Source of the DNA: Naegleria gruberi
Lineage: Eukaryota
Length of the DNA stretch: 64,000 nucleotides
Assembly (NCBI GenBank): GCA_000004985.1
Contig: GG738859.1
Strand: one strand, 5' to 3'
A program made the position numbers and the translations under genes. The notes beneath the pieces were generated by a model. That model had not been told where the DNA came from. It saw only the letters and a program-made list of their open reading frames with translations, and did not search any database. Below, in pieces: positions 1-64,000 of the stretch (positions are counted from its first letter, which is position 1; each line of letters begins with the position of its first letter).

Positions 1-1017
1 AGGCAATACATTTGCTGGTTGTGGCTTGGCATACAAGTCAAGTGTTGATCTTTCTGGAGGAGTTGTCAATAATGCAGAAAGAGGTGGCAATGTTTCAAAT
101 GGCTTTTCAAAGATTCCTCCAAATGGAGGAGGAGCAATTCTTGAAACACATTGTTGGATTGGACTTGGAACCTTTGTTGGTTCTGGGAATTGCTTTTGAG
201 AACAAGTTGAATTTGAGAGTGGTGAATGACAATAGGGACCGATATTATCATAACATGGTCTTCCGCTTACACCATCAAACCTTTGCTCTGGTGATGATAC
301 TCTTGAATAGTTTGGAGGAGAATAAGGACCATTATATGGAGTAGGATCAACAGGAGGAGATGTTATCATATTATTCTGAGTTGAACATCTCTGATATTGA
401 TGTGTGTAAGGCACAAAACCTCTTGGTGCATTGTTATCAACGTTGGAATGTTGATAACTTGGTTGAATGACATTGTGGTAACTTTGAGAACCAGCATTGT
501 AGACATTAGTAGCATAGTGTTGTTGAGACAAGACAGAAGGCTGTTGCGGAGGTGTTTGAATAGGTTGGAAAACGACACTGGATTGTTCCATGATGGGTTT
601 AGATAACAATACATTGGAAACATCCACCATTTGCTTCTTTCTCTTCTTCTTTGTAATTCCTCTTTGTGGATCAACCTTGTTCTTCTTTGGCTCTTCCTTC
701 TTCAAGAACCAATGTGAAAGATGGTGTTCGCCAACCTTTCTTGATTGTACAGAAGTACTGTTCTTGCCCAATGATCCACTAGCTTCAGAGTCTAGTAAAC
801 AATTTGATCCACCAACTTGATTGTTGGATGATCCACTACTATTGTTATCATCAACCACTTTTTGCTTTCTTTCCTTCTTTTGGGGAGTTGCAGCACTAAC
901 ACTGTTTTCAATGCTCGAAAAGATTTTAACCTTCGGATCCTTTACAAAGAAATTAAAGGATTTTGTTGATTGATATTCGTCAGTTGTGCTTAATTGTTGT
1001 GCTGTACCACCACTCAT
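1..1017 (-). CDS. 5' part of an S/P/Q-rich low-complexity protein. The ATG is at 1015-1017, preceded by an in-frame TAA, and the ORF stays open to the window edge (more than 339 codons).
   Basis: I reverse-complemented and translated 1-1017 by hand: MSGGTAQQLSTTDEYQSTKSFNFFVKDPKV...KKKRKKQMVDVSNVLLSKPIMEQSS...PPERSTLDLYAKPQPANVLP with no stop. It has a basic KKKRKK patch that looks like an NLS. The ORF track misses it because it has no stop inside the window. The overlapping track ORFs 12..344(+), 366..674(-) and 590..820(+) lie in other frames and are likely spurious. Confidence 0.5.
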   Translation of the reverse strand, partial: MSGGTAQQLSTTDEYQSTKSFNFFVKDPKVKIFSSIENSVSAATPQKKERKQKVVDDNNSSGSSNNQVGGSNCLLDSEASGSLGKNSTSVQSRKVGEHHLSHWFLKKEEPKKNKVDPQRGITKKKRKKQMVDVSNVLLSKPIMEQSSVVFQPIQTPPQQPSVLSQQHYATNVYNAGSQSYHNVIQPSYQHSNVDNNAPRGFVPYTHQYQRCSTQNNMITSPPVDPTPYNGPYSPPNYSRVSSPEQRFDGVSGRPCYDNIGPYCHSPLSNSTCSQKQFPEPTKVPSPIQQCVSRIAPPPFGGIFEKPFETLPPLSALLTTPPERSTLDLYAKPQPANVLP

Positions 1018-2248
1018 TTAGATGACAATAAATTTGGAGGTTTATCTTTGCAATACCAGAGAGTCTTCTCAGAATAATAATGATAATACAATATGAATAG
1101 TTTGAATAATTCAATTGTTGTTGTTGTTATGTGTTATACAAGTAGGATTAAATTTCTATACCGCAAGCAAAAATACTCAACGCGCAATGCTGAATTGCTT
1201 CTTGAATATCAGATATTAGGTACAGAGGTTTAAAAATATTTTTTTTTAAATAATATCAGATGCAGAAAAGAGCGAAGATGGTGGCGATGAATGTATTCAA
1301 TTATCGGAGATGGTAGCCATAAAAGAACGATGAGTAACGACTTGGTTAAAAATGCGAACCTTTAACGCCATTTTTAAATTGTCATTTCTTCGCTTATGCA
1401 TCAACAAAACCAACTAAGGCACCACTACCTTAGATGAACCTCTCAGTAAACAGCCTTATAGTTTACAAAATGATGAAGGATTCTCTTTAGGGGTTATTAA
1501 ACCGAACTCTATCACCAAACAGCTATATATCTAAAAAAGTCAATTGGCTGTTAATGCAGATAAAGGTCTAAAAGGAATTGTTAATTAAAATGTTGAACTT
1601 TACAAAAAAACCAAACATGACTGTGTTCAAACAGTGTGCATGGCTTTATTTGTTTTCGTTCACTTTCCAACAAAACTTTGTTATTTCATGAAAACCGACA
1701 CAATCAAAAACACATACGTATTTAAAAGGAATCTTTGTTAATAGATTCGAAATATGGCTGTCATCCAAATGGAATCTCTAACTACAGTAGAATGGATACT
1801 ATTACTTTAACCGCGCCCAAACTACAATTAAATTATTAAACTCGTCCTTAAAGAACAGATTCGTTATTGATTCATTTATTATAATGTTTTATCTGTTTTA
1901 GATATGCTATTTTCCTTAGGGGTGTCTCCGAAGCGAAATCACAAACGTCTTGACCGATATGTCTATAATTTTTAAAATTGTTTAGCAAGACAACCAAAAT
2001 CACAGTGAGGCGGATTTTAAAACTTTTCAAAAAAAACCATCGAAACTCTTCTCTCAACTCAGAAGGCAGACAACCACAACTTTCAACAGCTATTTGTTGC
2101 CCGACTCAAAGTGGATAAATTCAAAGTCTAAGATCTGAAAGGTTCATCATCACCATCATTATCAAAACACTGAATTATATTGTTTGCATTGGAGTTTAAA
2201 CATTGGATATTTAAATATTATTGATACTATTATCAAAGAAACACTGAG

Positions 2249-4174
2249 ATGAAACCCTTGTCGTCTTCCTCAACTTGTACAACAACAAGAAAACCATTAC
2301 GGGAGGTGGTTTTTATGGATGAAAGTAAATTACCATCATTGGATTTGCCATCTATCGTGATGATCGGAGGAGATTCATCTTCCATTGATGGAGTTTCTTC
2401 ATCATCCAATTCTTCATCACCTAATCAACCAATGATTGTATTGAGTCATACGGATAATCGTCATCAGAGAATTACCTCTATGCAATTTAATTCAATGAAG
2501 GCTATTCAGGAGCATATGGGTATTTTAGAAGATGATGGAGAGGATGAAGATTCGAATACAGATTCATCAACTAATAGTAGTATTACTAGTAGTCAGGGAC
2601 AAACCGCAATTAGTACAAAATCAAATAATATTCATTCAACATCATCTCCGAGTAGATATGAAAGCAGTCTTTCACCACCATCCTCACCACAAACATCATC
2701 CTCACCTAAAATGTCATCTCCACTGACAGGTTTATTAAAATTGGCATTGAGAAAGAAGAATTCAAAATCTACCTCACCATCCACTTCAAGTGATAATGTT
2801 TCCAATTCTTCGTCAATGAGTACGAGCACATCATTATCAGAAAAGAAAAAGAAAAAGAAGGAGAATCATCACAAAATTGATCTCAATGACTATCTCTTTA
2901 CATACGAGAAGGTCATTAGTAATGGAGAAACAAGTCAACTCTTTCTCAAGTTTTTGACAATGAAGAAAACTTCTGAAAGCTTACTTTTCGTACTGAAATT
3001 TAGAGAACTGAAATCAGCATTTAAGTCAATAAGCGATCAAGCCAGTGACAAGCAGGAACAATATAGAAATACTCTGAAAACAATCGAGGAATTATACAAG
3101 TGCTTCTTTGCATTTGATTCTTCTATGGAATTGAATTTACCACTCAATTTACATGAGCCAACCACAAAGATAATGGAAGAATACGAATCCAAGAGAGAAA
3201 AACTTGCAGATGATGAAATTGTTTCAATCATTTCTAATATTTTGAGCGAGTTTAAAAAAATCGAGAGCTATTTAAATTTGAATTTGAAAGAGTGTCAATT
3301 TTTGGAATTTTTGGAATGGGAAAAGTTTAGAAAATTTATTACCAATAAGGGGTCGATACATTTAGCAGAGATTGCAGAAATGAAACCTTTCTCTCATACA
3401 TCATTTGTTGAAAGTTTAGTGACAGAAATGAGCAAACCAAGAATTACTGTCAAACAAGCAAAACAGATCAAACATCTAGTGGTAAAGAACACATCTATAT
3501 GGACACCAATTATAACAGAATCCAATTATATAGTGTCATTATCCAACAATCAATACTTACTAGGCGAGGAAGAGTCAAACTCTTCTAATAAGGGTGTTTA
3601 TTTTTTCAAGTATGAGATTACATTCCCATATCCAAAACAAGCTGTCATCAACACACTTCTCAGCTCAAAGCTCAGATTCAAGTTTGATAAGAATACTAAA
3701 ATGCTTTCAAAGATTGATTATTTCCCTAAAGAAGATAACGAAAATCTGGCAACTTGCATCTCACAAGAGGTTTATGATTTTCCTTTCCCTTTCCAATCAA
3801 GAGAAATGGTTCTTGCCTGTGCTGTATTCAATGATTTGACCGATAATTCAACCATGTTATGTCTGAGGTCGTGTGAAAGTGATAAAGCTGTCAAGCTCAA
3901 AAAAACTGTCAAGGCAAAGAATGTTGGCTGTTGGATTTTCCAAGATTTGAATGGAACTCACACTAGATATATACAATTCGTTGGAGCTGATTTCAAAGGT
4001 TTTCTACCACCAAAACTAGTTAAATCAAACGTTGCTAAACGTGCCAAGTATTACTATGCAGATAGTTTGAAAATGTTCGAACATCCAGAAGACGATTTCA
4101 AGGAGCCACAGGATGATCCTCTTTATTCTGGTTTTATGGATACACTCAAGGAAAATGGTGGGTTATCTATTTGA
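2249..4174 (+). CDS. Regulator of G-protein signalling (RGS) domain protein with a C-terminal START/Bet v1-like lipid-binding domain and a Ser-rich N-terminus
   Basis: Single 641-aa ORF with a real ATG. The central segment YLFTYEKVISNGETSQLFLKFLTMKKTSESLLFVLKFRELK...FLEFLEWEKF matches the RGS-box pattern (FLxSEFSEENLxFW / ...RFL). The C-terminal roughly 190 aa (FPFQSREMVLACAVFNDL...KAVKLKKTVKAKNVGCWIFQDLNGTHTRYIQFVGADFKGFLPPKLVKSNVAKRA) fits the START-domain pattern (P.S.RDFV...VRA...G....P....T.VT...D.KG.IP). The N-terminus is S/T-rich and low-complexity. Confidence 0.6.
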   Translation: MKPLSSSSTCTTTRKPLREVVFMDESKLPSLDLPSIVMIGGDSSSIDGVSSSSNSSSPNQPMIVLSHTDNRHQRITSMQFNSMKAIQEHMGILEDDGEDEDSNTDSSTNSSITSSQGQTAISTKSNNIHSTSSPSRYESSLSPPSSPQTSSSPKMSSPLTGLLKLALRKKNSKSTSPSTSSDNVSNSSSMSTSTSLSEKKKKKKENHHKIDLNDYLFTYEKVISNGETSQLFLKFLTMKKTSESLLFVLKFRELKSAFKSISDQASDKQEQYRNTLKTIEELYKCFFAFDSSMELNLPLNLHEPTTKIMEEYESKREKLADDEIVSIISNILSEFKKIESYLNLNLKECQFLEFLEWEKFRKFITNKGSIHLAEIAEMKPFSHTSFVESLVTEMSKPRITVKQAKQIKHLVVKNTSIWTPIITESNYIVSLSNNQYLLGEEESNSSNKGVYFFKYEITFPYPKQAVINTLLSSKLRFKFDKNTKMLSKIDYFPKEDNENLATCISQEVYDFPFPFQSREMVLACAVFNDLTDNSTMLCLRSCESDKAVKLKKTVKAKNVGCWIFQDLNGTHTRYIQFVGADFKGFLPPKLVKSNVAKRAKYYYADSLKMFEHPEDDFKEPQDDPLYSGFMDTLKENGGLSI

Positions 4175-4768
4175 AAATATTTTAAATAGTGCTGAAATAG
4201 CACAAATGAATAGCATTATATCAAGGATTGTTAAACGAGTTGTAGTTGATAGGAGAATGTTTCATTTCTCAAGAGTATTAAAGAATTCTGCCCATCAGTT
4301 GCATCAATTTGTTCTTCATCTTTCTCACCTCTAGCTAGAGAACATCATTTGAAATTGTCACTCTTAAAATTTCAAATATTTAACAGTTTCTTCATTTGAG
4401 TTTTACAGGGTTACTATTGTTCCTTTCATTTTTAAATAAATCTTAATTATTCCTTTTACAATTAGAAAAGGTTCACTCATATTTGAAATAGATCTATTCG
4501 AATGTGAAAATTAACCATTAATTTAAATAATTATCTCTAATTTACAATGAAACAAATTTTGGATAATGTTTACATTTCGGCTCAATGCTCATCTAGACTT
4601 GGAATAGAGAGGTAATAAAAGAAATCTTCGTGGCCTTTTTCTTCGTTTCTTTACCAGCATCATCTGTCAATCACCATTTAAAAAAAATTCCCTTGCTAGA
4701 GGACACAAAAACTCGAGTACTTGCCAACTCCTTTCCACTACACACCCTCAGCTACTTCTAGACTTTAA

Positions 4769-5743
4769 ATGACTGATCAATCTGTTGACGATTTTGAACT
4801 TTCTGATGATAATTCTTTAAAGATTATTGTTGTTGGTAGGTTTGTGAATGATGAAATATTTGTATTCAAATAACAACCAATAACTAATAACAAAATATTT
4901 AAAAATTAGGTGATGCGAGTGTTGGTAAAACATGCATGTTAATTTCATACAGGTAAGATATTTGGAATTTTTCATATTTAAATTCTTGATTATCCACCAC
5001 ACTTCAACATTATAATGAATGACATGTGTCATCATTGTGCTTTTTAACAACAAATATCATCAACAGTAATAACGAATTTCCAACAGAGTATAACCCTACA
5101 GTATTTGGTTAGTAGTCATTCAAATAATTATAATATTCATAATTCTTTTCTAATTCAATAACAACTTTGATGAATTTTTGAATATACAGACAATTATACA
5201 GCTAACGTAGTTTACAAGGAAAAAACTGTCACATTGGGATTATGGGATACTGCTGGTACTGACGAAGTAAGTAAACATGGTGATGTTCCGTGCCTTTTAA
5301 CATTTGAATAGTATGATCAATTGAGACCGTTATCTTATCCCGACACTCACATTTTTGTTATTGTATTTGATTTAACTAATAAGGATTCACTTGAATCAGT
5401 TACGAAGAAGTGGGTTCCTGAAATTAAAGAACACACTAAAGATAGACCAGGTGGTGTACCATTCATCATTGTTGGAAACAAATTGGACTTGAGAAATGAC
5501 CCAAAGGAAAAGGATAAATGTGTTCCAAGGTGAGTTGATTTTCAATTACAATAATCTAATTGAGATTGTAGATCTGATGGTGAAAAAGTTAAAACAAAGA
5601 CTGGAGCTGCTCGTCTCTTAGAATGTAGTGCCAAGACTCAAGAAGGACTGAAAGATGTATTTGAACAATGCATAGAAGTTGTCATAGAAAACTACATGAA
5701 AAAGAAGAAGGGAGGAAAGAAGGATAAATGTACACTCCAATAA
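4769..5743 (+). CDS. Atypical Rho/Rac-family small GTPase in six exons. Approximate exons: 4769-4835, 4910-4952, 5067-5107, 5190/1-5266, 5312-5529, 5572-5743.
   Basis: Spliced product: MTDQSVDDFELSDDNSLKIIVVGDASVGKTCMLISYSNNEFPTEYNPTVFDNYTANVVYKEKTVTLGLWDTAGTDEYDQLRPLSYPDTHIFVIVFDLTNKDSLESVTKKWVPEIKEHTKDRPGGVPFIIVGNKLDLRNDPKEKDKCVPRSDGEKVKTKTGAARLLECSAKTQEGLKDVFEQCIEVVIENYMKKKKGGKKDKCTLQ. Rho signatures present: the GxxxxGKT P-loop, TVFDNY, the LWDTAG switch II region, NKxD, SAK and a polybasic stretch followed by a CaaX-like CTLQ. There are five GT-AG introns of about 74, 114, 83, 45 and 42 bp. Track ORF 5321..5533 is exon 5. Confidence 0.85.
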
Positions 5744-5800
5744 CTCATATTTTTGTAATTTGATTTTACCAATCTTTTTACAGGGAGGTAAAATATTGTA

Positions 5801-7494
5801 TTAATGTAACTGTTGCATACGCTTTTTTAACATTATAACCTGTTCACTCGTTGATAAATTCAGTGAGGTATCGAAATCATTAATTATGGAATTATTTGTT
5901 GGTTTAACATTATCTACACTTCTTACATCTCCTTGCTGTTTCAACAAATTGATTTGGGATCTCATATAATCAAACATTTTACATTCTGATTGATGGGTAA
6001 GTGTACGAATTCTTTCGTCCATCAATCGATAATTTTCTTTTGCAACTCGTTGTTCAATCTTGGTCAGGGAATTCTTAATTTTAGTTCCAACCTTTTCATA
6101 GAATTTAGTTTTAAATTCCTCAACTTCTTTTTTCACAACTGTTTCAATATTGCCTTCCAAGAATGCCACCTTTTTTCTTAATTCTTCAATTTCCTTTTCC
6201 ATAGATTCCATCTTCTTATCGTTGGTATTTACATCTTTGAATCCACCTAGGGATGTTCTCGTTCTAGTTGGCCTGTTAATCTCATTGACTTTTTCAGACA
6301 GCTCCTCCAAGTTCTTTCTTGTTTTATGAACTGCAGCATCTTTGAGTTTAGCTCTTTGTCGTCTCTCTTCGAGGATTAGATTTTCCTTATTAACTTGTTG
6401 ATCTTTCTTTGCTATTGTAGCCGAAGCAGGTCTAGTAGTGGCGGTTCCTAGAGACTTTTTCTTTTCCTCAACCTGGGCACGGGTGGTAGTAATGATTGCG
6501 GATTGAATTTGATTAGAGACATCTTTGAGAGGGGAGGTTTTCGTTGATGGTTGTGATTCCCTCTTGGTAACCACTTCTTTCTTTGGAGAGATGAGGTGTG
6601 GCTTTTCAATCTCTGATTTTTTAAAGTTTGGAAGGGATGCAGCTAGAGGGTTGCTTCTTGCTGTGGATGATTTCTTAAATGTTGGAATAGATACAAGGGG
6701 AGAACTAGAGATTTCTTTAAGTGAAACATTACTGTAATTTAGCATTACTGTTCCATTATTATAATTATCAAAATTAAATAAACCTGATTCATTGGAACTG
6801 ATATTAAACATGAGGTCGTCATATTTGGCGCTTAATTCTTTGGATAATTCGTCTGTTGTGAAAGAAGCTGGGTTAAATGATGGCATTTCAATTGTACAAG
6901 CCTTTGCACTTTTAATGGGTGAGAATGAAGTTGGAGATTTGGTTGGCGATTCTCTGAGGCAGTCATTAATGGATCTGATTTCAGTATTTTCAGGTACTGA
7001 GGATGGCATATCTCTGAGAATGAATATCTTATTAAGGTAAACTCGATTTCCTCCAAAAGTTTCACTAACCGAGAATTTAAAGAAGGAAAAATCTGCTGGT
7101 ATTGATTGAATAGAAAAAAGATGAAGTGAAGTATTTTCCTCAGCTCTTAGACTTGACCAATGAATAAAAGGACCATCCCTACTTCGTGAAATGAAGAGTT
7201 TAATTTTCTTTGGATTGAAAACATATCTCTTCTTGCAATACCATCCAACACACGAGACTGGATACGAGTGCAAAGGCACTTGAATTGTACAGTCTTGTGG
7301 AAGTCCAACATCGGTGATCCAAATTTCATCCTCTTCATCATCGGCCAATATACTGTTACATGGGTAGTCCTCCTGTTCTGTTGTTCGGGAAACAATGCAA
7401 GCACCCTTAATTTTTGAGCAGAGGTTAGTCTCGTGCTTGAACATTTTTTTTAAATTTCTGATAAACTGATTTTTGTATTTTTTTGGCGGGCTCA
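5801..7494 (-). CDS. Coiled-coil protein of unknown function with a Cys-containing N-terminal domain. The probable real ATG is at about 7494 (MSPPKKYKNQF...).
   Basis: Long minus-strand ORF. The track start at 7525 is a GTG, and the first ATG gives MSPPKK... The C-terminal third is heptad-rich (EKEIEELRKKVAFLEGNIETVVKKEVEEFKTKFYEK...), and the middle is S/T/P-rich. I recognise no family. Confidence 0.5.
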
Positions 7495-7794
7495 TTAAGG
7501 GCGCAAATTTTCCTTCAATGCTCACACCCTGAAAACCAAAACTATGAACAATGTTAATTTTACCTTAGATTATAATGATTGTTGAATAAATTCCTCATTA
7601 ATATATTAAATAAATGGCCACTATATTTTATCAGTCATGATAACTGAAGCTAACTGCTGAAACATGATACAATTTTGTATGCTTGAATAGTTTCCCGCCA
7701 AATTGTAATTACTTGGCGCCTTCCACCAATACAAACTTTAAAAAAAAGCAAAAAATACCATCATCAAGGAACCACCAACAGAGAAACCGCAAAA

Positions 7795-9261
7795 ATGGGC
7801 CAGAATATGGATAAAAGATCATACAGAAGAGAACATGCCGAACTCTACATGAAATTAATTCAACACTATAGGAACGGAATGGTGGAAGATATGGCTGTGT
7901 CTCCTTCTTCAGAAAAATCTGATGAGGTTGTTAAGGTTTACATAAGAAAAAGACCAACATTTGAGAGGGAAGTTAATGCAGGAGAATATGATGTTGTTAC
8001 ATGTAGGCCTCATGAAATTATTGTTCACGATTGTAGAATGCACCCGTCAATGAAACCCTCATTGGCATATGTTGAATCCTTTAAATTCCCTTATCCTAAC
8101 ACCGAAGTTTTCGGAGAGAAGTCGACCACAGATGAACTTTACAAGTCTGCAGTCAAGCCACTGATACAGTTTGTTGCCGCTGGTAATGTTGGTACTATGT
8201 TCTGTTTTGGACAAACAGGAAGTGGTAAAACCTACACTATTACAGGATTGGTTAAAATGATGTCACAAGAATTATTTTCCCTTATTGCTAAATTACCTGG
8301 TACATACAGCGTTACTGCAACCTGCATTGAACTTATTGGAGAAAACTGTTTTGACTTGCTTAGTGACCATCAAGAAGTTCAATTGAGAGATGGTAAAACT
8401 GGTGATGTTGTTATTTGTGGTAACAAATTGTGTGCCCTTACAAGTGGATCCGAATTGAATGAATTATATAACTATGCTGCTGGATTGAGAGAAACACACG
8501 CCACCAAGGTCAACTCAAACTCATCACGATCTCACTACATTTGTAGAGTGTACATTGAAAATGCTGAAACAGGCAAACAGTATGCCAGACTTACTTTATG
8601 TGATTTGGCAGGTTCCGAAAGAAATAACGACTCGAATGAACATGATGCAGAAAGACTAAAGGAAACTGCTCAAATTAACAGCTCTCTCATGGCTTTGAAA
8701 GAAGTTATTAGATGTGTTGCATTGAATAAGGAAGGTGATAAAGTTCATATTCCATACAGAGGATCAAAGCTTACAAGATTACTGAAGGATTGTTTCGATC
8801 TCGAAGAAAAGAAAAAGAGACCACACACTGTTGTCATTGCTACAGTTTCACCACTCTCATGTGATTCAGAGCACACAACTGGTACCTTGAAACACACCTG
8901 TATCATGATGAGTAATGAAGTTAGTCAAGATGGAGAAAAGATTGTCGTCCAAGATGTTTTAGGTTCAGATCCTTATCAGAAGAGAGCCAATGTATTGAAA
9001 CCAATTGCCAAGATGACATACGAAGAAGTTATAGAATGGATTGGTACTGTTCAAAAAGGAAAGTTCAAGAAACATATTCACAAATTCCCATCAACGATGG
9101 ATGGTAAAGCTCTTGCCAGATTCCCTGATAAGAGATTACAACAAATTCTCGAAAGTGATTTACTCGGTAATGATTTGAGAAAAGAAATTATGAATTATAC
9201 AGACAAGATTAGTCAACAAAAGAAGCAATTTGCTGAAGACAATAGAAAATCTACCAAATAA
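7795..9261 (+). CDS. Kinesin motor protein, kinesin-13-like (internal-motor/MCAK-type layout), 488 aa
   Basis: The ATG ORF has the kinesin P-loop FGQTGSGKTYTITG, switch I NSNSSRSHYICRV and switch II LCDLAGSER. The neck and motor begin VKVYIRKRP...YDVVTCRPHEIIVHD, resembling the kinesin-13 motor entry. A roughly 130-aa tail (TYEEVIEWIGTVQKGKFKKHIHKF...) may be a SAM-like module. Confidence 0.8.
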   Translation: MGQNMDKRSYRREHAELYMKLIQHYRNGMVEDMAVSPSSEKSDEVVKVYIRKRPTFEREVNAGEYDVVTCRPHEIIVHDCRMHPSMKPSLAYVESFKFPYPNTEVFGEKSTTDELYKSAVKPLIQFVAAGNVGTMFCFGQTGSGKTYTITGLVKMMSQELFSLIAKLPGTYSVTATCIELIGENCFDLLSDHQEVQLRDGKTGDVVICGNKLCALTSGSELNELYNYAAGLRETHATKVNSNSSRSHYICRVYIENAETGKQYARLTLCDLAGSERNNDSNEHDAERLKETAQINSSLMALKEVIRCVALNKEGDKVHIPYRGSKLTRLLKDCFDLEEKKKRPHTVVIATVSPLSCDSEHTTGTLKHTCIMMSNEVSQDGEKIVVQDVLGSDPYQKRANVLKPIAKMTYEEVIEWIGTVQKGKFKKHIHKFPSTMDGKALARFPDKRLQQILESDLLGNDLRKEIMNYTDKISQQKKQFAEDNRKSTK

Positions 9262-9300
9262 CAACCTAACTAATTTATTAAACAATGTATATACAAATTT

Positions 9301-11424
9301 CTATTCCCTTATGTCTTCTGAATAGGTTGGGCATGGTGATCCAGGCATTTCTTTGGTCATTTCTGAAACATCCAAATCATCTACTGGTCCTAACAAGGCA
9401 TCTACAATGGTAGAAACGACAGGTTTCACTGGAATATGACTAAACTCATGAATGAACATGTCATAGGTTGAAGCTGGTTTTCCTTGTTGGGTATCTGCTG
9501 CTCTCTCATCTATGAATATTTTGGTTGGTGCTTCTCTTGATTCATTATATTGCTTGACAAGTTCAAATGCCTCTCTATTACTAACAATGCTACTCTTGTC
9601 AATTTCCAAATCTTGTTGAACTGTCTCAACAACATCCCTCACAATGAACTCACCAAAGTTAATAGATCTCAGTAATGCAAGAGCCATTGATACAAATGCC
9701 AATTGATTGAAAAACTCAAACATTGCAATACTATTGTACATGTACAAATTAGATAGAATAAAGCAAGAAGCTGTTGGAATAAAAGCAGCATTTCTATTCT
9801 TGCAAAATACCATACTAATCATTGGAACGTACAGGAAATTCAAGAGTTGATAAAAGAGCCACATCTTTTCACCTCTCACAATGTGATTCTGTTCGACATG
9901 CATTCGATCTGAATTATCCAAGAACATGTAGTAGAGAGAAAGTGATTCGAAACTGAGGGCAGAAACCAGGAAAATGATAAATGAAATGGAATTAGCATAT
10001 GGAAGACACATCATGATTAGCAATGTGAAAGCAACCGAAACGATTGCGTGTGAAATATACGAAACATATGGATTATCCAACATGAATGGATTAGTTTCTT
10101 CCAGTTGTGTTTGAGAAAAGTCAATACCATTCACTAACCAAATAACAAACTCTCTAGTTTTGTAAACTGTACTCAAGTACACATCTCTGTAAAGGAAATT
10201 CAACAAGGTTTTAGCTTGTCTAATAATGGAAATGCCAGTAAACCAATCTTGAAAATTCTTGGATGAGAATTTCATAGAAATTGGTTGAGCACTTGCACTT
10301 TTCAATGGATTAATTCCTTCATTATGATGGGTGACAGTTACTTGAGGTGAAATAATTGGTGCTTGTCTGATTGTCTCTAGATTTGGGGTCACTTCTTCCA
10401 CCTTTCCAGTTACTATTCTAGAATTATTCAAGGATCTATGCCTATCAAATTCAGTCTTTGGAATTTCATATTCCTTAATTGGAAATTGAACAGTTTGTTG
10501 AGATCCAAACCAAAAATTGGCAAGATTTGAAATATCCTGTTTAAATTCAGGTAAATTAATTCTATTCAATGCCATTAATTGACCAATAACATTTCTCTGA
10601 GGGAAATATTTTGAAATTTCATTGTAAACATCAACTTTTCCAATTCTACCACCTGAATCAATGCAATTCTTACTCACATCAACAGAATTGATTTCATGAT
10701 TGAAAACTTTCAAATATTCTTCTTCAAGGGAGGATTTGGAAGATACGTTGGAATCGAATATGATTGGACTAAAGAAATGGAGAGCATCTTTGAAAACTAA
10801 TCGATCAAAGATTAGATATTTACAAGAAACTGGAAATGAGGGAGAATTAACGGATTCAATCAATGGATTTGGAGGTTCACCAACGAATAATTGTTCATCT
10901 ATTTTTGGATATCTCAACAAGTAATTGTAAAAAATTGAATAATTACTAAATTTGTTTGATTTCTTATTTGGGAAAATTCTAAACTTGGAATGCACACGTT
11001 TAATCTTGCTAACTAAATAATCAATCATCTTCAATTGCTCTTCAATAATTGGAGAGTTGGAACATTTTTCCCGAACCATTTCATTCAATTTTTCAGAAAT
11101 TTCCAGATATTTCCCATGACTGAGATAAAACTTGTTGAATGTTGACTGTGAAAGTGGGTGTGAGAGTGAGAGATGTGGAGGTTTCTTTAGATAGGTTAAT
11201 CTTTTCAAAGATATTCTGGCCAATTCGGTTTTTGCAAGTTGGGATAAACAGTTTGTTGCTCTACTTTCGAATAGATTTAATTGTTGAGTTTGATGAAGAG
11301 AAGGACTTGCATTGAGTGTGGTAACACATATTGTACCTGTTGCTAGGACTTGGAGGGTGGTGAAGGAAACTATTAGAATGAGGGAAACAAGAAAGATTGA
11401 AATGAAGGTGTAAATGCAAGACAT
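9301..11424 (-). CDS. Multi-pass membrane protein with an N-terminal signal peptide, a large extracytoplasmic domain and a C-terminal cluster of 5-7 TM helices (receptor-like)
   Basis: 707-aa ATG ORF. It starts with a hydrophobic signal/anchor (MSCIYTFISIFLVSLILIVSFTTLQVLA). About 450 aa of hydrophilic sequence follow. The C-terminal third holds several roughly 20-aa hydrophobic segments (YVSYISHAIVSVAFTLLIMMCLPY, SISFIIFLVSALSF, WLFYQLLNFLYVPMISMVFC, FIPTASCFILSNLYMY, LAFVSMALALL). I recognise no family. Confidence 0.5.
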   Translation of the reverse strand: MSCIYTFISIFLVSLILIVSFTTLQVLATGTICVTTLNASPSLHQTQQLNLFESRATNCLSQLAKTELARISLKRLTYLKKPPHLSLSHPLSQSTFNKFYLSHGKYLEISEKLNEMVREKCSNSPIIEEQLKMIDYLVSKIKRVHSKFRIFPNKKSNKFSNYSIFYNYLLRYPKIDEQLFVGEPPNPLIESVNSPSFPVSCKYLIFDRLVFKDALHFFSPIIFDSNVSSKSSLEEEYLKVFNHEINSVDVSKNCIDSGGRIGKVDVYNEISKYFPQRNVIGQLMALNRINLPEFKQDISNLANFWFGSQQTVQFPIKEYEIPKTEFDRHRSLNNSRIVTGKVEEVTPNLETIRQAPIISPQVTVTHHNEGINPLKSASAQPISMKFSSKNFQDWFTGISIIRQAKTLLNFLYRDVYLSTVYKTREFVIWLVNGIDFSQTQLEETNPFMLDNPYVSYISHAIVSVAFTLLIMMCLPYANSISFIIFLVSALSFESLSLYYMFLDNSDRMHVEQNHIVRGEKMWLFYQLLNFLYVPMISMVFCKNRNAAFIPTASCFILSNLYMYNSIAMFEFFNQLAFVSMALALLRSINFGEFIVRDVVETVQQDLEIDKSSIVSNREAFELVKQYNESREAPTKIFIDERAADTQQGKPASTYDMFIHEFSHIPVKPVVSTIVDALLGPVDDLDVSEMTKEMPGSPCPTYSEDIRE

Positions 11425-11478
11425 TTTTTTTCAACCTTTCCAAATTTGAGTAAAATTTAAAAATGTAAAGATACTATT

Positions 11479-14385
11479 TTAGTTAATATTAATTTGGATG
11501 ATTTCGTTCTTGTCAGTTTCGAAAGGTTCCAGAACGACGTTCACTTGTGAATCAATAATATCTGGTAATATTGATAGAGTTGACTTGACTAATCTTCCCT
11601 TTTCCAAATCTGACATCCATTTAAAGTATAAATTATTTGGCTGTTTCGTATTTTCTCTTCTTGTTTGTTGTGAAATCAATAGAGAATGACATGCCTTTCT
11701 AAGATTTTCAATATTTACAAATGGTAAATGAACAACCATCTTGGAATAGTGATAGAATGGATCTTTCAATGAATTTTTCAATCCTTCATCATTTGGATCA
11801 ATATCTAAATCTTCCTCAATCGTATGATTACTCTTCTTATGGTACAAATCATAAATTGTCGAGGTGTGAGATGAGATCAATTGGGAGAGAACTTGTTTTT
11901 CCTGATCGGTGTGAAGACACTCGTGCACGAGTTTGATTTTGTGGAGTGGGATCACTGCAAGTAAGCTTTCAATTGGATTCAGAGGAAGTCCCTTGTGGAA
12001 GGTTATTTCTGTGAAGAGTTCTTTCAAATTTACAAAATCACTAGCTGCAGGAGCATAATGGAAGTTATAGGAATATTCCCAAGATGGCACTCCAAAGTAG
12101 TAATAATAAAAGGTCCAGTACATTGCCTTGAGGTATTCCTTGACAAGTTCTCTCACTTGAGGACCTCCACCTTTTGAGGAGCTATCATAAGTGATATTGA
12201 GCTTTCTACTATAATAATTAACTTTCCACTTTTCCATATCAACATAGGGTGGAGGTGGCATTCCTTCTTTTTTCTTGAGTGAAATGCTAGATGTCAATAC
12301 TTTGAATTTCTTGACTCTTTCCTCCTCTTGATGGAATTCAAAGCTCAAATTATGTGTCTTTTGCTTGTAATCTTTCTTTTTGTAATTTTTCTTTGAAACC
12401 TTTACAAGTTTGCTTCCAGTCTTGGTTGATACATTTCCAAATACTACTAATTGTTCTACTGAGGTTTGCATGGATGTGTTGACTTGATTCTCAATAATAA
12501 TTGAGAGTTTGCTCACATTTTGGAAAGCACTGAGTTTCAATTTGAGTTCACATCCACTTGCTTGAATGGATTCTATTAAATCTTTTCCTTTGAATTCTTG
12601 ATTTATCTTGTGAGAGTCTATTGAAACAAAATCTACAGTTTGATTAATAAATAATTTGATGGAAATTCCTTCCAAATCTTTTGGTGTAGAATTATTGATA
12701 CGAATTAGTAAGCTGCACAGACTGAGAGGTTGTTTAAATGGAATGTCGAACATTATTTCAGAGTCGATATTACTCTTAGCAATATAGGTACTTGTGAATT
12801 TTCCTGAAACGCTAGCAGTGATGGAAGAGAGCATGAGGAACCTCTTCATTTCAATATCTGAATTTAGAGCGAGTGACTTGTCTAAATCAATCATTGCCAA
12901 TAGATTTTTAAAATGTTCAGTATTGACAACGGATTTAACAACCTCGAGATCATTATCATTTTGGTGACCGGCTTTAGGTTTGCTTTCTTCTTCACTTGCT
13001 GTTGTGGTGGTACTGGCCTGCTCTTTAGCTTTGGTCCTCTCCTCTATTGATTTCTTCTCATTGATCAATTGAAGCTCCTTCTTGAGTCTGTTTGTGAGAA
13101 CTCTCACCTCAAGACGACCAATTACTTGCATGAAAGTTTCTAATCTTTCCAAATTGATGAGTTCTGAAGGATTTGAAGAGTTGGTAATGTAGCATCCCTT
13201 AAAGACAGTTGAAAATAGAGTTCTATAAACTTTGAAGAGGTAACCAAGTGCATTTTCGTCCTTTCCAATATCTAGAGTTGGAAGTGAAGAAATAAAGTCA
13301 TTTCCACAAACAAACAACATGAGAATGAAATCATCAATCACTCTATTCAAATCAAATTCAATACTAGAATTCAAATCTTGTCTCATATATTTTTCAATTA
13401 ATTTTCTAACAAGAGAAATTTCCACCAAATGAAACTTGTGATCAAATCTGTCCTTGTCAACTGTTCTACTCGAAGAATTTGATTTCTTTTTAAAGTTTCT
13501 TCTAACTTTCCATCTAGAATACACTTGATTAAAAGAATCAGACACTGAAGGCATCCAATCTCTTAACACATAAATATCCTCCTCATGAGTAACTAGAGAA
13601 AGTAATATCAAATCACTATCCATACCATAAATCATGAATTTTTCACTCTTTCTATTTGGAATTTGTTGAACTTTTCTAATATGACTCATAATCTTGTGTT
13701 CTCCCTCACCAAACACACTCGAATCTGAAAAGATAATATTCTCAATATTTCTCCAATTTGGATCATCTTGTAATTTCCTCTTGATGAAAAACTGCAAATG
13801 TTCAGATAATTCCTTCATAAAACTAGTTCCACTCGTAATGGAAATTGAATCAAACAATGATTCATCCTCCTTCTTCTTTCTATTTTCCTCTCCGTGATGA
13901 AGATCATGTTGTTCTCCGTGATGATTTCCATGCTGATGGTGATGATGATGTCTCTTTGGTAAGCCAGAGTGATTATTGAATGAAACCCATCTTCTCTCAC
14001 GTTGCTGATTAATCTTGGCACATGGTGCTGATCCATCGAGAGCAAACATCAATGTCTTGGATGGTCTAAACCGATAGATTACCTCCTCCAAATATAACAG
14101 AATGGAAAAGATGAATTTTTCCATCGTCATCGGAATTTCCACTTCTTCATTATTTGATGAAGATGAAGAGGATGAAGAAGAGGACGATGATACTAGACGT
14201 TCCAATAATTTAGTTTGTAAATTAGTGTCCTTGAAGGTATGTATTATTCCATTCATATCAAGATAGAGATGATCAATAGTCATTGTTGTATTGGATGAAG
14301 AGGATGCTGATGAGGATGGAATGATTTCCTTGATCATCTCTGGACATTCACTCAACAGAAATGAAAAGAGAAACGGAACACCCAT
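11479..14385 (-). CDS. XRN-family 5'-3' exoribonuclease, short paralogue (968 aa), Xrn1-like catalytic N-terminus
   Basis: Begins MGVPFLFSFLLSECP...LYLDMNGIIH, the XRN_N signature shared by Xrn1/Rat1 (MG[VI]P.FFR...D.NGI.H). It also has the conserved acidic active-site blocks (FALDGSAPCAKINQQRERR; GEGEHKIM; ...LDSDLI). There is a His-rich insert (HHHHHQHGNHHGEQHDLHHGEE). It lacks the long Xrn1 C-terminal region. Confidence 0.8.
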   Translation of the reverse strand: MGVPFLFSFLLSECPEMIKEIIPSSSASSSSNTTMTIDHLYLDMNGIIHTFKDTNLQTKLLERLVSSSSSSSSSSSSNNEEVEIPMTMEKFIFSILLYLEEVIYRFRPSKTLMFALDGSAPCAKINQQRERRWVSFNNHSGLPKRHHHHHQHGNHHGEQHDLHHGEENRKKKEDESLFDSISITSGTSFMKELSEHLQFFIKRKLQDDPNWRNIENIIFSDSSVFGEGEHKIMSHIRKVQQIPNRKSEKFMIYGMDSDLILLSLVTHEEDIYVLRDWMPSVSDSFNQVYSRWKVRRNFKKKSNSSSRTVDKDRFDHKFHLVEISLVRKLIEKYMRQDLNSSIEFDLNRVIDDFILMLFVCGNDFISSLPTLDIGKDENALGYLFKVYRTLFSTVFKGCYITNSSNPSELINLERLETFMQVIGRLEVRVLTNRLKKELQLINEKKSIEERTKAKEQASTTTTASEEESKPKAGHQNDNDLEVVKSVVNTEHFKNLLAMIDLDKSLALNSDIEMKRFLMLSSITASVSGKFTSTYIAKSNIDSEIMFDIPFKQPLSLCSLLIRINNSTPKDLEGISIKLFINQTVDFVSIDSHKINQEFKGKDLIESIQASGCELKLKLSAFQNVSKLSIIIENQVNTSMQTSVEQLVVFGNVSTKTGSKLVKVSKKNYKKKDYKQKTHNLSFEFHQEEERVKKFKVLTSSISLKKKEGMPPPPYVDMEKWKVNYYSRKLNITYDSSSKGGGPQVRELVKEYLKAMYWTFYYYYFGVPSWEYSYNFHYAPAASDFVNLKELFTEITFHKGLPLNPIESLLAVIPLHKIKLVHECLHTDQEKQVLSQLISSHTSTIYDLYHKKSNHTIEEDLDIDPNDEGLKNSLKDPFYHYSKMVVHLPFVNIENLRKACHSLLISQQTRRENTKQPNNLYFKWMSDLEKGRLVKSTLSILPDIIDSQVNVVLEPFETDKNEIIQININ

Positions 14386-14873
14386 CTTGTGCTATTTTTT
14401 TTTGTAAACTTTTTCATTTTAATCAAAAATTAACTGTTGTTTATCAATGATTGGTTGTTGAAATGATTGAGATATGGACTGGAACTGGATTGTTTCTCGG
14501 TTGGAAAGAAAAGACATCAAATCTTTTGAACAATAATGTGTTCCAGGGTTTTTCTATCAAAACCTGCAGTATTAATTAAAAAGAAACTTAAAGCTAAGAT
14601 CAAGGAAATAGAATTTCTTTAGAACATGGTTCTAAGCTATGAAACATTATTTCCTTACCAAACGTAAATACATCATTGAATAAGAAATCACAATCTCCTT
14701 AGTAATTTATTAGAGTGAGAATAATGCAGATTTGTGTAAATGAATTAAGCTTGAGCATGTCATAACACCAGATTACATTATTTATCCTTATAAATATCTA
14801 TTGTTGGTACAAATGTGGAAAAGTGATTACATTTATGGACTTATTTTAATTACCGCCCACAACCCAAAAAAAA
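14386..14873. promoter_or_regulatory. Divergent intergenic region between the XRN1-like (-) and F-box (+) genes. Presumed shared promoter region.
   Basis: Inferred from the head-to-head arrangement and AT-rich composition only. Confidence 0.25.
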
Positions 14874-17000
14874 ATGCAACAACTGGATATCACCTCGGGT
14901 CCTGTCTCTAATTTGTCCCACCTCATTCAATTCATCAGCAATTGTGACGAAATCATCAACCGAAACCCAAAACCACTTCATTATGAAGAATTGCCAAAAC
15001 CACAAAATTGCAATTTTGACTTTTTATTAATTGGTTCGAGAGCATTAAATCATTATTGGAGCACAGAGAGATGGCCCATCACCACCTCGTCAGACGAATC
15101 TATTCGAAACTCCACATGGACACGTACCATTATCAAGAAATGGTCCGAGGAGAGATTTAACAGAAAATCCGATTGGGATTTAATATGTATGAATAGGGAG
15201 GCACTTGTTAAATTGTTAAAATCCAAAGAATTTAAACAAGTTTCCATTAATTATATTCTCCATTACAATTTGAAAGTAAGAGATTGTGAAAGTGATAGTT
15301 GGAATGGATCGAATAGAAATTTTGTTGATTGGTTTTTGGATGGTGGTCAACCTAGGAGATGGATTGAGTTTTCTGTTCGATTGGAACAATTTGATGGTGA
15401 AATTATTGAAATTGAGTATTGTACTGATAGATATCATTTGATGAAATATTTAGAACTTTCGAATAATGTAGTCGATAGGGAGGAAGTGGAGAAACTTCCG
15501 TTGGGTTTGAAGGATTCTTCATGTGGAATTGCTCCATTACAATTATTGGAAATTATCAAGAAATCACATTTACAATTCAATATTATGAGTGAAAATTGGT
15601 TGAAACACATATTCGATACTGAACTAATTCACTTTATTCTTCCAAAATCTGATCAATATCAAGAAGAATCACTTTCAGATTCAATGAATAATTTTATTGG
15701 ACTTGTACATTACGATCGTCTCACTAAAAGAATTGTGAAATCCTTACAAGATGATGACAATGACAGTTTGTCCACCAAATTGGAAAAGTACATGTTTCAC
15801 AAATATAGAAATGATGAAGAGGATGTGGATAAAGTGATTAGTCCAGTAAATGAGGAAATGCTATTCAGTGCATTTGGAGTTTCGGCTATTTTTAAAGAAC
15901 CTTTTTTGTTGAAAAATAATTTTCAATCACTGAGTTATATTGCACAACAAGTTGCTGCATATTTACTGTCGTCAGTTACGCATGCTATTGAAGATTCGAA
16001 TGAATTGGAGAAATTGGTATTCGAATCGGTGAGAAATGCTATTGAATATAATTTTGATAACTTTCTCTATTCGATTATTAGGGATAACTTTATGAAGATT
16101 GCTGAAATGGTTTACAAAATGTTGAACAAACCTCAAGTTTTCAAAGAATTATTCGAAACTAGAGTTGAAATGAAAGATTTCAGATTTGAAAATACTCCAA
16201 TTGACTTTGAAAACGACAATGTGAAGGAAGTTTCAAATATGGAAGGCGCCACTCTCTCAAATCAATATCTTCCTATAGAAATTATTATGAAAATAGCATC
16301 ATACATTCCAAAGGCTCACGATTTCGCCAATCTAATGAGATTAGACAAGAGTTGGAATCATCTATTCGAATCTAATGATGTTTGGAAGTACCTTTACTTT
16401 TGCAGATATCCAACACCAGCTCACTACTCTTTCAAAAATGATAATTTCAAAGTGCACGATTGGAAACATTTTGTTCTCTCCAGATCCAACCTGGAAAGAG
16501 TTCAGTTTCCAACACAAAATGCATTAGATTGTCTTTCCAATGTGTTCAAATCAAAATTTATTGGGCAATCAACATTTTTTAAACAATTTGTTAATGATTT
16601 CTTTAACAATACGTATATTGCCGCCAAGATTTTCAAAGACGATACTGTGAACGAGTATAAAACCTTAAAGGCCTCCTTGATAACTTACTGGCCTCGTCAA
16701 CCTCCTCTCAAATATGAAATGGAAATTGTTTTAGATGTGGCCGTATACAGATCTGGGGATAGCAAAGGGAGTGGAAGAAGAGATACAGTTAGTGGAACAT
16801 TGTGTGGCTCAGGATATGAATACTTTTCAGATCCTGTAAAAAAGTCCAAATTCAGTATTCCACAAAATTTCATTGGCAAGTATTATCTGGAAAATATGAA
16901 ACCTGATCAATATGCTCCTCTCTTTACTACCTTACTGGCACTTGGTATGGGAAATGATTCCATTGTTCTTTGGGTATTGGGATTCGAGTGGTGCCGTTAG
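14874..17000 (+). CDS. F-box domain protein (708 aa) with a large uncharacterised N-terminal region
   Basis: Single ATG ORF. An F-box-like motif sits at about aa 465-510: LPIEIIMKIASYIPKAHDFANLMRLDKSWNHLFESNDVWKYLYF. The flanking regions have no domain I recognise. Confidence 0.55.
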   Translation: MQQLDITSGPVSNLSHLIQFISNCDEIINRNPKPLHYEELPKPQNCNFDFLLIGSRALNHYWSTERWPITTSSDESIRNSTWTRTIIKKWSEERFNRKSDWDLICMNREALVKLLKSKEFKQVSINYILHYNLKVRDCESDSWNGSNRNFVDWFLDGGQPRRWIEFSVRLEQFDGEIIEIEYCTDRYHLMKYLELSNNVVDREEVEKLPLGLKDSSCGIAPLQLLEIIKKSHLQFNIMSENWLKHIFDTELIHFILPKSDQYQEESLSDSMNNFIGLVHYDRLTKRIVKSLQDDDNDSLSTKLEKYMFHKYRNDEEDVDKVISPVNEEMLFSAFGVSAIFKEPFLLKNNFQSLSYIAQQVAAYLLSSVTHAIEDSNELEKLVFESVRNAIEYNFDNFLYSIIRDNFMKIAEMVYKMLNKPQVFKELFETRVEMKDFRFENTPIDFENDNVKEVSNMEGATLSNQYLPIEIIMKIASYIPKAHDFANLMRLDKSWNHLFESNDVWKYLYFCRYPTPAHYSFKNDNFKVHDWKHFVLSRSNLERVQFPTQNALDCLSNVFKSKFIGQSTFFKQFVNDFFNNTYIAAKIFKDDTVNEYKTLKASLITYWPRQPPLKYEMEIVLDVAVYRSGDSKGSGRRDTVSGTLCGSGYEYFSDPVKKSKFSIPQNFIGKYYLENMKPDQYAPLFTTLLALGMGNDSIVLWVLGFEWCR

Positions 17001-17035
17001 AATGGCAATAGTGGTTACAGTTCAAAAATTAAACT

Positions 17036-20000
17036 TTACTTCTTTACAGTAAACTTGCTCAACAAGGCCTTGAATTTGGCATTTGTACTTTCCTTCAACT
17101 TGTTCTTGCTGGCATCAACAGCAGCTTCTGGAGCAGGAGTTGATTCAGTTGTGGTAGATGAGCTAGCTCCTGTTGTTGCTGGCTTGCCTCCCTTATTCTT
17201 CTTTTGTCTCTTTCTCTTCTTCTTGGTCTTGCTTTCTGCGGAGGCTGCAGCGGCTGTGGTGGTAGCAGTTGACTCACTTGTTGCTGTTGTTTCAGTGGCT
17301 GCTGAGCTTGAGGCCTCTGTTGATGAAGATGCTTCCTTCTTTTCTTCAGTCTTGGTTTCAACCTTGGCTTCTTGTTTTGTTGACTTGTTCTTCTTCTTCT
17401 TCTTTTTGGCTGGACCTTCATTGCTATCTTCAGAAGTTCTCTTTTTTTCAGCAGTAACCTTGGCCTTAGCCTCAGCAATCTCAGCTCTCTTGTTACGTGC
17501 GACTCTGGCTCTGATTGGTTTTCTTTCAGTGGAGATAGACTTTTCTTCATCCTGCATTTCGTTTGATTCCTCTGTGGTAGATTCCTTCTTTTGGTGTGGA
17601 GTCTTTTGGGAATTATCCCTCTTAGAAGCCTTACTTGGTCTATTTGATTTGTAATCTTCGTTACGATTAGGAGCTCTCTTTGATCCTTGAGTGGTCTTTC
17701 TTGGGAACTTGATTCTGAAATTGTTACTCAAATTGCTCAAATCTTGATCTTCAGACATACTGACAAATCCTCCTACTTGCTTGAATGTACCGAGCTGTCT
17801 AGTGAGTGTGGAAACCAACTTGGCTTTAGGAATTGAATTTGTTGTGACAAATTTGTAAGCATCTTGAATTGGTACTGTAGGTGTACTGAACTTGTAAGCA
17901 GCGACTGATGCCTTTAATTCGCTTGCAACTACTTCACTTCCGAAAACCATTTCATTTGTATCAATCTTTGAGAAAACTCCAGAGAGAAGGGTATCATCAC
18001 CTTTGAATTTTTCTTCCTTTTCAACCTTATCTTCGAGTGTAGAAAGCTTCTTGTTAACTTCTGAATCAACTGCTGTATAAATAACATCGATACCAAACTT
18101 GTTCTTTCTCGATTCTTCTTCAGATAAGAGTGGATCAATTTCCTTAGTGATATTTTTAACCAAATCAAGATCGATGGAAGGTAATAATGATACAGCCTTA
18201 TAAACAATACCAGAAAAGTTACCATCCTTTTCGAATTCCTTTGGGAAGAACTTATCCAACTTTGGATTATTAAGAATGTCAGTGTATGTCTTTGGCAAAC
18301 AAGCTTCCATACTTTCCTTTGGAAGAATGGAGATAAGTTGTTGGTAAGCTGTTAATGGTTCACCCTTTTCAAAAGTAGTAATATCCTTAATGTATTCATC
18401 ATTAATTTCATCATAACAATCCAAAATATCACACATGACAGGAGCATAATGTTCAGGATATCTCCAATACCAAGATGGTGGATCATTGTAGGAATAGTAA
18501 TTGAAAGCCCAAACAATACCACGAAGATATTCTTTAACTAGTGTTTTTCTGAAAAGCAAAGAGGAATCTCCAAATTTCTTATGATAGTATTCTTGATGGA
18601 TTTCATCTGTATATTTCAAAATAATTGAAGTATTAATTTCGTGAATTACTTCTGCAGGATTATAAAAGCAAGCCTTGATCAATTGTTCTGGTTCCTTTAA
18701 TGATCTCAAGTTCTTTTTCTTATGGTTTTTGAAATATTCACGTAAAATCTTGAATACTACCTCAAATGGTTTGTGTGAGGCATTGTTTTTAGAAATTGTC
18801 TTCATCATTTTATCAAATTTGTGCAATTTAAGATTGGAACCAGAATAACAACCTTTCATATCCTCAATGAAAGAAGGTTGTTGATAAATATCTTCTTGTC
18901 TTTGATAATGTCTAATAGTAGAATGATATAATTTAGCAAACATTCCAATTACAGATTCTTCTCTAATTGACTGCATAGCCTTAATCATATTTTTAATATT
19001 GATCATAGAACTATTTGTATAATCGACAAGATAGTGAGGTCTTGGATCAAAATTATCCCCAAGACCAGATTCTTCCATACATTGTAATAAATATTTGGCA
19101 TATGAGTACATGATAATAGAAGCAGCATGGTTGTGCATGACTAGTGAAGGAACGTTTGGCAAAAAGTCATTACCAACAAACATCAAAAGCAGCACAACAT
19201 CTGAAACAAAGTTGGCATTAGACCAATCAATATTTTGTGATTTCGATGATGTGTCTAATTCTGCAATTGAAGAATAGATAACTCTAGCAAAGTGTCTACC
19301 CAATTCAGAAATGTTAAACAATTCTTTGTCTCTCTTATTCATTCTAACATTTTCCGAATCTCTGTAACTGAAAATCTTTGGAAGTCCAATTAAGGATGTC
19401 AACATGATCAAGTCAGCATCCAAACCGTGTACTACATGAAGCATTTCAGAGAATTCCTTACTGTTAATTGCCTTTTCTCTCTTCATATAACTCAAAATTT
19501 TGTGTTCACCTTCTCCAGGAACACTACTGTCACTCACTATCACCTTAATATGTGGGAATTCAGTAGCAATCAATTTAGCAGCTTGGTGAACTGTACTCAT
19601 GCATTTCATCATGAAAGGTGTACCTGGTGAAATTACATTGTGATCCCAGTGATTCTTTTTAGCTTCCATCCTTGCAATAGCAGAGTCCAATAACTTTTCT
19701 CTTTGCTGAATTTTATCCACTTCACTTTCTTTGATTTCCTTAGTCAATTCGTCCTTTTCCTTTGTAATCTCTGATTGAATTCTTCCAATAAATTTAAGTT
19801 TTTGTTCATTTTCACTAATTGCAACAAATCTACGATGACGTTGTTGTTCTTGTTTGGCTGCTGGAGCAACACCATCAACAGCAATATAAAACAAATTATT
19901 AGGTTGCACTGTTCTGGCCAATTGTAACAATTCAGCAGTTATTCGTTTCATCATGTCATCTTCATTCTCAGGTTTCTTTCCTGTTTGAGGATGGCAACAG

Positions 20001-20179
20001 GGGTGAATCAGACCATTCAAATCAATATAGAAATTATCTACACGTTGTTTTAATATATCCTGTACCAGTATTGATTGCTTATTAATTGGATAGACAATTT
20101 TATCATCAGCAGCATCCTTCTTGTCATTGGTGTCGATAACATTAGTTACCAACCAATAAATAAATCCCGGTACACCCAT
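17036..20179 (-). CDS. XRN2/Rat1-like 5'-3' exoribonuclease (1047 aa) with a Lys/Ser/Thr-rich C-terminal tail
   Basis: N-terminus MGVPGFIYWLV...FYIDLNGLIHPCCHPQTG (XRN_N with the Rat1/XRN2-type CCH insertion). It also has IAVDGVAPAAKQEQQRHRRF, GEGEHKIL and LDADLI. The C-terminal roughly 300 aa are K/E/S/T-rich low complexity. The overlapping track ORFs 17055..17654(+) and 17095..17550(-) are frame artefacts of this low-complexity tail. Confidence 0.85.
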   Translation of the reverse strand: MGVPGFIYWLVTNVIDTNDKKDAADDKIVYPINKQSILVQDILKQRVDNFYIDLNGLIHPCCHPQTGKKPENEDDMMKRITAELLQLARTVQPNNLFYIAVDGVAPAAKQEQQRHRRFVAISENEQKLKFIGRIQSEITKEKDELTKEIKESEVDKIQQREKLLDSAIARMEAKKNHWDHNVISPGTPFMMKCMSTVHQAAKLIATEFPHIKVIVSDSSVPGEGEHKILSYMKREKAINSKEFSEMLHVVHGLDADLIMLTSLIGLPKIFSYRDSENVRMNKRDKELFNISELGRHFARVIYSSIAELDTSSKSQNIDWSNANFVSDVVLLLMFVGNDFLPNVPSLVMHNHAASIIMYSYAKYLLQCMEESGLGDNFDPRPHYLVDYTNSSMINIKNMIKAMQSIREESVIGMFAKLYHSTIRHYQRQEDIYQQPSFIEDMKGCYSGSNLKLHKFDKMMKTISKNNASHKPFEVVFKILREYFKNHKKKNLRSLKEPEQLIKACFYNPAEVIHEINTSIILKYTDEIHQEYYHKKFGDSSLLFRKTLVKEYLRGIVWAFNYYSYNDPPSWYWRYPEHYAPVMCDILDCYDEINDEYIKDITTFEKGEPLTAYQQLISILPKESMEACLPKTYTDILNNPKLDKFFPKEFEKDGNFSGIVYKAVSLLPSIDLDLVKNITKEIDPLLSEEESRKNKFGIDVIYTAVDSEVNKKLSTLEDKVEKEEKFKGDDTLLSGVFSKIDTNEMVFGSEVVASELKASVAAYKFSTPTVPIQDAYKFVTTNSIPKAKLVSTLTRQLGTFKQVGGFVSMSEDQDLSNLSNNFRIKFPRKTTQGSKRAPNRNEDYKSNRPSKASKRDNSQKTPHQKKESTTEESNEMQDEEKSISTERKPIRARVARNKRAEIAEAKAKVTAEKKRTSEDSNEGPAKKKKKKNKSTKQEAKVETKTEEKKEASSSTEASSSAATETTATSESTATTTAAAASAESKTKKKRKRQKKNKGGKPATTGASSSTTTESTPAPEAAVDASKNKLKESTNAKFKALLSKFTVKK

Positions 20180-20789
20180 TTTACTACTATAATAATACTC
20201 GAGTATAAAGTTGTTGTTTTTGAAATGTTGTTGTTAGTAAAAATTGTCAAATAGGCCTATTTGATTCTCCCTTTTAAATAGAAATTAAAAGGGTCGATGA
20301 GAAATTCGGGTTTTGCCAATTTTTTTTTAAAGATTCAACAATTATTGCGAGTTGTTTTATTTTCAAGAAGGGAATTGATGATATCTTTTGTTGATGCTGT
20401 GTTGTGTTGTGAAGGTAAATCCAGATGTTGAAAGTATTTGCTGAACCTGAATAAAAAATGCTTGATATTAATAGAGGAAGAAATTATTAAATATTATTAA
20501 TATTGGTTTGGATGTTGATTTGGATGATTGGAAAATAATATATTCAGAATGGTTTAATAATGACCACCAATACTATATAATTCAACAATGTGAAATAGTA
20601 ATCATCTTATTGCAGCAACACAATTGTTCGCATTCTTCTACATACACAAATATATTTCAACCCTTACAAAAATTCCATCCAATCATCCTCTTCTCCAAAC
20701 AATGACTGAATATGCGAGCCCCTTCCAATCCCCACAAGAACAAACTTCGATTAATTATTTAAAAAAAACTCTTTCTTGATCGAATTGAA

Positions 20790-21773
20790 ATGCCACCCTC
20801 TTCAAACAACAACAAGAGCAAGCCATCTTCTTCGGAAAGACAAGAGGAAGAAGAGGATAATCACAACAATAACATGTTTTGGCAGGAGACGAAGGAGCAA
20901 ACAGTCACCTCCAGTGAAACCTTCTCTACAGTACAAGATGGAATTAAAAAGCAAAGCAAGACAAAAAAGAAGAAGACCAACAAGAACAGTTTCTCTCATG
21001 CACTTATAACCCAACAAGACTTGGATCTGCTTGCAACTGGATTTAATATCCAAACAACAACAACAACTGATACATCATCATCTTCATCAACCATTCCATC
21101 ATTGCCTCCTCCATCAGAGGCCAATATGATAGAACAAATGGTGGAACCACCAATTGATAATATTCAAACACTCCCTTCAATTCCTGAAGAGGTTTCCATT
21201 GATTCAGATGTAGAAATGGACCTATTTGAAAATCAACAAGCTTCTGAAGAAATTCAAGAAGACATAATTATTGGATTGCTCTCTTTTGAAAATCCAAACA
21301 TTGATATACTCAATACTAACTCTGGTAAAATTCCAAACCTAACTCTTGGCGATGGAAATCTTTTCAATTACTTGGGACACTTCACTAACTATGGAATTGA
21401 ACCTGAATTCCATTCTCAAACACATGAAGTAATGAATGATTTAACAGATGTTGAGGAATTACCAGCCCTCCCTTACGCTCTGTCTTGTTATGATGAAGAA
21501 ACTTGCTTAGAGAAACCAATTGAAGAGAACAAGGAGTCTGCAAATCTAATTGATGTTATTTGTGTACCTAAATCTATACTGGATTTAGTTGCAGAGATTA
21601 TAATTAAAACCTCCTCACCAGCATTCACCCTCCCAATTGAAAGTGAAATTATCAGAGAAAAGGAAGATAGTGATGATGAAGATGAAGATGATTCCCATCC
21701 TTCTAGATCTTTTTCACTTTTCAATCCATACTACAAGGATCATGATGATTATGACTATTTCAGACAAAATTAA
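20790..21773 (+). CDS. Acidic low-complexity protein (327 aa), function unknown
   Basis: ATG ORF rich in D/E/S/T/N, with a poly-K/T stretch near the N-terminus and a DSDDEDEDDS segment near the C-terminus. No domain I recognise. Confidence 0.45.
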   Translation: MPPSSNNNKSKPSSSERQEEEEDNHNNNMFWQETKEQTVTSSETFSTVQDGIKKQSKTKKKKTNKNSFSHALITQQDLDLLATGFNIQTTTTTDTSSSSSTIPSLPPPSEANMIEQMVEPPIDNIQTLPSIPEEVSIDSDVEMDLFENQQASEEIQEDIIIGLLSFENPNIDILNTNSGKIPNLTLGDGNLFNYLGHFTNYGIEPEFHSQTHEVMNDLTDVEELPALPYALSCYDEETCLEKPIEENKESANLIDVICVPKSILDLVAEIIIKTSSPAFTLPIESEIIREKEDSDDEDEDDSHPSRSFSLFNPYYKDHDDYDYFRQN

Positions 21774-22134
21774 GTTTTTGAGTTTGAAATAACTTGATCA
21801 TTGCTGAACTCTGTAAATACTGATTATTGTAACATTATAAAAACCTCAAAGGTTAATTTTAGCTTTTTTGTTGCACTTTTTCTCTCTAATGATGATCAAG
21901 CTTGATCTGGGAAAGTTGTTGAGGCAATTTTTTTTAAATTGTGTTCTTCCAGTAACAAGACGAGTTTTTTTGTTTCTACTTTCTTGTGGAATTCATTGGG
22001 TCAATTTTTTGTTTTACAAGACATGAACTAATTTGACAATAGAATCAACACAGGGATTTGATTATTCGAATAATGACTTAACAAACCTAAGCATCTTGGA
22101 TTAATTTATTATTAATTTTAATAATACAAAAAAA

Positions 22135-22860
22135 ATGAAGAGAAGAGAGGGAGCAACTTCATCATCTGATGACGACGATGAGTTACCAGATTATTCCCAG
22201 TGGTCATTTGAAAGACCATCGGGTAAGTTGGATGAAGAAATTGGTAGAGTTTTGAATGGAGAGCAGGCAAGTACGGAAGATGAAGATGATGATTTGCCAG
22301 ATTATTCAAATTGGAAATCAACAACATTGGAATCATCAAACAATAATAATAGGAAACAAACAACCTACAAGGAATTATCACCACAAATTATTGACGAAGA
22401 AGATAATATTGTCAAAAAATCATTTCCTATTGATGAAAAGGAAGAAGAATTACCACAAAAACTTCAACAATCACTTTCTAAAATTAAAAAGACAATGAAT
22501 GAGGAAGATGAATTTTCTTTCATTCCAAAACAAAAGAAAAAATCAAGTGGTGATTCAACAAGCAAGAAGAATTCTTTAAAGGATGTGAAAAAGAACAAAT
22601 TTGATTTTTCTGACATTTTGTTTGATTTGGATAGTGAGGAAGAATCTTCAGATGAGGAACCTCTCTCTTATGATGAATGGAAGCAAAAACAAGAGATGAA
22701 ATTGAAAAACAAGAGTCCACTAGACATGCTTGAATCTCTGAAAAAAATGTCTGATACCATCTCACCAATTGATAAACCCCTCAATCCTCAAATGACAGAT
22801 ATGGAACATAAATTAATGTTGGAATGGATGTTCCCTTTGTGTAAATTCAAGCAAAAATAA
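22135..22860 (+). CDS. Acidic protein (241 aa) with internal repeats (D/E)DDDELPDYSQWS / DEDDDLPDYSNWKS
   Basis: ATG ORF with a duplicated acidic-aromatic motif (DELPDYSQW ... DDLPDYSNW) and a K-rich middle segment. The pattern suggests a short linear interaction motif. No domain assignment. Confidence 0.45.
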   Translation: MKRREGATSSSDDDDELPDYSQWSFERPSGKLDEEIGRVLNGEQASTEDEDDDLPDYSNWKSTTLESSNNNNRKQTTYKELSPQIIDEEDNIVKKSFPIDEKEEELPQKLQQSLSKIKKTMNEEDEFSFIPKQKKKSSGDSTSKKNSLKDVKKNKFDFSDILFDLDSEEESSDEEPLSYDEWKQKQEMKLKNKSPLDMLESLKKMSDTISPIDKPLNPQMTDMEHKLMLEWMFPLCKFKQK

Positions 22861-22861
22861 T

Positions 22862-25800
22862 TTATTGGAACTTTCTAAAAAGAGATCCAGAACCAGTTGA
22901 TATGGAAGTTGTTCGTCTTCTTGCGGAACCAATTTTGAGTTGTGGAGAAGATGGGTTCTTTTCATAAGGAATGGAAGCAACAGCATACGGAGATACTGGA
23001 GGTTTAGTATCTGCAGTAACCAATTGAAGAGTTTGTAATAAAAGTTCATCCAATCTTTTGCCTTCCTCTTCTTCACTTGTGGTTTCCAAATCGAAAGTCA
23101 TCTTGTATTTACTTGCAGTGGAGAGTAGGTCACTATCAGTTGCTTGATCATCATATTCTGTAGATGCTTCCATACTGTCTTCCGTGATTGTTTCATCGTC
23201 TGACATGTCAAAATCGAGATGATCATCTTGGCCTGTAGGAATTGGTATTTCTGGATAGGAAATCTTGATTGTTGTAGGAGAAGATGGTTCAGGAGTTGTG
23301 TGAATAGCTTCTACCAGTTCAAGCAAGTTAATTTCCTCTTCATGAACTGATTGTACACTGTACTTGTAAATACTTTGAATAACATCAATGCATTGCTTAA
23401 TACCATTACCTGCTTGATATCCAAAGACATGACCTGGCTTGACAACTCCAGTCTTGTGTTGTAAACTATCTGTTACGCTCTTTTGGTAGTGCATGATTTG
23501 AATGGTTTCCTTTGTCTTTTCTCCACTGTTTTTGACAGTAACGTCAAGAACTCGTGTTGCTTCATACCACAATGGACCTTTAAGCATTTCAATAATAGTT
23601 GCAATAAAACCTGCCTTCTTTCCAATATTGGATTTGGACACATTAGCATGCAGTAAGAAGGAATGAAGTATTGACAAGATTGACTTTTGATAGAATTTTG
23701 GACCAAACTGAAGCATTTCAATGAAAAAGTCAAATACCTCCTTCTCAAACTTTGGGAAGAATGCTTCACAAAATGGTCTTCTCAGATCCAATAGGAATTT
23801 TTCAGAAGTAGTATAATAACCTTTAGAGTATCTAGAAAATACCTTTGCAATTCGTTGGAGGGAAGCATTTTCACAAACTTCAACAATAGCTGATGCAATG
23901 GACCAACATTTGAATCTGTTCATATCATCAATGTGAGAGCACAGACGTGGAAGTAAGCCAATCATATTCTTCATGATAAATCTAGAATAAGGACCAACAT
24001 CTCCCATTAAATCACAATCAATCTTGAAGAAAATGGAAGTCAATTCAATAGTAAGTGGTTCAGAGAATGGACTCAATAATCCTTTCAAAATTAAATCTTG
24101 AATATCACTTGAAGCAGAAAGAGCATCTGGTCTACTGGCAATTATAACGTTTCTAATGGCATCATTGCTAATATCTACTCTTCTCAATACTTCAGTAAAC
24201 AATCTTAGAGCATAAACATAGATATGAGTCACGTCACTGTGCAATAAAGCAGTTGACAACCAAAATATTTGTGGGAAAAGTACTAATCTATTTCTATCCA
24301 TATTCTTTACAATTACTCTCAAAGTTTCAATAATTTCAACAACAATGGCAATCTTTGTAGTCTCAACAGAACTTTGTTGTGTAGCAACCTTAGCCAACTC
24401 TACAGTAAGGTTTCTCATATCGAACGAGTCACCTGAGTGCAATTCCTCCAAGTACTTCTTAAGGTCTTGAATAATATTGACAAAATCATTGGTTCTCAAC
24501 TCTGGTCTGAGTGTTCTATAGATTTGATATGATCTTACCACATTGTGAATTGAACTACTTCTAGTTGCCCATACAAGGGACTGGTATCCCCAATCACTCT
24601 TGATTTCATGTTCATTCTTCAAAATAAATACCACTCTCTCAACAAGAGAGGTGAGTTGTTTAACATTATCACTAACTGGGTTAATACTTGGCTTATCGTC
24701 AACTGCCTTTTCTGGAGAGAAGACCTCAACCTCATCCTCGAAATTAGAGAAGAATATATTGGTGGTATTATTCGCAATTTGATTGAGATTGGTCTCATCT
24801 ATTGTTATATTGTCTCTAGTCCACAAATATTCATCAGTTTTACAATCCAAAAGGAAGTGGATGAGATTTTTGGCTTCCAAGAGATGTTCATTTTGTTCCA
24901 AGGTTCCTCCATTGTGTGGTAATTGTTTTACAACTAGACTGTGAATCAAATGAACCAATAATAATTTGGAATTATAAGAAACAAGCTTGATCTTATGGTC
25001 CATTCTAATGAACATGTATTGTAAAAGGAGAGGCAAATGTTGTCTGAATACATATGCATGATCATAGGCCACCTCACTCAATAAAATTAACACAATATCT
25101 GATCTAACGAGTGGAGGAATTGCGTTTCGGTTAGAACTTTGTCTCTGTGTTAAAACAGCAAAACTCTCAATATTTGGTGAGATTTCACGATAATGTTTGG
25201 AAAGTGGTATATCATCTCTAGATTTCTCAATATACTCGATAACAAGAGAATCCACAACTTGTTGAGGTCCAGCACAGGCACAAAAATAGGTAATTTTTTG
25301 TGAGATGGCAAACAGAATCTTACAATTGGTTGCATCAATGGAGAATAAGGTACCTCTCTCGGTGAGGTAAATCATTACCTTTCTAATATTTGAAGAGTCA
25401 CCAGACAGTCTTACCCACATTGCTTTACATTCTTCAGGGAATTGTTGAGCGTAAGTCTTGGTAATGTCAAATAAGATGTCCAATATTCTACGACTCTCAG
25501 TCATCTTGGAGTATTTAGAATCGTCTGGAGTGGTTGCTCCTCTGAAGGAATTCAAAATTTGAGATTCGTCAAGGTTCAAGAAAGGAATCCATTCTATAAG
25601 AGATTTCAAAAGAGCTCTTTGATCAGTTGGTAATAAGAAAGCCAATCTTGAATAAACCTCTTCGAGTACTCCATAGGCGTATTGTGGATGATCTAAAGCT
25701 AACTTGGCTGCTAAACAAACTTGATTATTAAAGTATTGATCCTCAAGTCCGTTAGAGATGTAGTATGGATAGTTTCCACTTTCAGAGTCAGCAGCAAAGA

Positions 25801-28800
25801 ATCTTTGACTAACAAAGTTAAGCAATCTGTAGGAAATGTTTCTGTTAGAAAGTCTTTCAGACACAGACTTGAAAACAATCAACGTTAAAATGACAGGGAT
25901 TGAGCAGAGCATTTCACATCTTTCAAACACATTACAAATAGCAACGAAATATCCTTTCGAAAGTCTCTTACTGCAATTGTAGCATTGATCAATGCAAATA
26001 TCTAACAAGTTGGGATTTGATAACAGTGCATTCTCGATAGCTTCAATACCAATTCTTCTGTAGACAAGAGATCTGGAGCAGAGAATTTCATCAATCCACT
26101 TCAAGATGGTAATACCAAGTGATTCAATTTCAGTATTTTCTGGAGGTAGTGTTGTTGTTGGTGGTGGGTTATTAGTTCTCAAAACAGAATCTAAAATAGA
26201 CAAGGAGGATCTGAGAGAACTTCTTCCTTCCCTTATAACAACAGTGCTAGTATCGTCATCTGCAGTATCTTCATCCTCAGCATTTTCATCATTAATCTTT
26301 GGATTTCTCTTGTTTTCCATTCTAGTTGAGGCGCTCCACTGTCTTAAAAGTTCCATATTACTCTCAAAGAATTCTCCCAATAACAAACCAGCAACAGCAC
26401 CACATGATCTATACTTCATTCTTGTAGTCTTCTTCTTGAAGATGCTTCCCATGTTTCTCTTTTCCTCTGGATCTTTGAGCTTTTCTATTGTTTGAGAAAG
26501 ACTTGCCAATTCTTCTTCTTCTCTCTTGATACTAGATCTGCCATAACCTGTCCATTGAATGGCAAATAACATTAACTCCTTTCTCAAGTTCTTATCAAAG
26601 GTTCTATAGCCAGGTTTTGGCGCATAATAGTACAATTTTCTAGAAATGTTATCTATAACAATAAAGAGATGATGCCTCAATGACTGTAAATCAATATTGT
26701 ACATATTTCCTGGCTGTTTGCTGTACTGAATTTGTTCTTCAATAAATTGGAGGAACTTTTCCTTGATAAATTCATTTTCTTTGAGTGTAGTGTCTTTAAT
26801 ATTGCTTGATAAACGTGAGTAGACTCTTGATATTTGAACTCTGAGGGAGTCTTTCTTTTTCTTATTCTTCTTTTGCTTGTCCATAATGTAGGCCTCATTC
26901 TCCAAAACCTTGATACTATCCAGAAGAATTTCGAGTAAATCATCAGGAACGGCACCCAGAGCATTCACTGCAGCTGTTGATTGTTTTTCATAATTTGACT
27001 TGAGATGTGGATAAATCATCGCATATAAATCTTTTGCTGAAGAAATTCTTGGTGTTGTTCGTATGATAGTTGCCTTAGTGAGAGGCTCGTCTTCTTCCTT
27101 TTGTCTGAATAGATTCTTTCTGGCCATAGAGCAAGCCAAGTTTACAAAGTGACTCCACAATTCAACAATTCTCTGAATTTCACTTGTGACTGTCATTCTT
27201 GTATAGACACTATCAAGCAAGTTGTTCAATCTCAATATTCTCTTTGTGATTTGATTGAGAGCAATGTGGGAAGTTGGTTGGCAATAAATAGATAAATCTT
27301 TTCCTATTAAACGTAACATGTCAGTAAGGAAATCAGAGAAGGAAAGATTAGGGTCTGCTATGAATTTCTCAAAGCTTTCAGGAGGGCTTGTTTCCTCGCC
27401 TTTCCAAATATTTTGAATGTGTCTTAGACCAGATTCTTCAATAAGATCAGCAACTGTTGATGTGTCTGTGTATCTCTTTTTTTCGCTCTCAAGTATTTTC
27501 AAGGTAATTGTTCTCACAAGAGTAAATATTTTCAAGCTGGATACTCTAATATATGGATTCAAGTTACAGAGTAAAACAACACCAACAGCTTCTATTGGTG
27601 ATGGATCAAAGTAACTGGAAATAGGTTGATCTAGACCTTCTGACTTGAGTTTTCCAAAAACTGTTGGAAGTTTCATTCCAGATGGAGTGTCTGTTTCTGG
27701 ATTATTAAGGTTGGAAATCCACTTCTCCAACAAGAATAAAAACTTTTTCAAAACTGACTTGAGTAAATCAGATCTAAAATCATCAATAGCCATAATCATT
27801 TCTGCAAAGGAGTGTACAAGGACTGGTCTTAAATCAGTATGATAATCTAAAAGTTGTAACATGGTCTCCCAAGATACATCTCTAATGTCACCATATTGAT
27901 GGACAACAAATCTACACAACATATCACAAAGTTCCTTCTTGGTAAACTCACTTGGCAAAATACGAGGAATACATGAGATAGCAGTAACAGCAACTCTTAA
28001 ACTAGCATACTTGTCTTTGGATAAATTTTCGTGCAAAGGTTTAGTATGGTTGGATTGCAAAAAGTTTCCATAAACCTGCATACATTGTTTTAGGATTGCA
28101 CTCAACTTGGAAGAAATTTCCTCTTGATATTGATACAAACCTACAGCATCTAAAAGCTTGTCAGTCTTTGCCAAAAAGTTTGTTCCATAAAAAGAAGATG
28201 CCTTTGAAGCAAAACTAGCACTCAAAGTTCTATAGCTGGAGAAAGGAGAAGACATTCTCACTGATTGAGTAAAATCCTTCTCCAAATCATCAGCTTCTGT
28301 TTCATTGCTTGATCTACTTTGAGTTCTATCCAAAAGTTTGTGAACCCAAGGGAACTCTGATGTTTTTTCATCAGTTCCAAGAATGGAGGAAATTTTCTTC
28401 ATATCATTCACCTCAGCAATAGCTAAAAATGCTCGAAGTGCCAAGTAGACTGTTTCAGGAAGACAACTTGAACTACTGTCCAAATCTAAATTCTTAATGA
28501 CCATATTTTTCATTGCATAGTCCATTCTGTTGTTTGCTACCATTACAATTACATCAACTGTGGCATCATAAATGTTGTCCAAGGCTGGTATTGATGGTGG
28601 CACTTTCTTTCCACTCAATAATAAAGCAATTGTTTTTGATAATATCTCAATTACTGTCGATTGGTCAGACTCGTTAGCAATTTTCAAATAGTAACCAAGG
28701 GTATGAAGTAAGCAATCCAATCCCATTAATTTGGTTCCCTTATCCTTGCATAACCTGAAAATATCTGTTAAAAATTCTTTGAAGGGAGCAATAAATACTG

Positions 28801-30468
28801 CTTTTGGATTTAAACACAAAACAGCTGCTCTAAAAGGAAAAGCTGTGTTCAAGTAAGATGCCTTTCTACACATTTTCTTTGCTATTGAAAGCAGGTTTTT
28901 CAAACCAGCAAGCCAATCTCGATAATCAATACCATTCTTGTACTCAAATTCAGCAAGTGGAGAAAGCATGTTGGCAAGAGATTCTGCAAATGCTCTCTTG
29001 ATTTCTGACTTTTTGGCTTTCCCAAAAAAGTCTGTCATTTTCTTCATCAAATCTACACTCTCGTTAACTTCTGCTGGTTTAGATAATCTAATTTTTAAAT
29101 ATTTTAAAGATCTAATAAAACTAGCAGCTTCATACTTATATTCTAATCTAGCACTAGCTTGTTCCAAAAAATTATCAGAAATCTTTTGGAACCACTTCAC
29201 TGACATTAAACCAATAATCTCAGCAAAGAGGTCAAGAACCTTCTTCTTACTTTCCTGAAGTGATTCCAATCCTGTAGTAATATTTACATGAGCTTTCTTA
29301 AATCTATCCATACATAAAAATTCAACTTGTTCACAATTTTTGATAGAAAGTTCTGGTTGTCTGTAGGAACCTAATGTCAAAAGCACAGTCAAAGAAAGAA
29401 TATAGTCAGCTGCCAATTCTTTTCTTTCTGTGAAATTAGAATAGAGGATTTCTTGCTTGGTGAGTGCTGTTTTTTTAGGTACATTTATCAGCTTGTCTCT
29501 TATACGTTCCTTTACCATTTTGGTAGGTGTACAATCAAGGTGTACTCTCCAATCAATAAGTGCTTCTATCATTGAATTTAAATGATGTTTAGAAATAGCA
29601 GAGAATGCAGAAAGTAATTGTTCAAATGATTGACTTGAAAATGGTGAATATGATTCCGATTTTCTATTTGATGACTCGGTTGATGTCATTCTACTATCCA
29701 TAGAAATCATGGATGCTGATGAAAGAGGTGGTGAACTGAATATTTCAGATGATCTACTAGTATTTACAGTTACATCTCTTAGTATTATAGAACCCCTAGA
29801 AGATCCTTCAAATGTTGAAAGGTCATTATATTGCATATCAATCGCTGAAATCAATTCATTATATCCATTTGTAGAATGACTTGTGTTATTCCAATTTGTT
29901 GTAGCTCTTGGAGCTGCATGATTAAACATCCTAGAATCCACAATTAAAGTTACGTTATCATTCACCTTCTAAATAATAATAAATTAATACATTATTTTAC
30001 AAAAATTTAACATACATTTTCATAGGCAAATTCGTCTATAATTTTAGATGCTTGTTCCTTAAACTCTTGGAAAAATAATAACAAAACATATTCTGTTGTG
30101 TCCATGTTATTTGACAAGTTGAAAGGTTCTTCATTATTAATACTTTGACTAGTTTTGATATCCAATTTAGTAGAAGTGATTGGCATTGTTAAATTTTGTA
30201 AAACTGATGTGACGCCAATATTAGGTGTCACTGACATTGGGGTGGTAAAGTTATTTACGGGAGTTGAATTTACAGAATTTAGTCCTTTTTGATTTGTTGG
30301 TGTTATTGGAGTTACTTCAATAATTGGATTTGGTAAATCCAATGTACGTTGTTGGGGTGTTGTTGAAGGTTGGAAATCATTGATAGAATCAACACTTGAC
30401 ATTGATGAAGAGTCATCAGAACCCAAATCCATATGATTTGATTCTGTTGGTGATACTTGTCGATCCAT
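22862..30468 (-). CDS. Furry/Tao3/Mor2-like cell-morphogenesis HEAT/ARM-repeat protein, about 2520 aa, two exons. Exon 1 is about 30016-30468, followed by a 47-bp intron. Exon 2 is 22862-29968.
   Basis: Track ORF 30007..30468(-) ends ...TEYVLLLFFQEFKEQASKIIDEFAYEN and is followed by gtatgt...tttag (47 bp). It then continues in frame into the 7.1-kb ORF (KVNDNVTLIVDS...). The spliced N-terminus recalls the Furry N-terminal signature (human FRY ...[20 protein letters not shown]... and ...LPSILRTLFDWYKRQ, versus here TEYVLLLFFQEFKEQASKII and ...LNSMIEALIDWRVH). Size and all-helical composition fit the Fry family. This assignment rests on my recalled sequence similarity and needs confirmation. 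Confidence 0.65.
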
Positions 30469-31033
30469 TATTGAAAACTACTTCGTCTATATAAATAAAT
30501 TAAAATTTAAACGTAAAATCTGATGTTGGTGGTAGTATTTGCCGTTGTTTAGTAATAGGAAATATATTAAAAACACAAATATTGTCCAACAATATACTAT
30601 TATTGCTGCTACAAAAACTATTACTATTGTATAAATTCCAAAAAACTCGATCGTGAATCCTCGCTATATTGTGTGATGAAGAGATGATGCAAGTATCACA
30701 CACTCTTGATACGACAAAACACTGAAACAAATGTGTGCCGATCTACTAGCTGGAGAGGTGATTTTTTTGATGTTTGTTATTGTTGTCTTGTCTTGGTTTG
30801 AAAAATTCGACTGTTGGTGTCTATTCGCATCTGCTATAATTCACTATTGGAGAGAATGGTGTAAGCTCTCTGAAGTAAATAAACGGTTCAATCAGTTAAA
30901 TCTGTTTTTCAATTCCTTGATGGTGTATCATAATCCAAACCTTGTTGTTGGGTTGGTGTGATTTGATGAAGGTGTAGAAAATTGTTATTGTTGTGAAGGA
31001 AAAATAAAAACACATTCAAAAAAAGGCTTAAAA

Positions 31034-34021
31034 ATGCTCTCCAACAATAATCACCGTGGTAATAATATTGGTGGTGATGAAAGTGATGGAAGTGATGACG
31101 AATTTCCATCAAGAGCAGCATCAAATTATGTGGGTGGAGATTTTTATGATGAATTTGGTAATTATAGAGGAGCCGAGTTGAGTAGTGATGAGGAAGATCT
31201 TGATAATACACAAAATAGAGGCATCATTTCTATTGATGATTCATCAATATCTAAGCCTTCATCAGTGGTTCTCCATGAAGATAAAGAATATTATCCAACA
31301 GCTGAGGAAATTTATGGTGAAGGTGTGGATGTGATGGTAGAAGATGAAGATCGTCAACCATTGGAAAAGCCTATCATTGAACCTGTTAAAAGCACAACAT
31401 GGAATTTAGTAGAGAAGGAATACAACGAAGCTCAACCTGTAAATTTCTCATGGGAATACCTTTTAGAATTAATGAAAATTCCTAGCAGCATTAGAAATAT
31501 TTCTATTGTTGGTCATTTACATCACGGAAAAACATCATTTGTTGATCAATTAGTTCGTTTCACACACAACAATTATAGGGATTATCAACTTGACAAGGAT
31601 TTAAATTATACTGATATTCGTCCAGATGAACATCGTAGAGGATTGAGCATCAAATCATCACCAATGACTCTCTTGCTCGAGAGTACCAAACAAAAATCTT
31701 ACCTGGTAAATATTATGGACACTCCTGGTCATATTAACTTTTCTGATGAATTAACTGCATCAATGAGAATTTCCGATGGTATTGTTCTTGTAGTTGATGC
31801 TCTTGAAGGAGTAATGTCAAATACTGTGGAAATTATCAAACAAGCAGTACAAGAAAGATTACCAATTGTATTACTTATCAATAAGTTGGACAGATTAATT
31901 TTGGAACTCAAATTACCTCCAAATGATACATACCACAAACTAAAACACACAATTTCAGAGGTGAATAATATTTTAAAGAATACAATTCATGATGAATCCC
32001 TAAAGGATAGTTACAATATTAAGGAAGCTAATAGTAATGAATTTCCAACAACAATTTTATCTCCAGATATTGGAAATGTTTGCTTTGCTAGCTCTAAAAC
32101 TGGAGTTTGCTTTACTCTTGAATCATTTGCCAAGATTTATGCTGATCAAAAAAAGAATTTCAATTACAAGGAATTTGCAAAGAGATTATGGGGAGATTTA
32201 TATTTTGATAGAAGCACTAGAGGATTTTCTAAAAATCCAAATGAACTCTCAAAACGATCCTTTGTAGAATTTATTTTGGAACCATTGTACAAGATTTATT
32301 CACACATTGTTGGTCAAGATCCAGAAGAGCTGGATGGAACTTTGAGAAAGATTAGTGTAAAACTCAACAGCCAAGAATTAGCTCTTGATCCTAATCCATT
32401 AATGAAATGTACATTTAGAGCTCTTTTTAATTCTCCATCAGGTTTTGTCGACATGTTGGAGAGATACATTCCTGCTCCAAGTAGTTCTTATGGTGGTAAC
32501 AAGACAAAGGTTGAAAACTTTTACACAGGAACTTTGGACACTAAAACGGCTAAAGATATGATTAATTGTGACTCTAATGGAGATTTAGTAATTTACATTA
32601 CCAAATTATTCCCTAGGCCAGACTATTCTTCATTTGATGTTTTCGGTAGAGTAATGAGTGGTACCCTCAAAAAAGGTGATGCTGTTAAAATTTTGGGAGA
32701 GGGATATACACCATCTGATGAAGAAGACATGTCAATTACTGATGTTTCTAATTTATATATTTATAATTCAAGATATAGAATTAATGTTGATAGTGTTAGT
32801 GCTGGTAATTGGGTTTTAATAGAAGGTATTGATGCAACCATCAGCAAGACATCTACATTGTACAAATCTACAGCAAGCTCCAATACTTTTATTTTCAAAC
32901 CTTTAACATATATGAACCAATCAGTGATGAAAATTGCTGTTGAGCCACTCAAACCATCAGAATTACCAAAAATGATGGAAGGTCTGAGAAAGATCAATAA
33001 GAGTTTCCCACTTGTCACAACAAAGGTTGAAGAAAGTGGTGAACATATTCTTCTTGGTACCGGTGAACTCTATCTGGATATTGTTATGCACGATTTGAGA
33101 ACATTATATTCAGGCATTGAAATTAAGGTATCTGACCCTTCGGTAACTTTCTGTGAAACAGTAGCTGAAACATCATCTGTAAGATGTTCCTCACAAACAC
33201 CAAATAACAAGAATCAACTTGTAATGGTTGCTCAACCTTTGGAAAGAGGACTAACTCAAGATATTGAAAGTGGAAGAATCAATCTCGACAAGATGGGCAG
33301 CACTGTCAGAGAGGATATTATGAAAACAAAATATGGCTGGGATGAATATACTACAAGTAGAATTTGGTCATTTGGTCCAGAAGTTAATGGTCCAAACGCA
33401 CTCATCAATGAAACATTTGAAGGTGAAGTTGACCAGAAACTCTTATCCACTGTAAAGGATTCAATTGTACAAGGTTTCAGATGGAGTACAAAGGAAGGAC
33501 CACTCTGTGAAGAACCAATTAGAAATGTTAAATTCAGACTTTTAGAAGCTTCGATATCTGAAGATAGAATTGCCAGAACTGGTGGTCAAATCATTCCAAC
33601 AACACGTAGAGTTTGTTATTCAAGTTTCCTCTCTGCTACTCCACAATTGATGGAACCAATTTCACTTGTTGAAATTCAATCACCATTAGAAACACTGGAA
33701 ATTGTCCACAAAATTTTGGAAAGAAGAAGAGGTCATGTCATTGAAGATGAACCAAAACCAGGTACACCTCATTACATTCTCAAAGCTTATGTACCAGCCA
33801 TTGATTCATTTGGTCTTGAAACTGATATGAGATTGAGTACTAAGGGCAGATCATTCTGTCTCTCTAAATTTGACCACTGGGATATTGTTCCTGGTGATCC
33901 ACTAGATACTTCCATTACCATTGCACCACTCGAGCCAAGTCCTTTACATGCTCTTGCACGTGAATTCCTTCTCAAGACAAGAAGAAGAAAGGGACTTTCT
34001 GATGAAATTAATTTTAATTAA
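31034..34021 (+). CDS. U5 snRNP 116-kDa GTPase Snu114/EFTUD2 (EF-2 family), 995 aa
   Basis: Acidic N-terminal extension followed by the G domain: NISIVGHLHHGKTSFVDQLV, NIMDTPGHINFSDELTASMRISDGIVLVVDALEGVM, LLINKLDRLILELKLPPNDTYHKLKHTI. This is nearly identical in pattern to Snu114 rather than EF-2 (which has AHVDHGKS). EF-2 domains II-V follow. Confidence 0.9.
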   Translation: MLSNNNHRGNNIGGDESDGSDDEFPSRAASNYVGGDFYDEFGNYRGAELSSDEEDLDNTQNRGIISIDDSSISKPSSVVLHEDKEYYPTAEEIYGEGVDVMVEDEDRQPLEKPIIEPVKSTTWNLVEKEYNEAQPVNFSWEYLLELMKIPSSIRNISIVGHLHHGKTSFVDQLVRFTHNNYRDYQLDKDLNYTDIRPDEHRRGLSIKSSPMTLLLESTKQKSYLVNIMDTPGHINFSDELTASMRISDGIVLVVDALEGVMSNTVEIIKQAVQERLPIVLLINKLDRLILELKLPPNDTYHKLKHTISEVNNILKNTIHDESLKDSYNIKEANSNEFPTTILSPDIGNVCFASSKTGVCFTLESFAKIYADQKKNFNYKEFAKRLWGDLYFDRSTRGFSKNPNELSKRSFVEFILEPLYKIYSHIVGQDPEELDGTLRKISVKLNSQELALDPNPLMKCTFRALFNSPSGFVDMLERYIPAPSSSYGGNKTKVENFYTGTLDTKTAKDMINCDSNGDLVIYITKLFPRPDYSSFDVFGRVMSGTLKKGDAVKILGEGYTPSDEEDMSITDVSNLYIYNSRYRINVDSVSAGNWVLIEGIDATISKTSTLYKSTASSNTFIFKPLTYMNQSVMKIAVEPLKPSELPKMMEGLRKINKSFPLVTTKVEESGEHILLGTGELYLDIVMHDLRTLYSGIEIKVSDPSVTFCETVAETSSVRCSSQTPNNKNQLVMVAQPLERGLTQDIESGRINLDKMGSTVREDIMKTKYGWDEYTTSRIWSFGPEVNGPNALINETFEGEVDQKLLSTVKDSIVQGFRWSTKEGPLCEEPIRNVKFRLLEASISEDRIARTGGQIIPTTRRVCYSSFLSATPQLMEPISLVEIQSPLETLEIVHKILERRRGHVIEDEPKPGTPHYILKAYVPAIDSFGLETDMRLSTKGRSFCLSKFDHWDIVPGDPLDTSITIAPLEPSPLHALAREFLLKTRRRKGLSDEINFN

Positions 34022-34152
34022 AAATATTTTATTTATAAGAAATTTCATATAATTCTATTCTTTTTCTAATTATTATTATCAACATAGGTTTGAATATTTA
34101 ATTAAATAATTATTATTACAATTAAATTAAAATTGAAATTCAATCAAAAAAA

Positions 34153-34593
34153 ATGCCGCCACTTAAAAACATTCCATACTTTACCAAATTTACTTCCGAT
34201 TTACCATCACTACCATTCCGAACTATGGAATGGAAATATACTTGTCTCTCACTCTACAGAAATATTCTCCGACAACATAAATATAAATTAGTACCACAAC
34301 AACGATTTTTAGGAGATGCCTACGTAAAAAACGAATTTAAATTAAACAAGACTGGTGATGAGAATTATGCAAGATCATTTGTTGAAGAATGGGCTTATTA
34401 TTATCGAGTTTTAGAGGAATCACCATCACCAGATCGAATTGGAAAGGATATTTCGGAAGATGATTTTAACACTCTATCAAAGGAACAACAAGAACAATTT
34501 TATCAATTGAAGGAGGAAACTGAAAAAGTTAAGGACTATTTGAAGGAACAAGCTAAACCTAATTGGAAAGATGCTGAACTGACAAGAGAATAA
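34153..34593 (+). CDS. LYR-motif protein, SDHAF3/ACN9-like succinate dehydrogenase assembly factor (mitochondrial)
   Basis: 146-aa ATG ORF with CLSLYRNILRQHKYKLVPQQRFLGDAYVKNEFKLNKTGDENYARSFVEEWAYY. This matches the ACN9/SDHAF3 pattern LYxxxLxLHRxLP...LGDxYVKDEFRRHK...FLxEWxxY. It lies only about 130 bp downstream of Snu114. Confidence 0.65.
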   Translation: MPPLKNIPYFTKFTSDLPSLPFRTMEWKYTCLSLYRNILRQHKYKLVPQQRFLGDAYVKNEFKLNKTGDENYARSFVEEWAYYYRVLEESPSPDRIGKDISEDDFNTLSKEQQEQFYQLKEETEKVKDYLKEQAKPNWKDAELTRE

Positions 34594-34672
34594 ATTTGTA
34601 AATATATAAATTTGGATCAAATATTGGAATTAAAATTCATGAGATTTCAATAAATTCATAATTATGAGTATT

Positions 34673-35764
34673 TTATAATTGTGGAATTTCAAGCTTGAAG
34701 AAGGTATCATGTCTTTGCTTTTTGGATTCTCCTCCAAATAAGAGAACTTGAGTTGTTTCTTCATTCGATAACAATACAGCTGTCATGTGCGCTCTTCCTT
34801 CTTTCAAGAAGGTGTTTGAGGCATCATCACTGGCCTGAATTTCCAACTTGGTCCAGTAACACTTTTCTAAATTATTGCTGTACAGAATATCATCCAAATT
34901 TTTCACATAGAAAGCATCATTCCAAAATGAATTTCTCTTTCCATCAAAATAATTGCCAAACATGATAATCAAAGCATCCTGTGTTTGACTCAAAACCATT
35001 CCACTTCTATTTCTTTGTTTAACTATACATGATTTGCTATCGTTATTTTCAATTAGGCAGGTCCACAATTTGGTTTCCATATCAAAACTCCACAAGTCAT
35101 TCAGATAAAATTCTGACCTGTCAACTGTGAAGAACCCTCCACTCACCAACAAGAATCTATCCTTATAAATCACTGAACTATGCCAACAACGTTCTCTAGG
35201 AGCAGAATTCAAACTCTTAATTTCCTCCCACTCATTGGTTGTAACATTGAAACTCCACAAATCGTTGAGATAGGAATTGGCAGCAGTTCCAAAATCTTTT
35301 TTTCCTCCAAAAACGATCATTTGATCTTTTTTGTAAATATTTGCGGTGTGTCCATGTCTAACCTTTGGCCAAGCCATAGTTTTAGATACATTGATAACCT
35401 TACTGTCCTTTTGATTGTTTACATTCATTACAAAAATACTATTCAAGTAACTAGTGGTATTACTTCCACCAAATGTAACAATTGAATTAATGCATTCAAA
35501 AAAGAGAGAAGTATGATTATGTCTTGGAACATCCAAACTCGTAAATTTTTCAATGGATCTAATTGAGCCATCCTTTAATGAACATTTAATTGTTTCGGAG
35601 AGAATATTTCGTAAACCTTTGGTAGTGCTATGAGTTCTTCCACCCAAAATAAAGAAAGTAGACGAATCTGCCGAAACAAAAGAATGTCCTTGCAATGGTG
35701 TTGTTCCGTTCTTTGATTTTTTCACAGAGGACAACTCTGCCCTTGACGCACCCTTTGAAAGCAT
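34673..35764 (-). CDS. Kelch-repeat beta-propeller protein, paralogue A (the real ATG is probably at about 35764; the track start at 35848 is a TTG)
   Basis: Repeated hydrophobic strand-GG motifs with W/Y (FILGGRTHS..., VTFGGSN..., MIVFGGKK..., LLVSGGF..., LLFGGES) are typical of Kelch/galactose-oxidase propellers. It shares long near-identical blocks with the 40215..41360 gene (for example RHGHTANIYKKDQMIVFGGKK, NDLWSFNVTTNEW, SLNSAPRERCWHSSVIYK, YLNDLWSFDMETKLW, QRNRSG). Confidence 0.7.
   Translation of the reverse strand: MLSKGASRAELSSVKKSKNGTTPLQGHSFVSADSSTFFILGGRTHSTTKGLRNILSETIKCSLKDGSIRSIEKFTSLDVPRHNHTSLFFECINSIVTFGGSNTTSYLNSIFVMNVNNQKDSKVINVSKTMAWPKVRHGHTANIYKKDQMIVFGGKKDFGTAANSYLNDLWSFNVTTNEWEEIKSLNSAPRERCWHSSVIYKDRFLLVSGGFFTVDRSEFYLNDLWSFDMETKLWTCLIENNDSKSCIVKQRNRSGMVLSQTQDALIIMFGNYFDGKRNSFWNDAFYVKNLDDILYSNNLEKCYWTKLEIQASDDASNTFLKEGRAHMTAVLLSNEETTQVLLFGGESKKQRHDTFFKLEIPQL
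35086..35272. repeat. Near-identical tract, copy A of the Kelch paralogue pair (dispersed direct repeat in the same orientation, copies about 5.5 kb apart)
   Basis: ctccacaagtcattcagata...ccctccactcaccaacaagaatct(a/c)tccttataaatcactgaactatgccaacaacgttctctaggagcagaattcaaactcttaatt... is shared almost base-for-base with about 40626-40812. The flanking coding DNA of the two paralogues is clearly more diverged. Coordinates are approximate. Confidence 0.6.
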
Positions 35765-35914
35765 TTTTTCTTGCACAAGTTGGAACCATTCTTTTAATAC
35801 AATTTCATTTCTTATCAAATTCAAAATTGATATGAAGAAGAAAATCAAAAAGTTGTACTACAATTAAGAAAAGTTTGTTTTGATGAGATTGGTAAAATTG
35901 TGGCCTGATTTATT

Positions 35915-38725
35915 TCAATTAAAAATTTTGATCAGTGTTTCTGTTAGTGACCTTTGAGTTTCATCCAACAAATTACCATTCGATCCTTCTATTGGAATAT
36001 GAACAGTCAACAATGAAACTGATTCAATCAGCTTGTTTGAATTTTCAGAAAGTAAAAAGTTAATGAGAGGAATCTTGTTAATCTGACAAGCTGTTGCGAT
36101 AGCTAATGTGCTTGGAGTTGGAGAACTTCCCACTAAAATAACAGCCGTGGCTTGTTGTTGTTGAATGGACATGTCAAAGTGATAGATAGTTTCAGCTACA
36201 GAACTCAGATTTGCTTGTGCTGTATCAAACTCTCTACTCAACATGAAATCATTAAATGATTTGATTTTTGTAATCTTGGATAATTCATCCAAATTAATTT
36301 GGGCTATAGATTGATCAGCAACTCCTAAACTATACTGAATGGCGAATGGTAGCTCTAAACTACTTAACATTGTAAGAATAGTTTTTCCTTCTTCTTGATT
36401 ACTCAAGAATACGAAAGCAGTTCTCTGATCATTTCCCCGGTAGGAGTACATTAATCTATTTCCTCTCTGAGTTTCTTTTTGAATAATAAGAGATCTGCCT
36501 TCACTGGTACCTTGTACTCTACCAGTTGTATCTCCATTATTACTGATATTCATGTAATCACCTGAATATGAATTTGTTTCCAGTGTTGGAGAAACTGGCA
36601 TGACGAAACATCTAATATTGGCATACTTTCTCGCATTGGAACAAAGATGCCAATCCTCTCCAGTGGCCCACGAGAACATCTTTTCCCTGAACATTAGTTT
36701 AACCCACTCTCTCTCCATGAACCAACTACCACCGACAACATCAACCTCAATGATATGTTCTGAACCTGAGACAGGTCCAAAAAAGTAATCCTCAGCACTT
36801 GGAGTTCCCTTCGTTCCAAGAATTCCTCTATAATTATTGGTATTGATGGTGTGCATGGCTGCTTCGAAAAATCTCCTTTCAGGAATGCAATCATCATCAA
36901 AAACAGCAAGATACCTTGTTGGTGATTGTATTGCCAATTGAAATCTGCCAAAATATTTCAGCTGCATCTCACCCTTGTTAACAAATAGTGAAATATTGTT
37001 GGAGGAGGCAAGTAACTTGGCCTCTTGAATTTCTTTTTCAATTTCGTCAGCTTTAGGTGAGGCAAAAAAGACCATCCAAATAACTTTAGGTTGATGAGTT
37101 TGTGAGAGGAGAGCTTGCATCCATCTCTTCACAAGACCTGTTCTCTTATACAAACCAACGACAGCAGTGACACCAAATTCATCAGAGGTGTTCCTTGTTG
37201 GAACGTATGTACTTGGTAATGAGAATAGTTCTTGCATGGTGAGTTGCTCCTTTGGTTTTGATCTTTCCAATAAATCCTTCTTTCTAATTTCGAATGGAAG
37301 GAAATTTTGAGTGTAAACACTTTCTGCAATTGAATCTTGAATGAATTGAGTGGAACATTCTCTTGAATCTGGTAATTTGGAGGTGATAAAATCACGAACA
37401 ATTCTTGAAATTCTCATACTAGCTTGTCCATCTCCAAATATGTGTTTCGAAAGAACTTGTTTCGAATTTTGTGAATCCTTGATGGCGTCAGTCATGGCTT
37501 TCACAATGTCAAGATAATTAACACCAATCTTTTTAATAGTACCAATGTAAATTCCCTCTGGTCTCTCAGTAGTATCTCTCATGAGAATAACTGGCTTTCC
37601 AATACTTGCCGATTCCTCTTGGATACCTCCAGAGTCAGTAACAACAATGTCAGCTTCACTAATCACATGTGGGAAGATATCATAGGCAATTGGATCCACC
37701 AATTGGACGTTATCCAATGATGATAAGACTTCATTGACTACACTCTTAGCATTTGGATTTGGATGTACAGGTAGAATGACCATAACATTCTTTCCAAATG
37801 TATTGGAAATCCTCTTGATGGCATTACACATTTCTTTAAAGTGTGGAATGTTTTCTCTTCTATGCATGGTAACAAGAATTACTATTCTATGTGATTCAAC
37901 TGCTGATGATGATGTAGTAGTAGATGAAGTGGTATCAAGAACATTGCTTTTAAAACTTTTAATGTTTTGAAGCAATTCTGGAATTATCTTTGGTGTGGTG
38001 GACTTTAAAGAATAGAACGAATCAATGCCAGTGTTACCAGTTACATAGACATGCTGTGGACAGATACCTTCTCTAACAAGAGCTGCTTTAGAGAAATCGG
38101 TTGGGGCAAACAAGAGACTGGCAAACGAGTCAATCATTTTACGATTCAACTCCTCTGGGAATGGACTATTGAAATCATAGGATCTCAATCCAGCTTCTAC
38201 ATGTCCAACTGGTATCTTTAAGTAACTGGCAGCAAGGGCAGCAACAAGAGAAGTAGTGGTGTCGCCTTGAACCAATACCATGGAAATTGGTCCTTGCCTT
38301 TCAAATTCTAAACTAATCTTTTGGAAGGAGAGGGTGAAGAAAGAGGAGATACTTTGATTGGGAGTCATTAACTTCAAGTCAATGTCCACATGTTGATGAA
38401 ATACACCAAGTGTTTGTTTCAAAATTTCGCTATGTTGACCAGTGCTAAGAACAATCACCTCCAATTCAGAGGAATAGTTTGACTTGAGATGTGAAATTAG
38501 TGGAGCACATTTGATAGCCTCTGGTCTTGTTCCCAACACAATTAGTACTCTTGGCAAGTTGTTTTTGTGTGGAATGATAATACCTTCTCTCTTTCCATTC
38601 GAATTTCTGACCAACATGTTATCTGAATCAGCTGATGACTTGTTAATGTTCAATATATGAAAGAACACAAAGCTAAACACCAATAATGTTGTGCACACAA
38701 CACTGAGTTTGAAAATCTTACTCAT
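35915..38725 (-). CDS. Type-II membrane protein fusing a non-hydrolysing UDP-GlcNAc 2-epimerase (WecB/MnaA-type) domain to a C-terminal DxD (GT-A-like) glycosyltransferase-like region, 936 aa
   Basis: N-terminal signal anchor MSKIFKLSVVCTTLLVFSFVFFHIL. Next come canonical WecB blocks: RVLIVLGTRPEAIKCAPLI, LSTGQH, HVEAGLRSYD, IVVTDSGGIQEE and TERPEGI. The C-terminal half has VTAVVGLYKRTGLVKRW...KVIWMVFFASP...YLAVFDDDCIPERRFF...YRGILGTKG...VDVVGGSWFMEREWV. This resembles GT-A/GT64-type transferases: the DxD is embedded after a hydrophobic strand, followed by a GG-W motif. I could not assign the last roughly 250 aa. Confidence 0.8.
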   Translation of the reverse strand: MSKIFKLSVVCTTLLVFSFVFFHILNINKSSADSDNMLVRNSNGKREGIIIPHKNNLPRVLIVLGTRPEAIKCAPLISHLKSNYSSELEVIVLSTGQHSEILKQTLGVFHQHVDIDLKLMTPNQSISSFFTLSFQKISLEFERQGPISMVLVQGDTTTSLVAALAASYLKIPVGHVEAGLRSYDFNSPFPEELNRKMIDSFASLLFAPTDFSKAALVREGICPQHVYVTGNTGIDSFYSLKSTTPKIIPELLQNIKSFKSNVLDTTSSTTTSSSAVESHRIVILVTMHRRENIPHFKEMCNAIKRISNTFGKNVMVILPVHPNPNAKSVVNEVLSSLDNVQLVDPIAYDIFPHVISEADIVVTDSGGIQEESASIGKPVILMRDTTERPEGIYIGTIKKIGVNYLDIVKAMTDAIKDSQNSKQVLSKHIFGDGQASMRISRIVRDFITSKLPDSRECSTQFIQDSIAESVYTQNFLPFEIRKKDLLERSKPKEQLTMQELFSLPSTYVPTRNTSDEFGVTAVVGLYKRTGLVKRWMQALLSQTHQPKVIWMVFFASPKADEIEKEIQEAKLLASSNNISLFVNKGEMQLKYFGRFQLAIQSPTRYLAVFDDDCIPERRFFEAAMHTINTNNYRGILGTKGTPSAEDYFFGPVSGSEHIIEVDVVGGSWFMEREWVKLMFREKMFSWATGEDWHLCSNARKYANIRCFVMPVSPTLETNSYSGDYMNISNNGDTTGRVQGTSEGRSLIIQKETQRGNRLMYSYRGNDQRTAFVFLSNQEEGKTILTMLSSLELPFAIQYSLGVADQSIAQINLDELSKITKIKSFNDFMLSREFDTAQANLSSVAETIYHFDMSIQQQQATAVILVGSSPTPSTLAIATACQINKIPLINFLLSENSNKLIESVSLLTVHIPIEGSNGNLLDETQRSLTETLIKIFN

Positions 38726-39140
38726 TTTTTTAAGAATGAGAAACTGAATCCATTCGAATTAATGTTGTGGCGAAATAAGAAAAGGCAAATGAAGGTACAA
38801 TTGAATCTGATGTCCACTTCCAACCTTTTCACTGCTCAAAACTCCTGTATTGCCACAGTACAATCACTACAAAATACAAGGACTTGTGGTGTGAGAAACA
38901 TCTTGTGGCCAATAATTTTCCAAATTGTGTGAAAATCTAAAAGTGTCATTGGCATGGATATTTGCTTGTACTGATTGGACTGTGACTTCCAACGTTTGTC
39001 CGCTATTCATGAAACATTTGACAAGTTCAGTGAGAAATGGGCATTCTATGTAACCAAAAAAGCAAGGATTGGGATTATGTTTATTAATGGAAAGGTTGTA
39101 CCATGACGAATGTGGTTTGCTTTAGTTTTGCATTGCAGCC
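38726..39140. promoter_or_regulatory. Presumed bidirectional promoter region between the divergently transcribed epimerase-glycosyltransferase gene and the nucleotide-sugar transporter-like gene
   Basis: Inferred only from the head-to-head gene arrangement and a roughly 415-bp AT-rich spacer. I identified no specific motif. Confidence 0.3.
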
Positions 39141-39940
39141 ATGTTGGGTATCTTTCAACCAAAGAGACTTCCGATTATTAAGATACTACCAATTAGTTTG
39201 GCATTTTGTGGCTATGTTGTGTTCAATAATATTAGTATTAGTATCATTTTATCAGGTTTGTTTTTATTCGAATCAATTACATTTAATTATTATTAATAAT
39301 GTATTTCGTATTTCTGATAGTAATGAAAATTGTTTGCACCCCAACAATCATTGGAATTGAATATTTATTCTATAGAAGGACACAAGAGAGAAGAATTCCC
39401 GTATGTCTTGGAACATTTGTTACAGTATTCACAGACATGGACATGAATTTATATGGAAGTTTTATGGCCATCCTTGCCGTGATTTCCAATTCCCTCTACA
39501 CTATCTATGGCACAGAAAAACAGAAGGAATTGAATGCCAATTCTCTTCAGGTATTGCTCTATCAAAGTCTAACCAGTGCATTCATTCTGATGTTTACAAT
39601 TCCATTCCTTAATGATGTTCATGTGATTTATAATTATGATTGGAGAGATGGAAATAAGCTCATGTGGATATTTGCAAGTTGTGTAACTGCATTCTTTGTC
39701 AATTTCAGTTTCTTTTTGGTGGCTGGAAAGACGTGTCCACTCTCTGTTAATGTGATTGGATATTTCAAAACATGTTTGGTATTTGTGGGAGGTTTCTTGT
39801 TGTTTACCTCTTATATATCATTTAAGAATTTGATTGGCGTGATTTTAACATTGATTGGTGTTGCATGGTACACTCATGAAAAGTATGAGATGGGTAGGAT
39901 GGAAGAAGAGACAATTCTTCCAACCTCAAACAAACAATAA
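39141..39940 (+). CDS. Nucleotide-sugar / triose-phosphate transporter (TPT, SLC35-like) family membrane protein with at least two exons (39141-39255 and 39321-39940, intron about 65 bp). The 5' end is uncertain.
   Basis: Exon 2 is track ORF 39299..39940 from VMKIVCTPT... onward. It contains multiple TM helices and the TPT-like C-terminal region (...FFVNFSFFLVAGKTCPLSVNVIGYFKTCLVFVGGFLLF...IGVILTLIGVAWY). Exon 1, in the frame ATG-LGIFQPKRLPIIKILPISLAFCGYVVFNNISISIILS, is hydrophobic. It joins exon 2 across gtttgt...ctgatag in phase 1. Track ORF 39103..39360 covers this exon in a non-TM frame and is probably wrong. At 244 aa the product is short for the family, so a further 5' exon may exist, since ttgcag directly precedes the ATG. 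Confidence 0.6.
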
Positions 39941-40214
39941 ACATTTCTTTTTTACGGTGCCAAATTAGAAAATCTCCTTCTTTATTTCAAATCATTGATA
40001 GATACCACAACAGTTTCAATTGACCATTTTGTGTTAATTCATGTTGAGCTGTATCTTGAATATACGAATCTAAAACTAATCCCCAAAATAACACAATTTT
40101 AAAGGGAAAAATATGGCCAACATTCTGTGTTATTTTCCTAATTGAAAGAAAAACCATTCTGACAACATGATAAAGGAAATGAATTTATTGTAAGAGATAT
40201 CAACAAATAATGAT

Positions 40215-41360
40215 CTACATTTTATCAATTTTCAAGATGAAAAAATTATCATGTCGTTTCATAAAAGATTCGCCTCCAAATAACATTACTTGAATGAATT
40301 TTTCATTTTCAGAAAGTAAAACAGAGCTAATGTGTCCTCTTCCCTCAGTTAGTAATGTCTTTGCTTGTTCGTCTTGTGGTTGAATTTGTAACTGCTTCCA
40401 AATTGGTAATAAGGAATCCTTTTCAAAGAGAATTGAATGCAAATCGTCAACATAGAAAATATCAGTCAGAAAGAGATCCTTATATCCATCATAATAATTT
40501 CCAAACATGATAAATAATGCATTTTCACTCACTATTATTCCAGATCTGTTTCGTTGGTACATTTTACATGTTTTCTTGTCATCGTCTTGAATCAAGCAGT
40601 TCCACAATTTGGTTTCCATATCAAAGCTCCACAAGTCATTCAGATAACATTCACTTCCATCCAATGTATAAAACCCTCCACTCACCAACAAGAATCTCTC
40701 CTTATAAATCACTGAACTATGCCAACAACGTTCTCTAGGAGCAGAATTCAAACTCTTAATTTTCTCCCACTCATTGGTTGTAACATTGAAACTCCACAAA
40801 TCATTGAGAAAGCTATCAGAATCTACTCCAAAACCCTTCTTTCCTCCAAAAACAATCATTTGATCTTTTTTGTAAATATTTGCAGTGTGTCCATGTCTAG
40901 TTTGTGGCCACACTGTCTCTTTGTTACGCTTCAACACCTCCTGCTTCCTCTCATCATGAATATTCATTACAAAAATTGAATCCATATATAGTTCAGTGTT
41001 ACTTCCTCCAAATGTCACTATCGAATCAATGCTCTCAAAATACAAGGATGTGTGATTATGTCTCGGAGAATCCAATTTCACATCCTTCTTCATTGGAACA
41101 TGTTCAATTTTACAAGAATTAGAATTGCAATCATCATTCAATTTTGATCTTGACGAATATTTAAATTTTACAATATCGGATAGAATGTTTCGAGTATTCC
41201 TTTCTGTACTGTGAGTTCTTCCTCCACAAATATAGAATGTCATTTCAAATAATTTGTCAGTATGATTAATTATTGATGGAATGAAGGTATTTCCCTGTAT
41301 TGGTTTTGTGCCACAAGTTGGTTTTTGAAGAGAAAATAGGCTCCCTTCAAGTTGTTTCAT
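40215..41360 (-). CDS. Kelch-repeat beta-propeller protein, paralogue B (381 aa, ATG at 41360)
   Basis: Same architecture as 34673..35764 with long identical peptide blocks. At the DNA level a roughly 190-bp tract (about 40626-40812) is more than 93% identical to about 35086-35272. Confidence 0.7.
   Translation of the reverse strand: MKQLEGSLFSLQKPTCGTKPIQGNTFIPSIINHTDKLFEMTFYICGGRTHSTERNTRNILSDIVKFKYSSRSKLNDDCNSNSCKIEHVPMKKDVKLDSPRHNHTSLYFESIDSIVTFGGSNTELYMDSIFVMNIHDERKQEVLKRNKETVWPQTRHGHTANIYKKDQMIVFGGKKGFGVDSDSFLNDLWSFNVTTNEWEKIKSLNSAPRERCWHSSVIYKERFLLVSGGFYTLDGSECYLNDLWSFDMETKLWNCLIQDDDKKTCKMYQRNRSGIIVSENALFIMFGNYYDGYKDLFLTDIFYVDDLHSILFEKDSLLPIWKQLQIQPQDEQAKTLLTEGRGHISSVLLSENEKFIQVMLFGGESFMKRHDNFFILKIDKM
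40626..40812. repeat. Near-identical tract, copy B of the Kelch paralogue pair
   Basis: See copy A. The antisense track ORFs 35180..35485 and 40719..40979 both begin MPTTFSRSRIQTLNFLPLIGCNIETPQI, which confirms the identity independently. Confidence 0.6.
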
Positions 41361-41781
41361 TTTTTTTTCTATATTGTTTAATTGGAATGCAAGATGGAAA
41401 TTGATTCAAGTTTACAAAATAGTTTTGATTATTCAATTCTCTTATAACTTGAAATGGAAGAGATTTTGTTCAAATTACAAAGAAAGTATTGTATTGGTTT
41501 TGTTTTGGTTTTGGTTTTTTACAGTGTATCATTCAAGAGCAACTCTTGATTTATTAATTCAAAATAAAAGAAAACTTTCTCTTTTGTTAACTCAGTGAGC
41601 TATAGTTTGCATACTCTTATATGTGTTGGTAATATATTGATTTTTGAGATTATTCAATAATATATTTTAAATATTAAATTTTAGAGAAATAATTTTTTAT
41701 GTTTTTACATTTTAAAAAAGGTTTACAACACCTCGTGTGAGAGATGTGGTAAAATTAGGTGTTTTGCGTGCTGGTTGGTAT

Positions 41782-42911
41782 TTACGTATAATCAGTTGCA
41801 ATTTCTGCATTGGAATCACTAATGGATTGCATGTGAATATTTTGAACATTTCCAATCTTCTTATTACCATTCTTATAACCTAAACCATGATTTTGATCAA
41901 AACCTTCACCTAATCCATATAAAATACCTATATACTTCTTGTCATTCATGTTATTTTCAAAGAAAACTTTCATCATTTTGAAAAATGTAGCACTTGTCAA
42001 TAAACTATCAGAACCGGCCTGGTGAGCAGGACCAATTCTCCTAAGGCCCAAGTCTTCCGCCAATTGGTTCAATCCTCCTTTCAAAGTATCACAACTCCTC
42101 ATCAAGTATTTAATATCATAAATACATGGGAAAAATGTATGTAATAATTCAAAGAAATCACGTTCAACTTCTGGTAATGGATCATTTGTTAAGAGCTTTA
42201 TCAAATATCCAAAGTCATAAGCACTGTGAAATGATATCCATTTAACATCTTCAGAAAGTACAATACCAGAAGAAATTAACTTTTCTCCAAATGTTTCAAC
42301 ATCAATTCCTTCCTTTTCATGGCTCAAAAATTTGATACCACTATCGGCCAAAAGTTCAATAGAATCTTGTGCATACATATCCTCTTTCAAGTTGAATTTG
42401 AAGTTAAATTGCCAAACACATTGTCCATCATCAGGAACATTTCCTTGCAAATCGGTAAATGTTAATCCGAGTTGAATAACTCTTAACAAGTTAACATTAC
42501 ACTTCAATGTTTGGTAGTGATACTCTGATTGTGTTCTAAAATTACCAACTGGTCTAGCAACTACTCCAGGAAATTCAGTATCCTACAAAATATTTGTAGT
42601 ATTGTGTGTTGATGATGTTGTTGTAGTAGTAGTTAATTTGGTTGTTGTTGTTGTAGTGAATTTTAATTGTTTAAAGATGTATAGTAAACAATTACAGCAA
42701 ATATTGACAATGAATTATTATAATAATAAATTAATAATAATTCACCATTACATACCATTGCTATGCAAGGATACTTTTCAACCATATGTATAATCTTGTG
42801 CATTTCCGTATCTAGATTATGCTTCCAAACATCTATAATTTTAATTTTCGAATCAGGATCGTTTATAGAAGTATTTCTATCGCTAAGCTCTACCAAATTA
42901 TATCCCACCAT
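41782..42911 (-). CDS. CCR4-NOT deadenylase subunit CAF1/POP2 (CNOT7/8-like, DEDD nuclease) in two exons. Exon 1 is about 42756-42911, followed by a roughly 170-bp intron. Exon 2 is 41782-42585.
   Basis: Exon 1: M...KIIDVWKHNLDTEMHKIIHMVEKYPCIAM, then gtatgt...ttttgtag (a GTT/AGT-rich intron). Exon 2: DTEFPGVVARPVGNFRTQSEYHYQTLKCNVNLLRVIQLGLTF...ISFHSAYDFGYL... These match the CAF1 motifs IREVWA.NLE...AMDTEFPG and LLK.IQLG. Track ORFs 42663..42911 and 41782..42507 are the two exons. Confidence 0.85.
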
Positions 42912-43497
42912 TTTGTATTCCTATTTAATATAATAATAATAACTTTCTCCACTTTAACTACTAGAGTGATGATCAAATAATACAATAATCTCCAATATTC
43001 AAAATTGCTATACAACACTGTACTCTGTCCGTCAATATATTAATAACAACACTGTAATGTAGCAAGAATTTTAGACTAGCAACAGAAAATAGGATGGCGC
43101 CAAAAAACTCTCGCGTTGGAAACAATACAAATTTTTGCAATTTGAAAAAAATTAGAAAATTTTTAAAATTAAAATTATTTTGGTCAAACATCGTTAAATT
43201 TTCCTGCTAATACAAAATGTGTTATTTATTGGTGGTTTTTGAGATGAGGTGGTGTTGGATTTGTTTTTTGGGTGATGAGAGTTGTTGTTTGATTATGAAG
43301 GTTGATATGTGTTCAATAAGATCATGAGTTATTTTTACATATAAAGGAAAAAGGAGACGAGTGTTGTTCAAATAAATGGAAGGAGACTAAGGTATTGAAC
43401 CAGTATTGAGCCAACTGAAACTCTCAACAAGAGAACTTTGGGTTAGAGATGATTGGAGAAATGTAATGCCTCTATGGGATACTTATTACTAGAAATG

Positions 43498-44760
43498 TTA
43501 TTGCTGTGTTTTAATTACATCGATGGCTTGTTGAGCTTGTGTGAGACCATTGCTGAGAGCTTGATGAAGGTAATCTAAGGATTTCTCGACATTTTTCTCG
43601 CATCCTTGACCTTTAAAGTAGGAGATTCCAACATTGAATTGAGATCTAGCATCACCAAGATCAGCAGCTTTCAAATACCATTGGAATGCACTTTCATATG
43701 ATTGTTCAACTCCAATACCATCGTAATACATGTTACCAACACTGAACTGAGAGAGCACATGGTCTTGGTTTGCAGCTTTCAAATACCATTCATAAGCCTT
43801 TGCATCAGATTGCTCAATTCCTAATCCATTTTCATAGAGCAATGCCAAGTTATATTGTGAATCAGCATGATTTTGGTTTGCAGATTGAGTGAACCATTCA
43901 ACTGCAGTTTGATAATTTTGTTCAACACCATGTCCATTCACATATAAGAATCCAAGAATATGTTGAGCATCTGTCAATCCAATATTTGCCAATTTTTCAA
44001 AAATCTTGAATGATTTTTCCAATTGTGGGTCAACTCCCTCACCTCCACTGAAATAAATTAATCCCATATTATATTGAGAATCAACATGATTTTGTTCAGC
44101 TGCCTTTTCATACCATTTTAAAGCCTCAGTCAATGATTTTTCAATACCTTGCCCATTTTCATAAAGTAGGCCAACATGAAATTGTGCAACTTCATCTCCT
44201 TTCACTGCTGCCTTCATATAATACTCGAATGATTTCTCATAATCTTGTTTAAGTGTTGAGTAACAATATCCTAAAAACGTAGAGGCAGGAACAAAATCCA
44301 GTTCGGCAGCCTTCAAACAATATTCAATACACTTCTCATATTCTCTCATATCAAAATGATATAATCCCAAATGATATTGAGCAGAAACATTTCCTTCATC
44401 TGCTGCTTTCACCAACTCTTCATGAGAATATTGAATTTCATAATCATGATCGTGATGATGATGTCCACCACATTGATGCTCACATGAGGAACATCCTCCT
44501 TCCTCCTCACCATTATGAACAATTCCTTCTTCGTGATGATGATGACTTCCACAATGTCCCGAACCACATCCACCTCCTCCAGAAGAACACGAATGATTAT
44601 TAAACAATTGAACATGATAGAATTTCATGATAGGATTCATAATACTCGGAAGAAAGGAACTCTTCCACGCAGTAGTGGTCTTGTTGTTACAAAATCTCAG
44701 ATGAGAGTGTTTGGCAACAAAGAATTTGATTGAATTACTTTTCAATAACTTGTTCATCAT
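43498..44760 (-). CDS. Sel1-like repeat (SLR/TPR-like) protein with a Cys/His/Gly-rich putative metal-binding insert and a basic N-terminal presequence, 420 aa
   Basis: Nine or more tandem Sel1 repeats with the typical G.G...D...A..WY.KAA..G...AQ..LG pattern (AQYHLGLYH..., AQFHVGLLYENGQGIEKS, SQYNMGLIYFSGGEG, AQHILGFLYVNGHGVEQN, SQYNLALLYENGLGIEQS, SQFSVGNMYYDGIGVEQS, SQFNVGISYFKGQGCEKN). Ahead of the repeats sits SCSSGGGGCGSGHCGSHHHHEEG...CSSCEHQCGGHHHHDHD. The N-terminus MMNKLLKSNSIKFFVAKHSHLRFCNNK is basic and amphipathic, so it may be a mitochondrial targeting sequence. Confidence 0.7.
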   Translation of the reverse strand: MMNKLLKSNSIKFFVAKHSHLRFCNNKTTTAWKSSFLPSIMNPIMKFYHVQLFNNHSCSSGGGGCGSGHCGSHHHHEEGIVHNGEEEGGCSSCEHQCGGHHHHDHDYEIQYSHEELVKAADEGNVSAQYHLGLYHFDMREYEKCIEYCLKAAELDFVPASTFLGYCYSTLKQDYEKSFEYYMKAAVKGDEVAQFHVGLLYENGQGIEKSLTEALKWYEKAAEQNHVDSQYNMGLIYFSGGEGVDPQLEKSFKIFEKLANIGLTDAQHILGFLYVNGHGVEQNYQTAVEWFTQSANQNHADSQYNLALLYENGLGIEQSDAKAYEWYLKAANQDHVLSQFSVGNMYYDGIGVEQSYESAFQWYLKAADLGDARSQFNVGISYFKGQGCEKNVEKSLDYLHQALSNGLTQAQQAIDVIKTQQ

Positions 44761-45096
44761 TTTTTTTAAAATTGCTAGAAAACAAGTTTTTGAAAACCTT
44801 GATTAATTTCGACTATCAAATGTTGGGAATTGTCAAATAACAATATATCAACAATAAGGCTCTCTGACAGAAACAATATAAATTCTAAATAAGGAGTAAC
44901 TTGCAAAGATTTTAGTGTAATTTCATGCAGTCAATATGAATCACTAAGGCATTCCACAAAAATGTTAACCAATAACACAAGATCGGATTTCCGAGAAGAT
45001 CTCTCATAACATAGTCGCACCAATAACAATAGCGGACTAGCAAACTGAAGTACACTGAGGATTAATAAAAAAAATAGCAATATTTACAGAAGCTCG

Positions 45097-46187
45097 ATGA
45101 ATTTTATCAATTCCATTACATCAACTCTTAGTGCTATCACTCCAACCCAGTACGGATATGGTGCTCTGGGTTTATTAGGTCTTTATTTTGGCAAGAAATA
45201 TTTCAATGGCGGTACAGTTAGTGCTGATCTGTTGAAGAGTAATCTTTCGGGAAGGATTGTTATTGTTACTGGTGCTTCGATGGGAGGTATTGGTTATGAA
45301 ACATCAAGAGTATTGCATAGTTTAGGAGCTACCGTTATTCTAGTTGTTAGAAATGAACAGGCAGGTAAAGAAGCAAGAGAAGCTATTTCCAAACAAAATG
45401 GACATGCTGACAGATTGGTTGTCATGTTAATGGATTTGACTGATTTGGAATCTGTTAAGAAGTTTGCTCAAGAATTCAAATCTAAATTCAATCAATTGGA
45501 TATTTTGATTAATAATGCTGGAGTTATGGCTTGTCCTCATTCAACAACCAAACAAGGAATTGTAAGTACTATATTGAGCTCTAAAACTAACAGAATTCAA
45601 AGGAAATTCAATTTGGATGCAACCACCTCGGCCACTTCTTACTCACTCTCTTACTTTTGGATATGATTAAGAAATCAAATGGAAAAGTTATTAACTTGTC
45701 ATCCTTGGCAGCTAATTCAAGTGTAAGCTTTGTAAACAAATATGCCACCTTTGCTATGGATACATTGAAAGGTGACTGTAAACAAACTATGTCAACTCAT
45801 TCACTCTACAAGAGATCCAAGCTTGCAAATGTATTGTTCACTAAAAAGTTGAGTAGAGAATTAGCTTTGGATACTACTACCACAGCTCAAACCTATTCTT
45901 TACACCCCGGAGCGGTTAGCACGAATCTCGGACGCTGGCTTGGAAGAGCTGTTACCTTTATCTTAATGACTATCATGTATCCAATCATGTGGTTCTTGTT
46001 AAAATCAGCTCACCAAGGTGCTCAAACAACTCTTCATCTCGCCCTTTCTGATAAATCCAAGTTAAAACCTGGAAGCTATTACAGTGATTGCCATGAAAAT
46101 ATTGGAAATCCATGTGAAGATTCAATTGAATTACAAGATCGTTTGTGGAATAATAGTATTGAAATTTGTAAAAAATATCTTGAGTAA
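45097..46187 (+). CDS. Short-chain dehydrogenase/reductase (retinol-dehydrogenase/WWOX-like SDR) in two exons separated by a 32-bp GTAAGT...CAG intron (45562-45593)
   Basis: The cofactor motif TGASMGGIGYETSR, LDILINNAGVM and, after splicing, TKQGI|NSKEIQFGCNHLGHFLLTLLLLDMIKKSNGKVINLSSLA reproduce the classical RDH-type block ExQFGxNHLGHFLLTxLLLD. The two track ORFs (45097..45666 and 45657..46187) are in different frames and are joined exactly by removing 32 nt. Confidence 0.75.
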
Positions 46188-46189
46188 AT

Positions 46190-46855
46190 TCAATGTTTTG
46201 TTGGGAAATCACTATGCATCCAAACAAATCCACTTTTTGATGAGTGTGATGCACTCTTTCTCTGCAACCAATTGGTTAAGTGAATATAATATTGACCTCT
46301 TTGGGTATCAAATGATATGTAGAGCTTCTTTGCAATAATTCTGTACTGAGATTGTCTAAAATATTGTGGAATTGTTTCACCATGACTCTCCAATTCATCT
46401 GCAACTTTGGACATGTCAATAGTATGGTAATTTTTCGTCCATACAGGATTTCCAAAACTTGGGAAATGAGGATATGTAAATTCATAAGTAATACGTGTTA
46501 CAGATTCCTCTCTTCCATTATTGTTTGATATCTCTGTTCTCTTGTAAAGATGATTTGGGATGGTAGCCGACATGTAGGTTTGGAAAGCTTCTTTCGAACA
46601 ATTTCCAATAGCTGTATTCATCATTTTGCAATCTCCACTACTTGGTGTATTACATTTAATCAAGTTTCTCCTGATCCTTCTCTCCAATCTTTGTGCTTCC
46701 TCAAGTATCTGAGTTGAGATGGTACATGAATAATTGGTAAGTGGAGAATCGTACACGTAAAGTGGTATTTCGTCCATACACTCGAAAGGGTCAATTAATT
46801 TACTAGTGTTATCTCTTTTACTGGTGGGGAATGAGAATTTGGTGCTGATACTCAT
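46190..46855 (-). CDS. Hypothetical protein (221 aa), no recognisable domain
   Basis: ATG ORF. Its stop lies 2 bp from the stop of the convergent SDR gene. It is Cys-containing and R/K-rich (RLERRIRRNLIKCNTPSSGDCKMMNTAIGNC). Confidence 0.4.
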   Translation of the reverse strand: MSISTKFSFPTSKRDNTSKLIDPFECMDEIPLYVYDSPLTNYSCTISTQILEEAQRLERRIRRNLIKCNTPSSGDCKMMNTAIGNCSKEAFQTYMSATIPNHLYKRTEISNNNGREESVTRITYEFTYPHFPSFGNPVWTKNYHTIDMSKVADELESHGETIPQYFRQSQYRIIAKKLYISFDTQRGQYYIHLTNWLQRKSASHSSKSGFVWMHSDFPTKH

Positions 46856-47066
46856 AATAGATGTGATGCTATTTTTCTGTAAAGAAGAGACTGTGTAATA
46901 AATCTTGAAAACTCATTATTTCAGAGTTTTTTAAACTATAATTTTAGCAATTAGATCATTATCCGACCACCCATTCACCCATTCACTTTATTTATTATCA
47001 TTAATGGTCAACTGATAATATCCAAACAATGAACTAATACGAATATTCTAAAACATAACCCAAAAA

Positions 47067-47492
47067 ATGAAAAGAACAAATTCCAGAGCATCATCATCAA
47101 ATTCAAAGAAAGCCAAAACATCAAAAACAACAACATCAACTAGAAATACCAAAATAGCACAAAAAGATGCCATATCTTCTTCAAAATCATCAAAAAGTAG
47201 GACAAGTACTCCTTCAAAGAAGGGAACAAAAACAACAACATTCGAGGATGAATATTCATCATACGACTCGGAATCATCCTATGATTGTTATATATTGGGA
47301 GTGTTAGAATCGGATTCATCAGATTATTCATCAGAGGAAGAAGTTAAAGAAGTTGTCATTCCGAAAAAACCACCAGAAGTTGTTGATTTAATTGACTCTT
47401 CTGATGAAAATAATGAGGACAAATATTGGGAAAAAGTTGTTGTGAAGGATGAAAAGCAAACAAAGAATAACAAGAAGCAAAAATTAAGATGA
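47067..47492 (+). CDS. Small S/T/K-rich and acidic low-complexity protein with a SIM-like hydrophobic-acidic motif (VVDLIDSSDE)
   Basis: 141-aa ATG ORF with a K/S/T-rich N-terminus, an acidic S/D/E/Y block, VVIPKKPPEVVDLIDSSDENNED and a basic tail. Probably nuclear. Whether it really codes is uncertain. Confidence 0.35.
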   Translation: MKRTNSRASSSNSKKAKTSKTTTSTRNTKIAQKDAISSSKSSKSRTSTPSKKGTKTTTFEDEYSSYDSESSYDCYILGVLESDSSDYSSEEEVKEVVIPKKPPEVVDLIDSSDENNEDKYWEKVVVKDEKQTKNNKKQKLR

Positions 47493-47522
47493 AATTCTTT
47501 ACCAATTGGCAGAGTTTAAATG

Positions 47523-48497
47523 CTACTTGTAAATGAGAACTCTCCTCCTTTTAGAATCACAAAGGAATAATTCTTGGGTTTGTTCATTGATGAATATTCC
47601 ACAATTTCCATCCCATTCGTAATTTAGAACATAACGTACCAGATTCAAGTCTCTATCAAGAACAAACATCATTCTATCAGCATCACTGACAAATAATAAT
47701 TGACTAGATTTTTCAAAAAACATTGAATAAGGTCTTGATAGATATTCAGTGCTGCTCAGACCTTTAATGTGTGGACCAATCTTTTTCACTGATCTCCATC
47801 CTTCATTATCCTTAACCAACTTTTCTATAAAGTATTTCCGACAGACGAACATTTCTCCCTCAATTTCACTAGAAAATTCAATATTATCCAAAAATTCTAA
47901 ATCATCTGTTGGAATATTAATTTTCAATGTACTACCTGTTTTAGAATCAATACAAGTTAGCACATCAAAATAATCACACACGTAAACAACATTCTCAAAT
48001 ACATTAATTCCCCAAACATGTTGAAATGATTTAGAATGAGACCAAATCAGAGCTCGATGCTTAGTATCATCCACCACAATTGAATCCTCATCATTCCATA
48101 ACAGCTTAATATTAAATTTTGAAACATGGTTCAAACTAGAAATGTATAAATCAAATCCTCTCACACAAAACCATACAACATAGGATTTAAATAGAATTGA
48201 TCTAATAAACGATCGATTCTTCAAATCAAACACCAAAATCCGATCCTTTACATTTACCAATATCAATCCATACTCATAGCATATTTGAATATTCTTTGGT
48301 TTTCCATGCATTGCAAAATCAATCTCGGAACTGATTTCAAAATTCTCCCACCCAAATCCTCTTCTAGGTTTCAATTTATTTCTAAATTTTTCCATTAGGA
48401 TTTCCAAATCCCTTCTTTTATCTTCCTTTCCATCTTTCTCTCCACTGATAATACTATGAAAATCCATCAATTCAATACAAACACATGTTCTTTCCAT
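47523..48497 (-). CDS. NHL-repeat-like six-bladed beta-propeller protein (about 325 aa). The real ATG is probably at about 48497 (MERTCVCIELMDFH...); the track start at 48662 is an alternative codon.
   Basis: Repeated short beta-strand motifs ending in D/N with aromatic residues (LFVSDADRMMFVLDRDLNLVRYV, VYVCDYFDVLTCIDSKTG, LVFDLKNRSFIRSI) recall NHL/YWTD propellers. The assignment is weak. Confidence 0.4.
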   Translation of the reverse strand: MERTCVCIELMDFHSIISGEKDGKEDKRRDLEILMEKFRNKLKPRRGFGWENFEISSEIDFAMHGKPKNIQICYEYGLILVNVKDRILVFDLKNRSFIRSILFKSYVVWFCVRGFDLYISSLNHVSKFNIKLLWNDEDSIVVDDTKHRALIWSHSKSFQHVWGINVFENVVYVCDYFDVLTCIDSKTGSTLKINIPTDDLEFLDNIEFSSEIEGEMFVCRKYFIEKLVKDNEGWRSVKKIGPHIKGLSSTEYLSRPYSMFFEKSSQLLFVSDADRMMFVLDRDLNLVRYVLNYEWDGNCGIFINEQTQELFLCDSKRRRVLIYK

Positions 48498-48649
48498 TTT
48501 TTCATAGCTAACAATGAACAGTAATATTATTTTGGCGCCACTATTTTTCCAAACAAGGACTTGGACAGTGGATAAGTGCAATGATTGGTTTGTTTTATGG
48601 TCAACTATATTTTGAAAATTGCAAATGTATTTAAAAACCTTTAAAAAAA

Positions 48650-49804
48650 ATGTCAACAACACAAACCAAGAAAAAATCCATCAAAAAATCGGAAGCCTAC
48701 ACACAAAATTCGAAAATAATTCTCAGGAAATTCTTAAGATATTATTCACTCGTTTCCAGGAAGAATACTTCATCACCATGTACAATGGAAGAAATATCTA
48801 CAAAGAAAAAGAAGGAAAATTTAAAAGGAATATTTGCTAGTCTTCCGTTGGATGTGGTGATTGGAAATGTGTTTCCTTTTATTTCTTATTTTGAATTGTT
48901 GACTTCGTTTTGCTGTATTTCAAAAGAGTGGTACTTGTCGATTTGGGAAAAGTATATTATGAATTCGTCAATTTCTCGATTATTGTTGAATTTTAGTAGG
49001 AGTTTGAAGAGATCTTTCAATTTTGGAAAATTGGGAGGAAAATATGACAAGTTTCCAATATTATTGCCAACCTATGATGATCATATAATGTGTGATACGA
49101 ATAGAGGATTTGTAAAATATGAACCAGTTGTTCTGATTGGAGAAGGATGTGAACAGAAACTTTGTAAATTACAAAATTTCACTAGAAGTTGTAAATATTT
49201 ATCAGACTTGAAATTTGATCCTCTTTCAAGCTTGAGAGAGACTGGAGTACCTAGAGAAAAATTACTAATTTATCAGGATAGTGAAATATTATCCCCTGAC
49301 TTACACACTGTCGAATTTTTCAGAAAACATGTTACCAATAATTTGAGAGGTGCTGCCAAATCATATTCCAACAAATCCAATGTGAATATTCCACAAGCTA
49401 GCTTCAGTATTCCTGAAGTTTTTATTGATGCTCTTCTCAGTAACAAGTCTCAATTGTCTGATTATTTCTTCACCGATGAATTAAAGAAGGAAATTAGGAA
49501 TTTAAATGTGGTAGATGCAGATCAGAATAAGGCCTGTATGGGAGTAGTTGTGTGGATTTTGAGAGAGATTTTGAGTTTTTATTTCATGATGTTTGAATAT
49601 CGATTATTTAGCACCAAGTATGCCAATGCACACATTCCTAATAATGACTCGCCATCAAATATTAAGGTATCAATGCGAGAGAAGAGATTATCTTTGTTTA
49701 ATTTTGAGGGTTCACATCATTTTAAAGAGGGATCAATTCTCGATTGTTTTTCTCAGGTAATTGATACAATTTATGGAATGAATATCTTGAATGCATCAAC
49801 GTAA
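48650..49804 (+). CDS. F-box-like domain protein (384 aa or more; a 3' exon is possible after a gtaagt at 49803)
   Basis: ATG at 48650. F-box-like LPLDVVIGNVFPFISYFELLTSFCCISKEWYLSIW near the N-terminus. The ORF ends at a TAA that is embedded in aacGTAAGTttc, so the stop may instead be a splice donor. Confidence 0.5.
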   Translation: MSTTQTKKKSIKKSEAYTQNSKIILRKFLRYYSLVSRKNTSSPCTMEEISTKKKKENLKGIFASLPLDVVIGNVFPFISYFELLTSFCCISKEWYLSIWEKYIMNSSISRLLLNFSRSLKRSFNFGKLGGKYDKFPILLPTYDDHIMCDTNRGFVKYEPVVLIGEGCEQKLCKLQNFTRSCKYLSDLKFDPLSSLRETGVPREKLLIYQDSEILSPDLHTVEFFRKHVTNNLRGAAKSYSNKSNVNIPQASFSIPEVFIDALLSNKSQLSDYFFTDELKKEIRNLNVVDADQNKACMGVVVWILREILSFYFMMFEYRLFSTKYANAHIPNNDSPSNIKVSMREKRLSLFNFEGSHHFKEGSILDCFSQVIDTIYGMNILNAST

Positions 49805-49967
49805 GTTTCAAATGTTGTAATTGTACTAATTTCTGAAAAGTGGATCATTGATTGGTTTTGTAGGTTGGAGAGTTTTCAAAATTGATTGTGTGTTTAGTAA
49901 GGGTTATAATTTCCCTCCTGAAGAGGATGGTAATAGTACTCAATAATACTTCAAAAAATTGTCTAGG

Positions 49968-52093
49968 TCAGTCATTCTTTATCTTGAACGAGCTCTTTTC
50001 CAATGCCTGTTCAATACATGCTTTCAATAAAGATCGTTGGCAAGGTTTAATAATCACAGAGTCAAATATTTCAGAAGGGGGCTCTACAAGCACATCTCCT
50101 GTTAGTGCCACTACTGAAATTGAGTCTTTGAACTTTTCCCTCAATATAGTAGCAGCTTCAATACCATCCATTACTGGCATGTTCTGTCTATTGTTGATTA
50201 TTATAGTATTTTAATGACACTTACCAAATCCGTAATGACTAGTTTATGTTGTTTAGGATCCACTGCATCAACCAACTCCTTTCCATTACAAACACTCTCT
50301 GTTTCATAACCAAGACTTTCGATCAGCTTAACAATTACTTTTCTATTAATTGGATTATCATCTGCAATTATAATCTCTGTTCTTTTTGTTGGTTGTGTAT
50401 TTTCTTGCAAGGTTGGTTCTGTGAACAGTCTAAAATAATTCTCGTGAAAGACCATTTGTCGCTTAAGAGAAGTATCGGCATCTTCCTGTAGCTCAGTTAC
50501 ACAGTCACCAACCACAATTTCCAATGGAAGAGTAATTGTGAACTCACTTCCTTTATCAATTTCAGATTTTAATGAAATAGTTCCACCCATTGAATTCACA
50601 TGACTCGATACAATATTTAAACCCAATCCAGAACTATGTAATATTTCTAGCCAAACATTCAAATCTAGATTACTTACCCTGGATAAATATTTTCATTCAC
50701 ATTGTGCAATTGAGAGAATGGAGCAAAAATCTCCCTCTGCTTGTTCTTGGGAATGCCAGAGCCCAAGTCTATAACCTTAAACTCAATTTCCTGTTGTAAA
50801 ATTCCATGATTAGTTTGGGGTTCTCCGTTCGCTTTGCAGATTAAATTAACAGTTTGTCCATTCTTAGAAGCCTTAATAGCGTTAGTTAGCAAGTTAGAGA
50901 GAATTTGGTGAATCCTAGTTTGACTAGTTCTCACATTCAAGTTTTGTGTAATAGAATCCATTAATATTTCCAATTTAACATTAAAATGTTTAGAATAGCT
51001 ATTAATGATTGCCCCAATTAATTGAATACATTTTCCTAAATTAAATACATTTACAATGGTATTCTTGAAATTTTCCTTCTTTTCATGTTCAAATCTTGCT
51101 ACAGTTAGAATGTCCTCGATTAAGTTCAATAGTATTCCATCAGAGGAGGCAATAGTTTCAACTAGCTCTCTCTGTTCACATGTCAGATTAGTTTCTCTCA
51201 ACAACTCTACACTGCCCAGGCTACTCAAACATGGTGAACGAAATTCATGGCTATTACATTTTCAACATTTCTCCTTAATGATAATAAACTTACCTGATGT
51301 GTCTAAGGAATGTTTGTTTAGTTGAGAGAGCTTCCTCTAATTTTTCTCTAGTCTTCTCAAGGGTCCTCACTTTTTGTTTCAAATTTTCTGATGTTGTCAT
51401 TACATGAAAACTCAATATCAGAATAGAAAGGACAATTCCTGAATTTTCACAAAAGTATGTAATGGAATCCAGTGTAAATCCATATCTAGCTAGCTCCAAA
51501 ATTGCACCTCCCAAGTGTAAAATACACGAATAATAGATTGGTATGAGAGAATAAATCTTGTACTCTTTCGAAAGGTTGTTAGTACTCATAATAATGCACA
51601 GATAAATTGGCAGGATAATAATTTTAACCTTGCCCACAAATATGAATCTGACAGTAAAAGCCAACAAGCTAATGAGAATTCTCTTCCTCTCACTTGCCAT
51701 GGTTGTCTCAATATCTGTCTGTTGGTCAGAGATGGAATAGGAGATGTACTTTCTACTTGCAGTTGACCCAATTACACAAGCAATAAGCAGAATAACATTG
51801 GCCTCCCACTCCAATGCATAATATCCATATAAACCCAATATTAAATATTGAAATAATAAAACAATAGGTACCAAATGAACCGAAGTGATAGTTCTATAGA
51901 GAATCCTTTCAAGATTTTTCATCCATGTTTTGTCAGTATCTCCAAAATTAATCTTTAGTCCAATAAGTGGATCAATCCGTAACACTCTGTAAGATGAAGA
52001 AGATGTTGATGTAGTTTTGTTGATATCCACGTTCCCCGAGGAAGATGTATCGCTTACACATTCAATATCAGTATTATTATCCAGAGCCAACAT
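49968..52093 (-). CDS. Hybrid sensor histidine kinase (TM sensor region + HisKA + HATPase_c + receiver), about 665 aa, four exons. Approximate exons: 52093-51294, 51250-50678, 50633-50225, 50183-49968.
   Basis: Exon a encodes several TM helices and a coiled coil ending ...TFLRHI. Splicing across a 43-bp gtaagt...aatag intron gives the H-box SHEFRSPCLSSLGSVELLRETNLTCEQRELVETI. Exon b carries the N-box and G-boxes (ILSNLLTNAIKASKNG...VIDLGSGIP...). A 44-bp intron follows. Exon c continues SGLGLNIVSSHVNSMGGTISLKSE... and starts the receiver: EIIIADDNPINRKVIVKLIESLGYETESVCNGKELVDAV...LVITDL. After a 41-bp intron, exon d completes it with NMPVMDGIEAATILRE...VVALTG...IIKP. Track ORFs 51290..52093, 50674..51228, 50201..50662 and 49968..50180 are the four exons. 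Confidence 0.85.
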
Positions 52094-52765
52094 TTCAGCT
52101 TCCTCTGTACTTGTTATTGGTTGCTATGAAAAAGAATTAATCCTCTTGATGATGCTAAGAACAATCTAGTTGAAATTTCAGAACAGAACGACAATCACTA
52201 TCTGACGTAATTTTTGCTTTTTTTTAAAGTCCTTTCAAAATAACTTACCTTTTAGGGACACAATGCTCAGCACAATGACCTCACAGTTACCTTTCCAATG
52301 AAAACGAAAATTGTGCGAGACAACATTTTTAAGCATCCTCCTTTGCTAAATATGGTGTTTTGTGTGGTAAGGTTGAAGCAGATAATTGAGATCTTAATAT
52401 ATGCTTCAAAGAAGCGAGAAGGAAGTTCATTCGTTAATCGAATGCTTTAAAAATTAAGGCATTTGATACAATGTTGTCTATGCACTAAAATAATTATTTT
52501 CATAATAAATTAATTGCTCTGCCTCTTGATGTGCTTGTTAGGATTTTCCATCAGCAAAAAATTATCATCACACTCCGCAACGAGTACCACCATCAACAGC
52601 ATTAATTTTAAACTCTTGGGTGTTCATCATTTTGTTGCGAGTAGATTTATTTTAATTTATATATTACGAGAGAAGAGAATAATTGGAAAAGTCTTCTGAT
52701 ATTAATTATTGTTTTTTGTGCCATCATCAAAAAGGCTTGTTGGAGGAGAAGATTTTGAAGCGAAA

Positions 52766-54724
52766 ATGTTTATGAATAATAGTTTACCTACATCATCAGA
52801 GAGGGATTTTGATAGTAAAGAAAAACAAATTAGTGCTCAATATGCTAATTTATTGCAACGATCGAATAGATACTTCTCCGGGCTGAGGTTTGTTTTTATT
52901 GTTTGATTATCAATTTAATAATATATTTAATATTTGATTGTGTGTGCATTATAACTGATTACAGAGAACTTCCACAAACTGGACAAAGAAAAGTGTGGGA
53001 GCCATACTTTCGAAAGACATTCGAAGTATTCACACAACTGTGGAAATATCAATTGGAACATCGTTCTGTTTTGGAGAAGAAGGCCAATTTGAAGAGGTTT
53101 GAAATTGGTGAAATTGCATCACGTATTGGTCAACTCTATTACTTGTACTAGTAAGTGTCTATTCTTCATGATGATCGACTAATCGTATAAAAACAGTTTA
53201 AGAACAGGTGATATCAGATATGTCTATGAATCCTATAGATTTTATGAAGCAATTCATACAAGACAATATTTCAAAAATATTGAAAGAGAAGACAATGCTC
53301 AACTTTATCACGGAATGCTCAGATATTATGCTAGATTTATTGTTGTTTGTTTACTAGTTAACAAACGACAAATCATTTATGAAATTTTACCGGAATTTAA
53401 AGATAATGTCAGCAATTATTTAACACATTTTAATATTGGTGGAAAAGGAGGAGAGGAATGGGAATTGCTCATTAATGAACTTGAAAACTTTTTAAAAGCC
53501 GAAACGAGTGTTACAATCGATCAAGCTGTTGATCTAATTAACTATAGATCAGCTGTTCAATTTCCAAAATCTAAAAGTAGAAGAAACAATATACCTAATT
53601 ATTTATTTGATAATCGAAGTGGCAACAATACGCCTTCTTCCTCAGATGATTCATCACCATCCGATATTACTTCTCCTGTTGAGGAAACAATATTTTCACA
53701 AATGACAAGTTCAAATTATATTGTCAAAATTTCAGATGCCATATTGATGACAAACAGAAAATCAACAGTCAAATTCAGTGAATTAACCTTGGATGTTTTT
53801 AGAATTATACAATCATTGGAAAAGAATTCACTCAACGAGAAGCAAGCATCCATTCGTAAAACCATGCTCTACAGACCAACTGTTTCCGAAATGTTAGCAA
53901 GCTTATCGAGTAGTGTGGATATTTCTGAGAGTGTTGACACCACCCAAAATACCAATTTTGCTAATTTTATTTACATTTCGGCTGATGGAGCCAAAGGAGG
54001 AGTTTCACTAAATTCCAAGAGAAGAAGCAATCAACAATATTCTTTCGATGAAGAGTTATCGACAGAGACTAGCCATTTTATGGATCCTAACAGCCTTACA
54101 ATAGATGACATTTTGCCATTCACAAGAAAGCCACTATTTTTAGTTGTTGAAAGTGAGAATTCAACATCTCTAATGGTAAGTAACTATTTTGATATTATCA
54201 TTTATTCTAATTTGAAATAGCCAAAACATAATAGATTCCCATCCTGCTTTGTTTGTTTATTCTCCCCTAAACTTTACGTCTCTCATCTCTCCAATACCTC
54301 AATGATTGGATCCTTCTTTACACACTTCCTTGCATCACCAATTCTTGCCTTGTGCACGTTGACAAAGTTGGAAAGTGTGAAAAATATTGAAAAGAATGTT
54401 TATAGAGAATGTGAGAGTATTTTAATTAATTCCTTTACCGAGATGCACAAGATTCTCTCTCAAGATGACGATTTGGATATTTCACTCAAACTATATTTGG
54501 AAAATGAAACAACGAGACTTTACATTTTGAGGTTTATTCTTTGCAGATTTTTATTGGAAACTTACCTACGTGCTAATAGTGAACTCGTTTTAGGGCATCA
54601 CTTGCATTCATTCCTCCCAACTTCCTATCCAACTATTCCACACGTTTCACAGGACGTATTAACCAAGACTGTCACTCAAATTCTTGAAAGATTGGAGATT
54701 GACTCGAAACTTTTTGATATTTAA
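52766..54724 (+). CDS. SCAI (suppressor of cancer cell invasion)-like transcriptional cofactor homologue in four exons. Approximate exons: 52766-52887, 52965-53150, 53197-54175, 54221-54724.
   Basis: The spliced protein has ...ISAQYANLLQRSNRYFSGLR|ELPQTGQRKVWEPYFRKTFEVFTQLWKYQLEHRSVLEKKANLKRFEIGEIASRIGQLYYLY|YLRTGDIRYVYESYRFYEAIHTRQYF... This closely parallels the conserved SCAI N-terminal block (F.YLLDKSKQLFNGLRDLPQYGQKQWQSYFGRTFDVYTKLWKFQQQHRQVL...KRWQIGEIASKIGQLYYHYYLRTSETSYL). Introns are about 77, 46 and 45 bp, all GT-AG. Track ORFs 52709.., 52903.., 53315.. and 54302..54724 are the exons. Confidence 0.7.
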
Positions 54725-54735
54725 TTTATTAAAAT

Positions 54736-55971
54736 TTATAATTTACTTGCTCGCATAACCTTTTGAATACCTTCTCTGATAGGCACTCTTGGAGAATAGC
54801 CCAAGTCTCTCTGGGCATTACTCAAATCAAAAGTGGCACTTCTAGAAATGGTAGCAACTGCATATCTAGAAAGAGGTGGGTCTCTATCATAAATACCTAA
54901 CAAGGAAAAAACACATTCAAAAATATATCCAATAAAGTAAGCGAATGTAAAATTGATCTTCTTGGGAACAAAAGTATCAGGTCCAGTCTTTTTCTCATAA
55001 TTCAAATCAATGTTCAAATAGTCCTTACTCAATTCCTTACATAATTTATGTAAATCCAATGGTTCTCCATTTGTGATATTGTAAGCCTTTCCCAAACACT
55101 TGTCTCTCTTGTAGGCTAAAAGCAGAGCATCAACAACATTATCGATATAAGTCAAATCAATCAAAAGTGGTTTGTCCTTCTCTGAAATATTTACAAATCT
55201 TCTCTCACGTAAAACTTGAGTAATTCTTGGTAAAATTGCAGTATCATGAATTCCAATTACTGCACGTGGCCTTATAGAAACTACTGGGAACTGATGCTCT
55301 CTATACAAACTCAAAATAAATTGTTCAGCCATATACTTGGTCTTGGCATATTCATTCAACATGTTTTCCATTTTCAGTGTTTCATCATTATTCTCACTAA
55401 CATTATACAAATGTTCCCTACTCATATAAATAGAGGGTGTTCCAACAAATACAAATCTACTCAATTTCTTATTTTTCTTATAGTGAGCGAGTGCCAAATT
55501 GGCCAAATTCATTGTACCTTGAACATTTGCCTTGTATAAATCAGTAGCTCTAGCCCATGAAGTCGACAAGGCTGCACAATGGAAAATCACATCAACACTC
55601 GACAAGATTGGATCTAATAATGTATTAACACTCTCCGAATCACTAATATCACACTTGATAAACTCAACATTTAAATACTTGTTTTCCAATTCACTGCCAA
55701 TCGTGACATTTCTTCCGAGAATGATAATTTTTCCAAAATCTTTTTCTATTGATGATAATAAATTATTAATATCATCATTGCTATTATTTTCATTTTGTTT
55801 GATCTTGTTTGATGATGTTTGGACAGTTAATTGTTTTGGTTTGGCAATTCTTTCACAAAGTACTCGACCAACATGTCCCGTGGCTCCAGTAATGAGTGCT
55901 GTTTGCTTCTTGTTGTCTGCTGTTTCATCGACAGTCGTACTACCAGATGGCAGGATATCATGACAGGACAT
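54736..55971 (-). CDS. NAD(P)-dependent epimerase/dehydratase, 3-beta-hydroxysteroid dehydrogenase-family protein (411 aa)
   Basis: ATG ORF with a Rossmann motif ALITGATGHVGRVL that is interrupted by an N/S-rich insertion. It also has FHCAALSTSWARATDLYKANVQGTMNLANLA (a YxxxK catalytic dyad) and an extended-SDR C-terminal substrate domain. Confidence 0.65.
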   Translation of the reverse strand: MSCHDILPSGSTTVDETADNKKQTALITGATGHVGRVLCERIAKPKQLTVQTSSNKIKQNENNSNDDINNLLSSIEKDFGKIIILGRNVTIGSELENKYLNVEFIKCDISDSESVNTLLDPILSSVDVIFHCAALSTSWARATDLYKANVQGTMNLANLALAHYKKNKKLSRFVFVGTPSIYMSREHLYNVSENNDETLKMENMLNEYAKTKYMAEQFILSLYREHQFPVVSIRPRAVIGIHDTAILPRITQVLRERRFVNISEKDKPLLIDLTYIDNVVDALLLAYKRDKCLGKAYNITNGEPLDLHKLCKELSKDYLNIDLNYEKKTGPDTFVPKKINFTFAYFIGYIFECVFSLLGIYDRDPPLSRYAVATISRSATFDLSNAQRDLGYSPRVPIREGIQKVMRASKL

Positions 55972-56039
55972 TTTTTTGAACTATTCGAATGGAACAAAAA
56001 GGAGTCGATTTGCTGTACTGGATTTTGAAAAAGATCTGT

Positions 56040-56966
56040 TTATTGCTTCTTCTTGGATCCAGGTTTTGGCCAGAAAAAGCTTCGATATGCTTTGGCTGTT
56101 TCTCTATCTCTCTCCGTAACTGTGACTCTGTCGAAAGATTTCAGATAGGGAAAGATGGAGAGAATGCAGAACCGATAGTTTTTGATATCCTCAATTGGAT
56201 TTCCTAAAAGAGTGAGATACTTCAACTCTCTAAACCTTTGCAGTGGGGCAATTTCATTGAGGGAAGTAATATTATTGGCGTGTAAGTAAAGTGTAGTGAG
56301 GTTTTCTGGGAGAGAATCAATACCTTCCAGTGTCGATAAACTGTTGAAAGAAAGATCTACCCATAGTAACTCATTTGGGGTTTCCAAAACATTTGAAAGA
56401 ACTGAGAAAATACCAATTAGACTTGTCAAGTTATTATTTGACAATCTGACTCCTCTTCCTAAATATTTGACAACTTCTTGAGGGGCTTCCTCTTTCTTTT
56501 CCTCTTGCTTTCCAATAAAATCAGAAGTATTCATTTGCATCATTTTTGCTCTTTCATCCAATAGAGTTCTGTTTCCTCGTTTTATGGTTGTTTGATCATC
56601 TTCCACTTTAATTAAACTCGATTTGTTTGATTCCTCGGAGTGATCTTTTGTGACTACTTTTTCTCCATATCTTGGCTCTTGTCCGTATAAATCTATTTTT
56701 CAAATGATGATTTTAATGATTAGATATTTGTATTATTGATGAAGTTTGGAAACAAGTATTTTGCAAAACAAACCTTCCAAAACATTTAAATTCTTAAATG
56801 AAAAATCAATAATTGGAGCTGTAAAATTTGCATAACTGAGTGGAGGACCACTCATTTGAGAACTATTCTGAATGGTTGTATTATTGGTTCTATTGGCTTG
56901 AGAATTACTAATCAAACTCTGATTAATTTTACTGCTGTCATTGTGAGCAGATGTTTTTAATGGCAT
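56040..56966 (-). CDS. Leucine-rich repeat (LRR + LRRcap) protein in two exons. The ATG is at about 56966. Exon 1 runs to about 56783, followed by a roughly 81-bp intron. Exon 2 is about 56700-56040.
   Basis: Exon 2 has LSNNNLTSLIGIFSVLSNVLETPNELLWVDLSFNSLSTLEGIDSLPENLTTLYLHANNITSLNEIAPLQRFRELKYLTLLGNPIEDIKNYRFCILSIFPYLKSFD. These are LRRs of the U2A'/LRRC type with an LRRcap. The upstream exon (MPLKTSAHND...FKNLNVLE) joins in frame through gtttgt...aaaaatag. The track start at 56606 is a GTG. Confidence 0.55.
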
Positions 56967-57504
56967 TTTGTTTTTATAAAGGATAAGTTGTCGAGATTTG
57001 AAGTTAATATAATGTTGTTGTTCCTTGATTCCGAGAGAGGTGAATGTTGTTCTCTCTTTTTTTATTGAAATTTTTGGCAAACGGTTAAGGCGGTATAAGG
57101 AAGAGAATGATAGGTGCTGAAGTGGACTGCATGTTCTGAATTTTTATATTTCTATTGGTAAGAAACTTGAATCATGCTTCCAATGAATGTAAAATAATTT
57201 TAGAGAACTGATGCTAAAAGTTCGATATTAATACGAACAGCTGCTGCTTATGAATTTCTCATCTTTAAAAAAATGAATAAAAACAAGATATTATTGGGTG
57301 GAATCTTGTTGTGTATTTTTATCATGGTCTTGTTGAATAACTTGATCAGTGTGTCGGAAGAAGGCGAGTCTACACTATTTGTTAAGGCTCAAGATCAAGC
57401 TCTTGCTGATGATAGTATGTTTTAATAGATACAACATAAAAACACTGTGGTTATCATCTTAACAATTTTAAAATATTAATCCAACGAATTATAAAGACTC
57501 TGAA

Positions 57505-57774
57505 ATGCTTACGGACCTTATCTCTGATGCCTCTAAGAATGATACCCTGACCTCGGACGATTTTAAAACCTTAGATGAATTGAACAACCTACCAAGTCAG
57601 AAAAAGATTATTGATGAAGCTAAGGAGGCTTTACTTGCAAACAAGCTGAAATATGAAACAATACTTTCGGATCTCAAGACAAAAGTAGACAGTATCAAGA
57701 AAGAGATTCAAACATTGAATACTGAGGAGGATTTAATTTCACAAATGATCCAAGAATTGGAAGCTACAGAATAA
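57505..57774 (+). CDS. Small coiled-coil protein (89 aa), possibly preceded by a signal-peptide exon at about 57273-57415
   Basis: MLTDLISDASKNDTL...KLKYETILSDLKTKVDSIKKEIQTLNTEEDLISQMIQELEATE is heptad-rich. An upstream ATG ORF (MNKNKILLGGILLCIFIMVLLNNLISVSEEGES...DD) ends at gtatgt and could splice in frame to ...ataaag|AC TCT GAA ATG. This is speculative. Confidence 0.35.
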   Translation: MLTDLISDASKNDTLTSDDFKTLDELNNLPSQKKIIDEAKEALLANKLKYETILSDLKTKVDSIKKEIQTLNTEEDLISQMIQELEATE

Positions 57775-58625
57775 TCCGTTTTACAGTATTTCCAGTAAAC
57801 AGATTCTCCTTGATGATCGATGTTTTTAGCCTTTTTGTCTTTTCAGTTAAAACCGTAGTTGAATGTATGTGAAAAATGTTTTGTAAATTAAATTAATCTT
57901 TAATCGTTTTTTGCTTTAAAAGTTGTCACTTGCAAGGCTTGATGGGTCAATTATTTTCTCAGAATATACAAGCCTAATCCATTTCAAGACAAAACCATTA
58001 TTTTTTGCCAAGAAAAAGGAAAGCTTGTCATTTGTTTGGTATTCACAATAGAATAGACTAACACTTCTGTTGCATCAACTATATTGTTGAATTATTGTTG
58101 TGATGAATAATTACAACACTATGTTGTGCACATACTGTTGTGTGATTAACTGTTATGATTTAATATTTCTATCGTCCATCTCCTGTCCAAGCCACTGCAC
58201 AAATATGAACAACATGAGAATTCAATGTAGCGGCTTTTTCGCACTTGTTGATGCAAAAATTTCATTCAACAACCCTTCTAAAGGACAAGCATAGGCTTTC
58301 TTGTTTTAGGAACGCGCACATAACAACAAAAAAATTAAACCCTTCAAGTCAATAGTGTGTGGAGTTCGTTCTGTCAGCGCGCCATATCATCAACAGTGGC
58401 CAACAGAAAAAGCAGCGAATTATTTTCATCATCATCAACGATACACATCATCATCACTAATAACAACAATAATAATTATATTATTGGATAAATATTGTTA
58501 GCACTGCAACAACAACAAGATTAACGTTTGCTACCTGATCAGTAGTAGTAACACAGGATCAAAGAAGTCAATACTTTTTGTCGGCAACAACAAACAAAAG
58601 AAACCTTGTGGGAACAATCTTTACC

Positions 58626-61349
58626 ATGTTGTCATCATCGACGATAAAACAACAAGCCATACCACCCTTTCATAATCATACGGAATTTTCTTCTCATCTT
58701 CGAATAATTGCAGAGGTTGATAAACACTCTAATAAGACAAAGTTGTATCTATACTCAATGCTGTCTAAGAACAAGATAGTCATCACACCTGATGTCCCTA
58801 AAACCATTAGTGAATTTAGAGATGAACATATGGATGTAGGCATGGTGTTTGCAGTTGTGGGCACATCTTGGTGCGGTAAATCGACTATTGCCAATGTGGC
58901 CAGACAATTATTTGGACCAAAGTATGGTCGTAATGAGAAGGCAGTTTTTGGTGATCTGATACGAGGTTCTATTGTCAAGTCCTTCTCTCAACTCTTAAAT
59001 TGTCTCAGAAACTTTTTGGACCAAGAAGATTTTGTTAAAGAGCATCAACGCACCATTCATGATAGGTTAATAGAGTTAAAGATCTTTAAACTTAAAAAGA
59101 GTTTGCAAACACCAAACTTTACATCCTCTGGTTGCGAGCCTAGAGGTCTCCACAGTGAATATGAAGCTCAGAAGAGTACAATAATAGCAACACCAATAAT
59201 GAAAGAGGAATTTGAACAATTGAAACGAGAATTGATTCAATATTTTGCTGAAAGAAATGAGGTTATAGATCGATCACTTGATATTCATTCAGACGTAAAT
59301 CGTGTGGTGAAACTCTTAGAGAGCTTATGGAACGACCCTATTGTACAAATTGTCTATGCCCTAAATCATAGAATTCCTAATCTCAACGTATCAACTAACC
59401 TAGATTACTGGATACCAAGACTTAAAAAGATTTTCTCAGCTGGCTTTTCTCCTAAATCTAAAGACATTCTCCAATCCCACCCAGGCCATAATGGTATCTA
59501 TGCCCATCATCCTATGGAATGCAAGTTTCCAAAAAATCAAACTGAGACTGTGACTGAAATTCCACTCTTTGAAGCTAAGGAAATACCATTTGTAGTGTTG
59601 GATGTTACAGACGTTAGTCGTAAATTGGAACATGTTATAGATCTTGTAACAGATATTGTATTTGTAGTTTCTATGGATGACTATTATCTTATAGACGAGA
59701 GAAATATGGACAGATTATCTGATGCCATTCAAAAATTTAGAAAACTTTGCGAGGACATGAAAGAAAGCTTCTTATCGAGAAGAATTCCACTCAAAAACAT
59801 TACACTTGTTTTTAACAAGTTTGATATATTTTCAGACAAGGCCTCCAAATCTGAGGACCCTTTTATCAAGTTAGAAACATCCCACCCAGATATTTATACT
59901 TATTATGGTACTGATTCAGGAGCTTCCCAGCACCTTATCAGGTCCCTCATTGACTATTTTGTAAACATTTACGATTCATACTTTAGAGATATAAGAGAAT
60001 TTCCAATAAGCAAACATCAAATTGAAACTTATAGACTAACATCGAGTTTACTGGCTGGTACTATACTGAACATTTGTGTAACATCTGCCACTAACAAAAG
60101 TAACATGGAAGATTTTTGGAGATTTGTGATTGGTCGTGAAAAAGGCGTTGAGCAACGTTCTTATTGTACAGACGGTTCATGGATACCGTTCAGAATGTGT
60201 AGATCATCTCTTCATGAGCAGTATGGAATCTCTTACCTTAATTGGGGAGAGAACTTCTTCATACATGGTAATAACCAACCATTTAGATTTGCTGTGCACG
60301 AAAGCCTTCTCTTACTGAGATGTCCACAGCTGGCTACTATAATAGGGTTAAACGAGAAGAACAAGAAGGCTGTAAATACTTATGAACCAGTTCCAACAAT
60401 AATGGTGGACTTTGATGTTGGTGTTTTAGCCGAATTGATACGGAGGATTTATGATGGCTTTAGTGTTTTTGATTTACAAAAATTCATTCAACACTATCCT
60501 TCTCTCCTTCCTGTTGTTATCAAGAAGCCAAAGAAGCTAACCAAAAAACCAAAGCTACTTCGACCAGTTATTCTAAAATACAAAATGATCAAGGCAAAAA
60601 CTATTAACAAGAACATTATATATAGATTTAACCATCCTCAATTTACTGATATAGTTAACTATGTTGACTTGATTGGAAATAATTTTTCTGCCCTCTCTGG
60701 TAGACATGACATGCTGTTATTCCACCAAAGTGATAACATTTCGAGTTGCAAGTTCATGCTATCGATGAGATTGCCAGGATTCACTCTTGAGAAAGATTAC
60801 TATGTACTTGTTCCATATATCAAAAAGCCCTCATATTTTAATGTTTTGAGAATACTTAACCACGAACGAGACGTTTGCATTGATAACTGGAAAGAGCTGA
60901 TAGAAATGATTTTCATCAGCAAAATGTGGCAGTTTGAAGACGATTCTATATTAGTAGAGACTTTGAGAAAAATGTTTAAAAATGTAGTTTCAGCTGATAA
61001 TGTTCACCAAATGATTCCACTGTTGTCAAATGACTTTATAGATTTCTCTCAACTTGATGACCCTGTACAAGGCAAGGTTTCAGAGAGAACCCTTCTAGAT
61101 AACCTACCAACAGAAATAATCTATGTTGTGTCTTCCTTTTTGTATGGTGTCTTTGATACAAATCCACAAAACTCTCTAATTGATCAAGACTACTTGAGTC
61201 TTATTTGTTGCCTGAATCATACCTCCTTCTTTAGGTTCTTTAAAGAGATTCCTAAGGACAAACTCAAACAATTTATTTGGAAAACTAAGTTTACCAAATT
61301 TACCCTATTTTTGAAAGAGTGTAATTCTTTCCTAGAAAAACACAAATAA
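58626..61349 (+). CDS. Highly divergent G-protein alpha-subunit-like protein with a roughly 480-aa C-terminal extension (about 908 aa). Catalytic-site residues are not conserved.
   Basis: G-alpha-like blocks: the Walker A/P-loop VVGTSWCGKSTIANVARQLFG (G-alpha has [20 protein letters not shown]) and a helical-domain-sized insert. Then a switch region: ...TVTEIPLFEAKEIPFVVLDVTDVSRKLEHVIDLVTDIVFVVSMDDYY (G-alpha has RVKTTGIVE...[36 protein letters not shown]). The NKxD box is in LVFNKFDIFSDK (G-alpha has LFLNKKDLF). The switch-I Arg and Thr and the switch-II Gly-Gln (DVGGQ becomes DVTDV) are replaced. No ATG occurs for about 330 bp upstream of 58626. The 480 aa beyond the G-alpha-like domain have no match I recognise. 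Confidence 0.6.
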   Translation: MLSSSTIKQQAIPPFHNHTEFSSHLRIIAEVDKHSNKTKLYLYSMLSKNKIVITPDVPKTISEFRDEHMDVGMVFAVVGTSWCGKSTIANVARQLFGPKYGRNEKAVFGDLIRGSIVKSFSQLLNCLRNFLDQEDFVKEHQRTIHDRLIELKIFKLKKSLQTPNFTSSGCEPRGLHSEYEAQKSTIIATPIMKEEFEQLKRELIQYFAERNEVIDRSLDIHSDVNRVVKLLESLWNDPIVQIVYALNHRIPNLNVSTNLDYWIPRLKKIFSAGFSPKSKDILQSHPGHNGIYAHHPMECKFPKNQTETVTEIPLFEAKEIPFVVLDVTDVSRKLEHVIDLVTDIVFVVSMDDYYLIDERNMDRLSDAIQKFRKLCEDMKESFLSRRIPLKNITLVFNKFDIFSDKASKSEDPFIKLETSHPDIYTYYGTDSGASQHLIRSLIDYFVNIYDSYFRDIREFPISKHQIETYRLTSSLLAGTILNICVTSATNKSNMEDFWRFVIGREKGVEQRSYCTDGSWIPFRMCRSSLHEQYGISYLNWGENFFIHGNNQPFRFAVHESLLLLRCPQLATIIGLNEKNKKAVNTYEPVPTIMVDFDVGVLAELIRRIYDGFSVFDLQKFIQHYPSLLPVVIKKPKKLTKKPKLLRPVILKYKMIKAKTINKNIIYRFNHPQFTDIVNYVDLIGNNFSALSGRHDMLLFHQSDNISSCKFMLSMRLPGFTLEKDYYVLVPYIKKPSYFNVLRILNHERDVCIDNWKELIEMIFISKMWQFEDDSILVETLRKMFKNVVSADNVHQMIPLLSNDFIDFSQLDDPVQGKVSERTLLDNLPTEIIYVVSSFLYGVFDTNPQNSLIDQDYLSLICCLNHTSFFRFFKEIPKDKLKQFIWKTKFTKFTLFLKECNSFLEKHK

Positions 61350-61451
61350 ACACAAACCTAATTTATTTTGTCACAGTGTTTTGGTATTCCTCTTTTTGGA
61401 AAATAAATTAATCTAATTATAACTTTTACATTTAAAAAAATAAGTGATGGA

Positions 61452-64000
61452 ATGAAAACGATCATTGTCAGGTTCGAAGACATCACAATACCTCCTAAAG
61501 TGTTGGAAAAGTCATTCAATGATTGGGAACACTTGGCACCTTTTGAATTGTTTGAAGAATTGCAGAAATATCTTCGGGATGAATGTTTTATTCATGTACA
61601 CCAATTTTCAAAGATGATACTAAAATCGGAGGATAATGAGTATGAAATATCATCTCGTATTGTTCATCAAGTTGGCAATGTACAACTGTCAATCCAAAAT
61701 TATTATATTTCATGGTATAACTTATTCGACAAGGAAATTAGAGTTAGACTTTGTCCACTTTATCACCAACAAGAAGAGGATTCTATCGTTCCAACCGATG
61801 AAGTGTGTTTGCATTTGGGTTGTCACTCATTTACAGAAAGACAATTGTTAGAGGTGAAGGAATCGGAATTAATTGAAGAAAGGAGAGGCTATTTGTGTTA
61901 CTTATTGCAAGTAATATTTGAGGATGGAAATCATGTTGCTTCTTCTTCTGTTAAAATAGATCAATCCTACCTCATGGATACATTAGAAAAGTTTCCTACA
62001 GAGTTTGAGGCTTTTTGTAAATGGCTCATTGTTAACAAGTTGAAGAGAACAAGAGCCTATTTGAAGGAAGATCGTTATATTATTGTAAATGGAAGATATG
62101 AAATGTGCTTTCACTTAATACATGGAGGAAGATTAAGTAATCCACTCAACAATACTTCGAACGAAAGTAATGAAAGAAATCAACTGTGGATTGGGAAAGA
62201 TTTTAAAAACAAGTGTAAGGTAGTTATGAAATTTGGAATCAGAACTGAAAATGAGTTTGAAAATCTACAAAAAATCAAACATAGTCATATTATTCAAACT
62301 TTAGATCATTATCCCTCTAATGAAATACAGGAAAATGCTTTTGTTACTTTTCTATATAAGGGGCTCAATTTGAGACAACTTATTGAATCAAAGGATAATA
62401 ACCTCACATTTAAAGAAATTAGAGAAATTGTATCGCAAATTGTTGATGCCATTGCTTATCTTCATGATATGGGAATAGTTCACAAAGACATCAAACATGA
62501 AAATATTCTTATTGAGGAAAATTTGGACAAGATTTGGCTTGTAGATTTTGATGAGAATTCGTATTCAGGTGGTTGTACAATTTTTTTAAATCAACCTCCA
62601 GAAAAAGTATTATCCATGAAAGCAGATATTTGGGCATTAGGGGTACTTGTCTACCAATTAATAACAAAAGATCTGGAGACTAATATTCAAAAAGATTTTC
62701 TCAGTGGACGCATACAGATTGGACATCATATTGACATTCTAATTGAACAATCAAATGATACTAATCTCCAAACGTTAGCGAAGATTGTAAGAACGTGTTT
62801 ACAAGAAAAACAATCAAGACCCACAATATATGGGATTTATGAAATATTGTATGAAGAAGAACTTGAATTATTGGAAGACATAGAATTTGAAAGTGATATT
62901 GATGAAGAAATAGATTTATCAGAAATTGATAGGGATGATTTGATATCTCAACTATCTACTAATGGAATGAAATTGAGATATATTCCTTATTCAAACCAAG
63001 ACATGGAAATGGTAACAGCAGCTGTCAACTGTAATTGTAATGCACTGGAGTTTACCTCACCTTTATTGAAAGAGTCAGATGATTTCATTGATAGCATCCA
63101 AATACCTCCAGAGTGTGTAAAGTTGTTAGGAGTTGATAAGCAAATACGAATCATTAAGAAAGAACCATCCCTCTTCCATAGTTATAGACAACTAGTTCTA
63201 CAAGCTGTAAAGCACGACAGCTCACTTTTTCATCATTTAACAGAAGAATTGAAGAGTGACTCTGATATTTTTATTGTAGCCATCGAGAATGGATTGGAAA
63301 ACTATGAGCAATACTTGAAATATCATGCATCTTCCAAAAGTGTGGCATTGGTTGTGGTCGAATTATATCCCTCTCAACGAGAGCACTTTATTTACGATGT
63401 TTTTGAGGAAATTTATAAGGATCATTTGGATGCAATTAACAAAAACCCATTAGAATTGAGAAAAGCACCAAAACCCTTAAAGTCTTATTCTGATTTTGTA
63501 ATACAGATAGCTAAAAAGCAAATAGGCGTTCTAGAGTTTGCTTCTGATATTCTAAAATCAGATAGAAATTCATTTTAGAAGCTTCCAAGATATCACTTAG
63601 TGCTTTACAATATGCCAGTGCGAGTCTTCAATCAGATGAAGAGTTTATTGATAAAATATACAAAATAAGATGTCACGATCTGGATGCTTATCAATTAACT
63701 GGAGAAGAGAAAGAAATTTTCATGATTGCTATCTCAGGAAGGTTTAGTTTTATTCCTGAAAAATTCAAGAAGGACAGAGCTTTTGTTATGAAAGTACTGA
63801 AGAAAAGGGGAAGGATTCTAGAGTATATTCCTCACTTTTCATCTGATAAAGAGGTTGTTATGGCATCCATAATGCATTACTCATACGATCTTGAGTATGC
63901 AGACTATTCTTTACGTTCAGATGAAGAAATTGTACTGTTGGCAACCACATTGAATGGTGAGTGTTTTAGATACGCAGATTCAAAACTACAGGAAAATAGA
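61452..64000 (+). pseudogene. Protein kinase + DUF4116-repeat protein, interrupted by a 1-bp frameshift at about 63565-63575. The ORF is open to the window end in the shifted frame, so either a sequencing indel or a recent pseudogene.
   Basis: Kinase subdomains are present: K in VVMKFG, HKDIKHENILI, DFDE in place of DFG, a PPE/APE-like motif and DIWALGVLVYQL. The Gly-rich loop is degenerate. DUF4116 repeats follow (ALEFTSPLLKESDDFI, LQAVKHDSSLFHHLTEELKSDSDIFIVAIENG, VLEFASDILKSDRN...). The track ORF ends ...KSDRNSF* at 63578. The +1 frame continues FILEASKISLSALQYASASLQSDEEFIDKIYKIRCHDLDAYQLTGEEKEIFMIAISGRFSFIPEKFKKDRAFVMKVLKKRGRILEYIPHFSSDKEVVMASIMHYSYDLEYADYSLRSDEEIVLLATTLNGECFRYADSKLQEN to position 64000. 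These are more DUF4116 repeats. Inserting one T in aaTTca (giving DRNFILEAS) restores a single ORF. Confidence 0.6.

What the first reader, a model, noticed from the sequence alone, without database searches (positions are those of the whole stretch)
4769..5743. Rho-family GTPase with Ala/Ser at the G12/A13 position and Thr in place of the catalytic Gln61 (DTAGTDE)
The P-loop reads GDASVGKT where Rac/Rho have GDGAVGKT. Switch II reads WDTAGTDEYD where Rac/Rho have WDTAGQEDYD. Substitutions at these two positions characterise constitutively GTP-bound, GAP-insensitive atypical Rho proteins such as Rnd and RhoH. The protein keeps a polybasic-CaaX tail, so it is probably membrane-targeted and regulated by expression rather than by nucleotide cycling.
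Basis: partly seen in the sequence, partly recalled or inferred. Interest (0 to 1): 0.5.

Follow-up and report, generated by a model that had tools for sequence, protein, structure and literature searches.

The report
Naegleria Rac-like GTPase lacking catalytic residues
This is a real, strongly conserved gene of the amoeba Naegleria gruberi for a Rac-like molecular switch whose two key "off-switch" residues are replaced (Gly12 to Ala, Gln61 to Thr); it is probably locked mostly "on", an independent protist counterpart of the animal Rnd/RhoH proteins, but its biochemistry has not been tested.

Summary
Window 4769-5743 (+) holds a 6-exon, 205-aa gene with P-loop GDASVGKT, switch II WDTAGTDEYD and tail KKKKGGKKDK-CTLQ. 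The Thr codon lies inside exon 4, next to DTAG.

The spliced protein is identical to the manually corrected Naegleria gruberi model XP_002678988.1*, listed only as "Rac" by Herman et al. 2021. In N. lovaniensis the whole WDTAGTDEYDQLR is one exon, and dN/dS is 0.02.

Ala12, Thr61 and a C-terminal Gln define a 100%-bootstrap clade: Naegleria, Willaertia and environmental relatives. The clade also has a half-length Rho insert and an acidic N-terminal extension.

The protein is closer to Rac1 (48%) than to Rnd3 (39%), so its likeness to Rnd/RhoH is convergent.

The "constitutively GTP-bound, GAP-insensitive" reading is plausible by analogy (KRAS G12A, HRAS Q61T, Rnd), but it is inference. Ala is the mildest residue-12 change, and Thr61 is the normal residue of Rap, which cycles with its own GAP. 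Ser13 is not diagnostic.

Verdict: a catalogued gene and a new member of a known kind, an atypical, probably GTPase-deficient Rho. Interest is modest.

The parts
4769..5743 (+). Complete coding region (ATG to TAA) of the atypical Rac-like GTPase: 6 exons, 205 aa. It equals N. gruberi XP_002678988.1 (corrected model).
   Evidence: splicing and translation. (identical curated sequence). (Pfam Ras PF00071, E = 2.5e-48).
4769..4835 (+). Exon 1. It holds the acidic N-terminal extension (residues 1-15, MTDQSVDDFELSDDN, 4769-4813), strand beta1 and the first base of the Gly23 codon.
   Evidence: The D-D/E-F-D/E-L motif is present in 6 of the 8 clade members aligned; P0009 and P0010 lack it. pLDDT is below 50 for residues 1-8.
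4910..4952 (+). Exon 2. It holds the P-loop GDASVGKT (4910-4932). Ala25 = Rac1 Gly12 at 4915-4917; Ser26 = Rac1 Ala13 at 4918-4920.
   Evidence: Ala at this column in 7 of 8 clade members versus Gly in 101 of 103 background Rho proteins.
5067..5107 (+). Exon 3. Switch I / effector loop, NNEFPTEYNPTVF. Tyr32 and Thr35 equivalents are kept; Asn replaces Rac1 Ile33.
5190..5266 (+). Exon 4. Strands beta2-beta3 and the start of switch II, WDTAGTDE (5243-5266). Thr74 = Rac1 Gln61 at 5258-5260.
   Evidence: Thr in 7 of 8 clade members versus Gln in 85 and Ser in 18 of 103 background proteins. The stretch is a contiguous exon in N. lovaniensis.
5312..5529 (+). Exon 5. It holds the rest of switch II (YDQLRPLSYP; Arg81 is the salt-bridge Arg), helix alpha3 (Glu113), an extra KDRPGG loop, NKLD (5477-5488) and the first half of the shortened Rho-insert region (from 5489).
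5572..5743 (+). Exon 6. It holds the rest of the shortened insert (to about 5590), SAK (5627-5635), the C-terminal helix, polybasic KKKKGGKKDK (5699-5728), CaaX CTLQ (5729-5740) and the stop (5741-5743).
   Evidence: The C-terminal residue is Gln in 8 of 8 clade members versus Leu in 65 of 103 background proteins.

Best explanation
The locus encodes a functional, membrane-anchored Rac-like small GTPase of Naegleria gruberi. It belongs to a small, old heterolobosean subfamily in which the two residues that drive GTP hydrolysis in Rho proteins are replaced.

Shown:
- The gene model is correct and the protein is under strong purifying selection.
- All nucleotide- and Mg-binding elements are intact: GxxxxGKT, Thr35, DxxG, NKxD and SAK.
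- The effector loop, Trp56, and the Arg and Glu positions of the switch II-helix 3 salt bridge described in RhoA are kept.
- Gly12 is Ala and Gln61 is Thr throughout the clade.
- The tail is polybasic with a CaaX ending in Gln.

Inferred:
- The protein binds GTP normally. Without the Gln61 carboxamide that positions the attacking water, and with a side chain at position 12 that hinders a RhoGAP arginine finger, both intrinsic and RhoGAP-stimulated hydrolysis are strongly reduced.
- It therefore sits mostly in the GTP-bound, effector-competent state on membranes, via a farnesyl group plus the basic patch.
- Its output is then set by abundance, localisation or modification rather than by a GEF/GAP cycle, as for animal Rnd and RhoH.
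- Its Rac-like switch I suggests it engages, or competes for, Rac effectors of the actin machinery.
For: Gene reality and model:
- Searches give the gene model.
- One search shows identity to the curated XP_002678988.1*.
- Searches show switch II in one exon in N. lovaniensis, with dN = 0.028, dS = 1.39 and dN/dS = 0.020.
- One search shows a syntenic downstream neighbour.
- One search shows an intron-free ortholog ORF.

Family:
- Pfam Ras.
- Best sequence and fold matches are Rac, ROP, RhoA and Cdc42.
- The AF2 model has pLDDT 85.7.

Conserved substitutions:
- Ala12 and Thr61 are each present in 7 of the 8 aligned clade members, C-terminal Gln in all 8. The clade has 100% bootstrap.
- A further representative, P0124, has GDAAVGKS / DSAGTSE / CKQQ.

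Functional analogy from the literature:
- Rnd proteins cannot hydrolyse GTP because of substitutions at RhoA Gly14, Ala61 and Gln63, and they are farnesylated (PMC6696182).
- RhoH is GTPase-deficient (PMC2565660).
- KRAS G12A has 40-80-fold slower intrinsic hydrolysis; all tested G12/G13/Q61 mutants lose 97-99% of GAP-stimulated hydrolysis (PMC6813200).
- HRAS Q61T is transforming, and all codon-61 mutants have reduced hydrolysis.
- The residues corresponding to the RhoA R70-E102 salt bridge are retained as Arg81 and Glu113, so the rest of the active site is conserved.
- A terminal Gln is seen in farnesylated proteins such as Ydj1 (CASQ) and Pex19/Lkb1 (CKQQ), and CKQQ farnesylation is documented (PMC10320760).
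Against: - There is no biochemical or expression evidence for this protein or any ortholog.
- Ala is the smallest possible replacement at position 12, and KRAS G12A keeps a 15-25-fold GAP response.
- One clade member has Pro12, and HRAS G12P is non-transforming.
- Thr61 is the normal residue of Rap, which cycles.
- Ala12 and Thr61 are each kept in 7 of the 8 aligned clade members, across sequences only 59-95% identical to the query. If catalysis were simply abandoned, these positions should be free to drift, as they do among Rnd1-3 (from my own knowledge; not checked here). This suggests the two residues still do something specific.
- N. gruberi has more than 80 Rho genes, many with odd P-loops or switch II. 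Divergence at these positions alone is therefore not rare in this genome.
Confidence: 0.6

Rival explanations
1. It is a normally cycling switch with a dedicated GAP. As in Rap-RapGAP, or Rab-TBC for the glutamine, a partner GAP supplies the catalytic carboxamide in trans, needs no arginine finger, and so tolerates Ala12. Thr61 is conserved because it is part of the GAP-binding surface.
For: - Rap has Thr61. RapGAP inserts an Asn 'thumb'. Rap G12V is still GAP-sensitive, and Thr61 is needed for GAP binding rather than for catalysis (PMC2265111).
- Thr61 and the small Ala12 are each kept in 7 of the 8 aligned clade members.
- dN/dS is very low, 0.02.
Against: - The Rap residues that grip RapGAP (Gln63, Phe64) are Glu and Tyr here (DTAGTDEY). 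The authors of PMC2265111 expected Glu at position 63 to cause charge repulsion and inhibit RapGAP binding.
- The protein is Rac-like throughout.
- No candidate GAP has been identified.
- No Rho-family precedent turned up in the papers read here.
Confidence: 0.15
2. It is a slow but otherwise conventional Rac. The substitutions only lower the intrinsic rate, ordinary RhoGEFs and RhoGAPs still regulate it, and the changes are neutral or tuning drift in a greatly expanded paralog family.
For: - KRAS G12A retains partial GAP stimulation.
- Rap with Thr61 still has measurable intrinsic activity (established knowledge).
- Switch I, switch II, Trp56 and the salt-bridge residues used by regulators are conserved.
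- Naegleria has more than 80 Rho genes with many variants.
Against: - Loss of Gln61 removes 97-99% of arginine-finger GAP catalysis in Ras.
- The double substitution is fixed in nearly all members of a 100%-bootstrap clade rather than drifting.
- It co-occurs with other Rnd-like traits: a farnesyl-type CaaX and an N-terminal extension.
Confidence: 0.2
3. It is an artefact: a wrong exon model or a decaying pseudogene copy of a Rac gene.
For: The original automated N. gruberi model needed manual correction. The public N. fowleri model lacks 19 residues.
Against: - The reading frame is open across six exons with canonical GT-AG introns.
- The model is identical to the curated one.
- Orthologs exist in three further species, plus metagenomes.
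- dN/dS is 0.02 with dS 1.39.
- The Thr codon is inside an exon.
Confidence: 0.01

Closest known systems
Rnd1/Rnd2/Rnd3 (RhoE), animal atypical Rho GTPases
   Same: - Rho-family G domain with the Gly12 and Gln61 equivalents replaced (Rnd3: GDSQCGKT, WDTSGSPYYD; verified against PDB 2V55).
- N-terminal extension.
- Farnesyl-type CaaX.
- Rnd proteins are reported unable to hydrolyse GTP and to be regulated by expression and modification (PMC6696182).
   Different: - Only 39% identical to Rnd3, versus 48% to Rac1.
- Keeps Ala59 (DTAG rather than DTSG).
- Thr rather than Ser at position 61, and Ala rather than Ser at position 12 in Rnd3.
- Half-length Rho insert; the Rnd3 alignment shows a longer one.
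- The extension is acidic, whereas the Rnd extension is basic (KERRA).
- Origin is independent, nested among heterolobosean Racs.
RhoH, vertebrate haematopoietic atypical Rho
   Same: GTPase-deficient through mutation of residues crucial for GTPase activity. Its CaaX is mainly farnesylated. It is proposed to act as a Rac antagonist regulated by expression and phosphorylation (PMC2565660).
   Different: RhoH is found only in vertebrates. Its residues are different (Ser and Asn, from my memory; not verified here). No ITAM-like motif was looked for here. No sequence comparison was run.
Rap1 (Ras family)
   Same: Thr at position 61 in DTAGT. Rap shows that a Thr61 GTPase can still be a cycling switch if its GAP supplies the catalytic residue (PMC2265111).
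   Different: Rap keeps Gly12. The RapGAP-contact residues Gln63 and Phe64 are Glu and Tyr here. The window protein is Rho-family by sequence and fold.
Canonical Rac / plant ROP (best sequence and structure matches)
   Same: 48-52% identity. Same fold (TM about 0.77-0.9), switch I, Trp56, the Arg68-Glu100 salt-bridge residues, and a polybasic-CaaX tail.
   Different: Gly12 to Ala, Gln61 to Thr, Arg66 to Gln, Ile33 to Asn. The insert is 7 residues shorter. There is a 4-residue loop insertion before beta5. NKLD replaces TKLD, and CaaX ends in Gln rather than Leu.
Entamoeba histolytica EhRho1
   Same: A protist Rho-family GTPase that departs from the 'all Rho proteins have the insert helix' rule (PMC3641396).
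   Different: EhRho1 lacks the insert completely. It is reported as a fast exchanger that is not constitutively active. The P-loop and switch II residues of EhRho1 were not checked here.

Membership tests
Ras-superfamily small GTPase (Pfam PF00071) | G domain with G1 GxxxxGK[ST], G2 Thr35, G3 DxxG, G4 [NT]KxD and G5 SA[KL]. | tested here: met
   GDASVGKT, NPTVF, DTAG, NKLD and CSAK are all present. Pfam Ras 164 bits against a cutoff of 21.6.
Rho family | Closest sequence and fold relatives are Rho, Rac or Cdc42 proteins. | tested here: met
   All top 60 PDB sequence hits are Rac, ROP or Cdc42, with E of 1e-50 to 4e-55. Top Foldseek hits are RACB, Rac1, RhoA and RhoC, with probability 1.00.
Rho family | Rho insert of about 13 residues between beta5 and alpha4. 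| tested here: inconclusive
   The spacing from NKxD to CSAK is 31 residues in the whole clade. It is 38 in Rac1 and in 65 of 101 other hits, and 24 in HRas. About half of the insert remains. The AF2 model shows only one 3-residue helical turn there. EhRho1 shows that the insert is not obligatory.
Rho family | Residues of the switch II-helix 3 salt bridge (RhoA Arg70-Glu102) and the P-loop Asp (RhoA Asp13). | tested here: met
   Arg81, Glu113 and Asp24 are present. Arg81 and Glu113 are invariant across 111 homologs, and Asp24 is nearly so. The feature is defined in PMC12969783. This is residue presence only; geometry was not examined.
Rho family | C-terminal polybasic region plus a CaaX prenylation box. 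| tested here: met
   KKKKGGKKDK-CTLQ. Prenylation itself cannot be tested here.
Atypical GTPase-deficient Rho class (functional class: Rnd, RhoH) | Substitution of the Gly12- and Gln61-equivalent catalytic residues. | tested here: met
   Ala25 and Thr74. Each is present in 7 of the 8 aligned clade members.
Atypical GTPase-deficient Rho class (functional class: Rnd, RhoH) | No or negligible GTP hydrolysis, insensitivity to RhoGAPs, predominantly GTP-bound in cells. | not testable with these tools
   Needs single-turnover GTPase and GAP assays and a nucleotide-state measurement.
Rnd subfamily (by descent) | Groups with Rnd1-3, and has the Ala59-equivalent also replaced (DTSG). | tested here: not met
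   39% identity and 125 bits to Rnd3, versus 48% and 182 bits to Rac1. It keeps DTAG. In the NJ tree its nearest neighbours are heterolobosean Racs with only weak support, and no Rnd sequence was included in that tree.
RhoH (by descent) | Vertebrate-restricted ortholog group. | not tested
   No verified RhoH sequence was compared. RhoH is found only in vertebrates (PMC2565660), which makes orthology implausible.
Rap subfamily | Thr61 together with Ras-family relatives and the RapGAP-contact residues Gln63 and Phe64. | tested here: not met
   Thr61 is present, but positions 63 and 64 are Glu and Tyr. All the best relatives are Rho-family.

The most novel reading that the evidence does not exclude
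The clade-wide retention of exactly Thr61 and the smallest possible side chain at position 12 means the protein is not a dead switch. It would be a Rho-family GTPase turned off by a dedicated, non-arginine-finger GAP that supplies the catalytic residue in trans. That would be a Rap/RapGAP-style mechanism evolved independently inside the Rho family of Heterolobosea.
Probability: 0.1. Interest if true: 0.7.

Novelty: new member of a known kind. Interest (0 to 1): 0.3.

Why it matters
GTPase-deficient "atypical" Rho proteins are discussed almost only for animals: Rnd, and RhoH, which is reported only in vertebrates.

A conserved, independently evolved counterpart in Heterolobosea would show that permanently-on Rac-like proteins arose repeatedly in amoeboid eukaryotes. 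The group includes the brain-eating amoeba N. fowleri, which has an ortholog. It would also give Naegleria cell biologists a candidate constitutive regulator, or antagonist, of Rac-driven actin dynamics.

The practical value is modest. The gene is already catalogued, Naegleria has more than 80 Rho paralogs with many variants, and nothing is known about this protein's activity.

Tried and rejected
1. Alternative splicing restoring DTAGQE. Rejected: the Thr codon is inside exon 4, retaining intron 4 runs into an in-frame stop, and N. lovaniensis encodes the motif in one exon.
2. Pseudogene or annotation artefact. Rejected by dN/dS of 0.02 and the curated identical model.
3. Ser13 as a diagnostic feature. 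Rejected: it is common in canonical Racs.
4. Common origin with the environmental Q61S group (GDGSVGKT / DTAGSEE / CLIQ). The NJ tree gives the joint clade only 10% bootstrap, so the groups are treated as separate.
5. Membership of Rnd by descent. Rejected.
6. Classical RapGAP regulation. Disfavoured because Glu occupies the Rap Gln63 position.
7. Paralogs or tandem copies in the window. None: the only other tblastn hit (27647-27871, E = 0.14) has no GTPase motifs.
8. Profile search of 1.84 billion representatives for wider distribution. It returned one further clade representative (P0124). The top of the list was dominated by multi-domain or fused Rac models, so it added little.
9. Literature search for any description of this Naegleria protein's atypical residues. 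Only the catalogue entry 'Rac' was found.

Full report
**1. What is in the sequence**

The window is AT-rich (about 31-38% G+C). At 4769-5743 it carries, on the + strand, a short-intron eukaryotic gene.

- Splicing six exons (4769-4835, 4910-4952, 5067-5107, 5190-5266, 5312-5529, 5572-5743) across five GT-AG introns of 42-114 nt gives a 618-nt CDS and a 205-aa protein.
- The P-loop is GDASVGKT. Ala25 (gcg, 4915-4917) is Rac1 Gly12, and Ser26 is Rac1 Ala13.
- Switch II is WDTAGTDEYD. Thr74 (act, 5258-5260) is Rac1 Gln61.
- The C-terminus is KKKKGGKKDK-CTLQ.
- The Thr codon directly follows 'gat act gct ggt' in exon 4, so no splice choice could give DTAGQE. Retaining the 45-nt intron 4 would run into an in-frame TAG.

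**2. Identity of the gene**

- The protein is a Ras-superfamily G domain (Pfam Ras, E = 2.5e-48).
- Its best solved relatives are plant RACB/ROP, Rac1-3 and Cdc42, with E of 1e-50 to 4e-55.
- The database search puts it in Naegleria: 95% identity to N. lovaniensis in the alignment, 86% to Willaertia magna, and 95% over the aligned part of a truncated N. fowleri model.
- The exact 205-aa sequence appears in Table S8 of Herman et al. 2021 (PMC8296547). There it is the manually corrected N. gruberi model XP_002678988.1*, labelled simply 'Rac'. The window is therefore N. gruberi, and my independently spliced model equals the curated one.
- That paper counts more than 80 Rho genes in N. gruberi and nearly 50 in N. 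fowleri. I found no comment on this protein's unusual residues in the text and supplement passages I searched, nor in other papers searched.

**3. Is the gene real and constrained?**

- In the N. lovaniensis locus (L001) the ortholog has a different intron set, and WDTAGTDEYDQLR is encoded in one exon. Thr61 uses ACA instead of ACT.
- Nei-Gojobori estimates between the two species are dN = 0.028, dS = 1.39 and dN/dS = 0.020. This is very strong purifying selection.
- The downstream neighbour is syntenic. The upstream neighbour is conserved but inverted.
- An environmental ortholog (P0004, 71% identity in the alignment) is a single uninterrupted ORF carrying GDAAVGKT and DTAGTDE.

**4. The substitutions define a subfamily**

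- Among 120 homologs the usual motifs are GDGAVGKT (71 cases) and DTAGQ[ED]D (84 cases).
- Ala12 with Thr61 occurs only in the query's orthologs: N. lovaniensis, N. fowleri, Willaertia, and environmental P0004, P0005, P0006 and P0010. Fragments P0011, P0012 and P0080 show the switch II motif. P0009 has Pro12 and Ala61.
- In an NJ tree of 111 sequences these eight form a clade with 100% bootstrap. Their nearest neighbours are heterolobosean Racs, with weak support.
- A profile search of 1.84 billion representatives added one more member, P0124 (GDAAVGKS / DSAGTSE / CKQQ). It also showed scattered, unrelated Rho proteins with both positions replaced, so such double substitutions arise repeatedly.
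- Other clade signatures:
  - the C-terminal residue is always Gln, versus Leu in 65 of 103 background sequences;
  - Rac1 Ile33 is Asn, Arg66 is Gln and Asp76 is His;
  - NKLD replaces TKLD;
  - there is an acidic N-terminal extension with a D-D/E-F-D/E-L motif in 6 of the 8 aligned members;
  - the NKxD-to-CSAK spacing is 31 residues, versus 38 in Rac1 and most homologs and 24 in HRas, so only about half of the Rho insert remains.
- Ser13 is not diagnostic: 15 of 29 GDGSVGKT proteins have Gln61.
- The AF2 model (pLDDT 85.7) has a standard Rho/Rac fold with only one 3-residue helical turn where the insert helix should be.

**5. Mechanism**

All nucleotide- and Mg-binding elements are intact. 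So are the residues of the RhoA Arg70-Glu102 salt bridge, said to stabilise the Rho active site; they appear here as Arg81 and Glu113. GTP binding is therefore expected. What is missing is the catalytic Gln and the glycine that leaves room for a GAP arginine finger.

Published data support the analogy:
- KRAS G12A hydrolyses GTP 40-80-fold more slowly, and all tested G12/G13/Q61 mutants lose 97-99% of GAP-stimulated hydrolysis (PMC6813200).
- HRAS Q61T is transforming, and all codon-61 mutants have reduced hydrolysis.
- Rnd proteins, substituted at the equivalent of RhoA Gly14, Ala61 and Gln63, cannot hydrolyse GTP, are farnesylated, and are controlled by expression and modification (PMC6696182).
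- RhoH is likewise GTPase-deficient (PMC2565660).

The most likely reading (about 0.6) is a membrane-anchored, mostly GTP-bound Rac-like protein. Anchoring would be by a farnesyl group plus the basic patch. CaaX motifs ending in Gln are farnesyltransferase substrates, and the orthologs' CKQQ is a documented farnesylation motif (PMC10320760). The conserved Rac-type effector loop would let the protein engage, or compete for, Rac effectors.

**6. Caveats and rivals**

- Ala is the mildest possible residue-12 change, and KRAS G12A keeps a 15-25-fold GAP response.
- Thr61 is the native residue of Rap, which cycles normally. RapGAP inserts an Asn in trans, and Rap G12V remains GAP-sensitive (PMC2265111).
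- Ala12 and Thr61 are each kept in 7 of the 8 aligned clade members, across sequences only 59-95% identical to the query. This suggests the two residues are still functionally constrained, which fits a dedicated-GAP model at least as well as a dead-switch model.
- Against a literal RapGAP mechanism: the Rap contact residues Gln63 and Phe64 are Glu and Tyr here, and the authors expected Glu63 to inhibit RapGAP binding.
- A slow, conventional Rac cycle cannot be excluded.
- An artefact or pseudogene is excluded.

**7. Comparison with known families**

- By descent the protein is Rac-like: 48% identity to Rac1 and 39% to Rnd3. The Rnd3 sequence I used was verified against PDB 2V55.
- It keeps Ala59, which Rnd proteins have lost.
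- Its likeness to Rnd (substituted Gly12 and Gln61, farnesyl-type CaaX, N-terminal extension) is therefore convergent.
- Its reduced insert recalls Entamoeba EhRho1, which lacks the insert altogether (PMC3641396).

**8. Verdict**

The gene is already catalogued as a 'Rac'. What appears undescribed is that it represents a conserved heterolobosean subfamily of probably GTPase-deficient Rho proteins. That makes it a new member of a known kind, with modest interest (0.3).

Noticed in passing
window 4836-4909 and 5267-5311; L001 6108-7412: Intron positions are not conserved between N. gruberi and N. lovaniensis orthologs. There is a gruberi-only intron in the Gly23 codon. The switch II intron lies after Glu76 (phase 0) in gruberi but inside the Arg81 codon (phase 2, 14 nt downstream) in lovaniensis. 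A lovaniensis-only intron follows EIK. Lovaniensis introns are 109-424 nt, gruberi introns 42-114 nt.
   Followed up: partly
window 5741-5803: The Rho gene and its downstream neighbour (- strand, about 5801-7456, syntenic with a 529-aa N. lovaniensis gene that has no Pfam domain) converge. Their stop codons are only 57 nt apart, so their 3' UTRs must be tiny or overlapping.
   Followed up: partly
window about 2879-4171 (+); L001 2997-5597 (-): The upstream neighbour (an 825-aa protein without a Pfam hit in N. lovaniensis) is conserved but lies on the opposite strand relative to the Rho gene in the two species. This is a local inversion.
   Followed up: no
P0003 (N. fowleri 'unnamed protein product'): The public N. 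fowleri model of the ortholog lacks 19 residues (PLSYPDTHIFVIVFD.TNK) that are present in all other orthologs. This is probably a mis-spliced gene model.
   Followed up: no
P0064, P0070, P0078, P0081, P0086 and others (environmental): A separate, fairly large group of environmental Rho proteins has GDGSVGKT, DTAGSEE (Gln61 to Ser, Gly12 kept) and a C[LI]IQ tail. It does not group with the Ala12/Thr61 clade in the NJ tree. The organisms are unknown.
   Followed up: partly
P0037 (EukProt transcript GECH01007615): A protein with GDGNVGKT / DTAGSAE / CVMQ is a weakly supported (47% bootstrap) sister to the Ala12/Thr61 clade. It may be an intermediate or an early-branching form of the subfamily.
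   Followed up: no
P0004, P0005, P0006, P0010, P0124: Several orthologs end in CKQQ or CRQQ. CKQQ is the non-canonical farnesylation motif of Lkb1, Pex19 and Nap1L1. Non-canonical motifs of this class (Ydj1, Lkb1) are described as farnesylated but not proteolysed or methylated.
   Followed up: partly
Table S8 of PMC8296547 (N. gruberi Rac rows near XP_002678988.1*): Other N. gruberi 'Rac' paralogs also have odd catalytic motifs. Examples are GATFVGKT / DTAGGED (XP_002669751.1*), GANNVGKT with DTAGQDE (XP_002679763.1*), and GDGNTGKT with a degenerate switch II. Non-canonical Rho proteins are therefore frequent in this genome.
   Followed up: partly

Follow-up and report, generated by a model that had tools for sequence, protein, structure and literature searches.

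A G-alpha-like gene of Naegleria gruberi with degenerate switch regions and a predicted tandem BTB extension

The stretch of DNA analysed here, referred to as the window, comprises 64,000 nucleotides of Naegleria gruberi contig GG738859.1 and contains the gene NAEGRDRAFT_47887. The enclosing open reading frame spans 58578..61349 on the plus strand, and the ATG nearest its start, at 58626, gives a protein of 907 aa that is 100% identical to N. gruberi XP_002678998.1 / D2VA66. In public annotation the family is named only 'predicted protein' or 'hypothetical protein'. An exact-sequence contig look-up with two window proteins found neither on record, and neither paralogous copies of the gene within the window nor internal repeats in its C-terminal region were seen. 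The features of the locus are given below, with the evidence for each in brackets.

58626..61349, plus strand: complete coding sequence of NAEGRDRAFT_47887, 907 aa and stop (intron not required)
58626..58838, plus strand: N-terminal 71 residues, MLSSST... (profile search, sequence reading)
58839..60134, plus strand: G-alpha-like domain, Ras-like and helical parts, residues ~72-503 (Pfam, PDB phmmer, BLASTP)
58860..58886, plus strand: G1 P-loop GTSWCGKST, G79-T87 (motif search, alignment)
59463..59498, plus strand: switch I / G2 remnant DILQSHPGHNGI, D280-I291 (BLASTP, alignment)
59499..59579, plus strand: N. gruberi-specific insertion of ~20 aa 3' of switch I, YAHHPMECKFPKNQTETVTEIPL (alignments)
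59598..59618, plus strand: switch II / G3 remnant LDVTDVS, L325-S331 (BLASTP, alignment)
59814..59825, plus strand: G4 NKFD, residues 397-400 (motif search, alignment)
60081..60092, plus strand: G5 TSAT, residues 486-489 (motif search, alignment)
60243..60521, plus strand: putative BTB1, residues ~540-632, core FRFAVHESLLLLRCPQL...LAELIRRIYDG (hhalign, PDB profile, Pfam on the homologue P0007)
60522..60704, plus strand: poorly conserved Lys-rich linker KKPKKLTKKPK..., residues ~633-693 (alignment, low pLDDT)
60705..61043, plus strand: predicted BTB2, residues ~694-806 (AlphaFold model, Foldseek / structural matching)
61068..61346, plus strand: C-terminal helical tail, residues 815-907 (conservation, predicted helices)
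61350..61451, no strand: AT-rich intergenic spacer, 102 bp (sequence)
61452..63578, plus strand: separate neighbouring gene, protein kinase with four DUF4116 repeats (ORF list, Pfam)

Residues 72-465 match the Pfam G-alpha family PF00503 with 134.3 bits and E=6.9e-39 (gathering score 48.8) over model positions 21-313 of 333, PDB phmmer searches with the domain lead to Gt, Gi and Gq, and BLASTP aligns it to GNAI1. Assignment of the same residues to another NTPase family was considered and ruled out, NCBIfam returning only generic Walker-A noise. Judged from these profiles, the domain is a true member of the G-alpha family, as an earlier note on this DNA had proposed, and the assignment is firm. 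Model positions 1-20 find no match in the N-terminal 71 residues, and a Gly2/Cys lipidation signal for myristoylation or palmitoylation, sought in the MLSSST... start, is absent; this segment contains a short motif, I-x-P-F-[FH]...HL, that is common to the orthologues.

Motif positions were cross-checked against human GNAI1 and Arabidopsis GPA1. The P-loop retains GxxxxGK[ST] as GTSWCGKST, with Ser and Trp in place of the canonical Gly42 and Glu43, and ~190 residues of helical domain lie between it (79-87) and switch I (280-291); within them, LWNDPIVQ aligns with LWKDSGVQ of Gi/Gt. In the G4 box NKFD, N397, K398 and D400 are invariant in 9 of 9 aligned sequences, and A488 of G5 and the P-loop pattern GxxxxGK[ST] are likewise invariant across the aligned family and canonical G-alphas. 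The P-loop, helical-domain spacing and NKxD box had been recognised in the earlier note, and its claim that the switch-I Arg/Thr and the switch-II DVGGQ are replaced was also borne out. Comparison of DILQSHPGHNGI with DVLRTRVKTTGI gives Arg178 to His, Thr181 to His and Thr182 to Asn, so that His285 and His288 occupy the catalytic Arg and Mg-binding Thr positions and the RxxT pattern is absent. In switch II, where LDVTDVS stands against FDVGGQR, the Asp is kept, GGQ is gone together with the switch-II Trp, and the loop is three residues shorter; a G3 DxxGQ with catalytic Gln is lacking. All three Naegleria species lack the GGQ and the switch-II Trp as well as the catalytic Arg and the Mg-binding Thr. 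As read from the alignments, the residues for hydrolysis and for Mg/gamma-phosphate sensing are degenerate and the guanine-binding boxes are kept. Nucleotide binding might nevertheless be lost completely through the P-loop Trp and Ser and the absence of the Thr. The alpha5 helix 3' of G5 continues directly into the C-terminal extension, and since ~400 residues follow alpha5, the receptor-contacting C-terminus is not free. The extension, put at ~480 aa in the earlier note, measures ~400 aa when counted past the G-alpha fold (after ~residue 503).

The family was located by an exhaustive search of 1.84 billion representatives; a word-indexed whole-protein homologue search was empty, the 90% cluster being represented by a 351-aa fragment. 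Proteins with the full G-alpha and BTB architecture also occur in N. fowleri (905 aa), in N. lovaniensis, in Willaertia magna (1064 aa) and once in metagenomic data (863 aa); two metagenome scans yielded no additional relatives. After this orthologue family, the best matches among the 1.84 billion representatives are generic G-alphas with ~30% identity and E>=1e-6, and no closer canonical paralogue of the gene stands among them. A profile of the C-terminal region run against a 5.8-billion-protein index retrieved family members only; therefore the C-terminal module is not common to other detectable architectures. In N. fowleri, N. lovaniensis and Willaertia the gene has kept its LRR_9 neighbour on the upstream side, and with full-length orthologues in these three species the gene is not a misassembled or fragmentary copy. 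Comparison of N. fowleri with N. lovaniensis gives a dN/dS of 0.07 in the G-alpha part and of 0.10 in the BTB part, and the gene is under strong purifying selection. The N. lovaniensis copy carries a single frameshift in the assembly with low dN/dS on both flanks, and an assembly error is the likelier cause because it is a single event in an otherwise fully conserved reading frame.

The switch regions of the more distant homologues bear on the order of losses. Willaertia (TRIPTSGI / DIAGER) and the metagenomic homologue P0007 (SRVKTTGI / DVGSER) both keep the switch-I Arg and Thr, with Glu replacing the catalytic Gln. Since Arg and Thr are kept in these two, their loss came after the fusion and within Naegleria; the fusion was the earlier event, and the switch decayed later, step by step.

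The C-terminal region, which the earlier note had left without a recognised function, appears from profile comparison and structure prediction to contain two BTB domains. Pfam searches with the C-terminal 437 aa and with both halves thereof were empty, and the N. gruberi protein itself has no match to Pfam BTB PF00651 at E<=10 for either BTB. The case for BTB1 comes from the family: its profile (n=5) aligns with hand-entered sequences of canonical BTBs with an hhalign probability of 88% and E=3e-6; against PDB, the best 22 of 23 matches are BTBs of SPOP and KEAP1, at marginal E-values of 0.02-1.2; and the homologous segment of P0007 matches PF00651 with 32.7 bits and E=8.8e-8 (gathering score 20.5). 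For BTB2, the profile gives only chance matches against PDB and the hhalign comparisons with BTB1 and with canonical BTBs are not significant, and therefore its assignment derives from structure prediction. AlphaFold on residues 504-907 gave a pLDDT of 45, an unusable model with which Foldseek was uninformative, and a crop of residues 689-907, from an input of five sequences, gave a model of medium confidence with the predicted beta-sheet and helical bundle of the BTB fold. Its best structural matches are SPOP, KBTBD2, KLHL22, KEAP1 and KLHL11, all BTBs of the Cul3-adaptor type, with Foldseek E-values all >0.07; the top matches are also the longest, with 112-122 residues aligned, including extra helices toward the 3-box.

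After BTB2 comes the helical tail, with the conserved motifs L-L-D-x-L-P-x-[DE] and WKTK, which is possibly a 3-box/BACK-like or F-box-like element; a search of PDB with its profile found nothing relevant. An F-box reading of the LLDxLPxE tail was tried and set aside, the N. gruberi protein having no match and no sequence a significant score: P0007 gives a partial F-box-like match with E=0.06 and 13.5 bits, against a threshold of 24.3.

G-alpha proteins are textbook receptor-coupled switches. Canonical members such as GNAI1 and GPA1 share with the N. gruberi protein the Ras-like and helical fold, the G1, G4 and G5 boxes and the LWxDxxIQ signature, but possess the catalytic Arg, Thr and Gln, the lipidation motif and the free alpha5 C-terminus, all absent here, and lack its ~400-aa BTB-containing extension. 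As relayed in PMC8584482, which cites the comparative survey of Anantharaman et al. 2011 (Gene 475:63), N. gruberi is reported to have ~44 G-alphas, a number of which depart from the usual catalytic motifs, and catalytically degenerate G-alphas were noted in Naegleria and Dictyostelium; NAEGRDRAFT_47887 is presumably one of those deviant N. gruberi proteins. In N. fowleri, G-alpha1-7 have been studied biochemically and the switch-II Trp is universal among 13 G-alphas (PMC9283941), and from the loss of this Trp the N. fowleri orthologue is probably not in that set of 13.

RhoBTB GTPase domains are generally regarded as atypical or non-hydrolysing. The RhoBTB / Dictyostelium RacA design likewise has an N-terminal GTPase domain, a linker, two BTBs and a conserved C-terminal region, likewise without a lipid anchor, at about twice the ordinary family size and with cullin-3-linked BTBs (PMC8305917). 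The N. gruberi protein shows the same order of predicted tandem BTBs followed by a conserved C-terminal region, but its GTPase-like domain is G-alpha whereas that of RhoBTB is Rho, and no sequence relationship was detected between its BTB parts and RhoBTB. By this analogy, the G-alpha-BTB protein is an independently assembled counterpart of RhoBTB and not a member of that family.

Domain architecture, motif losses, conservation and purifying selection are shown for the gene, and the explanation that we tentatively prefer, at slightly short of an even chance, is a G-alpha-BTB pseudo-GTPase, probably docked to Cul3, in which a frozen G-alpha serves as a fixed binding or autoinhibitory module. 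The G-alpha-derived domain would most likely still bind guanine nucleotide and would carry out neither GTP hydrolysis nor gamma-phosphate sensing. Its alpha5 helix would form the junction to two BTB/POZ domains and the helical tail, and the role of receptor-coupled heterotrimeric switch would have been dropped, with loss of receptor and G-beta-gamma coupling. The frozen domain would then bind other proteins in a fixed manner (or be autoinhibitory), and the BTB domains would mediate dimerisation and probably attachment to a cullin-3 ligase; bound partners from the G-protein pathway, as the presumed substrates, would be scaffolded or ubiquitinated. The more specific proposal of a cullin-3 (BTB) ubiquitin ligase in which the pseudo-GTPase acts as the head for substrate recognition or for regulation is possible and on balance doubtful.

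Many BTB domains solely oligomerise and never bind cullin. A scaffold of this kind, in which the BTBs form only homo- or hetero-oligomers, as in KCTD and BTB-zinc-finger proteins, and the protein is a multivalent G-alpha-like platform devoid of ubiquitin-ligase function, is rather unlikely, given that the top structural matches of BTB2 are without exception adaptor-type with extra helices toward the 3-box and that a conserved helical tail follows; from the model, a Cul3-adaptor role of the BTB domains is probable. It is clearly unlikely, again, that the protein acts like plant XLGs, as a nucleotide-independent G-alpha forming an unconventional heterotrimer with G-beta-gamma, with a C-terminus that only adds localisation or partners. 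In XLG1-3, too, the domain homologous to G-alpha has degenerate catalytic motifs (G2/G3) and a retained overall fold and is joined to a large extra region; these proteins are thought to be independent of the GTPase cycle, and their binding of G-beta-gamma and RGS needs no nucleotide (PMC8584482). A Sphagnum XLG-like protein, P0013, is among the homologue matches (E=1.3e-5), but at 27% identity it is no better than other, ordinary G-alphas and indicates no specific XLG relationship. Switch II, through which G-beta is mainly contacted, is both shorter and altered in sequence, the first 71 residues are unlike the alphaN of the G-alpha model and carry no lipid-anchor signal, and the XLG extension is N-terminal, Cys-rich, with a nuclear localisation signal and plant-specific, whereas that of the N. 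gruberi protein sits at the opposite end as heterolobosean tandem BTBs. Of the comparison with XLGs made in the earlier note, the non-cycling mode stands as a fair functional analogy and kinship does not; degeneration in XLGs and in the heterolobosean family is independent and convergent. An XLG-like role would be compatible with the Cul3-docked pseudo-GTPase if the bound cargo were G-beta-gamma.

Functional pairing with the kinase-DUF4116 gene, suggested in the earlier note from its start ~100 bp past the stop on the same strand, is very improbable as a co-regulated or physically interacting two-gene module. The spacing itself was described correctly (start at 61452, 102 bp), but genes are tightly packed throughout the window, where short spacers are the rule, and eukaryotic neighbours are not operons. 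No kinase lies within 10 kb of the orthologue in N. fowleri, N. lovaniensis or Willaertia, despite the conserved upstream LRR_9, and since the adjacency occurs in N. gruberi only, the idea of a functional pair is unsupported; the closeness of the two genes looks accidental. Downstream of the orthologue, those three species have a thioredoxin gene and a gene on the minus strand; in N. fowleri and N. lovaniensis the latter is CCDC113-like, and in Willaertia it has no recorded Pfam match. Neither of these downstream genes was found in the N. gruberi window. The RGS-START protein reported elsewhere in the window (ORF 2249..4174) has an RGS match below threshold (21.5 versus 23.9 bits) and no START match at E<=5, and given the ~44 G-alphas reported for the N. 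gruberi genome (PMC8584482), a gene 55 kb away is irrelevant. That the gene is one decaying, pseudogene-like copy among the dozens of G-alphas of the genome is hardly credible: several catalytic residues are gone and the N. lovaniensis copy is broken by its assembly frameshift, but the 907-aa reading frame is intact, orthologues were retained across the Naegleria-Willaertia divergence and both halves, including both frameshift flanks, evolve at dN/dS 0.07-0.10.

Cycle-abandoning G-alphas such as plant XLGs changed views of G-protein signalling outside animals, and the heterolobosean family is an independent case from a deeply diverging lineage of protists, to which the pathogen N. fowleri belongs. 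The predicted tandem BTB would be a new fusion partner for G-alpha and points to coupling with a ubiquitin ligase or scaffold, and the orthologue series from Willaertia to Naegleria offers a natural experiment in the passage from GTPase to pseudo-GTPase. If the proposal of a pseudo-GTPase head on a cullin-3 ligase is true, components of the greatly expanded Naegleria G-protein network, such as G-beta-gamma, RGS or effectors, would be wired directly to ubiquitination, a 'G-alpha-BTB' class of independent origin would have converged on RhoBTB, and the orthologues would record how a working switch was turned, step by step, into a module for fixed binding. In practical terms the gain is modest, in that 'predicted protein' annotations can be corrected and a G-alpha-like gene apparently outside the N. 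fowleri biochemical survey is brought to notice.

The G-alpha-BTB gene, window 58626-61349 (+), NAEGRDRAFT_47887, is an ORF of 58578..61349 (+) whose first ATG at 58626 gives a product of 907 residues, 100% identical to XP_002678998.1 / EFC46254.1 / UniProt D2VA66 and publicly labelled only 'predicted protein'. Residues 72-465 match the Pfam G-alpha family PF00503 with 134.3 bits (E=6.9e-39, gathering score 48.8), and the match spans model positions 21-313 of 333, so that the helical domain is included. A single-sequence search of the PDB returned Gt, Gi and Gq chains only, and NCBIfam yielded generic Walker-A noise and no competing NTPase family, which upholds the assignment to G-alpha rather than to another P-loop NTPase made in the earlier note. 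Motif positions were taken from BLASTP against human GNAI1 and from aligning the protein by MAFFT with GNAI1, Arabidopsis GPA1 and G-alphas from the database.

Motifs of the G-alpha-like domain, in residues of the N. gruberi protein
G1, residues 79-87: GTSWCGKST against canonical GAGESGKST; GxxxxGKS/T kept
Switch I, residues 280-291: DILQSHPGHNGI against canonical DVLRTRVKTTGI; Arg178 to His, Thr181 to His, Thr182 to Asn
Switch II, residues 325-331: LDVTDVS against FDVGGQR; GGQ lost, loop shortened by 3 residues, Leu in place of the following Trp
G4, residues 397-400: NKFD against canonical NKxD; kept
G5, residues 486-489: TSAT against canonical TCAT; kept

The domain is thus degenerate, as had been claimed, with the switch I and switch II residues lost and G1, G4 and G5 kept. 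In the established G-alpha mechanism, transition-state stabilisation falls to Arg178 and Gln204, coordination of Mg2+ to Thr181 and Ser47, and sensing of the gamma-phosphate to the amide of Gly203; G-beta-gamma docks on switch II and alphaN, and the receptor takes up the free C-terminal end of alpha5. The G-alpha-BTB protein has no counterparts of Arg178, Thr181, Gly203 and Gln204, no canonical switch II and no free alpha5 C-terminus; it is also without a lipid anchor, its first 71 residues show no match to alphaN, and alpha5 is buried in the fusion. By fold and profile it is a member of the G-alpha family, one that fails on the catalytic and coupling features. Since the G1, G4 and G5 boxes are intact, the domain would bind nucleotide and, to judge from its motifs, would neither hydrolyse it nor switch; receptor coupling or canonical binding of G-beta-gamma appears unlikely. 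Residues 1-71 (window 58626-58838) match no family and carry a motif common to the orthologues, I-[PV]-P-[FL]-[FH] ... HL.

The C-terminal extension, put at ~480 aa in the earlier note, measures ~400 aa beyond alpha5. Pfam gave no matches on this region of the N. gruberi protein; evidence of three kinds speaks for BTB/POZ domains. In P0007, a JGI metagenome homologue that is a more conservative member of the family, the segment homologous to N. gruberi ~545-625 passes as Pfam BTB (32.7 bits, E=8.8e-8), a domain also precomputed in the database. Of the 23 PDB matches to a profile of the five C-terminal regions, 22 were BTB chains of SPOP and KEAP1, at marginal E values of 0.02-1.2, and the first-region sub-profile aligned to four canonical BTB domains (SPOP, KEAP1, BCL6 and PLZF) with an hhalign probability of 88% (E=3e-6) over the beta2-alpha1-beta3-alpha2 core, FRFAVHESLLLLRCPQL ... 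LAELIRRIYDG. The second region (~694-806) is BTB-like by eye and reached no significance as a BTB by sequence comparison. AlphaFold gave pLDDT 45 for residues 504-907 and, cropped to 689-907, pLDDT 71 and pTM 0.72; with the latter model Foldseek ranked the KEAP1 BTB top (probability 0.95, E=0.07), with Skp1 and Elongin C, two proteins of the same fold, next. The architecture predicted from this runs from the G-alpha-like domain through BTB1, a Lys-rich linker and BTB2 to a conserved helical tail (815-907), and the predicted tandem BTBs resemble most closely those of Cul3 adaptors. The tail holds an invariant L..LP motif (LLDNLPTE) that resembles the start of an F-box or 3-box; as for an F-box, only a partial, insignificant match was found, in P0007 (E=0.06). 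The Willaertia and P0007 proteins run ~35-45 residues past the Naegleria C-terminal ends.

An exhaustive search of 1.84 billion representatives recovered a small family, and after it only generic G-alphas (~30% identity, E of at least 1e-6); there is thus no closer canonical paralogue. A word-indexed protein search returned nothing for the G-alpha-BTB protein, which is in the collection but whose 90% cluster stands there under an environmental fragment of 351 aa; negatives from that search are to be read with this in mind.

Members of the G-alpha-BTB family besides the N. gruberi protein
Naegleria fowleri FDP41_000149: 905 aa, 45% identity
Naegleria lovaniensis C9374_006103 and 006104: two gene models, one frameshift in the assembly between them
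Willaertia magna ABK040_010113: 1064 aa
P0007: JGI metagenome protein, 863 aa
Short Naegleria-like environmental fragments

Orthology is established by the common gene neighbourhood. Upstream, an LRR_9 gene lies on the minus strand in N. fowleri, N. lovaniensis, Willaertia and likewise in the window, and in N. fowleri and N. lovaniensis a small Ras/Roc gene, without match in the window, stands between it and the orthologue. Downstream, the three other species have a minus-strand gene (CCDC113-like in N. fowleri and N. lovaniensis, without recorded Pfam match in Willaertia) and a thioredoxin gene. Comparison of window 41800-42950 and 52900-55400 with the N. fowleri locus (L003) shows the SCAI-epimerase block inverted, and the LRR_9 / G-alpha-BTB pair ~14 kb away from the CAF1 gene.

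The Nei-Gojobori dN/dS of N. fowleri against N. lovaniensis is 0.07 over the G-alpha part and 0.10 over the C-terminal part, dS being ~0.4-0.6. Strong purifying selection acts on both halves of the gene, which is conserved and neither relic nor fragment, and the reading of its lost switch residues as those of a relic is scarcely credible. The N. lovaniensis orthologue is annotated as genes of 233 and 625 aa with one frameshift (PYSW02000026.1, L001:9866-10000), probably an assembly or annotation error, since both parts are under purifying selection.

The switch was lost stepwise. Willaertia (switch I DILNTRIPTSGI, switch II DIAGER) and P0007 (switch I DILRSRVKTTGI, switch II DVGSER) still have the Arg and Thr of switch I and a switch II of full length, with Glu already replacing the catalytic Gln; the three Naegleria species have lost the Arg and Thr, and with them the GGQ stretch, and their loop is shortened. 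The BTB fusion is therefore older than the decay of the switch. G1, NKxD and the G5 Ala are retained by every member covering them, and what selection keeps is the fold with its guanine-binding pocket rather than catalysis. Willaertia also has a G-alpha gene of canonical length (L005:3514-4841 (-), 352 aa, G-alpha and Arf matches) ~5 kb upstream of its orthologue, which may relate to the origin of the fusion or be a coincidence.

Given that the tandem BTBs are nearest to those of Cul3 adaptors, the most parsimonious reading would make the protein a dimeric scaffold or Cul3 substrate adaptor, on which the G-alpha-like head would serve as a fixed binding or autoinhibitory module; we hold it tentatively, at a little under even chances. 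A pure oligomerisation scaffold without a cullin, against which the resemblance of the BTBs to Cul3 adaptors speaks, is rather unlikely. An XLG-like partner of G-beta-gamma, to which the missing alphaN match and altered switch II are unfavourable, is an unlikely reading, one compatible with the scaffold or adaptor model if G-beta-gamma were its cargo. The earlier note had also hinted at a functional pair with the downstream gene (Pkinase and four DUF4116 domains), which starts 102 bp past the stop. This hint is not supported, since the kinase adjoins only in N. gruberi: in the three other species no kinase lies within 10 kb downstream of the orthologue, the N. fowleri downstream genes are matched nowhere in the 64-kb window, and gene spacing is equally tight across the whole window. 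A kinase-coupled module is accordingly very improbable, so that the earlier interpretation was half right, its non-cycling G-alpha holding and its kinase pairing failing.

The scaffold or adaptor model follows the logic described for RhoBTB/RacA, in which a GTPase domain is joined to two BTBs and a C-terminal region, with a link to Cul3 and without a lipid anchor (PMC8305917). The G-alpha-BTB protein is neither a RhoBTB nor a plant XLG, and would work similarly to each by analogy. A passage in PMC8584482, citing Anantharaman et al. 2011, counts ~44 G-alphas in N. gruberi and places catalytic-motif deviations in Naegleria, Dictyostelium and plants, so that a degenerate Naegleria G-alpha alone is not new. 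A biochemical survey of N. fowleri described 13 G-alphas with a 'universally conserved' switch-II Trp (PMC9283941); in our alignment the N. fowleri orthologue lacks this Trp and therefore probably lies outside that set. No description of a G-alpha-BTB fusion was found in the literature searched, and the family's public names are 'predicted' or 'hypothetical protein'. To the earlier note the present analysis adds the tandem BTB module, the family of heterolobosean orthologues, the evidence of purifying selection and the stepwise decay of the switch.

The 64-kb window is nuclear DNA of N. gruberi, as the identity of the G-alpha-BTB protein shows; it has ~34% G+C and is dense in long eukaryotic ORFs, mostly without introns, including a kinesin, two XRN exonucleases, MOR2/PAG1, EFTUD2, kelch, Sel1 and a hybrid histidine kinase. 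In the ORF previously called RGS-START, 2249..4174 (+), RGS stays below threshold (21.5 against 23.9 bits) and START was not detected at E<=5. A 94-aa antisense ORF inside the G-alpha-BTB gene (58694-58978 (-)) is without support and most likely spurious. The XRN-type 5'-3' exonuclease paralogues, 11479-14385 (-) and 17036-20179 (-), are separated by 2.6 kb, and in the former, unusually, a PITH domain (residues 488-663) is inserted between XRN_N and XRN_M. The hybrid histidine kinase (HisKA, HATPase_c and response-regulator receiver; 50201-51228 (-)) is divided between two adjoining ORFs, which implies a short intron or frameshift, and a short-chain dehydrogenase (45097-46187) is split in much the same way.
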